From Candidatus Harpocratesius repetitus (lineage in GTDB: Archaea; Asgardarchaeota; Lokiarchaeia; Sigyniarchaeales; Promethearchaeaceae): a DNA stretch of 32,000 bases. The translations under genes were made by a program, and so were the position numbers. The notes below the pieces were generated by a model. That model did not search any database. It was given only the letters and a program-made list of their open reading frames with translations, and was not told where the DNA came from. Of this stretch, positions 1-32,000 are shown one piece after another (positions within the stretch are counted from its first letter, which is position 1; each line of letters opens with the position of its first letter). The DNA lies in NCBI GenBank assembly GCA_021498095.1, contig JAIZWK010000001.1, forward strand, positions 3,480,001 to 3,512,000. The letters are read 5' to 3'.

Positions 1-242
1 TCTAATCGGGTAATTTTTGCACGTGTTGTAGTTTTTGTATCAGGATCAGAAACATTTACGAGATTGGAAGAGTATGCTTTGATTTTAATATTTCCACCGC
101 GGGTTCGGACAATTTTCTTACGCTCATCTGCAATATGAGTTTCAATTGGATTACGACCCATACGTGCTTTACGTTTTTTATGAGCAGTTTTAACCTTTGC
201 GCCCGAAGGTTTTCGCCTGGATCTTTCTTGATAATTAACCAC
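1..242 (-). CDS. rps8e: 30S ribosomal protein S8e, 5' part (runs off window start)
   Basis: Manual translation from GTG at 242: MVNYQERSRRKPSGAKVKTAHKKRKARMGRNPIETHIADERKKIVRTRGGNIKIK...VNVSDP. The RSRRKPSG and RTRGGN motifs are typical of S8e. Not in the ORF track. Confidence 0.93.
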   Translation of the reverse strand, partial: MVNYQERSRRKPSGAKVKTAHKKRKARMGRNPIETHIADERKKIVRTRGGNIKIKAYSSNLVNVSDPDTKTTTRAKITRL

Positions 243-432
243 GATATATCACTAAGAACTTCAACGTAGGATTTAATTAAAATTTTTCTCTTTCCACACT
301 TGATCGCAGAATCCTATAAAGTTAAGCCCGAGTTTTTATCTGCTTTAAACTTTATGCTCTAATTTTTATGAGTTATTATCAGATAATATAATAAGGGCAA
401 TTAATCTGTTAAATTTTTAATACAATATTTTA

Positions 433-1725
433 TCAAAAATCAGGAGTGAAGGAATTTTCAAATTTTTTTTCAATAGTTTGAATAATTTCCAGAATAATTT
501 TTTCTAATTGTTCACCTAATCTTATACATTCTTCCTTTTTTAAAGACAATTTACCCCATCTGTATTGTTCGAATTGATTTGTGAGTTGAATTAATTGTCC
601 AGAGAAATGTGGCATATTTTTCAAAGATTTATGGAAAATCTTACTTAGAGAAAGATTATAATGAATTAAATAATGATAAAACAAATTAAATAAGTATTTT
701 GGCTCTAATTGAGATGAATTCGATGTTTTGATATTACTAGATTTTCTTTTTAGAATATAACACTTTTTTTTCAAAGGAGAATATAAAAATGGTTTATCAG
801 CACCAAGATCTAAAAAAATAAAGAATATTTCTTGATATTGAAGATAATCGTGAAATATATTTTGGAAAACAACAGTATTTTTCAGATCTTGGTGATCAAT
901 ACCGGAGAGAACAACAAATTCAATATCGATCCAATCAAATGGGACATAAACTGTATTGATTTTATGAATAATCGATAATATCAATGAATTCTGAAATAAA
1001 TTAGCATTTTCTACCATTTCTTTTTGATGTAAAGTATTTCTTTTTAATGGAAATTGCATGAACAAATTACTTATGATTAATAATAAAGAACAGAAAAGAA
1101 AACACATTAAAGAAGGAAATTGAAGAAAATAAGATGAAAATATCGAAAAAAGGCGCAAAGTATAACCAACTATTAATAAGATTGTTAAAAAAACTGAAGA
1201 AAAAGGGATTATTCTAATTAAAAAGAATAATTTTAGAGATAGAAATTTTCTTGAATTTTGATCGAAAGGAGAAATGAAGAATACTTTTGCTAATTTCATG
1301 TCAAATTCTTTATGCTTATCTGAAATGAACTCAAAATTGAAACTTCTCCCAGTTTGAAGTTCAGATTTAGACAAGTGGAGGCGTTTCCAGAAATTAAATA
1401 CATGATTATTTATCAATAACAATAATAGTAAATTAATAGCAAAAATTGAAATAATCGATGAATTATTTAATGGGGCAAAAAGGAGAAAAGTAGAAGAAAA
1501 AACCCACCATATTAAAGAAATTAAATTATTAAAGAACGAATTTGATGAATAGGAAAAAGAATTAATCTTATATGAGTAATTATTTTTTTTACTCCATTCA
1601 AGAAAAAAAATTGGCCATTTATCTTTGTTATGCATATTTTTTTTTGAGAAATCTTGAAGTATGTGATAAATTTGTGAGAAAGAGCCATTATCTTGAATAG
1701 AATCTATTTTCTTCATCCCTAACAT
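433..1725 (-). CDS. Hypothetical multi-pass membrane protein
   Basis: 430-aa ORF with about 4 hydrophobic segments (aa ~65-110 and ~165-220) and a soluble C-terminal half. No catalytic motif recognised with confidence. Confidence 0.6.
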   Translation of the reverse strand: MLGMKKIDSIQDNGSFSQIYHILQDFSKKNMHNKDKWPIFFLEWSKKNNYSYKINSFSYSSNSFFNNLISLIWWVFSSTFLLFAPLNNSSIISIFAINLLLLLLINNHVFNFWKRLHLSKSELQTGRSFNFEFISDKHKEFDMKLAKVFFISPFDQNSRKFLSLKLFFLIRIIPFSSVFLTILLIVGYTLRLFSIFSSYFLQFPSLMCFLFCSLLLIISNLFMQFPLKRNTLHQKEMVENANLFQNSLILSIIHKINTVYVPFDWIDIEFVVLSGIDHQDLKNTVVFQNIFHDYLQYQEIFFIFLDLGADKPFLYSPLKKKCYILKRKSSNIKTSNSSQLEPKYLFNLFYHYLIHYNLSLSKIFHKSLKNMPHFSGQLIQLTNQFEQYRWGKLSLKKEECIRLGEQLEKIILEIIQTIEKKFENSFTPDF

Positions 1726-1751
1726 TCATTTAGTATGGAATCTTTATAAGC

Positions 1752-2315
1752 ATGATCATGAAAACGTTATGGGGAATCGTTGGATTACCCGGAAGTGGGA
1801 AATCTCAAGCAATTTCTTTTGGTAAACAATTTGCACCAGTAATTGTTATGGGAGATGTAATTCGGGAGGAAACACTTCGAAGAGGATTGGAGATAAATCC
1901 TGAAAATTTAGGGAAAATTGCAAGAGAACTTAGAAAAAATGAAGGAAAAGCAGCAATTGCTCGTCGATGTGCGGAAAAAATCGAACAAATCCAGAGTCCG
2001 ATCATAATTATTGATGGAATTCGCTCTATGTTTGAAGTTGATTTTTTTAGGGAGCGTTATAATTTAATATTGATTGCATTAAGCGTTTCTGAAAAAATAA
2101 GATATGAACGCTTGAGATCCAGAAATAGAGCCGATGATTCTCAAGAAATGCAAATTATACGCCAACGAGATGAACGTGAATTATCATTTGGACTTGGAGA
2201 TGTAATTGATAATGCATATTATATTATTGATAATAATGGAAGTTTACTTGATTTGGAGCGAAATTGCACCGCACTTTTTCAGAAATTAAGAAAAGATTCA
2301 AAAGAAGGAAAATAA
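1752..2315 (+). CDS. UPF0200 / dephospho-CoA-kinase-like P-loop protein
   Basis: GLPGSGKS P-loop, MGDVIREE, IIIDGIRS..E, R.R.DD and DNNGS. Followed by a UPF0201 gene, as is common in archaea. Confidence 0.85.
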   Translation: MIMKTLWGIVGLPGSGKSQAISFGKQFAPVIVMGDVIREETLRRGLEINPENLGKIARELRKNEGKAAIARRCAEKIEQIQSPIIIIDGIRSMFEVDFFRERYNLILIALSVSEKIRYERLRSRNRADDSQEMQIIRQRDERELSFGLGDVIDNAYYIIDNNGSLLDLERNCTALFQKLRKDSKEGK

Positions 2316-2319
2316 AAAT

Positions 2320-2766
2320 ATGATAACATTGATATTATTCACTAAAATATATCCATCCGAAGATCCAAATATTATCGAGCAAATTTTGGCACAATTTGGA
2401 ACACCAGAAAAGATAGAGATAAAAGATTCTTCAGAATCACAAGTAAAAGAAATTCAGATGGTATTTCATGGAAGAGAGAATACTAACTTTATATTTTCAC
2501 AAATAAGAAAAAACCGGACTGTAGAAGCTTTTCGACAATTTTTACTTGCAAAATTAGAAGCAGAAACTAATTCCATTACTTTCATGATCAATAAACAAGT
2601 ATTGACTAAAGGAAAAATAGTACTTTGTAAAACACCTTCTGAATCTCCTTTGGGTCCTGTTTGGGTAACCTTAGAATCAACAAATTTACCGATATTGATT
2701 GATTATCTTTTTCCACCAACTAAAAAAGGTAAAGTAATTGAAGCAAAAGTAATACCTGTTGAATAA
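2320..2766 (+). CDS. UPF0201 (DUF54) putative RNA-binding protein
   Basis: IYPSEDP at the N-terminus, F.INKQV...GK, and ESPLGP. Lies 4 bp after the UPF0200 gene. Confidence 0.8.
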   Translation: MITLILFTKIYPSEDPNIIEQILAQFGTPEKIEIKDSSESQVKEIQMVFHGRENTNFIFSQIRKNRTVEAFRQFLLAKLEAETNSITFMINKQVLTKGKIVLCKTPSESPLGPVWVTLESTNLPILIDYLFPPTKKGKVIEAKVIPVE

Positions 2767-2789
2767 TAAAATAAAAAGAAGTTAAAAAA

Positions 2790-3740
2790 TTAAGAAGAAG
2801 TATTTTTTGCCATTAAAGATTTTATTTTCTTTTCTAATTCATCAGCTCTTTTCTTTTCTTCTTCAGCTCTTTTCTTTTCTTCTTCAGCTCTTTTCTTTTC
2901 TTCTTCAGCTCTTTTCTTTTCTTCTTCAGCTCTCTTCTTTTCTTCTTCAGCTCTCTTCTTTTCTTCTTCAGCTCTTCGCTCTGCCTCTTTAGCTCTTCGT
3001 TCTGACTCTTCTGCCTTTTTTCTTTCTTCTTCGAACTTCGATAATAATACTTCATTTTTTCCTTTTTTTAGTAGAATTAAACGGGATCGGGGTTTTGCAC
3101 CTAAGTAAGTTCGATCAAGCTTTTTTAAAGCAAGATCAAATGGAATTTTAGCAGGTAAATCTATTCTAGCATGCTCATCAATTATTTTATCTTCAATTAT
3201 CATATATTCATTTAAATCGATAGAAACATACGACCCTTTTTCATTTAATATATAAACACGTAAAAATGGATGGCTTAGCACCTTTCGAGCAATTGGATAA
3301 GGAAGAAAGATTATATAAACAAGAATCTTTAGTCTTCGACACGTTTCCAATATTTCTGAAAGATCTTTTCTCCAAGTACTTTTTGAAAGAATATTAATCG
3401 CTAAATCAGGAATACGATTTTCAAAATCAGAAGCATTATATGATGGAAGATCTTCAGGTATTTTAAAATTTAAAAATAATGAAATATCAAATTGAATATC
3501 TACCCTTTCACCTTCAATCGAAAAATAATGATGTAAATCCCAAATCGATCGATGTTCAGGAAAATTAGAGCATAACACATCGAACAGGTACGAAACTTCT
3601 GCAGAATGAGGTTCACTTTCTCTACGACCAATTCTTAGTGGTTCTCTTTCTGCTTCTTCTCTCAATTCCTTTTCATATTCAGCATCCATACGAGCATGTC
3701 TTGTAGAAAAAAAATCAGATTTTTCACTATCTTGTGTCAT
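2790..3740 (-). CDS. Uma2-like (PD-(D/E)XK fold) protein with C-terminal coiled-coil repeat tail
   Basis: H...V.YL, QFDISLF and PDLAINILSKSTWRKD resemble the Uma2 pattern PDLxxExLSxST...D. Tail is (AEEEKKR)x6. Confidence 0.7.
   Translation of the reverse strand: MTQDSEKSDFFSTRHARMDAEYEKELREEAEREPLRIGRRESEPHSAEVSYLFDVLCSNFPEHRSIWDLHHYFSIEGERVDIQFDISLFLNFKIPEDLPSYNASDFENRIPDLAINILSKSTWRKDLSEILETCRRLKILVYIIFLPYPIARKVLSHPFLRVYILNEKGSYVSIDLNEYMIIEDKIIDEHARIDLPAKIPFDLALKKLDRTYLGAKPRSRLILLKKGKNEVLLSKFEEERKKAEESERRAKEAERRAEEEKKRAEEEKKRAEEEKKRAEEEKKRAEEEKKRAEEEKKRADELEKKIKSLMAKNTSS
2843..2968. repeat. 21-bp coding tandem repeat x6 (cagctcttttcttttcttctt)
   Basis: Units start at 2843, 2864, 2885, 2906, 2927 and 2948; the last two carry one substitution. 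Encodes AEEEKKR on the minus strand. Confidence 0.95.
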
Positions 3741-4008
3741 AAAAATCTCTCACTTTTTTATATCAAAATTATAATATAAGATGAATATTATTAAGATTAC
3801 TAATAAAAATATGAAGTCTGTTGATTTATTAAGAACAACTAAATCTATAGAAAAAAATAGAAAGAACTACAATTTTGCGTAATTTTTTCTTCAAATTACA
3901 AAAAAATAGTGCTAGCTATTTCAAAATAATGATATCAAAAAGAGTATAAAAAAAGAATTGAAAAGAATAGTTTTATATAATTATTGGTTGATAAAGAGAA
4001 GTTAATCT

Positions 4009-4920
4009 CTAATCACGATTCTGAAGGGCATTTGCAATAGTTTCAGCCAAAGAAGCTTGCATTGCAATCGAATCTAAGGCATCAGTGCCAATAATTTCAG
4101 TTGTTCCAGCAGAGATCAATTTTACAACTGCATTCCCAATAAGTAATGGATGCGTTCCTACTGCGTATATAGTTGTAGCTCCGCCTTTTTTAGCAATTTG
4201 GATTGCACGCGCCATGGTTCCTCCAGTAGCAATTATGTCATCAGCAATTATCACATCTCTACCTTGAACGTCAATTTCACCTCTCATAGTAATTTGACCT
4301 GTTTTTACATCCCGCTTTTTCTCAAATTGAACCACAGGAATATTCTCACCTAAATGGCGCGCAAATGCTCTCGATCTCTCAAATGCACCCTTATCGGGAC
4401 AAATAACCACAGGATCAGACAATCCTCGATTTTTACATGTTTGAGCCAAAACTTCCATAGGATCCAAATTGAAGGCTGGAATATTTAATACTTCAAAAAC
4501 TTTAGGTGCATGCACATCTACGGTATAAAATTCTGTGGCTCCAGCTTGTTCAATCCATTTTAACAACTCTTCAACAAAAATTGCTTCACCAGGTCGAAAT
4601 ACCTTATCTTGACGTGAATAAGCCAAATATGGAACCACTACACGAATATGGGCAGGATTTAAGCGTTTTGCAGCACTTATCATCATAATGAGTTCCATAA
4701 ATCGCTGATTCTGATCAGCTACAGCAGATGCTCCTGTAGTTTGGACAATAATAACATCCTGCTCAAAAAAAACGGATTCTTCATCAATATCAAGTCGTAA
4801 ATAACATTCTCCATCGGGGAATTTCTTATATTCGGTTGAGATTACGATTGCATCCAGCAATTCAGCCAATTTAACCGCTAAAAATTGAGAGGCAGGTCCT
4901 GCCACAACATATTGTTTCAT
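4009..4920 (-). CDS. prs: Ribose-phosphate pyrophosphokinase
   Basis: KFPDGE, PYLAYSRQD, VDVH, PDKGA, and the PRPP-binding motif VIIADDIIATGGTM. ATG at 4920 is preferred over 4932. Confidence 0.96.
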   Translation of the reverse strand: MKQYVVAGPASQFLAVKLAELLDAIVISTEYKKFPDGECYLRLDIDEESVFFEQDVIIVQTTGASAVADQNQRFMELIMMISAAKRLNPAHIRVVVPYLAYSRQDKVFRPGEAIFVEELLKWIEQAGATEFYTVDVHAPKVFEVLNIPAFNLDPMEVLAQTCKNRGLSDPVVICPDKGAFERSRAFARHLGENIPVVQFEKKRDVKTGQITMRGEIDVQGRDVIIADDIIATGGTMARAIQIAKKGGATTIYAVGTHPLLIGNAVVKLISAGTTEIIGTDALDSIAMQASLAETIANALQNRD

Positions 4921-5005
4921 AATTCTCATCAAATATTTCTTTTAAGAAAAAAATTCTTGTATAATGTAAATAACTTTAAAATTGAGAAAAACCTTTTGAA
5001 AATTT

Positions 5006-5404
5006 ATGTCACAATCAGAATTAGAAATTACATTAACATTCATCGGAACCCCCCATGTTTTAAAGGGAAAACTTATTCGATTTCATGCTCCCTTAACAAT
5101 TCAAGCCTTAATGGATAAAACTTTGGAAAAAGGATCATTTACATGCCGTAGTCGAGGAAATATTGGATTACCTAAAGCATATTGGATGCTTTTAGTCGAA
5201 ATAAAACGCGGAGCAGAAAAACATGAATATAAAGATGTAAAAATTGGTGATATTGTTTATTGTCCCAGACAAGATGCAGTTTATCTCATATACGCCCAAC
5301 CAAAAATTTCACTGCCTGTTTATTATTTAGGTGAATTAACTGAAGGTATTGATGCTTTAAGAAATATGAAAAATGGAACAATGGTTAAAATCGAAATTCA
5401 TTGA
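5006..5404 (+). CDS. Cyclophilin-like fold protein (TM1367/DUF369 type)
   Basis: 132 aa. AP.TI.AL and GDIVYCP.QDAVYLIY resemble GDIAYWPPG.A.CIFY. Confidence 0.7.
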   Translation: MSQSELEITLTFIGTPHVLKGKLIRFHAPLTIQALMDKTLEKGSFTCRSRGNIGLPKAYWMLLVEIKRGAEKHEYKDVKIGDIVYCPRQDAVYLIYAQPKISLPVYYLGELTEGIDALRNMKNGTMVKIEIH

Positions 5405-5692
5405 ATCCAAACTTCAATTGAAGCGATGATTGATTTAGTTGCTATGGCAGCAAAAGAATTAGGTTTTCAAGTTCAAGATGACGAAACAAATATTCAAAAT
5501 TTAACAAAAACCATGGGAATTGATAAAGAATTAGGGAATAAATTAAAAAAAGCAAATGGAATGCGTAATCTTATTGTTCATCGTTATAATGGTATTGAAG
5601 ATAAACGCATTTTGCAATCAATTCCTGAAATAAAAGATTTATTAACAAAATGGATTGATATAATTGAAGAAATCATCGGAACAAATAGTTAA
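5405..5692 (+). pseudogene. HEPN/HepT (DUF86) ribonuclease toxin, 5'-truncated
   Basis: RNLIVHRY matches the RX4HXY motif. The reading IQTSIEAMIDL begins immediately after the upstream TGA in the same frame. The N-terminal helices of a full DUF86 protein appear to be missing; the first ATG (5426) gives only 88 aa. Confidence 0.75.
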
Positions 5693-6107
5693 TATTCCAT
5701 CAATTGATTATTTAAGAAAGAATCTTTATGAGATTAAAGATTGGTATGAGACTGTATGTTTTGGTTCTATAGTTGAAGGAACCTTTAGACCTGAATCAGA
5801 TATAGATATTGCAGTAATCACTCGAAATCATGATAAAGACAGTAATTTTAAAATATTACTTAATTTATACGAAAAATACGGCTCTAAATTTGATTTTAAG
5901 ATTTTCGAATTACTTCCAATTTATGTTCAAATTTCAATTATCCAAGATCATTGGATAATTTTTGGAGATCCTTTAGAAATTTCAGAATATTTCTACTTTT
6001 ATCGTAAAAAATGGGAAGATTGCAAACATCGAATTTTATCAAACCAATTCTCTAGCTATAGAGAGCGGTTAGCAATTATAAACTCAAGAAAAATTAAAAA
6101 TAAATAA
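5664..6107 (+). CDS. Minimal nucleotidyltransferase (MNT/MntA-type antitoxin)
   Basis: FGSIVEGTFRPESDID matches GSX10DXD. Overlaps the 3' end of the HEPN gene. Confidence 0.88.
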   Translation: MKKSSEQIVNIPSIDYLRKNLYEIKDWYETVCFGSIVEGTFRPESDIDIAVITRNHDKDSNFKILLNLYEKYGSKFDFKIFELLPIYVQISIIQDHWIIFGDPLEISEYFYFYRKKWEDCKHRILSNQFSSYRERLAIINSRKIKNK

Positions 6108-6194
6108 ATAAAGACTTAAGTTCGTAAGTCAAATTCCAACTTTTCAAAAAAAAAGCGAACTTTTTACTTTAATGTTTACTTATTATACAATATT

Positions 6195-6437
6195 GTGAGC
6201 AAAATAATTACTGTTAATCGAAAAGGAATGATTACAATTCCAGTTAATATTCGAAAAAAATATAATATCAAAGAAAACTCTAAATTAGTTATTCTAGATA
6301 TTGATGGAAAACTTGAAATAATACCGATTTATGAAGATTTTTCTAAATTACAACAAAATTTATCTTCAAGAGAAAAAATTAAAGAAAGTATTAAGCAATC
6401 AATAGATATAGAATTAAAAATTGAGGGAGCAGATTGA
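6195..6437 (+). CDS. AbrB/MazE/SpoVT-family antitoxin (VapB-like)
   Basis: ITVNRKGMITIPVNIRKKYNIKENSKL is an AbrB swapped-hairpin signature. Overlaps the PIN gene by 4 bp. Confidence 0.88.
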   Translation: MSKIITVNRKGMITIPVNIRKKYNIKENSKLVILDIDGKLEIIPIYEDFSKLQQNLSSREKIKESIKQSIDIELKIEGAD

Positions 6438-6856
6438 AAGAAATTTGCATTGATACTGGAGTATTAAGCATTTTCTTTTCTAAAAATCCAACTACTCAAG
6501 TTAGAGCCCTAATGAAAGAAATCTTACAAAAAAAGATTAATGTTTACCTCCCCAAACCTGTATTGATTGAATCATTTTTTCATCTATGTAAAATAAATGG
6601 AAAAGAAATTGCTAAAATTACACTTCTCTCATTTTTGGAAAAATATCCATTAAATTTAGTTGAATTTGATAATAATTTAATTATCCAGGCAGGTCAAATA
6701 AAATGTCAACATCACAATACTCTGTCATATATAGATTGTATGGGAATTGCTATTGCATTAAATAAAAATATCCCGTTTCATACAACTGAATTAAATCTAA
6801 AAAAAATCCCACACAATCTCTTAAATAGATTGAAAATTGTTAAATATTCTTTTTAA
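6434..6856 (+). CDS. PIN-domain toxin (VapC-like)
   Basis: ICIDTG, VLIES and LSYIDC..IA.A supply the PIN acidic residues; 140 aa; coupled to the AbrB gene. Confidence 0.88.
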   Translation: MKEICIDTGVLSIFFSKNPTTQVRALMKEILQKKINVYLPKPVLIESFFHLCKINGKEIAKITLLSFLEKYPLNLVEFDNNLIIQAGQIKCQHHNTLSYIDCMGIAIALNKNIPFHTTELNLKKIPHNLLNRLKIVKYSF

Positions 6857-6860
6857 TTTA

Positions 6861-6918
6861 TCTATTCTTCAAATATGTTCTTCCTCTATTCTTCAAATAT
6901 GTTCTTCCTCTATTCTTC
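6861..6918. repeat. 24-bp tandem repeat x2.4 in a pyrimidine-rich convergent intergenic region
   Basis: tctattcttcaaatatgttcttcc at 6861 and 6885, plus a partial copy at 6909. Confidence 0.9.
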
Positions 6919-6971
6919 TTTTCTTTCTATTGTTCTATTCTTTCTTCTAATTTCTATTTCTCTTTATCTAT

Positions 6972-9917
6972 TTAAAAAAATATTTTCTTCTTTCTTGCAT
7001 AGACTCGAATCAATTCAAAAGCAATTGTGCTTGGTAAACAAAGTAAAATGCATATCACCCAATCAGAAAAACTTAACGCTGTGAAATAAAAAGTGATATT
7101 CAGCGTTTCACCCATAAACTGCTGAAGGGGTAAACTGTAGATACCAATCACGAAAATTATCAATGAAGGTAAGTAGAAGAGAAATTCCAACCATCCTAAA
7201 TCTTTTAAAGAATCTAACAGAGAATAATTAATACGACGAATTTGCAAAGGCATAATTACTGATTCTGTAATAAATAATACCAGAAATCCCATAGTTCGTG
7301 CTTTTATTATTTGAGGATTTACAAGCATTTCAACTTTTTCTGGGGGTAATTTCGGATATGGATTGTCAATTGAACCAGGATAACCGATATTCGCCAAATT
7401 TACATCATTGACATGAATTATATCAAACATACAGAAATAATAAGCAATCGCAATCGCTGCACCCATAAGAACGAGTTGAACGGCTAAAATTTTAAGAATA
7501 TTTGGAGTAATTATTTCAGCTGAATTGCGAGGCGGTTCTTCCATGACTGTTTTTGCATTTTTTCCAAAAGTAAAACCGAATGAGGGAAAGAAATGAGCAG
7601 TTAGATAAATCAGATTAAGTTGCCAATAATACCACATCTGAAAATCGGGATTTGCAGGATTTAAAGTGCTGGTAAATAATATAATGGCTTCCATAACTGA
7701 AACAAGCACAAAGAAATAAATTATGGAACGAATTTTCATAAATAATCCACGACCTTCCTTAATTCCTGTCACAATAGTACTAAATGAATCGTCTGTGATA
7801 ATCATATCAGCAGCTTCTTTTGCCACTTCTGTTCCTTGAATTCCCATCGCTAATCCACAATCAGCCATAGATAAAGCTAAAGCATCATTTACACCATCCC
7901 CACTCATAGATACGATTTTATCCATTGCTTGAAACCGTGAAACAATAATTTGTTTATGTTCTGGTGAAACACGCCCATAAACTTTAGTTCGTAGAAAATC
8001 TTCATCAGAAAGCGTTTCAATTTGATTTCCTTCTCTTGCTAAATCGTGTTCGGGATCAAAAAGTCCAATTTTTTCAGCAATAGCTTTTCCAGTAGAAATA
8101 CTATCTCCTGTAATCATTATCACATCAACATTAGCCTTTTTGCATTCATCTACGGCAGAATAAACATCTTCACGAGGTGGATCTAAAATAACAACAAAAC
8201 CTAAATAGGTTAAATCTCGTTCATAATGCTCACGTGCATTATCGGATTCAAAATCAACTGTCATTATAGATTTTGTTAATCGTCTATAAGTTAAAGAAAG
8301 AATACGATACCCTTCTGCGGCAAATTCTTTCATACGTTCAAGAATTATATTTCGCATCTCTTCATTCATATCATATTCTTCTTCTCCCAAACGATATTTT
8401 GAACATAAAGGCAGAATCCATTCAGTTGCACCTTTACAAAATAATAAATTGGTGTTTTCCGGAGTTCTAAATACTTTACTCATCCTTTTGATAGAAGAAT
8501 CAAAACTAAATTCCAATAAAAACTGGTAATTAGAATATAAAGCATCAATATCGGGATGGTACTTTTTTGCCAAAACTTTCAAAGCTGCTTCTGTGGGTAA
8601 GCCCATAATATCCCAAGTTAACTTTTCTTTCTGATCTTTTCGAAGAGTCTTTACTATTCTCTGTTGAATTTGACAATTATTATTTAAATGACCAGATTCA
8701 ATTAATAACGCTAAATGTGTATCATGAGAGTTTATGTTAATAGTCTTATTATCGTCTTGCTTGATTATATTTCCTTCATAAGAATAACCTTCACCATCTA
8801 CTTTATACTCTGCATCAGGAGTCCAAACGTGGACAACAGTCATCTCATTTTTGGTTAAAGTTCCTGTTTTATCAGTACAGACAACCGAAACACGCCCTAA
8901 ACTCTCAGTTCGTGAGATTTCTCGAACAATAACGCCTTTTTGCGCCATTGTTAACACACCTGTAAGCAGAACAATAGTGGTCAATAGTGGAAGGTTGATC
9001 GGCATTATTTTCATACCAAGATCAATAGAATCAATAATGCCTTCTCTAATGGTTGGTTCCCAAATAAATTCATCGTGAAGCCAGTAAATATAAAGTTTGT
9101 ATATAACTGATGAAATAAGTAAAAAGACAACACCAATTCCTAAATATATCGCAATATGATTCATTTTTTTACGTAAAGGAATATCACCTGTAGTTGATTC
9201 TTCTAATTTAGTACTGATTTTTCCAATTTCAGTTTCAGAACCTACTCTAACTACAATTGCAGTACATTCACCAGAAGCAACAAAAGTTCCCAGAAATAAC
9301 ATATTCTTTTGATCTTGCAAAGGAATATCAATCCCATCTATTCCATGAGCAATAATGGATTTTTTAACAGGTTCAGACTCACCGGTTAAACTTGCTTCAT
9401 CAATTGATAAATTTCGTGCTTCTATAATTCGACAATCAGCAGGAATCTTATCACCTGGATGCAGCTGAACAATATCACCAACAGTAATTTTACTTGTAGG
9501 TAATTCGATATATTCTCCATTACGAAGAACATAAGTAGTTGCTTCACTTAACTGTTTCAATGCTTGTAACTGCTTTTCTGCTCTTAACTGTTGAACAATT
9601 GCAACAATCGCATTTGCTCCAAGAATAATAAAAGTTGGAACAGTTCGTTGAATATCACCTAAAATCCACATCAAAAAAGCACTGACAAGATAAATAATAA
9701 TGAGTAAATTGATAATTGGGGCAATGACTACCTTATAAAAGGAGCGTTTAACTTTTTTTAATTCATTTAGCCCATATTTTGTGAGATTTTGCTCTACTTG
9801 GGATGGAGAAAGCCCGGTTTTAGGATCCGCATTATACAATTTAATAATTTCAGATAATTCCATTGAATAAAATGGAGTAATGGGTCGTGCCAAAGTTTCT
9901 TCTTCTATAGTAGCCAT
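6972..9917 (-). CDS. P-type ATPase, P2A/SERCA-like scaffold with a non-canonical ion-binding site
   Basis: DEASLTGES, DKTGTLT, KGATE, DPPR, MITGD and GDGVNDA are all intact. M4 reads PINLP rather than PEGLP. Confidence 0.95.
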   Translation of the reverse strand: MATIEEETLARPITPFYSMELSEIIKLYNADPKTGLSPSQVEQNLTKYGLNELKKVKRSFYKVVIAPIINLLIIIYLVSAFLMWILGDIQRTVPTFIILGANAIVAIVQQLRAEKQLQALKQLSEATTYVLRNGEYIELPTSKITVGDIVQLHPGDKIPADCRIIEARNLSIDEASLTGESEPVKKSIIAHGIDGIDIPLQDQKNMLFLGTFVASGECTAIVVRVGSETEIGKISTKLEESTTGDIPLRKKMNHIAIYLGIGVVFLLISSVIYKLYIYWLHDEFIWEPTIREGIIDSIDLGMKIMPINLPLLTTIVLLTGVLTMAQKGVIVREISRTESLGRVSVVCTDKTGTLTKNEMTVVHVWTPDAEYKVDGEGYSYEGNIIKQDDNKTININSHDTHLALLIESGHLNNNCQIQQRIVKTLRKDQKEKLTWDIMGLPTEAALKVLAKKYHPDIDALYSNYQFLLEFSFDSSIKRMSKVFRTPENTNLLFCKGATEWILPLCSKYRLGEEEYDMNEEMRNIILERMKEFAAEGYRILSLTYRRLTKSIMTVDFESDNAREHYERDLTYLGFVVILDPPREDVYSAVDECKKANVDVIMITGDSISTGKAIAEKIGLFDPEHDLAREGNQIETLSDEDFLRTKVYGRVSPEHKQIIVSRFQAMDKIVSMSGDGVNDALALSMADCGLAMGIQGTEVAKEAADMIITDDSFSTIVTGIKEGRGLFMKIRSIIYFFVLVSVMEAIILFTSTLNPANPDFQMWYYWQLNLIYLTAHFFPSFGFTFGKNAKTVMEEPPRNSAEIITPNILKILAVQLVLMGAAIAIAYYFCMFDIIHVNDVNLANIGYPGSIDNPYPKLPPEKVEMLVNPQIIKARTMGFLVLFITESVIMPLQIRRINYSLLDSLKDLGWLEFLFYLPSLIIFVIGIYSLPLQQFMGETLNITFYFTALSFSDWVICILLCLPSTIAFELIRVYARKKKIFF

Positions 9918-10357
9918 ATACTTCAACCGTAAAAAATTTCAGTTTTGATCTGAAATTAAATATATAATTAGTTGTTTAGAGATTCGTAAAAAGACTTACA
10001 TTTCTTAAAAAGCAATTAATTTATGAGGATCTAGCAATTTTTATAATTTTAAAGATTTTTGATTTTTTAGCTCAAGATTACTCTGATTTTATATTTTTAT
10101 CCCTTTTTTATTTTAGTCGGGTGTTTTGGATTATTATTTGTTGTAATATTGAAGAAAATGAAGGACAACTTGGACTGCATTTGCATATTAATTGTTTATA
10201 ATGAATTGATAAAAAAGCAATCTATTTTAATGACGAACAAATTGTATTCAAACGATTATTTTTTCCTGATCAAATATGATCAACCAAAATCGCTATTGGT
10301 TAAATCATAAAAATAATTCCATCTATTTAAATCTTTGGAAAGAAAATTCAGAGAAAA

Positions 10358-10618
10358 ATGCCTAAAGTCCACTGAAATGCCCAGAATTTATATGAGCATA
10401 AAGGAAATAGAAAAAATGTAATTGATAGTATTACTGCTTTAATCAGACAACTAAGAAATATCAAAGAAGTTCCACCAAATGGTTTGATTATGTATTCAGG
10501 TCAAATTCCCAAAGATAATAAACTAAGAAGTGAAAAAACCGAACTTTACATAATCGAACCGCCCGAACCAGTAACTACTTTTAAATATTATTGCGCTTCT
10601 GAATTTCTCTGTAATTGA
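10358..10618 (+). pseudogene. aRF1/eRF1 N-domain fragment
   Basis: Manual translation: MPKVH*NAQNLYEHKGNRKNVIDSITALIRQLRNIKEVPPNGLIMYSGQIPKDNKLRSEKTELYIIEPPEPVTTFKYYCASEFLCN*. PPNGL, IEPPEP and YxCxxxF are eRF1 domain-1 hallmarks. In-frame TGA at 10373. Confidence 0.85.
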
Positions 10619-10652
10619 ATCTGTTTTTTTAATGGGAGTTCTTTACGAAATA

Positions 10653-10707
10653 TTCGAATTCTTTGATATTATATTTTTTCCGAAAAATTTTTATATGAAA
10701 TATTAAC
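10653..10707 (+). repeat. Conserved ~55-bp upstream segment, copy 1 (copy 2 at 12589-12642); possible promoter of the array units
   Basis: ttcga.ttctt.gatatta.attttttccgaaaaatttttat.tgaa..attaac occurs at both places, each time ahead of a protease-gene unit. Confidence 0.75.
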
Positions 10708-10768
10708 AACCATTAAGAAATGACAGTATAAAACCAAATAAGAATTCAGTTTTTTTATGAATGTCCAC

Positions 10769-10817
10769 AATTGTCGTATTGAATTTTGCATCAGCTATAA
10801 AAATAAGCGAAAAAATC
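10769..10817 (+). pseudogene. Deletion remnant of protease gene copy A1
   Basis: 10769-10809 matches 14246-14286 (A2 signal-peptide region) with 2 mismatches in 41 bp. From 10818 the sequence matches 15584 onward (A2 stop and spacer). Confidence 0.85.
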
Positions 10818-10859
10818 ATTATAAATGAATAAAGGAAAATTATAGGAGTGAAAATTATC

Positions 10860-11762
10860 ATGAAAAAATCAAAAAGTAAAAAAAAAAAAAGAAACGTCTT
10901 GTTTAAAAATAAATTAGCTGTTTTTCTGATTGCAGTTTTTATTTCCACTGCATTTTTCGAATTCCAAGCCGTTCCATATGCAACGGCACTTTCCACTGGA
11001 TTAAAACCCGGAGATGTTATTGTATACGACTATACGGATACTGGTTCCTATTTTGACACTAATATGTCTTTAGTTGATTTTTATGAATATAATTCGGATC
11101 AAATCGTGGAAAACATATTGGCGGTTAAAAATTCCGGAGATAAAATTGAAGTAAATTTTTTAGTGCAAGATGAGATTGGAGAAGAAAATCATACATTGGT
11201 TCTTAATTCGACATCTCCCATGGGTAGATTAATTATTCCCCAAGAAAATATAGGGTTTAATTTTTCTAATTCAGAATTTTTCAATTATCTTAATAGATGT
11301 TTGAACACAAATGAACTAGTTCTGGCTGGCATTTCTCCTGAAGGAAACATAACTTGGGACTATGAAGTATTAACAAATGGTCATGGTTTTCAGATTAACG
11401 CAAATTATACGAATTATAAATATAATTGCACAGAGTATTATAATTTTTCCGTAAGCTTGTTCTATTCCAGTTCTGGGGTATTACTACGGAGAATTCAAGA
11501 ATATAGTGTTAAAGTACCTCCAGATTATTACCGAAACGGCGCAATTCTTTGGGTTTGGATTAAAAAAACATCTATCAATGAAACTTTATCAACTTTTGAA
11601 GGAAAAGATGAACGTCCATGGGATCCGAACTATATTTATCCGGATAATACTTTAGATGATGGCCAACAAAAACTGATTTCTCTTGGGAGATTTGGATTCA
11701 TTGGAATTTTTGGAGTATCTGTTCTCTTTTTGATCAGAAAAAATAAATTAACAAAAAAATGA
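10860..11762 (+). CDS. Secreted/surface protein B1 with an alternative C-terminal membrane anchor
   Basis: Basic + hydrophobic signal peptide, many N-x-S/T sequons, near-identical to B2 up to DERPWDPNY, then a different TM + basic tail. An AGGAG motif precedes ATG 10860. Confidence 0.85.
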   Translation: MKKSKSKKKKRNVLFKNKLAVFLIAVFISTAFFEFQAVPYATALSTGLKPGDVIVYDYTDTGSYFDTNMSLVDFYEYNSDQIVENILAVKNSGDKIEVNFLVQDEIGEENHTLVLNSTSPMGRLIIPQENIGFNFSNSEFFNYLNRCLNTNELVLAGISPEGNITWDYEVLTNGHGFQINANYTNYKYNCTEYYNFSVSLFYSSSGVLLRRIQEYSVKVPPDYYRNGAILWVWIKKTSINETLSTFEGKDERPWDPNYIYPDNTLDDGQQKLISLGRFGFIGIFGVSVLFLIRKNKLTKK

Positions 11763-11940
11763 AGATGAATTTTACAATTTGAATACTCCTTTTTTTTATT
11801 CCATCTTCTTAATTTTCATTTAATTTATGTATTTGAAGAATTATATCTGTTAAAGCGAATACAAAGTTTTCTTTTTAGATAAGCATCTTCTTTTGGATAT
11901 TTTCCATAAAGTTTTTATCACATTATAAATTCGAATTTAT

Positions 11941-12333
11941 ATGGTAGGTCGCCCTTTAAAGCCCCAAACCAAGATCTTTCGAGATTTTGAGATAGAAACA
12001 CCTTCTGGTGATATAAAAACGCTTAAAGAAATACTAATCTGCTGTCCAATTTGCCATTCTTCTCACGTTGGAAATCATGGAACACGAAAGCGAGGAAATA
12101 CCCGAGTTCAAATTTATCAATGTAAAAATCCGAATTGTGCTTTTCTGAAACACGCAAACCAAGGGAAGCAGTTTACGATTTATAGCAGTCTGATGGTAAA
12201 TTCGATCGTAAATCATTATCTCCATGAAATTTTAGCGAAATTATTTAAATCTGAAGGAAAACTGATTAATATTAGGAAAAACTACTCTCTTTCACCCAGT
12301 TTAATGTCTTATTTGAATAAAAAGACATTGTGA
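11941..12333 (+). mobile_element. Truncated IS1-like (InsA-type zinc ribbon) transposase
   Basis: CPICHSSHVGNHG...VQIYQCKNPNC...KQF. No DDE domain follows. 11764-12085 is repeated at 25844-26177. Confidence 0.7.
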
Positions 12334-12444
12334 TTGAAAGATTTAACTATGAACAAAACAATCGAATCACTACAACAATCGGAGTGAAATCAGATTTTGC
12401 TAAAAAAAGAGCGAAAAGGGAATATTTTTACGCAGAAGTGAAAT

Positions 12445-12546
12445 TCAACTATTTTTCCGTTTTTGAAATAAAAGGTCGGCTTCTTGTAATTGCCTGCGCA
12501 TAACTTTACCTACTGCATTTTTTGGCATTTCATCGATAATTTCGAA
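12445..12546 (-). pseudogene. C-terminal remnant of an acyl-CoA synthetase (AMP-binding enzyme)
   Basis: Manual translation FEIIDEMPKNAVGKVMRRQLQEADLLFQKRKNS* contains the A10-type LPKxxxGK..RR motif. Confidence 0.8.
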
Positions 12547-12643
12547 AGCGCTGGAATGATCAAAGAAAATTATCAAATATATAATTAGTTCGATTTCTTG
12601 GATATTACATTTTTTCCGAAAAATTTTTATCTGAACATTAACG

Positions 12644-14182
12644 ATGTAATTGGTTTTTTATAGTTTTTCTTGTCTTGAAATTTTTATAAAATCTTAATTT
12701 TGATTCAATTTCGGTAGAATTGTTCATATTTTATTTCTTTGCAGGGATGCATTGCAATTTTGAGAGATAAAGGGAATAATTTAAAAGCTAAGCTTTCTTA
12801 CCCTTGGATATGTCTACAAATCTTAGGGGAAATCCATCGGCTGCCACCGATATTGGAAAAATTACTCCCGATCTAATTAATCCGCAGTTACTTTTAGATA
12901 TTGTGAAAATGATAGATCCTGTGATTTCCCAAAAATTGCCTCAGAAGCGAAGTGGATTTTCCTACACCATCTTCGTTTTATTTGCATGTTGTATGCAAAT
13001 TTTAAGACTTTCGCCCCGACACACTTCAGAAATTTTCCAAGAAAAGTGTTCTCGCGCTCAAATTTCATTTCAATCCTACTCAGTTACCAAATTTTCAAAT
13101 GGCAAACAACGGAGATTCTTCCCTGATCAACCTGCTCTTTCTCGATGTCTTCAAACCTTGTCTAAGTTAGATTTAGTTGAAGAATTTTGGAATTCTGTAC
13201 TTTTAGCACATTTATTAATTCTCAAATCTTTGAAAATTATAGGTTCGGATCTAAAGTTAATAGCAGATTATACTGATACGCCGTGCAAGAAAAATAAAGA
13301 CGATCCTTATTGTTTCGGGAAAAAAGAAGGCAAAACAGTTCATCGTACGCTTAGTTTTTCCGTTATTTCAGGTGATATTCATCAAATGATTGCCAATTTC
13401 AAAATTAAAAAGCGTCAAGATAAACTTCCTTTATTTCACAATGTCCATGAGATGCTAATTTCTAACTGCTTTTCCATAAAATATGCTATGCTTGACCGAG
13501 GCTTTTATCGTAAAAGAATACTAAAGTTCTTTCAGCAGAAGCACATAACCGTGATTATGCCAGGAAGAAAATGTGCGCAGACAAAACAAAAAATTATGAA
13601 CTACTTGAATGGAATTGGCAAAAGATACTGCAAAGGTGTAATTAAGGGTAAATACGTAAAAAAAAAGGGGTTTTTACCCATTAAATTCGATCTTCTGCTT
13701 GTTGCTAAACGCAGATTTAATTTAAAAGAAATCATTCAAGATTTTAATCAAAAAAAGATCAGTGAACAAGTCGCCAGCAGCCGTATTTTTCCCCTAATTG
13801 TTATGTTCTGCTCAAAATCAGGCATAAAAACCCTACACGGCAACGAGAATTATATTCGAGATCTTTATCGCCAAAGATGGTTAATAGAAATTGCATTTCG
13901 TGAAATGAATCGGTTTGGCATTGCACAAAAGGTGCAAGATCGCAATAGCCGGCTGAATACTATGGGAGTACGATGCTTTTTGTACAATATATGGCAGACA
14001 CAACGATTTCTAATAAAGAAAAGCGATCCTTCTGCAGCAAATTTGGAATTGAATGAATTTCTTGGAATGTGCTCAAATCATCGGTATCCATTATATTTAT
14101 CATCCATGAATTGAAAGAAGTAATATTATCATGGAGAAATGAATAAATTAATCTTAAATAGAAGAAAAAGGATCAATTACAT
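12644..14182 (+). mobile_element. IS4-superfamily (ISH3-like) insertion sequence, about 1.54 kb
   Basis: Imperfect terminal inverted repeats: atgtaattg at 12644-12652 and caattacat at 14174-14182, each flanked internally by T/A tracts. No clear target-site duplication. Confidence 0.65.
12804..14114 (+). CDS. DDE transposase (IS4/ISH3-like)
   Basis: IADYT, MLDRGFY and LYRQRWLIEIAFRE (YxxRxxxE signature). Confidence 0.9.
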   Translation: MDMSTNLRGNPSAATDIGKITPDLINPQLLLDIVKMIDPVISQKLPQKRSGFSYTIFVLFACCMQILRLSPRHTSEIFQEKCSRAQISFQSYSVTKFSNGKQRRFFPDQPALSRCLQTLSKLDLVEEFWNSVLLAHLLILKSLKIIGSDLKLIADYTDTPCKKNKDDPYCFGKKEGKTVHRTLSFSVISGDIHQMIANFKIKKRQDKLPLFHNVHEMLISNCFSIKYAMLDRGFYRKRILKFFQQKHITVIMPGRKCAQTKQKIMNYLNGIGKRYCKGVIKGKYVKKKGFLPIKFDLLLVAKRRFNLKEIIQDFNQKKISEQVASSRIFPLIVMFCSKSGIKTLHGNENYIRDLYRQRWLIEIAFREMNRFGIAQKVQDRNSRLNTMGVRCFLYNIWQTQRFLIKKSDPSAANLELNEFLGMCSNHRYPLYLSSMN

Positions 14183-14213
14183 AGTGAATGATCTGAAAAA
14201 AAAAAAAAAAAGC

Positions 14214-15590
14214 ATGGCAAAAAAAATATGTTATTTTATAATCATAATTGTCGTATTGAATTCTGCATCAGCTATAAAAACAAGCGGAACAAGCTTAGAA
14301 AATACCAATTTATTGAATGGAAATTTGATTGGTTTAAGGTTAAATTTCAACAATGAAGAGCCCATTAAAATCGATAATTCAGCATCTTTCAAAATCGTTT
14401 CAGATAATTTTTTAGATAAAGGAGTAGATATCTTTATTTATTCGAAATTGGGGAATTTTCTTTTTGATAACTTTGAAGTATCGGTAAAGAACTATTTCTA
14501 TCAAGATAAAATTCAGAAATTAGATTTATATATTGAAAATTCGACTATTGGCTTCTTTGCCGAAATTCACCATCAAGCGAACTATGTAAGAATTGATTTT
14601 GCCTTTGAGTATAATTCCTCCCAACTTTCTTTCATGGGGTTATTTCAATCATCAAATTTAGAGAGGATTTACTCTGAATTTAATCGAGTAACAGAAAAAC
14701 AGAAGAATTTTATTTGCGATTCAAAAAACACTATCTTGGATATTAATCAGATTAATATGATATCAAAAAAAGAGTCGGAGAAATTTCTAAACAGCATTCA
14801 TTTCCAATATCTAAATCCTAGTGGTTTTGGAGAATCATTAAAAAGTGATGGAAGCTCGTTGCTATGTTGACGACCGCCTCAAGCATCAGGTTTAGTCATT
14901 AGAGATTATATGATTATTCATCAAAGTGGGGGAACTTACAAAATTGGAAATGATGATTTTCCTATAGACATTGTAAATTATATGGAATCGAATCCCAATG
15001 TTGATATAGATGTCGGAATTGCTCGAATCGGGCCTTCAGAAAGCCAAATAAAAAGTGATCTTCAATATTATAACAAGGATACTGAATATTTTGGATCTTT
15101 GCGAACAATTAGGAATATTGTTGCTTATGAATGGTTTGGCCATGGAGGCTCAAATCGTGAATGGATAATTCAGCAAGAAGTATATGACTATAAATTTCAA
15201 TTGTATATATGGCAAGAAGTAGGTAGGATTTATCCTGATGAAATTTCATCCCTCTGGGGTGATTCATCTTCAGGAAATTATGTTTACCATGTTTTTATGG
15301 ATAATGCAATAATTCTAGCATTTGCCTGTCAAAATTGGGGAACAACATTATCTTCCACACCAAACATGGGATCAGCATTTGTATATGATGGATATGCATC
15401 CAGTTGGGTTGGTTTTACAATAGATTTGCCCCAAACCAGCACTGATGATTGTTCAGAAACATTTTGGTATGCTTTTTGCAACAATGGAGCGGATGTCGAG
15501 GATGCAACAATTGCGATGTGTGATCTTTATCTTGATTTTGAATATGGAGATAATTGTGGTATTTATGGTTCTATTTCACAAAAATTATAA
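14214..15590 (+). pseudogene. Secreted clan-CD-like cysteine protease A2, split by one in-frame TGA (14868-14870)
   Basis: ORFs 14139..14870 and 14910..15590 are in the same frame with 13 sense codons between them, collinear with intact A3. The start at ATG 14214 is chosen by comparison with A3. FGHGG and FACQNWG are retained. Confidence 0.85.
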
Positions 15591-15625
15591 ATGAATAAAG
15601 GAAAATTATAGGAGTGAAAATTATC

Positions 15626-16534
15626 ATGAAAAAATCAAAAAGTAAAAAAAAAGAAAGAAACGTCTTGTTTAAAAATAAATTAGCTGTTTTTCTAATTGCA
15701 GTTTTTATTTCCAATGCATTTTTTGAATTCCAAGCCGTTCCATATGCAACGGCACTTTCCACTGGATTAAAACCCGGAGATGTTATTGTATACGATTATA
15801 CGGATACTAGTTCCTATTTTGACACTAATATGTCTTTAGTTGATTTTTATGAACATATTTCGACCCAAATCGTGGAAAACATATTGGCGGTTAAAAATTT
15901 CGAAGATAAAATTGAAATAGATTTTAAATTGCAATTACCATATGAGAATAAGGAAGAAAATCATACATGGGTTCTTAATTCGACTCTTTACTTAGGTAGC
16001 TCTCCTATTCCCCAAGAAAATATAGGGTTTAATTTTTCTGATTCAGAATTTTTCAATTATCTTAATAGATGTTTGAACATAAATGAACTAGTTCTGGCTG
16101 GCATTTCTCCTGAAGGAAACATAACTTGGGATTATGAAGTATTAACAAATGGTCTTGGATTTCAGATTAACGCAAATTATACGAATTATAAATATAATTA
16201 CACAAAGTATTACAATTTTTCCGTGAGCTTGTTCTATTCCAGTTCTGGGGTATTACTGCGGAGAATTCAAGAATTTAGTGTTAAAGTACCTCCAGATTAT
16301 TATCAAGACGGCGCAATTCTTTGGGTTTGGAGTAAAAAAACATCTATCAATGTAACTTTATCTAATTTTGACGGTAAAGATGAACGTCCTTGGGATCCGA
16401 ATTATACTTATCCTAGTGATATTTCAGAAAACGGAAACATTCCCGGTTATAATTTAGGCATTTTTATAGGAATTATGTTTACCGCTTCACTCTTCATTAT
16501 AAGAAAGCGAAAACACAAGTATTACAACGATTGA
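15626..16534 (+). CDS. Surface protein B2 with a Loki-CTERM-type sorting signal
   Basis: Signal peptide; C-terminus NIPGYNLGIFIGIMFTASLFIIRKRKHK (IPGY + TM + basic cluster). Confidence 0.85.
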   Translation: MKKSKSKKKERNVLFKNKLAVFLIAVFISNAFFEFQAVPYATALSTGLKPGDVIVYDYTDTSSYFDTNMSLVDFYEHISTQIVENILAVKNFEDKIEIDFKLQLPYENKEENHTWVLNSTLYLGSSPIPQENIGFNFSDSEFFNYLNRCLNINELVLAGISPEGNITWDYEVLTNGLGFQINANYTNYKYNYTKYYNFSVSLFYSSSGVLLRRIQEFSVKVPPDYYQDGAILWVWSKKTSINVTLSNFDGKDERPWDPNYTYPSDISENGNIPGYNLGIFIGIMFTASLFIIRKRKHKYYND

Positions 16535-16709
16535 TTATTCATTTTCTTTCTTTTTTCAATATTGCCTATATTAATAAATTTCTAAGTCAGTTTGGTAAAA
16601 TTTTTATTTTTTATAGAAATCAGTTAAAAAATATCGGTTATATCAATAACATAAATCTGGATTAACAAGATTTTATGATTTTCCGGTAAAAGAACGACGA
16701 AATTCTAAA

Positions 16710-16943
16710 ATGGAGCAAAAATTTGGTCAAGAGAAATCAAATTTCATCCAACGCAGTGGGAAGGCAAATATAAGCAGTCAAATTCGTGTTAGAAGGATAT
16801 TTAAATTAAAAATTCAAAATACATCGCTTTCTGAAATAGAATCATACATAGATTCTCCTGAACGTTCATATTCTCGAGACAAGATACATCAAAGATTAAC
16901 AATGCTAAAAGAAAGGCAAGAATTTGAAAAAAAATCTTACTAA
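16710..16943 (+). CDS. Small basic hypothetical protein
   Basis: 77-aa ORF between units 2 and 3; no motif recognised. Confidence 0.4.
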   Translation: MEQKFGQEKSNFIQRSGKANISSQIRVRRIFKLKIQNTSLSEIESYIDSPERSYSRDKIHQRLTMLKERQEFEKKSY

Positions 16944-17087
16944 TTTCCCAATTGATTTTTCACTTTTCACAAGTTCAATCATAAAGATATCATAAAAAAA
17001 TCAACCAACTTTGCGAGAACAATTATCTGTTTTAACTATAGGAGAAAGCAAAAACTTTATAAATATAAGAAAATAAAAAAAAAAAAC

Positions 17088-18461
17088 ATGACAAAAAGAG
17101 AAATATGTTATTTAATAATCTTATTTGTCGTTTTTATTTCCGCTTCAACTTTAAAAACCAATGGAATAAACGTAGAAAATTCCACTTTACTAAATGGGAA
17201 CCTTATCGGTTATAGATTAAATTTAAATGATGAACAACCTATGAAAATAGATAGTGAAGCATCATTTAATATTATCTTGGATAATTTTCAAGAAAAAAAA
17301 GTATGGATATTTTTTTATTCTCGATTCGGTGATTTTATATTTGATAATTTTGAATTATCTATCAAGAATTATTTATATCAAGGAAAAATCCAAAAATTCG
17401 ATTTATATATTGAAAACTCAAGTATGGGTTTTTTTGCAGAAATTCATCATCAGGCAAATTATTTAAGAATTGATTTTGCATTTGAAAAAAATGAATCTCA
17501 ATTTTCATTCATGGGTTTATCTCAGTCAAATAATTTAGAAGGATTTTGTTCAATTTTTAATCAATTATCGCCGAATAAGGAACAAGTGTTATGTAAAAAA
17601 AAAAGTATTAATCTAGATCTTAATCAGATTAAACTGTTATCAAAAAAAGAGTCTGAAAATTTTATAAATAGTATTAATTTTCATAGATTCAATGACCTTA
17701 ACCATGATTTATCCAAAGGTGGCAATACTCAACTAATTAAACAAAAACCTCGGGTTTCGGGTTACACAATTACAAAAGATATGATTATTCATCAAAGTGG
17801 GGGAACTGCAGAAATTGTAAATGATGATTTTCCAATAAACATTGTAAATTATATGGAATCTAATCCCAATGTTGATATAGAGGTCGGAATTGCTCGAATC
17901 GGGCCGTCAGAAAGCCAAATAAAAAGTGATCTCCAGTATTATAATAAAGATACAGAATATTGCTATTCAATTAGATCTATACGCGATATTGTTGCTTATG
18001 AGTGGTTCGGTCATGGTGGTTCAAACCGTGAATGGATAATTCAACAAGAGACATATGACTATAATATTGGATGGTATGAATGGCAAGAAGTTGGTAGAAT
18101 TTATCCATCTGAAATTACTTCTCTTTGGGGTGATTCATCCTCAGGAAATTATAATTATCATGTTTTTATGGATAATGCAATAATTTTGACATTCGCATGT
18201 CAGAATTGGGGAACAACATTATCTACAAACCCGATTATGGGGTCCGCATTTGTAGATGATGGTTATGCATCCAGTTGGGTTGGTTTTACTATAGATCTAC
18301 CGCAAGATATCACCGATGATTGTTCGGAAGCGTTTTGGTATGAATTTTGTTCGATCGGAAAAAATGTAGAGGACGCAACAATCGCTTTATGCGATATTTC
18401 AACAATTTTTAGTTATGGAGTCAATTGTGGAATTTATGGTTCTATTTCACAAACATTATAA
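17088..18461 (+). CDS. Secreted clan-CD-like (caspase/gingipain-fold) cysteine protease A3, intact
   Basis: Signal peptide, ~200-aa N-domain, then EWFGHGG (His codon at 18012), ILTFACQNWG (Cys codon at 18198), SWVGFT and FWYEFC..GKNVEDA. An A-tract and TTTATAAATA lie upstream. Confidence 0.72.
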   Translation: MTKREICYLIILFVVFISASTLKTNGINVENSTLLNGNLIGYRLNLNDEQPMKIDSEASFNIILDNFQEKKVWIFFYSRFGDFIFDNFELSIKNYLYQGKIQKFDLYIENSSMGFFAEIHHQANYLRIDFAFEKNESQFSFMGLSQSNNLEGFCSIFNQLSPNKEQVLCKKKSINLDLNQIKLLSKKESENFINSINFHRFNDLNHDLSKGGNTQLIKQKPRVSGYTITKDMIIHQSGGTAEIVNDDFPINIVNYMESNPNVDIEVGIARIGPSESQIKSDLQYYNKDTEYCYSIRSIRDIVAYEWFGHGGSNREWIIQQETYDYNIGWYEWQEVGRIYPSEITSLWGDSSSGNYNYHVFMDNAIILTFACQNWGTTLSTNPIMGSAFVDDGYASSWVGFTIDLPQDITDDCSEAFWYEFCSIGKNVEDATIALCDISTIFSYGVNCGIYGSISQTL

Positions 18462-18491
18462 AAAAATTTTTTCAAAGGAGGAAATTTAAAA

Positions 18492-19394
18492 GTGAAAAGT
18501 CAAAAAATAAAAAAAAAAAGATTTCAACTCTCGAAATATTCGATCATATTTTTAATAAGTGCATTTATTTTTTTTCCTATATTTTACGAATTACATGCCA
18601 TTCCATACGCATCGGCATTTTCTACAGGATTGAAGCCGGGAGATGTTATCGTGGATGAATTTATAGATATGAATTCTTATTACGATTCAAATATGACATT
18701 ACTTGATTTTTACATAGATCAGAAGAAGATGACAACAAATATTACAGATATTAGATATTTGAACGAAAACATTGAAATTCACCTTGTATACCGAGATCTT
18801 ATTATGGAAAAAGACGAAATCGGCGTTGTTATCATTAATTCGTCCCTACCTCTGGGAACTGCTTATATCCCCCAAGAATATATCGGGTTCAATTTTTCCG
18901 ATTCAGCATTTCTTGACTATATTAATTTTTATTTCGAGCATAGAATTATGGAAGATGATCGCCCTGAAGGAAATTTTACTTGGAATCATGAAATATTGGC
19001 AAAAGGTCTCGGTTTTCGGATTAATGCGAATTATACGAATTATAAATTTAATTGCACAAAAGAATACAATTTAACTGTAAGTTTGTATTATTCCCGTTCT
19101 GGAGTTTTACTGCGGAGAATTGAAGAATTGCGGATTAAATTACCGCCTAATTATAATTATAGTATTGACAATACAGTACTTATTGTTTCGAATAAAAACA
19201 CATTTATCAATTCCACTTTATCTAATTTTGACGGTAAAGATGAACGTCCTTGGGATCCAAATTATACTTATCCAAGTGTTATTTCAGAAAACGAAAACAT
19301 TCCCGGTTATAATATAGGCATTTTTATAGGATTTGTGTGTACCGCTTCACTCTTCATTATAAGAAAGCGAAAACACAAATATTACAACGATTGA
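18492..19394 (+). CDS. Surface protein B3 with a Loki-CTERM-type sorting signal
   Basis: Divergent paralogue of B1/B2; ends NIPGYNIGIFIGFVCTASLFIIRKRKHK. AAGGAGG precedes GTG 18492. Confidence 0.85.
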   Translation: MKSQKIKKKRFQLSKYSIIFLISAFIFFPIFYELHAIPYASAFSTGLKPGDVIVDEFIDMNSYYDSNMTLLDFYIDQKKMTTNITDIRYLNENIEIHLVYRDLIMEKDEIGVVIINSSLPLGTAYIPQEYIGFNFSDSAFLDYINFYFEHRIMEDDRPEGNFTWNHEILAKGLGFRINANYTNYKFNCTKEYNLTVSLYYSRSGVLLRRIEELRIKLPPNYNYSIDNTVLIVSNKNTFINSTLSNFDGKDERPWDPNYTYPSVISENENIPGYNIGIFIGFVCTASLFIIRKRKHKYYND

Positions 19395-19423
19395 TTATTC
19401 ATTTTCCTTCTTTTTTCAATATT

Positions 19424-19489
19424 GCCTATATTAATAAATTTCAAAGCCGATATTAACAAATTTTTAAGCCTATATTAATAAATTTTAAA
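19424..19489. repeat. 22-bp direct repeat x3 (gcctatattaataaattt(c/t)aaa-like)
   Basis: Units at 19424, 19446 and 19468. One copy is present at 16564 after B2. Confidence 0.85.
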
Positions 19490-19505
19490 TAATGGAAGCG
19501 TCCGC

Positions 19506-19778
19506 TTGATAAATGAAAGTGATTTGAACCAAATGGTCAAAATCTGGAATGATTTTCCAGAATTTTTTACATCTCCAGGCAGAACTCATACTTTAGAAAC
19601 ATTAAAAACTTGGTTTCAAAACCTACATCAAGATTATCATGATTATTATGGATATTTTTCAACAAATAATACTGTAGATGATGGCCAGCAAAAACTGATT
19701 TCTCTCGGGAGATTTAAATTCATTGGAATTTCAAGAATAATTGTTCTCTTATTGATCAGAAAGAAAAATTCGCTTTAA
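19506..19778 (+). CDS. Small chimeric ORF ending in the same anchor tail as B1
   Basis: C-terminus DDGQQKLISLGRFKFIGISRIIVLLLIRKK is homologous to the B1 C-terminus. Confidence 0.5.
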   Translation: MINESDLNQMVKIWNDFPEFFTSPGRTHTLETLKTWFQNLHQDYHDYYGYFSTNNTVDDGQQKLISLGRFKFIGISRIIVLLLIRKKNSL

Positions 19779-19875
19779 GTGCTTTTTTCTCTTTTCAGAA
19801 CTAATATCTTGCAGAAAAAACCAAAAAGTCTTAATAATGAAATTTGCCTAAATCCTCTCTTATAAAAATGTAAAA

Positions 19876-20343
19876 TTACAAATCTTCATTATTAATTGGA
19901 GAATCAGAAACAGACTGCAAATATAAATCTATTATACGGTTTTTTATCGCACTTGAACTATGAAGGGTGTATTTTGTATAAAGCTTTTCTAACCGACGAA
20001 CTTCTATGTTTCCGGCATTATTTTTAGATAAAAGTTCCTTTAATTTAGAAACACTTATTTTTTGGTTGGGACCTAAAAGGATAATATCTGGTTTTAAACT
20101 TAGGGCTTTGGCAAGATAATTGTTATTTTCATTACCTAACGTTGCATAAGTCACATATTTTATAGATTGGATAATTTCTAAGCGTTGCTGCTCACAAATA
20201 ATTGGAGGTTGCTTCTTCCACTTCTTAATTGTAGAATCACGTGCAAGAATTACATATACATCTCCTAATTTTGCAGCTTCTTGAAAGAGAAACAAATGAC
20301 CAGGATGTAAAATGTCAAAACATCCAGTTACTAATACCCGCAT
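19876..20343 (-). CDS. ribL: Archaeal FAD synthase (cytidylyltransferase-like)
   Basis: TGCFDILHPGH (HxGH), ARD, and SSSAIK..I at the C-terminus. Confidence 0.85.
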   Translation of the reverse strand: MRVLVTGCFDILHPGHLFLFQEAAKLGDVYVILARDSTIKKWKKQPPIICEQQRLEIIQSIKYVTYATLGNENNNYLAKALSLKPDIILLGPNQKISVSKLKELLSKNNAGNIEVRRLEKLYTKYTLHSSSAIKNRIIDLYLQSVSDSPINNEDL

Positions 20344-20463
20344 AATATTTCCAGATCATAGATGAAAGTTTCTTAAATTATTTTATTGAAGTGGAGGTTC
20401 TATTTGATTTTTTCGTTCTATAAAATGCGGAAATTAATTTCAATCTCAACTTTTATTGAATTT

Positions 20464-21603
20464 TTATTGAAATAATCCCAAATGAGCTTTAGTCCATTCA
20501 ATTACATTATGAATACCTTTTTTAGGTGAAATTTGTGGCTTCCAATCTAGAACCCTTGAAACTTTAGAAATATCTGAGATATACACTTTTTGATCTCCGT
20601 CACGAGTGCTGTTATAATCAATGTGTAATGGTTTGTTTAAATCTCGACTTATTATATCCAAAACTTCCCGTAATGAAACGGAATTAGTTAATCCACCTCC
20701 AACATTGAATATCAAAGGTTCTATGGAAAAATTTGATCGAAATTGAGAATAATTGGATTTTACATGGTTGATGAAGTGGTCCACTAATGAAATTAAATCA
20801 GAAATGTAAAGTAAATCCCGTACCTGCTTTCCATTTCCAAAAATAGTAATTGGCTTATTTAATAATGCTTGAATAACCAAATGAGAAATCCAGCCTTGAC
20901 CTTCAAAACCAAATTGCTGCGGACCATAAATGCAAGACATTCTGAAAATTCCAGCAGGAATCCTATATGTTCGACAATATTCTTGTACGTATAAATCTCC
21001 AGCAAGCTTTGAAACACCATAAGGTGTGTGTTTTGTATGATCAATACCAAAAAGCTCAGTAAATCCATTTGGCGGATCTATCAATGTATAGCGGACTTGG
21101 TCTTCTCTAATCAAACTTTGGTTGATTTTTGTCCCATAGACTTTATTTGTGGAAAGAAAAAGGAAAATCGGCGGATGAGAACATTGACGCACCGCTTCCA
21201 GTGTATTTATCAAACCAATAACATTATCTTGAAAATCAATAAATGGATTTAAAATCGAATCAACTGCAGAAGTTTGACCAGCAGCATGAATAATTACAGT
21301 AGGTTTTTCAGAAGTTATGATTCGCTTGATTTCTATAGAATTGCATAGATTTTCTAAATAAATTTTAACTTGAGGATAATTCTGACTTAAAAAGCGGAGA
21401 TTAAAAGGAATTTTAGATGAATCAACATTATTAATATTGAAAACATTCCCCTTTCTGATAAGATTTTGAAGGGATTTTATAAAATTTGGTCCAGGACGGG
21501 AGAGATTATCGATGCAAATAACATAATTACCTTTATCAGCAAAATATTGAGCCAAATTTATACCGATAAAGCCTAAACCTCCCGTTATCAAGATTCTTTC
21601 CAT
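20464..21603 (-). CDS. NAD-dependent nucleotide-sugar epimerase/dehydratase (CDP-paratose 2-epimerase-like)
   Basis: ITGGLGFIG, HAAGQ, STNKVYG, PYGVSK (YxxxK), RMSCIYGPQQFG and QVRD. Confidence 0.9.
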   Translation of the reverse strand: MERILITGGLGFIGINLAQYFADKGNYVICIDNLSRPGPNFIKSLQNLIRKGNVFNINNVDSSKIPFNLRFLSQNYPQVKIYLENLCNSIEIKRIITSEKPTVIIHAAGQTSAVDSILNPFIDFQDNVIGLINTLEAVRQCSHPPIFLFLSTNKVYGTKINQSLIREDQVRYTLIDPPNGFTELFGIDHTKHTPYGVSKLAGDLYVQEYCRTYRIPAGIFRMSCIYGPQQFGFEGQGWISHLVIQALLNKPITIFGNGKQVRDLLYISDLISLVDHFINHVKSNYSQFRSNFSIEPLIFNVGGGLTNSVSLREVLDIISRDLNKPLHIDYNSTRDGDQKVYISDISKVSRVLDWKPQISPKKGIHNVIEWTKAHLGLFQ

Positions 21604-21720
21604 ATAAATATAACCACATCTCTTATATGTTCTTTTTATTATCCTTTAAATCAATTTTTCTATTCATTTTTACCGATTACTCAACTTAATAATTCACATA
21701 GTGCGATTACTCAACTTTAC

Positions 21721-22365
21721 TTATTCAACCTTATCTATTTGATTAAGATTTTGTTTCAATTTATGCATTTGCAAAGAAAGAGTGACATCTGCCTCAGTTC
21801 GAGCCAATATTCCCCGAGCAGCATCGATCTTCTTACGCAATCCAGGTATTAATCCATTTGGGTAATCTAATGTAAATAAATAATTGTAAAACTCAGACAT
21901 TTCTTCTAATAAAACAGATGCTTGAGTATAGTTTTCTTCTCTCAAACATCTTAAAATATAACGTCTTAATTCTCCCACTACATCAGCACAAGCATAAGCA
22001 TAATCTTCTACTTCAATATGACAATCTTCAGGTTCTGGAAGAGAATTATGAACAATTAGTTCATAAAAGATAATTGCCTCACCAGTTTCTTGTTTTACTA
22101 TCTGAAGATAATCCTTTGGGAAATTTCCAGGAGCCTGTGAAATAAGAACGTTCATTTTTGATAAATTTTCTTTTAAGCGAACAATTTTTTCAGGGATACT
22201 CTCATGCTCATGACGATGCACATTTTTAATTATTTCGCTACACATTCTAACAGTCTGTCTTTGCAAAGGCAAAATTTTCTCCCGAATTTCGTCCATTCCA
22301 TCATAATATGCTCTAATACGAGTAAAAATACGATCAAGTTGCTCTTTCATTTTAATTTCCAACAT
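21721..22365 (-). CDS. Translin/TRAX-family RNase (archaeal C3PO homologue)
   Basis: QETGEA and YACADVVGELRR carry the acidic residues of the TRAX active site; DYPNGLIPGLRKKID. Confidence 0.88.
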   Translation of the reverse strand: MLEIKMKEQLDRIFTRIRAYYDGMDEIREKILPLQRQTVRMCSEIIKNVHRHEHESIPEKIVRLKENLSKMNVLISQAPGNFPKDYLQIVKQETGEAIIFYELIVHNSLPEPEDCHIEVEDYAYACADVVGELRRYILRCLREENYTQASVLLEEMSEFYNYLFTLDYPNGLIPGLRKKIDAARGILARTEADVTLSLQMHKLKQNLNQIDKVE

Positions 22366-22425
22366 GTAACAAAATAATTATTCATTATTCAATTCTTCTC
22401 ACAAACGAATCAACACTTAAAATTT

Positions 22426-23490
22426 CTAAATTAAAGAAAGCAGATCGGATATTGCATCCTTCATAGGCTTATCTTCATGCAGTATTTTATATATTTGAGT
22501 GGTCAAGGGTAAATTAATTCCATTTTGAATAGCAAATTGATGAACAGATTTCGCTGCCCAAACCCCTTCTGCAACCATTCCGTGCATTTCTTCCTTAATT
22601 TGAGCAAATGTCTTACCTTCCGCTAATTTTTGCCCATAAGAACGATTACGAGATAATTTTGAAGAACAGGTTGCTATCAAATCACCCACACCTGCAATTC
22701 CAAAAAAGGTTTTTCTCGCACATCCAAAATGCTTGCCAATTCGGTTCATTTCTGTGAGCCCTAAAGTAATAATACTTCCCTTAGAATTATCGCCAAGATT
22801 TAGACCATCACAAATTCCAACCGCAATTGCAGTAATATTCTTAACGGCTCCACAAATTTCTATACCTCGTTCATCTGTTAGAGCATAGGGTTTAAATGTT
22901 TTTGTATGAAATAATGAAACAAGACCAGGAAGAATTTCTTCATGGATTGAAGCAATAACAGTAGCTGTAGGTTGACCCATTGCTACTTCTTTGGATAAAT
23001 TAGGGCCAGAAAGAGCAGCAACCTTTACATTTTCTGGAAGAACCTCCCGTAAAACCTCTGACATAAGCTTAAATGTATCATATTCTAAACCTTTAGAAAC
23101 CGAAACTAATTTATATTCCTTATCAGGAAGGAATAATGGAGCAATTTTTTGAGCCATACTTCTCACAAATGCTGAAGGAACTGCAAAAACAATTACATCA
23201 GAGTTTGGAACTACAGATTCTAATTTTGAATAAGCTTTTAAATTAGGAGAAAGCGCAATATTTGGCAAATACTGAGGATTTTTATGCAAATTATTAATGT
23301 GATCAACAGTTTCTTGCTCATAACTCCATATTTTGACAGATATTCCCTTTGTGGCTAAAAGGTTGCCTAAAGTAGTCCCCCACCCACCTGCTCCAATTAC
23401 TGAGACATTTAGATCACTTAAGTCATTTAAACCATTTGGGTTATTTGGATCATTTGAGACACTTGGAATTTCATGGATTTTTGTTTTCAT
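22426..23490 (-). CDS. gpsA: NAD(P)H-dependent glycerol-3-phosphate dehydrogenase
   Basis: IGAGGWGT, VSKGLE, LSGPNLS.EV, GAVKNI.AIA.G, GDLIATC.S..SRN and EGV. Confidence 0.95.
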   Translation of the reverse strand: MKTKIHEIPSVSNDPNNPNGLNDLSDLNVSVIGAGGWGTTLGNLLATKGISVKIWSYEQETVDHINNLHKNPQYLPNIALSPNLKAYSKLESVVPNSDVIVFAVPSAFVRSMAQKIAPLFLPDKEYKLVSVSKGLEYDTFKLMSEVLREVLPENVKVAALSGPNLSKEVAMGQPTATVIASIHEEILPGLVSLFHTKTFKPYALTDERGIEICGAVKNITAIAVGICDGLNLGDNSKGSIITLGLTEMNRIGKHFGCARKTFFGIAGVGDLIATCSSKLSRNRSYGQKLAEGKTFAQIKEEMHGMVAEGVWAAKSVHQFAIQNGINLPLTTQIYKILHEDKPMKDAISDLLSLI

Positions 23491-23619
23491 ATCTGAAATT
23501 TATACTTAATTTTTTATCAATCTTTTTTTAAATAAGATATCTTTAAATTTCTTATATATGGGAATTACTTGTAATATGAAAATATTATAATAAAAAATGT
23601 ATATATAATAATATTTGAT

Positions 23620-24786
23620 GTGATTAGATTGAAAAAAGGTGAAATTGCGTATATTAACCCAGAACTGTTAAAATATGCAAGAATTGAAATCGGATTGTCA
23701 ATTGAAGAAGCATCGAAAAATATCGTTACTAAAAATAAATTAAATGCAGCAGAACTAGGTAAGGATCATTTAACCTTTAACAAATTGATAAAAATCTCAA
23801 ATCGATATAAACTTCCAATAACTTTTTTCTATTTGAACAAACCATACACAGATTCGCTCATAACTCAATTTCGTTCTATAAAATCTAGAGAAGTTAGATT
23901 GACTCCAGAACTTAGGAAAAGCTTTTATGATATAAACTTAAAGAGAAATCTCGCAATCGAGTTTAAAAAATACGATTTGAATGAATATAATTATGAATAT
24001 GTCAATTCAATTGAATTGCAAACCCCAATAAAACAAGTTGCAGAAGAAATCAGACATTTATTGCACTTCAAAGAACCTGTTGTTGATTGGAAGGATGATT
24101 ATCAAGCCCTCAACAATTGGATAAAAGCGATGGAAGATTTAGGAATTTTGGTTTTCCAAATATCAAAAATTCCTGTTAATATTGTTAGAGGTTTTTCGAT
24201 TTCAAAAACACCATATCCTACTATTGTAATTAATAGAGCAGATCGACCATTTGGAAGAATATATTCTATTGTCCATGAATTTGTCCATATTATATCAATT
24301 GATAATAAAGAAAATATATTCTATTCTGAAAATAATGAATTTAATAATAAATCTAAAGGGAATATTGAAGCATTTTGTAATAAAGTTGCAGCAGAAGTTT
24401 TAATGCCAGAAACAGAGTTTATTCATCAAGCATATAAAATATTAAAGCAATCTGAAAATACTTGGAACAAAAAGAATATAAAAAAAATAAGTAAGCATTT
24501 TTGGGTTAGTCAAGAAGCCATTTTAATTAGACTGAAGACTTTTTCTTTAATTAACAAAAAAGAATTTGATTTTCAAATGAAAAGATTAAACAAGAATGTT
24601 CATGGTTCTGGATTTGAAAATAAACAACATATGAAGGTAATTAGAACTAACTCTTATCATTTCCTTAATAATCTACTTAATGCTTATGCAGAAAGAGAAA
24701 TAACTGCTTCAAAATTATCTAAAATATTACAGATGAAACTTATTCATTTGGATGCTTTAGAAAAAGAGTTTTGGAAGAATAAATAA
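23620..24786 (+). CDS. Xre-HTH + ImmA/IrrE (Peptidase M78) metallopeptidase
   Basis: N-terminal HTH (LKYARIEIGLSIEEAS), SIVHEFVH (HExxH), EAFCNKVAAEVLMP and VSQEAILIRL. Confidence 0.92.
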   Translation: MIRLKKGEIAYINPELLKYARIEIGLSIEEASKNIVTKNKLNAAELGKDHLTFNKLIKISNRYKLPITFFYLNKPYTDSLITQFRSIKSREVRLTPELRKSFYDINLKRNLAIEFKKYDLNEYNYEYVNSIELQTPIKQVAEEIRHLLHFKEPVVDWKDDYQALNNWIKAMEDLGILVFQISKIPVNIVRGFSISKTPYPTIVINRADRPFGRIYSIVHEFVHIISIDNKENIFYSENNEFNNKSKGNIEAFCNKVAAEVLMPETEFIHQAYKILKQSENTWNKKNIKKISKHFWVSQEAILIRLKTFSLINKKEFDFQMKRLNKNVHGSGFENKQHMKVIRTNSYHFLNNLLNAYAEREITASKLSKILQMKLIHLDALEKEFWKNK

Positions 24787-25307
24787 TGCATGATTTAGAT
24801 CAACTTTTATCCACTAATTCAAAGACGAAAAAGAGAAGAACCTAATTTTCATTCGATACAAGTGCATTTATAGATTCATGGAGAAGATACTATCCTAAAG
24901 ATCTCTTTCCTCGTCTCTGGGATTTTATTACTGAAAAAATAAAGAATAAAACAATTATAGCGAGTAGCATAGTAAAGATAGAATTAAAAGCCCAAAATGA
25001 CGATTTAACAGAATATATTGATCAATTCAATAATTTATTTGTTGAACCAGATGAAAGAGTACAAAATATAGTGAAGCGTCTAATAAATAATCCAAATTTC
25101 AACAAGTGGGGAATAGATCATTCACATCAGGCAGACCCATTTGTTGTTTCTTTAGCGAAAGTGAAGAATCTGAAAGTAGTAAGTTATGAAAATCCAAGAA
25201 AAGAGAAAAATAGCATTCCAGCAGCTTGTCAATTATTAAATGTTGAGCATTTATCTTTTATCGATTTTTTGAGAGAAGAATCCTTTCAAACTTTTATTGA
25301 CAATTAA
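24786..25307 (+). pseudogene. DUF4411-type PIN nuclease with a premature TAA at 24843-24845
   Basis: ATG overlaps the upstream stop. Reads MHDLDQLLSTNSKTKKRRT*FSFDTSAFIDSWRRYYP..LFP.LW...ADPFVVSLAK...VVSYE...IPAAC, in frame with the tracked ORF 25071..25307. Confidence 0.85.
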
Positions 25308-25323
25308 AAAAATAAAGAAAAAT

Positions 25324-25776
25324 TCAAACATCCTGCACTAAAATCGTTGCTTTTCCTTCCGTTACAATTATACCATTTTGATTTTTAACAATAGTCTCTA
25401 AAATCAATAACTTCATGGGAGGTTTTCCTTCACGCTCTTTAACTTTTTTCTCGATTACTGTAGCGATCGCAGTCAATTCATCTCCAATATACACCGGTTT
25501 TCGAAATTTGCAGTATTGATCCAAATAAAGTGCTCCTGGTCCGGGTAACTTCATGCCAATTACTGCACTAATAAGTCCTGAAGAAAATGCCCCATGAACT
25601 AAACGTTTCTTAAAAATCGTTTTTGCAGCAAATTCGTCATTAAAATGCAGCGGATTATAATCAGTGGTCAATTTCCCAAATTGTTCCACCGTTTCATTGG
25701 AGGTTTTTACTGTTATTTGTGCTGTATCTCCAACGTTAAATTCATCAAATGATTTTATATGAATTTCTTGTGTCAT
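25324..25776 (-). CDS. MaoC/PhaJ-family (R)-specific enoyl-CoA hydratase/dehydratase
   Basis: F..LTTDYNPLHFNDEFA...F.KRLVHG and F..PVYIGD. Confidence 0.9.
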   Translation of the reverse strand: MTQEIHIKSFDEFNVGDTAQITVKTSNETVEQFGKLTTDYNPLHFNDEFAAKTIFKKRLVHGAFSSGLISAVIGMKLPGPGALYLDQYCKFRKPVYIGDELTAIATVIEKKVKEREGKPPMKLLILETIVKNQNGIIVTEGKATILVQDV

Positions 25777-25843
25777 AATTAAATCCCCATTATTTCATAA
25801 GCGGGGAAAATTCTTAATAAATTCTTCTATATTTCTAATTTTC

Positions 25844-26177
25844 GATGAATTTCAAAATTCAATGACCAATTTGGATACTACTTTTTTTTATTCCATCTTC
25901 TCAATATTCTTTTTATTTGTGTATTTGAAGGATATCTCCTTCTAAAGCGAAGATAAAGTTGTTCTTCTACATAAGATTCTTTTTTTGGATATTTTTCACA
26001 AAGTTTTTATCACACTAAAAATTCGAATTTATATGGTAGGACGCCCTCGAAAGCCCCAAACCAAGATCTTTCGAGATTTTGAGATAGAAACACCTTCTGG
26101 TGATATAAAAATGCTTAAAGAAATACTAATCTGCTGTCCAAATTTCCATTCTTCTCACGTTTGAAATCATGGAACAC
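25844..26177 (+). mobile_element. Second, more decayed copy of the IS1-like element end
   Basis: Homologous to 11764-12085. The ORF from ATG 26033 stops at TGA 26162-26164 after 43 codons. Confidence 0.8.
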
Positions 26178-26584
26178 CATTAGAAATAATGAGATATCAT
26201 TAAAAGCAGGCACAAAAAAAGAGTTTAAAACCATTTCTCCATCAAATAATGGATTTTCACCAGTTTTTTCAATATATTTTGATGCATTTTCACAAATTTA
26301 ATAATAAGCTTTTTCATGAAAGATGAGATTTCAGGATTTTTTGGATTTTTATATTTGTCAATTATCTTTAAACCTTTCATATATTCATACTTACGATTGT
26401 TACCATATAATAATTATCTTCAGAAATATAATTGTGTCGCCTTAATATCTTGAACTACATAATAACAAGCTCCAACACTAAGAATATTAGCGAATAATGA
26501 TCAAGTTTTTGTTGGTTCTCTTAATTTTTTTGACATTTTTTCTCATCACCATTATCTTATGAAATTTCTATTCACAAAAATTGT

Positions 26585-27385
26585 TTAATCTTCAATAATT
26601 TTTGAAATTAAAATTCTAGCATCATAATTTTTCACGAGATTATGTAAATTCATTATTATTTCATCTCTTTTCGAATTTGTGGGAGAAAAATGGCTTAAAG
26701 GAATAATTAGTAATTTTCCATCTTTGTGTTGTATTAAATTTGATTTAAGAGAAGTAATTTTTGTTGTTATTTGGCTTGAATTTTGGTAATATTTTAAATT
26801 ATCTTTACCAAATACTTTAACAAGATATTTCCAAGCTAATCCACCAAAAGAAATAATTATTTTTGGGTTACAAAGTTCTATTTCTTTCTTTAATATTGCA
26901 AGATGCATATTTTTGTCTGGATCTTTTTTATATCTAAATTTATAGGCATCAGTAAAAATAAAATCGTTCAATAATTGCTTGTTGATATATTTTAAATAAG
27001 ATTCAATTGATTTAATAGGATACTCCTTTGGAATTATTCCTAGTTCCCAAAATTTATGGAAAATGTTGCGTAAATATGGATTACCTGTAGCCAGCCAAGA
27101 TCGAAGACTATTTTGATTTGTTTTCACAAAATCTAAGGCTGATTTAGCTGTTCCCATTCGTTTCCATTCTTCATATTTTTGCTTTTCAAGTTCAACTTCA
27201 TATGAATAAATATTACCTTTTCCAGGATTTGCCATTATAATCATCCTACTAGGTTTTATTGAAGATATATAATAACCAAATGGACAAATAGGAATTTTGT
27301 TAAGATTCCAATCATTCACAAAACATTTTTCAATACTTTTTAATCTTGAAATCTGTCGTATAATATCTAACAATTCGGGATGCAT
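26585..27385 (-). CDS. Uracil-DNA-glycosylase-fold protein of unknown specificity
   Basis: IIMANPG, FIFTDAYK, EIELCNPKIIISFG..A and IIPLSHFS follow the UDG-superfamily motif order. Confidence 0.7.
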   Translation of the reverse strand: MHPELLDIIRQISRLKSIEKCFVNDWNLNKIPICPFGYYISSIKPSRMIIMANPGKGNIYSYEVELEKQKYEEWKRMGTAKSALDFVKTNQNSLRSWLATGNPYLRNIFHKFWELGIIPKEYPIKSIESYLKYINKQLLNDFIFTDAYKFRYKKDPDKNMHLAILKKEIELCNPKIIISFGGLAWKYLVKVFGKDNLKYYQNSSQITTKITSLKSNLIQHKDGKLLIIPLSHFSPTNSKRDEIIMNLHNLVKNYDARILISKIIED

Positions 27386-27624
27386 TTTCCATCAATTTTG
27401 TTAATATTTTATAAATTTCAAGCTAACTTAACGCTTTAACCTTTCCTTTTAGTAGTAAGAAAGCGTTTTGAAGATTAAAATATTCTGTTCTTTTTTCCTT
27501 ACCTATGATATGTTTTTTTATTATTTAAATAAGAACACCACTTCAAAATCTCATAAAAAAGCCTTCAAACCACCTCCATACCGAAAAGACCCTGTACAAC
27601 CTCACACTTCATAGATTATACGAA

Positions 27625-27786
27625 TTAATCAACAAACATTTCTTGGATAGTTTTTTTTATTTGGTCGATGGTTTTTATTATTTCTAAAGTGCCAAATTTC
27701 TTGATAAATCTCCTTCTATCCACTGTTCGTGTTTGATCTAGCACAATCCATTCTGCTTTACCTGCAAAATTTAGTTTTACCCTTGA
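27625..27786 (-). pseudogene. PemK/MazF toxin, C-terminal remnant
   Basis: Manual translation SRVKLNFAGKAEWIVLDQTRTVDRRRFIKKFGTLEIIKTIDQIKKTIQEMFVD* (LDQxRTVD..R motif). No start codon. Confidence 0.85.
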
Positions 27787-27834
27787 TCACAGAAATATTG
27801 ATTGTTAGAAATTAAAAAATAATCCAATTTTTAC

Positions 27835-29427
27835 TTAAACTCCATTTATTATTTTTTTTTCCATCATATGCTGAATTTCTTCAATATTTTCTTTGATTCT
27901 TTGTTTCACTTCTCTCAGAGTCAACTGTTTCTTTTTATTTTTTACAAGATTTATTAACTGACTCATTTGAGATGCCATCTTAATTGGAATTTCAAATTTT
28001 GCTAAATCATTCTTAATCACATAATGCAATTCATCTATTGTTGTTGCTGCATCAACCATTTCATGGATTATCAGAAAACGCGAATCAATTTTGGCCAAAT
28101 CGTATCTCTTTTCCAGATCTTCAATAGTTGACTTCTTATTTTCTCGAGGATTGGATTCGATCAAGACCTCTGTAAATTTGTCCCATGTCTGATCTTGCTT
28201 TAAAGTACTTCTCTTTAGAATTAGTTTATGTTTCGCTTCTATATGCTGATTTAAATCCTCAGGGAGGCGGAAGCTTTTATGACAGTATGGACATTTTACA
28301 TTTTTTCCAGAACCGTGTTTTCTTGCTTTTTGATGTTGCTCAAGAGCAGACTGAGAATTAAATGATCTATCACATGATTGACAATTAAAGGATCTTTCAA
28401 GATTTAATGAAGTTTCAATGAAATGATTCTTTTTTTCTTGATGATCTTGTAATGAATGCTTCTTTCTAAATTCTTTTTCACAAATTGGGCATTTCCATTC
28501 CTTTTTTCCTTCATTTGATTTGCTAATTACTTTTTTTTCTTCTTCTGCTTTCTTATTTATTTTTTCTATATCCTCCGCAATATTTGACTTAATTTGGACT
28601 TCTTGATTTGTTTCTTCAGAGATTTTACATTGTTCTGGTTTTGAAAGCAATATTTTATGGAGTAGAGATGAAAAATCATGATTTGTTTGGATATCCAATC
28701 TTAACATTTTTATGATTTTTTCATAATTTGAATCCATTTTGACAAATGCATTGGAAAATTGCTCTAAATTTTCGAGATATGGTTGATTATTTATTAATTT
28801 CTGGCATATTTTTTTATAACGTTGAATTTTCTGTTTGAGTTCTTTATTTTTTTGGGAAATTGTTGCCCATTTCGATGAAAATTCAAGTTTTAGTGATTTT
28901 AATTCTTTGTTCACAGAATCAATCTGATTTTCACTCTCTTTTTTCAATTTTATAATTTTATTTTCTAAAGACTGTTTTTCTTTCCTTAAATCTTCATTTT
29001 CTTTTTTCATTTGATTTATTATTTTATATTGAGCCTTTTTCACATTATCATAGGCTTGAAATTGTTGCTTTGTCTCAATTGCGGATATCCATGACATAGG
29101 AACTCGGATATGAGACGGTTTAAGTTCATTCTCCACAATAAAAGCAGTTCTACCTAATTTTTTATACTTACGATCATCCGTTTTCTCAAATTTTGCCGAA
29201 CGATAGAGAAAATACCCCATACTTTGCATTTTATATACAAAATCATCAGATTCGATCTTTTTTTTGAAAAATTGACCTTTGTGATATCCATAAATAATGA
29301 TTAGAACATTAATATGTTTTTGAGAATAAAAATTGCGCAAATCCTGCAAGATTACATCAAATGCCGATTGATATTTGCTTAAGAGGTGTAAATCCGTTTC
29401 GATATAATTGATATCTTTTTTTGCCAT
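27835..29427 (-). CDS. Smr-like domain + coiled coil + three C2H2 zinc fingers
   Basis: N-terminus ETDLH...LIIIYGYHKG. Fingers: CPICEKEF...L..HQEKKNH, CQSCDRSF...L..HQKARKH and CPYCHKSF...L..HIEAKH (28228-28491). Confidence 0.75.
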   Translation of the reverse strand: MAKKDINYIETDLHLLSKYQSAFDVILQDLRNFYSQKHINVLIIIYGYHKGQFFKKKIESDDFVYKMQSMGYFLYRSAKFEKTDDRKYKKLGRTAFIVENELKPSHIRVPMSWISAIETKQQFQAYDNVKKAQYKIINQMKKENEDLRKEKQSLENKIIKLKKESENQIDSVNKELKSLKLEFSSKWATISQKNKELKQKIQRYKKICQKLINNQPYLENLEQFSNAFVKMDSNYEKIIKMLRLDIQTNHDFSSLLHKILLSKPEQCKISEETNQEVQIKSNIAEDIEKINKKAEEEKKVISKSNEGKKEWKCPICEKEFRKKHSLQDHQEKKNHFIETSLNLERSFNCQSCDRSFNSQSALEQHQKARKHGSGKNVKCPYCHKSFRLPEDLNQHIEAKHKLILKRSTLKQDQTWDKFTEVLIESNPRENKKSTIEDLEKRYDLAKIDSRFLIIHEMVDAATTIDELHYVIKNDLAKFEIPIKMASQMSQLINLVKNKKKQLTLREVKQRIKENIEEIQHMMEKKIINGV

Positions 29428-29605
29428 TTTTCTCTGTAGGTAAAAATTTCTTTTTTGTTTTATTTATTAAATTTTATGTGTATCTAATTAGTGATACATC
29501 CTAATATAGATTCCACTTGGAATTCCAGTTAAATATCTAATTGGAATGTGCACGATTAGGGTCTTATTCTGTACAATATTATATATATTCTTATATTGTT
29601 AAATA

Positions 29606-30082
29606 TTATTTCTGTTTTTTAGTTAATACCAGTTTCAGCTGTTCGAGGTCTTCTTCTTCTAATTTCAAAATCGAATTGAATACGTGTTCTTTTCCATTTT
29701 TTTCTAAAAAATCCATAAATTTCTCAACAGAAAAGTGTGATTTTCCTGTCACACTCAAGTAATAATCTTCGATTATTTTTTGTTTTGGTAGATCACAGAG
29801 CCAATATAATAATACAAACAAAATTCCTGATCGATCGGTTCCTCCAACACAGTAAATTAAAAGAGGAGTTTGTGTATGAAGAATTAATTGAATAACTTGC
29901 CTATATGCTTCACTTTTTTGCTTGATTGTTTCTACATAATCTTCTGCAATTGAAATTAGGATATGGATATACTGAAAATCCGGAATAAATTCTTGAACAT
30001 GGGGGATATTATAAGAATTTTCAGTAACTTCTGAAGATTTTCGTAATCGCAAATCTTTTTTTGTCGAACTCGATTTTTTCAA
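29606..30082 (-). CDS. Tyrosine-protein phosphatase-like (CX5R), N-terminus short or degenerate
   Basis: PLLIYCVGGTDRSG resembles PxLxHCxxGKDRTG; also I..DY..S. The start is a TTG and the expected N-terminal segment is not in frame. Confidence 0.72.
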   Translation of the reverse strand: MKKSSSTKKDLRLRKSSEVTENSYNIPHVQEFIPDFQYIHILISIAEDYVETIKQKSEAYRQVIQLILHTQTPLLIYCVGGTDRSGILFVLLYWLCDLPKQKIIEDYYLSVTGKSHFSVEKFMDFLEKNGKEHVFNSILKLEEEDLEQLKLVLTKKQK

Positions 30083-30347
30083 AGAATTTGTTAAATATTT
30101 ATCATCATGTTTATAAATTCTTCAATTTGAAGTCGATTCTATTAAAATTATTGATTTTCATACCTTGAATTTGGTACGTTGATAAAATCGACAAAAAATA
30201 AGGAAGGATATTTTAGATTTGAGTCGGGAGAATTAAGATGATGAAATGAAAAAATTCGAATCTTTGAAATTTAAAATACCCTCAATTCTTTTTATGATTT
30301 TCTCATTCTTATTAAGTTAAATCATCAAATCTTAACACAACTATGGC

Positions 30348-30905
30348 TTATTTCATATTTTCTAATTCACGCTCAATGGCTAACGCTTGTTCATAACATT
30401 TTCGCGCTACTTGCATGAACATTTCCTCAACATTCGTCCCATCCTTTGCAGAAGTCTCCAAATGAACTGCATTCAACCGATCCGCCAAATCTAATGCATC
30501 ATCCCGTGATACACGCCGTTGCTCATCAGCTAAATCTACTTTGTTTCCTATCAGCACTAATGGTATATCTCCTGCAGCTTTTTTGAGGGTACTTATCCAC
30601 CCTGGAAGTCGCAATAAAGACTCGGGTGTTGTGATATCATATACGCCGATAGCTGCTTGTGAACCCTTAAAATATATATTTCGCATACTTGAGAATTGAG
30701 CTTGTCCTCCTATATCCCAAAGCATGAGCCGTATATCATTTCCATCAATTTCTACGTCTTTGATAAGAAAATTGGTTCCGATAGTTTGTTTAAGGTCACT
30801 TGAAAATGTTTGTTTAATGAATCTAAAGATTAAGCTGGTTTTTCCAACATTCTGGCTACCAAATAGTGGTACTTTAAATTTATACTGTTTTCGTGGAGTC
30901 GACAT
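30348..30905 (-). CDS. Rab-like small GTPase (Ras superfamily)
   Basis: GSQNVGKTS, TIGTNF, WDIGGQ, GNKVD and ETSAK. No C-terminal cysteine. Confidence 0.95.
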   Translation of the reverse strand: MSTPRKQYKFKVPLFGSQNVGKTSLIFRFIKQTFSSDLKQTIGTNFLIKDVEIDGNDIRLMLWDIGGQAQFSSMRNIYFKGSQAAIGVYDITTPESLLRLPGWISTLKKAAGDIPLVLIGNKVDLADEQRRVSRDDALDLADRLNAVHLETSAKDGTNVEEMFMQVARKCYEQALAIERELENMK

Positions 30906-31083
30906 AATTTATGCCTCGATCAAAAACGAAGTCGATCAATTTGTGCTTGTTTATAGTATTTTTTTTTCTCCTTATAATGCTAGACTTTTTTAGAAATAAT
31001 CAAGGTAGATATATTAAATTAGAATCTATTTATAAATAATTTTTTGAATACATAGAATTGATGGAGAAAAATGGATAATGGCA

Positions 31084-31583
31084 ATGTTTGAGTACATTCA
31101 AGGATATCAACCAGATATAAAACTTGAATTGCAAGATATTGGAAAGCAGGTTTACCAACTTCATGAGCTTATGAATAACTATCGGGGAAGCTTCCTATAA
31201 AAGGTAAAGAATTCTTTATAGATCGCTTTATTTCACTTCTTTCAGATAAGAAATACACTCAAAATCGAATAATTGAAATTCAAAACTATGGGGAAGAGAT
31301 TTGGTATGTTTTACAGCGACTTCCAAAAGGATTCTGCCATGGAGACCTTCACAGTGGAAATATTTTCAAAACTAAGGCTGGTTCATTTACTTTATTTGAT
31401 TTTGATGCTTCTGCTTTTGCTTATCCAATTATTGATATCGCAACAATCTCAAATGCTACCGACTTCAATCAGCTTAAAGCAGATGCATTTGATGAGACAT
31501 TGATCAATTTAGAACGTTTTCTTTGTGGATATGGCAGAAATTTATCTAAAAGTGAGAAATTTATCTTCACTTTAAATGAATGA
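31084..31583 (+). pseudogene. Aminoglycoside phosphotransferase / type II homoserine kinase-like pseudogene
   Basis: MFEYIQG...IGKQVYQLH, then a -1 frameshift near 31198-31200, then LPKGFCHGDLHSGNIF...TLFDFD...YPIIDIA. Truncated at both ends. Confidence 0.85.
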
Positions 31584-31910
31584 CATATTATATTTATATG
31601 TAATTAAGAATGCTACTTATCAAGATTCATACATTTCAAATGGTTCAATTTTGAATTTGATTATGTATTTTGGGTTTATTTGATTAAACAATTTAAATTA
31701 ATTTCCTAAATCGATATAAAATATAGTTATTACGCGAATCAAAGTTGTATGTTGAATTTCTCATAACTGTACATAAAAAGCATAATTTATACTTTTTTGG
31801 TCATAAATATAGTAGGGATTATTAAGGAAATAGATAAATGAATAAATTTTTTTATATAAATAATTTTAGTAATTTAGAATAGCAAAAAAAATCATGGAAC
31901 AAGATCAATA

Positions 31911-32000
31911 ATGGAAGATTTTATCCAAATTTTAAATCAAGAAATAAAAATTTTTCATGAGTACTTGAAAAACAGAAAATTCGATTATTGTAATGTTATA
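31911..32000 (+). CDS. Start of a hypothetical protein (runs off window end)
   Basis: ATG at 31911 is open to the window end: MEDFIQILNQEIKIFHEYLKNRKFDYCNVI. Confidence 0.35.
   Translation, partial: MEDFIQILNQEIKIFHEYLKNRKFDYCNVI

Follow-up and report, generated by a model that had tools for sequence, protein, structure and literature searches.

What can a P-type ATPase carry once the residues that bind Ca2+ in its closest solved relatives have been replaced? The question is raised by a gene of the window (the whole 32,000-nucleotide stretch of Candidatus Harpocratesius repetitus DNA analysed here). The gene lies at 6972..9917 on the (−) strand, as do all its motifs given below, and codes for 981 aa between an ATG at 9917 and a stop at 6972–6974. 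A public record contains a 981-aa protein that is 100% identical to it. A TTG is also in frame at 9926. An initial annotation saw here a SERCA-like P2 protein whose catalytic motifs are intact but whose transport site has been rewritten. The ORF and each motif that it quoted are indeed in place, and both the motifs and the family alignments agree with its description.

A Complete P-Type ATPase on a P2 Scaffold

The protein contains the Pfam domains Cation_ATPase_N, E1-E2_ATPase, Cation_ATPase, Hydrolase, and Cation_ATPase_C, and its Post-Albers catalytic motifs are complete. These are the intact dephosphorylation motif TGES of the A-domain (9375..9386), the phosphorylation motif DKTGT with D349 (8859..8873), the TGD of the P-domain (T603–D605, 8103..8111), and the hinge motif GDGVNDALAL (7872..7901), together with KGA and DPPR. 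In the hinge, the Pro of canonical pumps is replaced by Leu680 in the family defined below. A score of 274 bits for TIGR01494 (cut-off 62) places the protein in the P-type ATPase superfamily (HAD-IC). Its architecture is that of P2 pumps, with ten transmembrane helices, both Cation_ATPase_N and Cation_ATPase_C, and no heavy-metal-binding N-terminus. The AF2 model (pLDDT 82.9) also has ten transmembrane helices and finds its best structural match in SERCA1a in the E1.Mg2+ state (TM 0.78). Among sequences of solved structures in the PDB, the best matches are P2A Ca2+ pumps (2e-113 to 1e-101), and look-alikes in the ESM Atlas are restricted to the protein's own cluster and to generic bacterial P-type clusters.

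The Transport Site Differs from That of SERCA

The transport site was compared with that of SERCA by three alignments: a phmmer alignment to Listeria LMCA1, a MAFFT alignment of 244 sequences including 84 canonical PEGLP pumps, and an alignment of a family profile of M5–M10 to SERCA2 (E = 7.5e-29). The three agree on E309>I, G310>N, N768>S, N796>Y, T799>A, and D800>H, with E771 and E908 kept, and thus uphold the equivalences to SERCA1a that had been drawn by eye. When the C-terminal half is compared as a single sequence with solved pumps, only SPCA is matched (E about 1e-3, over M5–M7), and the alignment of M8–M10 to these pumps is the one obtained with the family profile, not from the single sequence.

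The M4 motif is PINLP (P306–P310, 8988..9002), in which Ile307 occupies the position of E309 and Asn308 that of G310. In M5, VSVMEA (7686..7703), Ser740 corresponds to N768 and Glu743 to E771. The M6 segment QLNLIYLTAHFFP (7584..7622) has Tyr771 for N796, Ala774 for T799, and His775 (codon 7593–7595) for D800, and the M8 segment FITESV (7257..7274) provides Glu885 (codon 7263–7265) at the position of E908. Outside this core, M1 contains APIIN (9708..9722), in which Pro67 and Asn70, both characteristic of the family, occupy positions held by Q and often D in canonical P2A pumps, and the cytoplasmic end of M2 reads QQ (Q109–Q110, 9588..9593) where P2A, P3A, and P3B references read QE. A likeness of M1 to P3 pumps, based on the motifs NPxxW and NPFNILL, was dropped, as an alignment that includes Asgard P3A and P3B pumps does not support it. 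In the AF2 model, M4 is unwound exactly at PIN and M6 at His775 (773–776). Judging from the alignment to SERCA, N308, E743, H775, and E885 would cluster into one centre.

In SERCA, E309, N796, and D800 are ligands of Ca2+ site II, and D800 bridges both Ca2+ sites. With these ligands gone, and given the established chemistry of the SERCA site, Ca2+ transport of the SERCA type is very unlikely for the window's ATPase, much as the initial annotation had proposed when it judged the protein probably not to be a Ca2+ pump. One may still ask whether the database annotation is essentially correct, with a pump for Ca2+ (or Mg2+/Mn2+) working with a single remodelled site I at 1:1 stoichiometry. The retention of E771 and E908, with N768 in most family members, and the nature of the closest solved relatives, Ca2+ pumps without exception, speak in its favor. 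However, known single-site Ca2+ pumps (SPCA, PMCA, LMCA1) keep site II rather than site I, T799 is exchanged here for a hydrophobic residue, and the D800 position, Asp in each of the 84 canonical pumps and in every P3A and P3B reference, is His throughout the family. Together with the genome content and the subfamily scores given below, this makes such a pump quite improbable.

The Altered Residues Are Fixed in a Large Family

The changes are shared by a family of which we sampled 147 homologues, with identities down to about 35%, for comparison with the 84 canonical pumps. His is found at the D800 position in 147/147 members and the M5 Glu equivalent to E771 is equally invariant (147/147). 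Asn occupies the G310 position in 145/147, and the E309 position is always aliphatic or aromatic (I/L/F/V/W, 147/147), whereas E309 and D800 are each present in 84/84 canonical pumps. The M8 Glu equivalent to E908 is kept in 144/147 members, and the equivalent of SERCA E109 in M2 is Q (QE>QQ) in 143/147. The other positions are more variable: N768 is represented by Asn in 112/147 and by Ser, as in the query, in 33/147; N796 by S or Y; and T799 by L, A, or V. In the query's own subclade, the same site states are fixed in 33/33 members. The family has also lost the acidic residues of M1 and M2 that P2A, P3A, and P3B references all keep. The window's ATPase has every feature that defines this PxNxP/M6-His clade, i.e., M4 P-(I/L/V)-N-(I/L/F)-P, M6 His, M2 QQ, the M5 and M8 Glu, and a place in the clan of the tree.

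Since the altered states are fixed across the subclade and the family, they are neither chance nor sequencing error, and the possibility that the substitutions are unique to one allele can be set aside. The same data bear on whether the gene might be a degenerating or nontransporting paralogue, its site changed by relaxed constraint. The presence of multiple paralogues per genome would be compatible with such decay, but the frame is open, the catalytic motifs are all intact, the chromosomal position is conserved, and the altered residues are invariant among sequences that are only ~35% identical overall. This conservation effectively refutes the idea. We consider it probable that the family has a new, conserved site of a non-SERCA type in a working pump.

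Distribution and Gene Context

A search of Asgard genomes with the family profile finds matches in 187/201 sampled genomes, 84/86 high-quality genomes, and 57/59 genera, often with two to four copies per genome. The M4 DNA pattern, searched in GTDB species genomes, retrieves at least 83 real ATPases, and among the matches listed nearly all are labelled Asgard. The family is monophyletic. Almost all Asgard archaea have it, whereas other organisms have it rarely or not at all among the matches listed. The window's copy is of the Lokiarchaeial paralogue type (PINLP / S..E / Y..AH), and its orthologue in MK-D1 (QEE15990.1) is 61% identical. Family paralogues differ from each other at the N768, N796, and T799 positions.

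The genome of the window contains four copies of the family, one canonical Ca-ATPase (PEGLP/NLVTD), and one Cu-type pump, which is of the CPC type and is the only P1B pump there. Hence, the Ca2+ and Cu jobs are already covered, and the separate canonical Ca-ATPase argues against a Ca2+ role for the family. Bona fide P3A H+-ATPases (TIGR01647) are present beside the family in 31/201 Asgard genomes. The P2C model TIGR01106 has no match in 121 Asgard genomes, a search that matched no control genome either.

Around the gene, the window contains two toxin–antitoxin pairs, HepT/MNT and MazE/PIN, together with genes for PRPP synthase, a cyclophilin-like protein, and a transposase. Orthologue contigs keep the synteny with the PRPP synthase, the cyclophilin-like gene, and a CTP-transferase-like gene, which indicates vertical inheritance. 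No transport partner or regulator is found near the window's copy, the three paralogues, or on three orthologue contigs. The neighbourhoods, with their toxin–antitoxin modules and housekeeping genes, therefore say nothing about the cargo beyond the conserved synteny.

The Protein Falls outside the Curated Subfamilies

In the phylogenetic tree, the family forms one clan (SH-aLRT 100) on a stem of 0.5 substitutions per site, and a FastTree tree agrees with this. The clan adjoins the canonical PEGLP Ca-ATPases, away from P3A and P3B, which group together. The tree covers the family, canonical prokaryotic P2A-like pumps, P3A, and P3B.

The window's ATPase scores under the cut-off of every curated NCBIfam subfamily. 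Among P2A models, it reaches 415 bits for TIGR01116 (cut-off 703) and 434 for the PMR1-type TIGR01522 (cut-off 798), so that the Ca-ATPase equivalog cut-offs are all missed by a wide margin. The P2A ligands of M4 and M6 are likewise absent, with PINLP for PEGLP in M4 and Y..A-H for N796..T799-D800 in M6. At site I, E771 and E908 are present, with Ser at N768 where most of the family has Asn. For the remaining P2 models the scores are 367 bits for P2B (TIGR01517, cut-off 507), 322 for P2C (TIGR01106, cut-off 946), and 372 for P2D (TIGR01523, cut-off 645). The P3A model TIGR01647 gives 319 bits (cut-off 615), and His replaces the M6 Asp of that group while Glu stands in the column of its M5 Arg. 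The P3B Mg2+-ATPase (MgtA) model TIGR01524 gives 283 bits (cut-off 611), and the M4 PE(L/M)LP and M6 Asp of that group are missing. Neither among these models nor in the literature searched on P-type ATPases in Asgard archaea, archaea, eukaryogenesis, and P4/P5 pumps was a characterised subfamily with the PxNxP/M6-His motif found. Palmgren's 2023 review does not cover the family, and the 2014 classification of P-type ATPases is older than the Asgard genomes.

The initial annotation had suggested a link to P4 flippases. A large or nonionic substrate (lipid, polyamine, or peptide), handled in a P4- or P5-like manner, would fit the hydrophobic residue at the E309 position, comparable to the PISL of P4, and the loss of the acidic entry funnel. 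Yet the P4 model TIGR01652 gives 112 bits (cut-off 431) and the P5 model TIGR01657 about 273–274 (cut-off 618), against 434 for P2A; the protein has TGES instead of DGET; its M4 reads MPINLP and lacks the PP(E/A)LP of P5; the conserved core of E, E, H, and N is charged or polar, as is typical of ion sites; and the family branches with P2A pumps in the tree of P2A, P3A, and P3B. The Ile at E309 is not diagnostic of flippases, since Asgard P3A proton pumps also have an aliphatic residue there (PVALP). The flippase link is thus not supported, and a large substrate seems very improbable.

A Predicted Site for a Small Cargo of Low Charge

From the chemistry of the SERCA site, the replacement of E309 by Ile, N796 by Tyr, and D800 by His is expected to abolish Ca2+ site II. 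The outline of site I (E771, E908, and N768 or Ser) would be retained and re-centred on the M6 His and the new M4 Asn, and the changes QE>QQ and D>N would neutralise the acidic cation funnel of M1/M2. With site II lost, site I re-centred, and the funnel neutral, one expects the binding of one small, low-charge species instead of two Ca2+. The mechanism that we prefer is the export of H+, or else a monovalent cation, at the expense of ATP, in which His775, with Glu743 and Glu885, could form a protonatable or liganding centre. His775 may also act as a built-in counter-charge, like the Arg of P3A pumps and the His of P1B-4 pumps.

The loss of M1/M2 acids, the aliphatic residue in place of E309, which Asgard P3A pumps also have, and the lack of His-rich stretches all point towards a low-charge cargo, and we tentatively suggest that it may be H+ or a monovalent cation. 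In the 31/201 genomes with P3A H+-ATPases, an H+ role would be partly redundant. The Glu/Glu/His/Asn centre would also offer good chemistry for Mn2+, Fe2+, Co2+, Ni2+, and Zn2+.

Transition metals are in fact the main rival cargo. Glu743, Glu885, and His775, with Asn308 and Ser740 or Tyr771, could bind one borderline divalent ion (Mn2+, Fe2+, Co2+, Ni2+, or Zn2+) for export, with the two to four paralogues of a genome serving different metals. His binds Ca2+, Na+, and K+ poorly but is a classic ligand of transition metals, two carboxylates are retained in the family, several paralogues vary at N768, N796, and T799, and the only P1B pump in the window's genome is the CPC-type copper pump. However, the M1/M2 entry funnel has lost acids, not gained them, and His-rich stretches are present in 0/147 members (Cys-rich or chaperone-type domains were screened by Pfam in the query alone). 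Moreover, no gene for a metal-responsive regulator or chaperone is near the loci examined, and all P-type pumps known to us for these metals are P1B and none P2. Hence, we regard a transition-metal exporter as unlikely. The best explanation for the window's gene, and one that we hold to be reasonably probable on the residues and alignments above, remains a functional P-type ATPase on a P2 (SERCA/LMCA1-like) ten-helix scaffold, with the new site; export of H+ or a monovalent cation is the favoured but only tentative part of it.

Implications

The PxNxP/M6-His pumps could form a new, Asgard-specific P2-like functional subfamily alongside P2A–D, with a substrate or mechanism new to the P2 scaffold, a proposition to which we give a little less than an even chance. 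A His-centred proton pump energising the membrane of fermentative syntrophs would be one example, and a P2-type transition-metal pump another. If this is true, the ancient paralogues of the family would have diverged in specificity, and the archaea nearest to eukaryotes would possess in it a housekeeping system that was not passed on to them.

Among the P2 and P3 pumps compared, the M6 Asp (SERCA D800, whose P3A counterpart is AHA2 D684) is the most conserved residue of the transport site. A large family under purifying selection in which this Asp has become His, and which also lacks the M4 Glu and has a neutralised entry funnel, is a natural experiment in the change of cargo of a P-type pump. 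The question of the cargo is directly testable, as orthologues exist in the cultured MK-D1 and Lokiarchaeum ossiferum; expression and reconstitution of single-subunit P-type pumps are routine.

The current database label of the family is "cation/Ca2+ ATPase," and JGI, NCBI, and a survey by the Saier lab (PMC7997004) all class Asgard P2-like pumps as putative Ca2+-ATPases, which favors the single-site Ca2+ pump discussed above. The survey placed the P2-like pumps of five Asgard proteomes in TCDB 3.A.3.2.21, "putative Ca2+ ATPase," by similarity only, without considering the residues of the transport site (PMC7997004). These pumps are probably the same as, or sister to, the PxNxP/M6-His genes, although the canonical paralogue may have been meant. 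The annotation has been used in arguing for Ca2+ signalling in Asgards (PMC7997004), a conclusion that should not depend on the PxNxP/M6-His proteins.

Comparison with Known Pumps

The P2A pumps (SERCA1a/2, SPCA1/PMR1, LMCA1, and bacterial YloB-like proteins) are the nearest clade in the tree and share with the family the domain set, the ten-helix fold, and TGES/DKTGT/TGD/GDGVND. The M5 N..E, the M8 Glu, and the M10 W...E..K also align to SERCA. The family differs from them by E309>I/L/V, G310>N, N796>S/Y, T799>L/A/V, D800>H, QE>QQ in M2, and the loss of the M1 acids. The window's protein also scores far under their equivalog cut-offs, and the family branches off as a clan of its own with a long stem.

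Other groups resemble it in fewer features. P4 flippases likewise have a hydrophobic residue in place of E309 (motif PISL vs PINLP), whereas the family has TGES instead of DGET, retains a polar or charged core, and is prokaryotic. We know of no beta-subunit for the family, unlike P4 flippases. P3A H+-ATPases have an aliphatic residue after the M4 Pro (PVALP vs PINLP), a low-charge transport centre, and a built-in positive residue, as is proposed for the family. In contrast to it, they have an M6 Asp (LND), an M5 Arg, no M8 Glu, and QE in M2, and they group with P3B.

The M6 change has a parallel in a P2A-like pump of Chloroflexota, P0263 (MBI2953185.1), which has His at the D800 position. It is one of several such cases: within the canonical clade, 11 of ~97 cluster representatives have A, N, S, G, T, E, or H there. 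Unlike the family, P0263 and the other non-Asp pumps keep PEGLP (E309) and N796 and lie inside the canonical clade. Hence, the D800 changes in that clade are independent of the one in the Asgard family and partial.

The ATPase Gene and Its Catalytic Machinery

The host genome is a single contig of 4,361,485 bp with 31% G+C. On the minus strand of the window, an ORF (6972-9926) is open for 984 codons; its start is likely the ATG at 9917, giving 981 residues, and a protein record of 981 aa matches this translation exactly. The P2-type domain set is complete in Pfam (Cation_ATPase_N, E1-E2_ATPase, Cation_ATPase, Hydrolase, and Cation_ATPase_C), and none of the catalytic motifs TGES, DKTGT, KGA, DPPR, TGD, and GDGVND is damaged. 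The transport-site motifs that the initial annotation had placed in M4 (PINLP, 8988-9002), M5 (VSVMEA, 7686-7703), and M6 (QLNLIYLTAHFFP, 7584-7622; His codon, 7593-7595) were all found exactly there. An AlphaFold2 model, made with a 52-sequence alignment (mean pLDDT 82.9), has ten membrane helices, with helix breaks in M4 at residues 305-308 and in M6 at 773-776, the points at which P-type pumps unwind these helices to form the transport site. Structurally, the model comes closest to the E1.Mg2+ state of SERCA1a (TM 0.78). Sequence and model show a complete P-type catalytic apparatus on a SERCA-like fold, and the protein is predicted to be active.

An Altered Transport Site Conserved across a Family

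The SERCA equivalences originally assigned by eye are borne out by three concordant alignments. In a phmmer search of the PDB, Listeria LMCA1, SPCA1, and SERCA rank top (2e-113 to 1e-101), and in these hits M4 PINLP lies opposite PEAL/PEGL and the M6 His opposite the Asp of NLVND/NLVTD. When 244 full-length relatives are aligned with MAFFT, I307, N308, S740, E743, Y771, A774, and H775 fall in the canonical columns E, G, N, E, N, T, and D. The C-terminal half has diverged too far to be placed by a search with one sequence (E about 1e-3, M5-M7 only), and an M5-M10 profile was therefore made from 43 members of the family, that is, the Asgard P2-like pumps with P-x-N-x-P in M4 and His in M6. This profile matches SERCA2 over its full length (7.5e-29); in the match, the family N..E corresponds to N768..E771, the His to D800, the M8 Glu to E908, and the M10 DW...E..K to QW...DE..K.

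The altered site might have been an oddity of one allele, and homolog searches and column counts reveal a family trait instead. The search with the window ATPase gave more than 7,700 P-type relatives, and the best 120 of these all have the altered site; where named, they are labeled Promethearchaeota, Loki-, Thor-, Heimdall-, Odin-, Hod-, or Hermodarchaeota. An exhaustive search of representatives found it in about 45 clusters (50% identity), and below ~460 bits there is an abrupt change to canonical PEGLP / N..E / N..TD pumps. Three proteins (P0156, P0162, and P0207; 1682-1706 aa) are fused double P-type ATPases with two DKTG motifs per polypeptide; in each, an N-terminal pump whose M4 is of the CP(A/S) type or related to it precedes a C-terminal pump of PEGL type.

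Columns were counted in 147 members of the family and in 84 canonical pumps. At E309, Glu in all 84 canonical pumps corresponds to Ile in 131 family members (Leu 9, Phe 3, Val 2, Trp 2), and at G310, Gly (78/84) corresponds to Asn (145/147). D800 is Asp in all 84 canonical pumps and His in all 147 family members; N796, equally invariant in the former, is Ser in 62 and Tyr in 45 of the latter, with others in the rest; and T799 (Thr in 76/84) is Leu in 62, Ala in 35, and Val in 28. N768 is Asn in 112 and Ser in 33 family members (Asn in 80 canonical pumps), E771 is Glu in all 147 (80/84), and E908 is Glu in 144 (Gln 50 and Glu 33 in canonical pumps). In the subclade of the window protein, 33 sequences that are 51-100% identical and take in the ortholog from the cultured strain MK-D1 at 61%, each site residue is fixed in the state of the window protein: I, N, L, P, S, E, Y, A (30/33), H, and E. 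Strong purifying selection acts on the transport site, which is unlike that of any curated subfamily.

Outside the classical site, QE in M2 becomes QQ in 143/147 members, M1 has Pro and Asn versus Gln and often Asp in canonical pumps, and the hinge reads GDGVNDAL versus GDGVNDAP. In an alignment that includes Asgard P3A and P3B references, the M2 QE and the M6 Asp are common to P2A, P3A, and P3B; among these, both are altered only in the family.

Phylogeny and Distribution

In a FastTree phylogeny of 130 sequences, rooted on the P1B pump of the host genome, one branch (support 94) has all family members on one side, where a single member lacks the M6 His. A second tree (IQ-TREE, LG+C20+F+G4) was built from 63 sequences, among them six P3A and four P3B references, which are Asgard sequences scoring above the curated TIGR01647 and TIGR01524 cut-offs. 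Here the family forms one clan (SH-aLRT 100), its stem 0.5 substitutions per site long. P3A and P3B unite (100) away from it, and its position next to the canonical PEGLP set is weakly supported (83).

The family profile (E <= 1e-150) has matches in 187/201 sampled Asgard genomes, including 84/86 high-quality ones, and in 57/59 genera. Copies reach the four scored per genome, and many are tandem pairs in the order of the window. One genome per GTDB species was also scanned with the M4 motif as a degenerate DNA pattern; among the matches listed, 83/87 have DKTG 40 codons downstream, and these 83 are labeled Asgard or "uncultured archaeon" with two exceptions, an "Aerophobetes" bin (L046, NJBP01000013.1) and a Methanomethylicus contig (L054), both with MPINIPLL. 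One Korarchaeota cluster is nested within the family. All three may be transfers or binning errors; for L046 and L054 this would mean horizontal transfer or mis-binned Asgard contigs. No eukaryote-labeled member was seen in a sequence collection that includes eukaryotic P2 pumps (e.g., Balamuthia).

Pump Repertoire and Gene Neighborhood

The host genome has six P-type pumps (tblastn). Four belong to the family: the window gene (PINLP in M4, S..E in M5, Y..AH in M6), paralog 1 (PVNIP, N..E, S..LH), paralog 2 (PINIP, N..E, S..VH), and paralog 3 (G000:C1:243936-246929; PLNFP, D..E, Y..IH). The last has the most divergent site of the four, with IDLMEL in M5 (Asp at N768) and TGEI, not TGES, in the A-domain. 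The duplications are old, since the four copies are divided among three deep subclades. Since the other two are a canonical P2A pump (PEGLP, SSNIMEV, NLVTDG) and a copper-type P1B pump (CPC), the host already has a Ca2+ pump and a copper pump. It has no P3A or P3B pump at the curated TIGR01647 and TIGR01524 cut-offs. Directly downstream of paralog 1 lies a gene for a presenilin-like protein (Pfam Presenilin, 1e-19; G000:C1:1390832-1392205, L011:9333-10706).

One flank of the window ATPase has two toxin-antitoxin-like pairs, a HepT-like RNase with a nucleotidyltransferase (5426-6107) and a MazE/AbrB-like protein with a PIN protein (6195-6856), followed by a cyclophilin-like gene and PRPP synthase. 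Both pairs (5426-6856) are missing at that position in the ortholog contigs L016 and L017. The other flank has about 10 kb of unknown ORFs, several without a Pfam match (10848-11762 and 14139-19394), with an Ogr/Delta-like zinc-finger ORF (11941-12333) and a DDE transposase (12804-14114), then CTP-transferase-like (19876-20343), epimerase, and translin genes. The CTP-transferase-like gene is only 190 bp upstream of the ATPase in ortholog contig L015, versus about 10 kb in the window, and the stretch 10000-19800 resembles a mobile element or island that has been inserted. In the ortholog contigs the ATPase directly adjoins the CTP-transferase-like gene on one side and the cyclophilin-like/PRPP-synthase genes on the other; it is therefore a vertically inherited core gene with insertions on both sides in the window. 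The neighbors of this gene and of its paralogs examined gave no clue to the substrate.

Further along the window there is a GpsA-like, bacterial-type NAD-dependent glycerol-3-phosphate dehydrogenase with three Pfam domains (22426-23490), here in an archaeal genome; GpsA-type enzymes serve the bacterial/eukaryotic lipid backbone. Two eukaryote-like signature proteins are also encoded, one of 530 aa that bears several C2H2 zinc fingers (27835-29427) and a Ras-family small GTPase (1e-46; 30348-30905).

Proposed Mechanism and Cargo

In SERCA, Ca2+ site II is formed by E309, M4 carbonyls, N796, and D800, and site I by N768, E771, T799, D800, and E908. Judging from SERCA chemistry, site II could not exist in the window protein, and the remnant of site I would comprise only Glu743, Glu885, and Ser/Asn740; Ca2+, Mg2+, or Mn2+ at such a single site is a rather improbable cargo. 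The bridging Asp would give way to His775, M4 would supply the new Asn308, and the transport site and M1/M2 entry funnel would carry less net negative charge. The predicted loss of site II, reduction of site I, and lowering of charge lead us to propose that the pump has one site, for a small cation of low charge.

The likeliest such cargo would be H+, moved by a Glu/His relay in which His775 could double as a built-in counter-charge. Built-in charges elsewhere are Arg in P3A pumps and Lys in ZntA and KdpB, and His has this role in P1B-4 pumps (PMC10654040). Against H+, true P3A pumps coexist with the family in 15% of Asgard genomes: bona fide P3A H+-ATPases, which score about 1000 bits against a cut-off of 615, are encoded by 31/201 sampled Asgard genomes (G041, G058, G174, and others; loci L018-L023). 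MgtA-type P3B pumps occur in 17/121 (G034, G012, and others; L143-L146). A Glu/Glu/His center would be chemically as suitable for Mn2+, Fe2+, Co2+, Ni2+, or Zn2+, but the family has lost the acidic residues of the entry funnel, its M4 residue is aliphatic as in Asgard P3A pumps, and no member has a His-rich metal-binding stretch, so that a transition metal seems unlikely. H+ or a monovalent cation is our tentative choice, somewhat short of an even chance.

Comparison with Known Pumps

Loss of D800 by itself is not unique to the family. A residue other than Asp is found there in 11 cluster representatives of the canonical clade, with His in one Chloroflexota pump; unlike the family, these keep PEGLP and N796, and their changes arose independently. 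The P2-like pump P0178 (1204 aa) has Ala at D800, and its JGI name denotes fusion to a formate/nitrite transporter (FNT) domain.

A literature search found no description of the Asgard family. In one survey, Asgard P2-like pumps were filed as "putative Ca2+ ATPase" orthologs and taken to support Ca2+ signaling (PMC7997004), and a study of the ER Ca2+ system, which assigned SERCA a bacterial origin, leaves the Asgard family proteins unmentioned (PMC7016017). The initial reading that this is probably not a SERCA-type Ca2+ pump is supported, the site II ligands being replaced, and a new specificity is plausible. The link to flippases that it also drew is unsupported, as the protein fails the defining features of P4 pumps; a large or non-ionic substrate is very improbable. 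It likewise fails those of P2B, P2C, P2D, P3A, P3B, and P5. In conclusion, the window ATPase is a member of an uncharacterized Asgard-wide P2-like subfamily with a His-centered site. The nearest class is P2A, with which it shares the P2 scaffold but not the defining features, namely the curated cut-offs, PEGLP, and N..TD.

Follow-up and report, generated by a model that had tools for sequence, protein, structure and literature searches.

A partly decayed array of a two-gene cassette encoding a clan CD family and anchored surface proteins in an Asgard archaeal genome

At this locus a two-gene cassette is repeated in tandem, and the array has partly decayed. The first gene of the cassette, A, encodes a member of a clan CD family that lies outside the coverage of Pfam and NCBIfam and is nearest to gingipain C25 and CHAT; the second gene, B, encodes a protein with the predicted features of a type-I surface protein. 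Our preferred reading, to which we assign a probability of roughly 55%, is that A is a secreted clan CD protease lacking an anchor of its own, and that its anchored partner holds it at the cell surface or controls it there. Throughout, the window denotes the whole stretch of 32,000 nucleotides that was analysed.

The cell-surface biology of Asgard archaea is little known, yet it is central to ideas on the partner interactions of these archaea. The locus defines a caspase-fold peptidase family missed by current domain databases, with a distinctive barrel and protease architecture and a recurrent linkage to small surface proteins that carry an anchor. A physical link between A and its partners would constitute a two-component arrangement for placing or controlling a protease on the archaeal surface; an enzymatic one could indicate a new route of protein sorting. 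Should neither apply, clan CD still gains a family, and the locus in any case illustrates clearly how cassettes are duplicated, decay and swap anchors in an Asgard genome rich in repeats.

Composition and decay of the array

By sequence comparison, units 2 and 3 are true repeats, sharing 75% identity across 2.4 kb, and the identity between B1 and B2 reaches 92%. The array comprises three B genes and one intact A gene (A3, Table 1); no further copies of A or B were found in the rest of the genome. The original prediction of three A-B units was thus too generous, as unit 1 is devoid of an A gene, with about 77 bp of the A 5' end left, and A2 is interrupted by a TGA codon. That each A gene is directly followed by a B gene was borne out, with gaps of 23-35 nt. 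The proposed diversification by duplication was upheld as far as the duplicated units are concerned, but the array is also decaying, with A1 deleted and A2 carrying a nonsense codon and an upstream insertion sequence (IS).

Within the A1 remnant, the core at 10769-10809 is 95% identical to 14246-14286, and the sequence directly downstream is 92% identical to the 3' end of A2 plus B2; the remainder of A1 was deleted, and the remnant is fused to the B1 leader. In A2, the TGA is located at 14868-14870, inside the interdomain linker, and the inactivation is considered recent because dN/dS between A2 and A3 is still 0.20. Programmed read-through or a split gene were considered for A2 and rejected, since the downstream C-domain ORF would be without a signal peptide; the TGA was treated as a recent nonsense mutation. 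The two AT-rich boxes at 10653-10699 and 12589-12635 are candidate promoters, the second of which is separated from the A2 start by the ISH3-like element.

Table 1. Features of the array, with positions in the window.
Feature	Position	Strand	Remarks
Promoter-like AT-rich box (TATA/BRE-like), head of unit 1	10653..10699	+	second copy at 12589-12635, 91% identity
A1 5' end remnant (signal-peptide region)	10749..10825	+	83% identity to 14230-14301
B1, intact	10848..11762	+	likely ATG 10860; ancestral 'LISLG'-type TM-basic tail
Zn-finger ORF, multicopy IS-associated family	11941..12333	+	weak IS1/IS1595 Zn-ribbon matches
ISH3-like insertion sequence, 1.5 kb	about 12623..14138	+	DDE transposase 12804-14114
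A2, paralogous A gene interrupted by one in-frame TGA	14214..15590	+	His codon 15141, Cys codon 15327
B2	15614..16534	+	likely ATG 15626; Loki-CTERM 16439-16519
A3, sole intact A gene, 457 aa	17088..18461	+	signal peptide 17088-17147
A3, 8-stranded beta-barrel domain	17175-17696	+
A3, disordered linker	17697-17759	+
A3, clan CD domain	17760-18458	+	His309 codon 18012-18014, Cys371 codon 18198-18200
B3	18492..19394	+	GTG start; 11 N-x-S/T sequons; Loki-CTERM 19299-19379
Inserted segment, source of the B3 Loki-CTERM tail, 392 bp	19274..19665	+	19270-19446 94% identical to 16410-16586
Displaced ancestral B tail	19666..19770	+	87% identity to B1 tail 11644-11749; B-profile match E 6e-5

The transposase of the ISH3-like element scored 46 bits with DDE_Tnp_1 and 65 bits with ISH3, the latter under the NCBIfam cut-off, and about 10 copies of the element are present in the genome at 79-95% identity. 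The Zn-finger ORF has approximately 13 paralogues in the genome. A piece of an aRF1 gene is found near the array, at 10376-10618.

The IPGY-TM-basic tails of B2 and B3, flagged in advance as sorting signals, match Loki-CTERM (NF033507) with 24.0 and 28.5 bits at a cut-off of 19.9, and the B1 tail had no match to the NCBIfam Loki-CTERM model. B1 shares its private 'LISLG' TM tail with the B proteins encoded in other Harpocratesius genomes. The identity of 94% across the B3 and B2 tail regions stands against 75% for the units overall, and the inserted segment also carries, at 19484-19669, the 5' fragment of a GNAT-like gene (assigned by eye) that is 97% identical to genome positions 2043169-2043354. 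The displaced B tail now closes a chimeric ORF of 90 aa (19506-19778). On this comparison, Loki-CTERM is a secondary acquisition, brought in on the 392-bp insertion, and the tails of B were swapped through insertion or gene conversion. The tail of B2 and B3 recurs in about 17-31 other surface proteins of this genome, and all 14 of the 14 genomes from the taxonomic family contain Loki-CTERM; despite these Loki-CTERM/IPGY tails, the archaeosortase PF09721 was not found in this single-contig genome.

Fold, active site and relationships of the A protein

The motifs FGHGG, (L/T)FACQNWG, WVGF and FWY..VEDA are present in both A3 and A2, and the Cys codon of A3 begins at 18198, both in agreement with the original prediction. 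The structure of A3 was predicted with a pLDDT of 85 and a pTM of 0.86; in an unbiased search against 48,161 chains, the best 30 matches all align to its C-domain, and nearly all are clan CD. The clan is defined by a central six-stranded sheet (beta1-beta6) with five surrounding helices (PMC4357240). The A3 C-domain shows this sheet and these helices in a fitting order of elements, and in the model His and Cys are placed at the C-ends of beta3 and beta4: His309-Gly310 closes strand 294-310, and Ala370-Cys371 lies just past strand 365-369. The model further includes a beta-hairpin on L3. From the topology and the structure alignments we infer that His309 and Cys371 are juxtaposed. The anticipated caspase/gingipain/CHAT fold of the C-domain is therewith recovered, with HG and AC at canonical positions, and we hold it to be very probable that A has both the clan CD fold and an intact dyad; on this reading, A would be proteolytically active. 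As judged from its sequence, A3 is exported via Sec and devoid of a membrane anchor, and none of the full-length A-family sequences inspected continues past the catalytic domain into an anchor. For the N-domain, a language-model search gave no match.

His235, His309 and Cys371 are kept together in 28 of the 42 A-family members; A3, A2 and the homologues L001, L051, L052 and P0008 all retain the three. Ten of the 42 members, from at least two separate clades, have Glu, Asp, Ser or Ile at the His position, so that some of the family may lack catalysis or rely on a different base. The two A domains each show a dN/dS of about 0.2 (range for A 0.13-0.26), and B shows 0.2-0.4, values that indicate purifying selection on both genes up to the present.

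In line with the initial impression that this was not a described system, no paper or database model on the family was found: literature on Loki-CTERM, Asgard gingipain and Harpocratesius yielded no description of it, its members are all labelled 'hypothetical protein' in databases, and searches against PDB (by sequence), Pfam and NCBIfam returned no usable match. For Peptidase_C25 (PF01364), A3 and A2 had no match at E<=1 and the 42 members none at E<=0.01, compared with 133-210 bits for the three true C25 genes of this genome; hhalign of A against the latter gave an E of 0.086. For CHAT (PF12770), A3, A2 and the family members had no Pfam match. The A profile at positions 352-429 did align with an Asgard protein (CHAT 116 bits, C25 40 bits) at 27.5 bits and an hhalign probability of 88%, placing the A-family Cys onto the 'INACES' motif of this CHAT protein. 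A is not assigned to caspase/metacaspase by the Pfam criterion for Peptidase_C14. Membership of DUF6345 (PF19872), which had been suggested for comparison, was not supported, with no Pfam match and, for the A C-domain, an hhalign probability of 0.1% against nine Asgard DUF6345 proteins; the sole link to A is a weak language-model lead (0.85).

With the gingipains RgpB and Kgp (MEROPS C25, clan CD), A shares the character of a secreted cysteine peptidase, the HG...AC dyad and a beta-rich region N-terminal to the catalytic domain, and a forced alignment to the C25 genes of this genome, which is not significant, matches the GHG, the AC, the AF..G..VG block and the final strand. The correspondence is, however, limited to subdomain B: the N-terminus of A is an 8-stranded barrel and not a prodomain or subdomain A, an Ig-like domain, CTD or anchor is absent, and hairpin insertions extend the His-to-Cys spacing of A to 62 residues. 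CHAT proteases (PF12770; SAVED-CHAT, Craspase Csx29) are the sole family with detectable sequence similarity to A. Those among the structural matches belong, by their titles, to nucleotide- or RNA-activated defence systems, and they act inside the cell, whereas A carries a signal peptide and lacks a sensor domain.

The anchored partner and its relation to A

From its sequence, B is a type-I surface protein, heavily N-glycosylatable, with a C-terminal TM-basic tail predicted to serve as membrane hold. An AGGAGG box lies 9 nt upstream of the B3 GTG start. The structure model of B3 is poor (pLDDT 57); Foldseek matches are LolA-like half-barrels with TM-scores of 0.18-0.3 only, and the language-model lead is DUF3108 (0.76). 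The LolA-like and DUF3108 leads agree with each other, but both are weak and carry no conclusion. Residues 61-160 of B form a variable patch (Nd:Sd 29:4, versus 18:14 elsewhere; Fisher p 0.006), in which dN/dS >1 is not significant (p 0.26). A homology search of the A N-domain against B was negative.

B homologues are confined to one genus, Harpocratesius, and all known ones directly follow an A: the three in the window (B1 after the A1 remnant) and those of L001, L051 and L052. In at least five other lineages, the proteins encoded beside A homologues are small and combine a signal peptide with a C-terminal TM anchor; they belong to mutually unrelated families and have in common the signal peptide and the C-terminal TM-basic tail. 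The tight adjacency of A to an anchored protein of small size, with 4-44 nt between the genes in most loci, extends over at least six lineages; by an ad hoc hydropathy rule, the signal peptide plus C-terminal TM architecture occurs in 0.9-3.1% of the ORFs of this genome. For the 'VEQDRSPHE' partner family, no homology to B or to the A N-domain was found. The A-B adjacency that was to be surveyed across Asgard genomes, and with it the postulated pairing with a surface-anchored partner, consequently holds from the side of B, but not from that of A, most homologues of which elsewhere stand beside small anchored proteins unrelated to B. Because B is found in one genus and the partners elsewhere are not homologous to it, any A-B interface cannot be ancient. 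Moreover, dS in the 3' halves of A is 0.30-1.0, versus 0.85-1.4 in the neighbouring B genes, so that adjacent A and B genes have no single common history. Complex prediction of A3 (residues 30-457) with B3 (40-272) gave an ipSAE of 0.00 in both runs; as these were run without controls, the result is neutral on binding. What speaks for an A-B partnership is gene order, and a role of B independent of A fits the ratio of three intact B to one intact A at least as well. We nevertheless regard a functional coupling of A with its anchored neighbour as rather probable, and tethering as the specific form of this coupling as doubtful.

In the mechanism that we propose, the product of gene A would be exported via Sec, without an anchor, as a barrel joined through a flexible linker to a cysteine peptidase domain at the C-terminus, with His309 and Cys371 as the catalytic dyad. 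It may be secreted as a zymogen, with the barrel domain and linker controlling the active site. Gene B, about 30 nt downstream with a Shine-Dalgarno box of its own, would probably be co-transcribed with A, and A would work at the cell surface by docking on, or being regulated by, the anchored B, and there cleave extracellular or surface proteins. Catalysis, the zymogen state, the co-transcription and the A-B contact are the presumptive steps of this scheme.

The discordant histories of A and B would also be expected if the two had no direct interplay, A being a free peptidase that scavenges detrital protein and B an unrelated variable surface glycoprotein sharing cassette and transcription. 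Annotations of extracellular C25/C11 peptidases are routine in sediment archaea, Promethearchaeota included, and in 'Ca. Lokiarchaeum ossiferum', which has been cultured, the gene downstream of the A homologue WP_371805561.1 encodes an anchored SBP_bac_5 protein that binds peptides, suggestive of peptide uptake. We consider this reading unlikely in view of the adjacency to small anchored proteins in at least six lineages over a background of 1-3%, and of every known B directly following an A. It is likewise rather unlikely, if only by a shade more so, that B is a cognate inhibitor or immunity protein shielding the cell from the secreted protease and retained as an orphan after loss of A. Such a role would suit the excess of intact B genes, the position of B1 directly behind a promoter-like box after a clean deletion of A1, the variable patch at residues 61-160, B alleles much older than the adjacent A 3' halves, and the non-homologous partners in other lineages; but A is conserved (dN/dS 0.13-0.26), hence there is no arms-race co-variation with B, and no inhibitor-like fold could be assigned to B. 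Operons of protease and inhibitor exist, such as staphopain-staphostatin and the KLIKK protease-potempin pairs of Tannerella. As in the present array, a secreted protease gene is there followed by a small, fast-evolving partner gene, and the partners of related proteases are dissimilar; those partners, however, are proven inhibitors of cytoplasmic or lipoprotein type, whereas the partner in the present array is a type-I glycoprotein anchored by a TM segment at its C-terminus.

That A might instead be dedicated to its neighbour as processing enzyme or transpeptidase, reading the C-terminal TM-basic signal or another site, is improbable. The architecture common to the unrelated partners and the missing PF09721 archaeosortase in a genome with 17-31 Loki-CTERM/IPGY tails speak for it, and the different tail of B1 and the other Harpocratesius B proteins speaks against it. 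Its most specific form, a clan CD 'sortase' cleaving the TM-basic signal of the neighbour and attaching the ectodomain covalently to a lipid or envelope acceptor, is highly improbable; it would be an archaeal analogue of the GPI transamidase or of PorU, the C25-like T9SS sortase. The clan CD transamidases (GPI transamidase PIGK, PorU) read C-terminal signals, but the distribution of A does not follow that of Loki-CTERM: the A profile is found in 5 of 14 genomes of the taxonomic family and Loki-CTERM in all 14, for which reason A cannot be a general sorting enzyme, and its candidacy as general Loki-CTERM sortase was rejected. We deem it equally remote that A has a caspase fold without catalysis, serving as pseudo-protease or binding module, or that the whole array is a functionless dying remnant. 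The replaced His in 10 of 42 family members, the destruction of two of the three A copies, and the IS elements and gene fragments (aRF1, GNAT-like) around the array would agree with this, but the three conserved residues are kept in A3, A2, L001, L051, L052 and P0008, and both A and B are under purifying selection. An anchor-less secreted protease held or controlled by an anchored partner hence remains the reading that we favour. Among the three true C25 genes of this genome, one carries a VPGF-TM tail of its own.

Layout and decay of the array

The array lies in a single-contig genome of 4.36 Mb, of which the window covers positions 3,480,001-3,512,000, and the nearest relatives of the window proteins carry the NCBI label 'Candidatus Harpocratesius sp.'. 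The genes of the array all run on the plus strand, between two genes on the minus strand (see table). In a self-comparison, unit 2 (14195-16586) and unit 3 (17069-19446) were 75% identical and are thus true repeats, and B1 with its leader (10818-11641) was 92% identical to 15584-16413. A whole-genome search yielded no further copies of A or B elsewhere in the genome.

Features of the array and its borders, in window coordinates
Feature	Position	Strand
P-type ATPase gene (left border)	6972-9926	-
B1	10848-11762	+
Zn-finger ORF	11941-12333	+
DDE transposase	12804-14114	+
A2, listed as two ORFs	14139-14870 and 14910-15590	+
B2	15614-16534	+
77-aa ORF between B2 and A3	16710-16943	+
A3	17088-18461	+
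B3	18492-19394	+
90-aa ORF	19506-19778	+
Cytidylyltransferase gene (right border)	19876-20343	-

The three A-B units of the original prediction resolve into a single intact pair, a second pair whose A is broken, and a B that keeps just the scar of an A. In A2, one TGA (14868-14870) in the interdomain linker interrupts what is otherwise a single reading frame; the ORF after this stop would start with 'MIIHQSGG' and without a signal peptide. As dN/dS between A2 and A3 is 0.20, the damage to A2 is recent. A multicopy element of ~1.5 kb (~12623-14138; ~10 copies, 79-95% identity), which encodes the ISH3-like DDE transposase, separates an AT-rich promoter-like box (12589-12635) from the likely A2 start (14214). 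This box recurs at the head of unit 1 (10653-10699, 91% identity). The only A sequence between it and the B1 leader is a 5' end of ~77 bp, and A1 has therefore been deleted; the core of its remnant (10769-10809) is 95% identical to 14246-14286.

At the distal end of the array, the anchor of B3 has been exchanged. The last ~125 nt of B2 and B3, together with 52 nt downstream, are 94-96% identical, versus 75% for the units overall, and the B1 tail (11644-11749) recurs downstream of B3 at 19666-19770 with 87% identity. The B3 body is parted from this displaced B1-type tail ('LISLG' TM-basic) by a 392-bp insertion, which encodes the Loki-CTERM end and repeats, at 97% identity, the 5' part of a gene in the 2.04-Mb region (genome position 2043169-2043354), by eye resembling a GNAT acetyltransferase gene. 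As the 90-aa ORF consists of the GNAT-like 5' copy in its first part and the displaced ancestral B tail in its last, it is a chimera of debris.

Of the minor ORFs, the basic 77-aa protein matched no family and has one paralogue (45% identical) at genome position 3585149-3585379. The Zn-finger ORF (CPIC...CKNPNC) has ~13 paralogues genome-wide at 35-50% identity and a second, partial copy in the window (~25867-26177, 89%), and is probably an IS-associated accessory gene. An open frame of 80 codons at the array's left edge (10376-10618, plus strand) encodes a protein with 80% identity to a stretch of the gene at genome position 799638-799853; it is a gene fragment, by eye a piece of aRF1/eRF1.

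Fold and spread of the A family

A3 starts with a basic-hydrophobic-SAS signal peptide. Its AlphaFold2 model, computed with an alignment of 42 family members (pLDDT 85, pTM 0.86), opens with a beta domain of eight strands (32-146) and helices that run to residue 193; the linker after it (204-221) is disordered, and an alpha/beta domain starts at residue 225. The significant Foldseek matches of this model were SAVED-CHAT (E 8.5e-7) and Csx29, with mostly separase, gingipain, C11 and caspase structures in the next ranks. In a search of 48,161 chains independent of Foldseek, the top 30 all aligned to the alpha/beta domain and were nearly all of clan CD, including legumain, metacaspases, an asparaginyl ligase and the GPI transamidase PIGK. 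By definition, clan CD has six core strands, its catalytic residues stand at the C-ends of beta3 and beta4, and L3 carries a small sheet (PMC4357240); the order of elements in the A3 model agrees with this definition. Strand 294-310 ends in His309-Gly and is followed by a hairpin (316-338), and Ala370-Cys371 comes directly after strand 365-369; judged from topology and alignments, His309 and Cys371 would be juxtaposed in space.

Remote sequence comparisons by profile point the same way. Positions 352-429 of the A-family HMM align at 27.5 bits to Asgard proteins of 1,147 aa, which themselves score 116 bits for CHAT and 40 bits for Peptidase_C25, and the A-family Cys falls onto their 'INACES' motif (hhalign 88%). 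A forced alignment with the C25 genes of the same genome was not significant (E 0.086) and placed GHG on GHG and AC on AC. Of these true C25 genes, one encodes a VPGF-TM tail of its own; no membrane anchor was found in the A-family sequences inspected. With its fold, catalytic dyad and signal peptide, and with no anchor, A is best read as a secreted clan CD peptidase of predicted activity.

The comparison with DUF6345 that had been proposed for A revealed no relation at any detectable level. The Asgard DUF6345 proteins (~700 aa; L055 and L053-L062, Asgard family f31) carry a terminal domain with 'YYQDHG' and 'DACSPL', a 'DHG ... DAC' pattern of their own that resembles the clan CD His/Cys dyad, and their genes form tandem groups of three (G348:C311) and two (G350:C177). 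DUF6345 itself may be an unrecognised caspase-fold peptidase.

Neither A nor its 41 aligned relatives matched a sequence model of Pfam, NCBIfam or the PDB. When 1.84 billion cluster representatives were searched exhaustively with phmmer, 57 relatives were returned, most of them 420-490 aa long and spanning both domains; those named are each a 'hypothetical protein', from Promethearchaeota, 'Ca. Lokiarchaeum ossiferum' (WP_371805561.1) and Thorarchaeota. Matches are patchily distributed over 29 of 400 Asgard species genomes, ~12 of them full length. Near-invariant positions include H235, R270, S280-D281, Y285, E342, W347, C371 and F416-W417. Cys371 is kept in 38/42 members and His309 in 32/42; six members from two separate clades have Glu at 309 while keeping Cys371 and His235, a pattern that could stem from repeated loss of activity or from a different catalytic arrangement. 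H235, H309 and C371 occur jointly in 28/42 members, every Harpocratesius copy among them. Residue 236 is mostly Glu or Gln, and residues 235-236, at the end of beta1, are presumably located where legumain and RgpB place their third catalytic residue. The N-terminal barrel also matches proteins that have no protease domain (L027, G142:C1:1584366-1584881; L025; L030; E 3e-12 to 5e-10), one such protein being a 601-aa TPR-repeat protein, and is therefore a separable module.

Annotations of extracellular C25/C11 peptidases are common in sediment archaea, Asgard included, so the kind is already known. New here are a divergent clan CD family missed by databases, its barrel-plus-protease architecture as modelled, and its recurrent pairing with small anchored proteins.

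B and other anchored neighbours of A

B has a basic-hydrophobic N-terminus and an ectodomain of ~230 aa in which 9-11 N-x-S/T sequons occur. Its stalk ('DERPWDPNY') is conserved, and its C-terminus is a TM-basic tail, which passes the NCBIfam cut-off for Loki-CTERM in B2 and B3 and fails it in B1. The structure model of B3 was poor (pLDDT 57), with weak LolA-like and DUF3108-like leads. Database searches, profile search included, yielded six relatives only, all from Harpocratesius-like assemblies.

B3 starts 30 nt downstream of A3 and is preceded by an AGGAGG box. Every known B lies directly downstream of an A: three in the window, the single pair of L001, and a further two pairs from one MAG, on separate contigs that each break within A at the most conserved motif of the family. 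Elsewhere, A homologues lack a B, and their usual neighbour is a small protein that combines a signal peptide with a TM-basic C-terminal tail. In L014 it has 152 aa and 'NIPG'-TM, in L017 it has 226 aa, and in L016 it is a type-I protein of 320 aa; in L018, L019, L020 and L045 it belongs to the 187-247-aa 'VEQDRSPHE' family, its gene starting 4-9 nt after A or overlapping it. This family is unrelated to B; its members have a signal peptide, one beta-rich ectodomain with the conserved 'VEQDRSPHE' motif, and the same type of tail. A weak B relative (19.9 bits) lies upstream of A in L002, and an anchored SBP_bac_5 protein adjoins it in the L. ossiferum locus; at two loci with adequate flanks, L013 and L010, no anchored small neighbour was found. 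Scored by a simple hydropathy rule, the combination of signal peptide and C-terminal TM occurs in this genome in just 3.1% of the ORFs with 100 aa or more and in 0.9% of the 120-350-aa ones. The loci are partly non-independent and were counted as ~six lineages. The recurrence of an anchored neighbour suggests functional coupling with A.

The two genes differ in rate and depth, with a dN/dS of 0.13-0.26 in A against 0.22-0.63 in B. Between B1 and B2, a young pair, Nd:Sd was 29:4 for residues 61-160 versus 18:14 elsewhere (Fisher p 0.006), with dN/dS above 1 in this patch not itself significant. The 3' half of A3 and its counterpart in L051, a further Harpocratesius A-B pair, have a dS of 0.30, and the adjacent B genes one of 1.2; with this discordance, either the A copies were homogenised or the B cassettes reassorted.

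Possible roles of the anchored partner

All functional statements on A and B are computational. Our leading reading, at a probability of about 0.3, is that A would be docked or tethered at the cell surface, or controlled there, through its anchored partner. That A and B have no direct interplay is improbable, and nearly the same applies to B as an inhibitor or immunity protein, a reading that best accounts for the excess of intact B genes (three) over intact A genes (one). Unrelated partners sharing the anchor alone are best explained either by tethering or by a sortase/transpeptidase role; we consider it still less likely that the partner is the substrate of A as a dedicated transpeptidase, and slightly more doubtful still that A is a pseudo-protease or the locus dead.

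A role of A as general Loki-CTERM sorting enzyme is ruled out by the genome distributions of A and Loki-CTERM. The genome of the window has 17-31 further proteins with Loki-CTERM/IPGY tails, mostly large, and despite these has no match to PF09721 (exosortase/archaeosortase), so that a processing enzyme for Loki-CTERM is not apparent in it. In 'Ca. Lokiarchaeum ossiferum' (L044, CP163304.1), the gene for WP_371805561.1 is located between a NosD/beta-helix gene and that of the TM-anchored SBP_bac_5 peptide-binding protein, a context that hints at a link of this A homologue to peptide uptake.

Follow-up and report, generated by a model that had tools for sequence, protein, structure and literature searches.

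A β-α-β-α-β-β α/β sandwich is common to all three subfamilies of Smr domains. Members of each subfamily nick DNA in vitro, with branched DNA being preferred (PMC3200294). The DxH motif has been identified as the catalytic motif of SmrB and Cue2 (10.1101/2021.08.16.456513, PMC10897456), and Smr domains without nuclease activity are also documented (PMC10897456). His-701 of the HGxG motif matters for DNA nicking by MutS2 of T. thermophilus; eukaryotic family-2 Smr domains have no loop-3 His, yet display endonuclease activity (PMC3200294). Archaeal Smr nucleases are uncommon outside Asgard and Thermoplasmatota, and C2H2 fingers are poorly characterised in archaea. P0001, the protein described here, combines both domain types and is encoded in a window of 32,000 nucleotides, the whole stretch of DNA that was analysed.

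The Smr fold and the DxH motif are shared by P0001 with SmrB of E. coli, and with Cue2 of yeast and N4BP2 of human. P0001 differs from these proteins in having no N-terminal ribosome hook, CUE or PNK domains, in the N-terminal position of its Smr domain, ahead of a coiled coil and C2H2 fingers, in its loop-3 Tyr, and in being encoded by a strain-specific rather than a conserved gene. With an Smr domain that begins at residue 5, P0001 has no N-terminal extension such as the SmrB-type hook, and no CUE or other collision-sensor domain was found among the best 25 of the 39 Pfam matches listed at E ≤ 10. The Smr domain of MutS2 (T. thermophilus 2zqe; B. subtilis) is the best match, structurally to P0001 and by profile to the archaeal mini-Smr family to which it is related. 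MutS2 also works as a dimer, the P0001 dimer being a modelled one; however, P0001 contains no MutS core, ATPase or KOW domains, and the DLR and retained HGxG of MutS2 correspond to DLH and YGxxxG in P0001.

The first-pass annotation had described the gene as an Smr-like domain fused to a coiled coil and three C2H2 fingers, and this architecture was confirmed in an intact frame of 530 aa on the minus strand, in which a helical linker precedes the fingers and a helical tail follows them (Table 1). An open frame of 530 codons in DNA of ∼29% G+C is very unlikely to be of chance origin. The C-terminal region has no Pfam match (aa 401-530) and no match in the ESM Atlas feature search (aa 405-530); 161 genomes of the class yielded no credible relative of it, and it shows no similarity to the tail of P0003, a relative of P0001 in the Smr domain. 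The full-length AF2 model, built without an alignment, has a pLDDT of 51 and was relied on for the long helix only. A precomputed domain listing of P0001 includes PF27771. Among the sequencing runs listed with the P0001 gene none is RNA, and the sole run with the full gene is probably the source sample.

Table 1. Positions of the P0001 gene, its domains and the neighbouring elements in the window
Feature	Coordinates	Strand	Basis or remark
P0001 gene, 530 codons + stop	27835..29427	(-)	single ATG-start frame of 530 aa
Divergent Smr domain, aa 5-103	29119..29415	(-)	fold and profile homology
DxH motif, D12-L13-H14	29386..29394	(-)	catalytic motif of active Smr nucleases
Loop-3 motif, Y46-G47-Y48-H49-K50-G51	29275..29292	(-)	HGxG equivalent
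∼95-residue helix, aa 119-213	28789..29073	(-)	modelled parallel homodimeric coiled coil
Helical linker, aa 214-312	28492..28788	(-)	without family match
C2H2 finger 1, aa 313-335, H-x5-H	28423..28491	(-)	zf-C2H2 25.4 bits
C2H2 finger 2, aa 349-371, H-x5-H, JAZ / zf-met type	28315..28383	(-)	zf-C2H2_jaz 31.5 bits
C2H2 finger 3, aa 379-400, H-x4-H, classical	28228..28293	(-)	zf-C2H2 28.2 bits
Orphan helical C-terminal region, aa 401-530	27838..28227	(-)	low-confidence predicted helices
4.6-kb segment carrying the P0001 gene	25777..30347		missing at the syntenic site in both same-genus genomes
MaoC gene	25324-25776		borders the 4.6-kb segment
UDG-superfamily gene	26585..27385	(-)	Pfam UDG 35.5 bits
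MazF/PemK toxin remnant, C-terminal half only	27628..27786	(-)	directly downstream of the P0001 gene
N-terminally truncated tyrosine-phosphatase-family ORF	29606..30082	(-)	abuts the repeat
Interspersed repeat, ∼242 bp	30046..30290		right edge of the 4.6-kb segment
Ras-like GTPase gene	30348-30905		borders the 4.6-kb segment

The residues T-D-L-H-L-L occupy positions 11-16 of P0001 and I-I-I-Y-G-Y-H-K-G positions 43-51. H14 is invariant throughout the 33-sequence alignment of the Smr family (A2), whereas the loop-3 His column holds H in 32 of the 33 sequences and Y in P0001 alone; the glycines of this loop are kept in P0001, and the loop is longer, as it is throughout the archaeal mini-Smr family. 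PF01713 was absent from the hmmscan of P0001 aa 1-130 at E ≤ 10, and P0002 and P0003 are likewise without a Pfam Smr match; PF01713 is matched by 30 of the 33 sequences aligned in A2. A paralogue in the same genome, P0004, scores 26.2 bits against the Pfam Smr cut-off of 25.7 and is matched by P0001 in BLASTP at E 8e-7. A profile (A1) of the P0001 Smr domain and its two relatives matches standalone proteins of ∼85 aa in 51 of 161 genomes of the class, with E values down to 4.5e-12. Weak A1 matches to ORFs of 402-410 aa and 866 aa were rejected as spurious, as the family profile does not match them. The profile of the aligned Smr family has the MutS2 Smr domain as its top PDB match (E 0.0048). 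Against the same database, phmmer of P0001 aa 1-130 returned only choline kinase (E 0.087) and the A1 profile only cathepsin K (E > 0.5), and aa 1-125 had no match in the ESM Atlas feature search.

P0001 belongs to one family with P0004 and the other standalone mini-Smr proteins of its archaeal order, with which it shares the DLH, (I/V)HGY..G, S60, F63 and G71 positions. The standalone forms are short and widespread, whereas P0001 falls with P0002 and P0003 in a separate long-branch clade (support 98/99), marked by an insertion ahead of the last strand and by C-terminal extensions. The terminal branch of the P0001 Smr domain is very long, at 2.37 changes per column as compared to 0.8-0.9 in the two nearest relatives.

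The AF2 model of the Smr domain (pLDDT 70) has the elements E6-12, H19-31, E39-46, H52-69, E73-76 and E92-99, that is, a β-α-β-α-β-β order. Its best PDB fold match is the MutS2 Smr domain 2zqe_A, with 77 of 80 residues aligned at an rmsd of 2.6 and a Z score of 7.4, a value that, being below 8, is moderate, with the TusA, Alba and IF3-C folds close behind Smr. Smr entries account for five of the top 17 fold matches (2zqe_A, 3fau, 3qd7, 2vkc and 7qgr_v), with Z scores of 6.3 for 3fau, 5.5 for 2vkc and 5.1 for 7qgr_v. A Foldseek search of the model against the PDB gave nothing at E ≤ 0.001, with methyltransferases first and IF3-C eighth; an Smr cluster of the ESM Atlas aligned with a TM of 0.68 as normalised by the hit. 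Fold and profile homology identify aa 5-103 of P0001 as a divergent Smr domain. The Smr-like N-terminus proposed in the first-pass annotation is thus supported by fold, by profile homology and by an intact DxH, although a direct match to PF01713 is missing.

Following the Smr domain, AF2 predicts an uninterrupted helix over aa 119-213 with a pLDDT of 76-91. When two copies of aa 116-232 were modelled, they formed a dimer, parallel and in register, whose contacts follow a 3-4 spacing; the ipSAE was 0.53 as compared to 0.00 for the best control, with a run agreement of at least 87% and a partner pLDDT of at least 81. Of 30 solved homo-pairs, 21 reach the ipSAE mark applied, and of 23 single chains none does. 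Coiled coils being a well-represented fold, the passing of this test may partly reflect likeness. Both models bear out the coiled coil of ∼100 aa that had been noted from the sequence, and modelling suggests that P0001 homodimerises through it.

All three fingers match the pattern C-x2-C-x3-F-x5-L-x2-H-x4/5-H exactly, their zinc ligands being intact (12 of 12), and the whole protein matches Pfam zf-C2H2 (PF00096) over three stretches with an E of 7e-13 and 48.6 bits (cut-off 25.2). No C2H2 matches elsewhere in the 4.36-Mb genome are as strong, and only one other locus there reaches E ≤ 0.01. The earlier description of three eukaryote-style fingers, two of them with 5-residue His spacing, therefore holds by both pattern and Pfam. 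The likeness to JAZ/matrin fingers claimed along with it applies to finger 2 only, which scores 31.5 bits with zf-C2H2_jaz and 31.3 with zf-met, both above cut-off, as compared to 25.7 with zf-C2H2. Finger 1 reaches 25.4 bits with zf-C2H2 (cut-off 25.2) and 26.0 with B129_C2H2-zf, but remains below cut-off with jaz (18.9) and zf-met (17.2), and finger 3 is classical, without a match to zf-C2H2_jaz (PF12171) or zf-met (PF12874). The resemblance to the JAZ, U1-like and matrin-type dsRNA-binding fingers hence consists in the finger 2 models and the H-x5-H spacing of fingers 1 and 2; the inter-finger linkers of P0001, unlike those of such arrays, are short (13 and 7 residues).

No full-length homologue of P0001 was found in 40 related genomes, and the protein is a singleton. 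Of 1.84 billion protein representatives, two are related to its Smr head, and a metagenome contig scan with A1 did not find relatives. As these two closest relatives are without fingers, the link between fingers and nuclease in P0001 rests on one sequence. Of the 13 other genomes searched in the family, 11 encode a ∼85-aa standalone Smr of the P0004 type, both same-genus genomes among them, and the standalone genes have no conserved gene neighbours.

Other proteins joining C2H2 fingers to an Smr domain were recovered, namely L023 (from genome G050), L028 and L037, and P0006-P0010 from metagenomes; Smr proteins with a Cys4 zinc ribbon occur in five genomes. Together, the proteins with an Smr domain and a zinc module fall in at least two separate clades of the tree; in this archaeal family, mini-Smr domains are repeatedly paired with small zinc modules. 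The fingers of P0007 score best as jaz type (32.9 bits). A helix-turn-helix seen by eye at the N-terminus of P0007-P0010 was not significant (best PDB profile E 0.27). L023 and P0006-P0010 carry the same two domain types in one polypeptide as P0001, but their fingers lie directly N-terminal of Smr without a coiled coil, whereas the order is reversed in P0001 and a stalk of ∼200 residues separates Smr from the fingers. P0001 adds a new architecture to a known nuclease family.

The P0001 gene sits on strain-specific accessory DNA. On G002:C80 and G001:C317, from the two same-genus genomes, the MaoC gene lies ∼160 bp from the Ras-like GTPase gene, the two genes that border the 4.6-kb segment in the window. 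The right-edge repeat of the segment occurs in at least 40 copies across the genome at 88-99% identity, and its start at 30046 falls within the first codons of the phosphatase ORF, which covers positions 103-203 of 240 of Y_phosphatase3 only. The MazF remnant (PemK_toxin 27.8 bits, profile positions 57-109 of 109) has in-frame stops upstream. Toxin-antitoxin genes beside the P0001 gene are decayed, and an adjacent RosmerTA-like module is likewise strain-specific. As the neighbours on the segment are decaying, the P0001 gene may itself be on its way out. Neither direct or inverted repeats flanking the segment, nor a target-site duplication or integrase, were found; the UDG gene has no viral relative, and an Rfam and tRNA scan of 20-32 kb of the window returned nothing. 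Neither P0001 nor P0003 matches a PADLOC-DB family at E ≤ 0.01, and NCBIfam has nothing for P0001, which indicates that a known defence system is not matched. No partner, target or immunity gene for P0001 is evident.

The strain-specific accessory location argues for an accessory nuclease rather than a core ribosome quality-control factor. The reading tentatively preferred here, with a probability of roughly 45%, is that P0001 is a homodimeric, finger-targeted accessory nuclease and not a housekeeping translation factor. Two DxH-positive, divergent Smr endonuclease heads would be carried on one end of a parallel, ∼90-residue coiled coil, while at the other end the three C2H2 fingers, one of the JAZ type and the others classical, would bind nucleic acid together with the orphan helical tail, and the heads would cut or nick the finger-bound target nearby. 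Structured or double-stranded RNA is very slightly favoured over DNA as the putative substrate. The gene would be a passenger specific to its lineage, carried on the sort of segment where conflict genes (for defence, toxin-like or of mobile elements) are found. Binding of a target by the fingers, its cleavage by Smr, the substrate and a role in conflict are all inferred.

The ribosome quality-control or RNA-surveillance factor put forward first in the first-pass annotation would dock its Smr head on collided ribosomes and cut mRNA in the manner of SmrB, Cue2 or N4BP2, the dimer bridging two ribosomes and the JAZ-like fingers holding rRNA as in Rei1/ZNF622-type factors. An Smr/IF3-C-like fold with IF3 C-domains among the matches, the intact DxH and the preference of finger 2 for zf-C2H2_jaz and zf-met are consistent with this, and collided ribosomes are the site of action of every DxH-positive Smr protein studied in depth. 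However, the architecture occurs in one genome only, next to decayed toxin-antitoxin genes and on a segment that neither same-genus genome has at the syntenic site, and the Pfam matches listed include no CUE or known recruitment domain. The standalone P0004 is a better candidate for a housekeeping role, and JAZ-type arrays have long linkers, which P0001 does not. Confinement to a few mobile loci, one half of a clause in which the annotation had named what would speak against its proposal, is what was observed. A ribosomal role is therefore considered quite unlikely, and the second option of the annotation, a nucleic-acid-sensing or conflict nuclease, fits better as a candidate role. Loss of catalysis is also unlikely, though less so: the His-to-Tyr change in loop 3, unique to P0001, means that the Smr head could be a binding module and not an enzyme, as it is in MutS2 of B. 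subtilis or in SmrA. The dimer would then use its fingers to tether or regulate DNA or RNA, in a role such as that of a chromatin tether or transcription regulator. The long terminal branch of the Smr head, the precedent of nuclease-inactive Smr domains (PMC10897456), and a classical finger 3 whose linker, at 7 residues, resembles those of DNA-binding arrays, agree with such a scaffold, but P0001 retains the DxH that is lost in known inactive Smr domains, and family-2 Smr domains are active without the loop-3 His (PMC3200294).

It is improbable that P0001 acts as a site-specific DNA-nicking or homing-type endonuclease, in which the fingers would read a site, the heads would nick it, and the segment would thereby spread or persist. 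DNA nicking by Smr domains in vitro, with its preference for branched DNA (PMC3200294), the status of the 4.6-kb segment as an insertion relative to the same-genus genomes, and the helix-turn-helix look of P0007-P0010 could be cited for it; against it are the lack of a target-site duplication, terminal repeats or integrase around the segment and the insignificance of that helix-turn-helix. Three fingers would, moreover, read only ∼9 bp. A functionless chimeric ORF, put together by recombination within an accessory segment in decay and as yet unbroken, would account for the truncated neighbours (the MazF half and the phosphatase fragment), the singleton status, the orphan tail and the long Smr branch. 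This too is very doubtful, as a stop-free frame of 530 codons at such a G+C content would not persist for long without selection, and the twelve zinc ligands, the DxH and the heptad-like contact pattern of the coiled coil are all kept.

More broadly, it is conceivable, though on balance rather unlikely, that this archaeal order has evolved zinc-module-guided Smr nucleases several times, in which the finger reads an RNA duplex or a DNA site and Smr cuts. If so, C2H2-Smr, Smr-zinc-ribbon and dimeric Smr-coiled-coil-3xC2H2 would be its forms, and P0001 would be the most elaborate of them, a two-headed nuclease held ∼13 nm from its reading head and used in genetic conflict. Smr is one of the few rescue or repair modules common to bacteria and eukaryotes, and C2H2 fingers are a eukaryotic hallmark. 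Their repeated joining offers a tractable route to the targets of archaeal C2H2 fingers, and allows one to ask whether finger-guided cleavage arose naturally. The P0001 gene, a singleton on an accessory segment, is in itself of limited value; the wider lead is the family of ∼85-aa mini-Smr proteins and its zinc-module fusions.

The gene of P0001 is a single unbroken frame of 530 codons with an ATG start in DNA of ~29% G+C (coordinates are compiled in the table), and a frame of such length is not a chance ORF, since stops arise often by chance in DNA of this composition. The protein is rich in Lys/Ile/Glu; its stretches aa 214-312 and aa 401-530 are helical by prediction, at low confidence, and no relatives of either were found. 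The precomputed annotation of a protein database lists Pfam PF27771.1 among its domains.

The N-terminal domain of P0001 was not recognised in the Pfam search, and an exhaustive HMMER search of aa 1-125 against 1.84 billion representative proteins recovered only two relatives: P0002 (182 aa, an Smr-type domain with a disordered tail) and P0003 (664 aa, an Smr-type domain, a long coiled coil and an unrelated tail, without fingers). Of 161 genomes from the same class, 51 carry standalone ORFs of ~85 aa that the profile of these three domains (A1) matched. Pfam Smr is matched by 30 of the 33 sequences of the family alignment (A2), the three failing being P0001, P0002 and P0003 themselves; P0004, the standalone copy of the same genome, passes (26.2 bits; cut-off 25.7) and aligns with P0001 at E 8e-7. 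The AlphaFold2 model built from A1 (pLDDT 70) has the order beta-alpha-beta-alpha-beta-beta, and its top structural match among representatives was 2zqe_A, the Smr domain of MutS2 (Z 7.4, rmsd 2.6, 77 of 80 residues aligned), followed by human N4BP2 Smr (3fau, 6.3; 2vkc, 5.5), YdaL (6.0) and SmrB on the disome (5.1). A Z below 8 is moderate, and the folds of TusA, Alba and IF3-C score nearby; the fold result thus carries weight only jointly with the sequence chain. Foldseek on the P0001 N-terminal model gave no decisive match by itself, and in the ESM Atlas an Smr cluster is listed at TM 0.68 by the hit. The Smr-like N-domain proposed in the first-pass annotation is upheld by profile homology to Pfam-Smr-positive proteins and by the fold matches, despite the missing direct Pfam match, and we conclude that it is a divergent Smr domain. 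P0001, P0002 and P0003 group together with support of 98/99 in the maximum-likelihood tree, and within this clade the P0001 branch is ~3 times longer than the other two.

All three C2H2 fingers that had been claimed, two of them with 5-residue His spacing, fit C-x2-C-x3-F-x5-L-x2-H-x4/5-H exactly; Pfam zf-C2H2 matches three stretches of P0001 (E 7e-13), and the linkers between them are of 13 and 7 residues. When the fingers were scanned individually, the suggested JAZ/matrin type was borne out for finger 2 and not for fingers 1 and 3. Only one other locus in the 4.36-Mb genome reaches E <= 0.01 for zf-C2H2, or 0.1 for jaz, and the P0001 fingers are its sole clear tandem C2H2 array. Between Smr domain and fingers, aa 119-213 are modelled as one helix (AF2 pLDDT 76-91), and two copies of aa 116-232 were modelled as a parallel in-register dimer with contacts spaced 3-4 residues (ipSAE 0.53 against 0.00 for the best control; run agreement at least 87%, pLDDT at least 81). 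Of 30 solved homo-pairs 21 reach the ipSAE mark, and of 23 single chains none does; the model supports, and does not show, dimerisation of P0001 via the coiled coil.

Features of P0001 and of the DNA around it (window positions unless stated otherwise)
Feature	Position	Strand	Remarks
Xre-HTH/Peptidase_M78 gene with DUF4411 fragment	23500-25320		PADLOC RmrA models match the Xre-HTH/Peptidase_M78 gene, E 2.8e-17
MaoC-dehydratase gene	25324-25776		
4.6-kb segment	25777-30347		
~310-bp repeat	25867-26177 and 11775-12085		two copies 89% identical
UDG-superfamily gene			on the 4.6-kb segment
MazF/PemK toxin, C-terminal half	27628-27786	-	Pfam 27.8 bits, profile positions 57-109 of 109
P0001 gene	27835-29427	-	
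Finger 1	aa 313-335		H-x5-H; barely above zf-C2H2 cut-off, below jaz cut-off
Finger 2	aa 349-371		H-x5-H; best scores, above the cut-offs of both models: zf-C2H2_jaz 31.5 bits, zf-met 31.3 bits
Finger 3	aa 379-400		H-x4-H; classical, 28.2 bits
Y_phosphatase3-family (tyrosine phosphatase) fragment	29606-30082		without N-terminal part, adjoins 242-bp repeat
242-bp interspersed repeat	30046-30290		at least 40 copies, 88-99% identity, across the 4.36-Mb genome
Ras-like GTPase gene	30348-30905		
P0004 gene	G000:C1:4045787-4046032 (L010:1495-1743)		

Fusions of this Smr family to small zinc modules recur. A 241-aa ORF of genome G050 carries two C2H2 fingers and Smr, both domains above the Pfam cut-offs; one finger with Smr occurs in G122 and G074, and the metagenomic proteins P0006-P0010 have one or two fingers directly N-terminal to Smr, the top finger model of P0007 being jaz (32.9 bits). 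In P0007-P0010 (325-365 aa) a conserved ~75-aa N-terminal region, HTH-like by eye (best PDB profile match the DesR HTH, non-significant at E 0.27), precedes a Lys-rich helical linker, 1-2 C2H2 fingers and Smr. In five genomes a Cys4 zinc ribbon comes after Smr; at L057, L058, L059, L061 and L064 (genomes G107, G081, G142 and G015) proteins of 123-155 aa, with a mini-Smr and a C-terminal CxxC...CxxC ribbon, form one well-supported clade. The finger fusions occupy two or more positions on the tree, separate from P0001. The literature search found no paper on Smr-C2H2 fusions in archaea.

This recurrence, together with the domain logic of P0001, points to a finger-targeted nuclease as its likeliest nature: the fingers would serve as a nucleic-acid reader for the attached DxH-positive Smr head, and the coiled coil would double both. 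D12-L13-H14 is a complete DxH motif, with H14 invariant across A2; catalysis in SmrB and Cue2 is tied to DxH, the part missing from inactive Smr domains (10.1101/2021.08.16.456513; PMC10897456). The head is possibly inactive and used for binding only; as another possibility, P0001 is a decaying chimeric ORF. The loop-3 motif reads YGYHKG, with Y46 in place of the His of every other family member, a residue important for DNA nicking by MutS2 (PMC3200294); eukaryotic family-2 Smr domains have Thr at this position, and endonuclease activity is still seen (PMC3200294). The His-to-Tyr change is a warning on activity and no verdict. As the putative substrate of such a nuclease, RNA would be favoured by the DxH chemistry and the jaz-type finger, and DNA by the classical finger 3 with its canonical-length linker and by the nicking of DNA by Smr domains in vitro (PMC3200294).

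P0001 stands alone in its 90%-identity cluster; no full-length homologue was found among 40 related genomes, where matches elsewhere cover the finger region only, and both same-genus genomes, G001 and G002, hold a P0004 orthologue only. In these two genomes ~160 bp separate the MaoC-dehydratase and Ras-like GTPase genes, and the intervening 4.6 kb are missing. Directly 3' of the P0001 stop codon lies the MazF/PemK half, a decayed toxin-antitoxin remnant, the upstream part of its frame being interrupted by stops and no antitoxin being evident. The 242-bp repeat, also present in G002 and without an Rfam match, apparently truncates the Y_phosphatase3-family gene; the ~310-bp repeat has many copies in G002 and on its contig C139 adjoins a copy of the 242-bp repeat. 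Integrase, terminal repeats and target duplication were looked for around the segment and none was found. The Xre-M78 gene with a DUF4411 fragment is a second strain-specific insertion: G001 and G002 have the genes that flank it and lack the insert between them. The Ras-family GTPase gene fits the Asgard, Loki-type identity given for the genome. For P0001 as a finger-targeted nuclease, the strain-specific site among decayed toxin-antitoxin genes and the lack of orthologues argue for an accessory, conflict-type role.

The metagenome contig of P0003 (L009, 18 kb) also encodes an AAA_11/AAA_12 helicase, a 1167-aa FGE-sulfatase-domain protein, a TPR protein, a 1036-aa metallo-beta-lactamase/beta-CASP protein and a 210-aa zf-C2H2_jaz protein.

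The Smr family is centred on the order of this organism, where 11 of the 13 further genomes searched from its own family have it, as do 35-39 of the 135 from a sister family, with few matches elsewhere in the phylum. Besides P0004, standalone loci are L012-L040, with the mini-Smr consensus DLHG...IIHGY..G..LKNY.RS..F...M...GF.L......NPG.S.F; no conserved gene neighbours of these genes were found. A C-terminal stretch of Bax1, an archaeal endonuclease, weakly resembles the mini-Smr family (P0004, A2; 6p4o_B residues 413-463, E 0.071; NCBIfam NF053695 positions 384-445, E 0.0026); Bax1 could end in an Smr-like module, or the likeness could be by chance. The ~85-aa mini-Smr family may represent a minimal Smr factor of archaea and, being widespread, is a better candidate than P0001 for any housekeeping Smr function.
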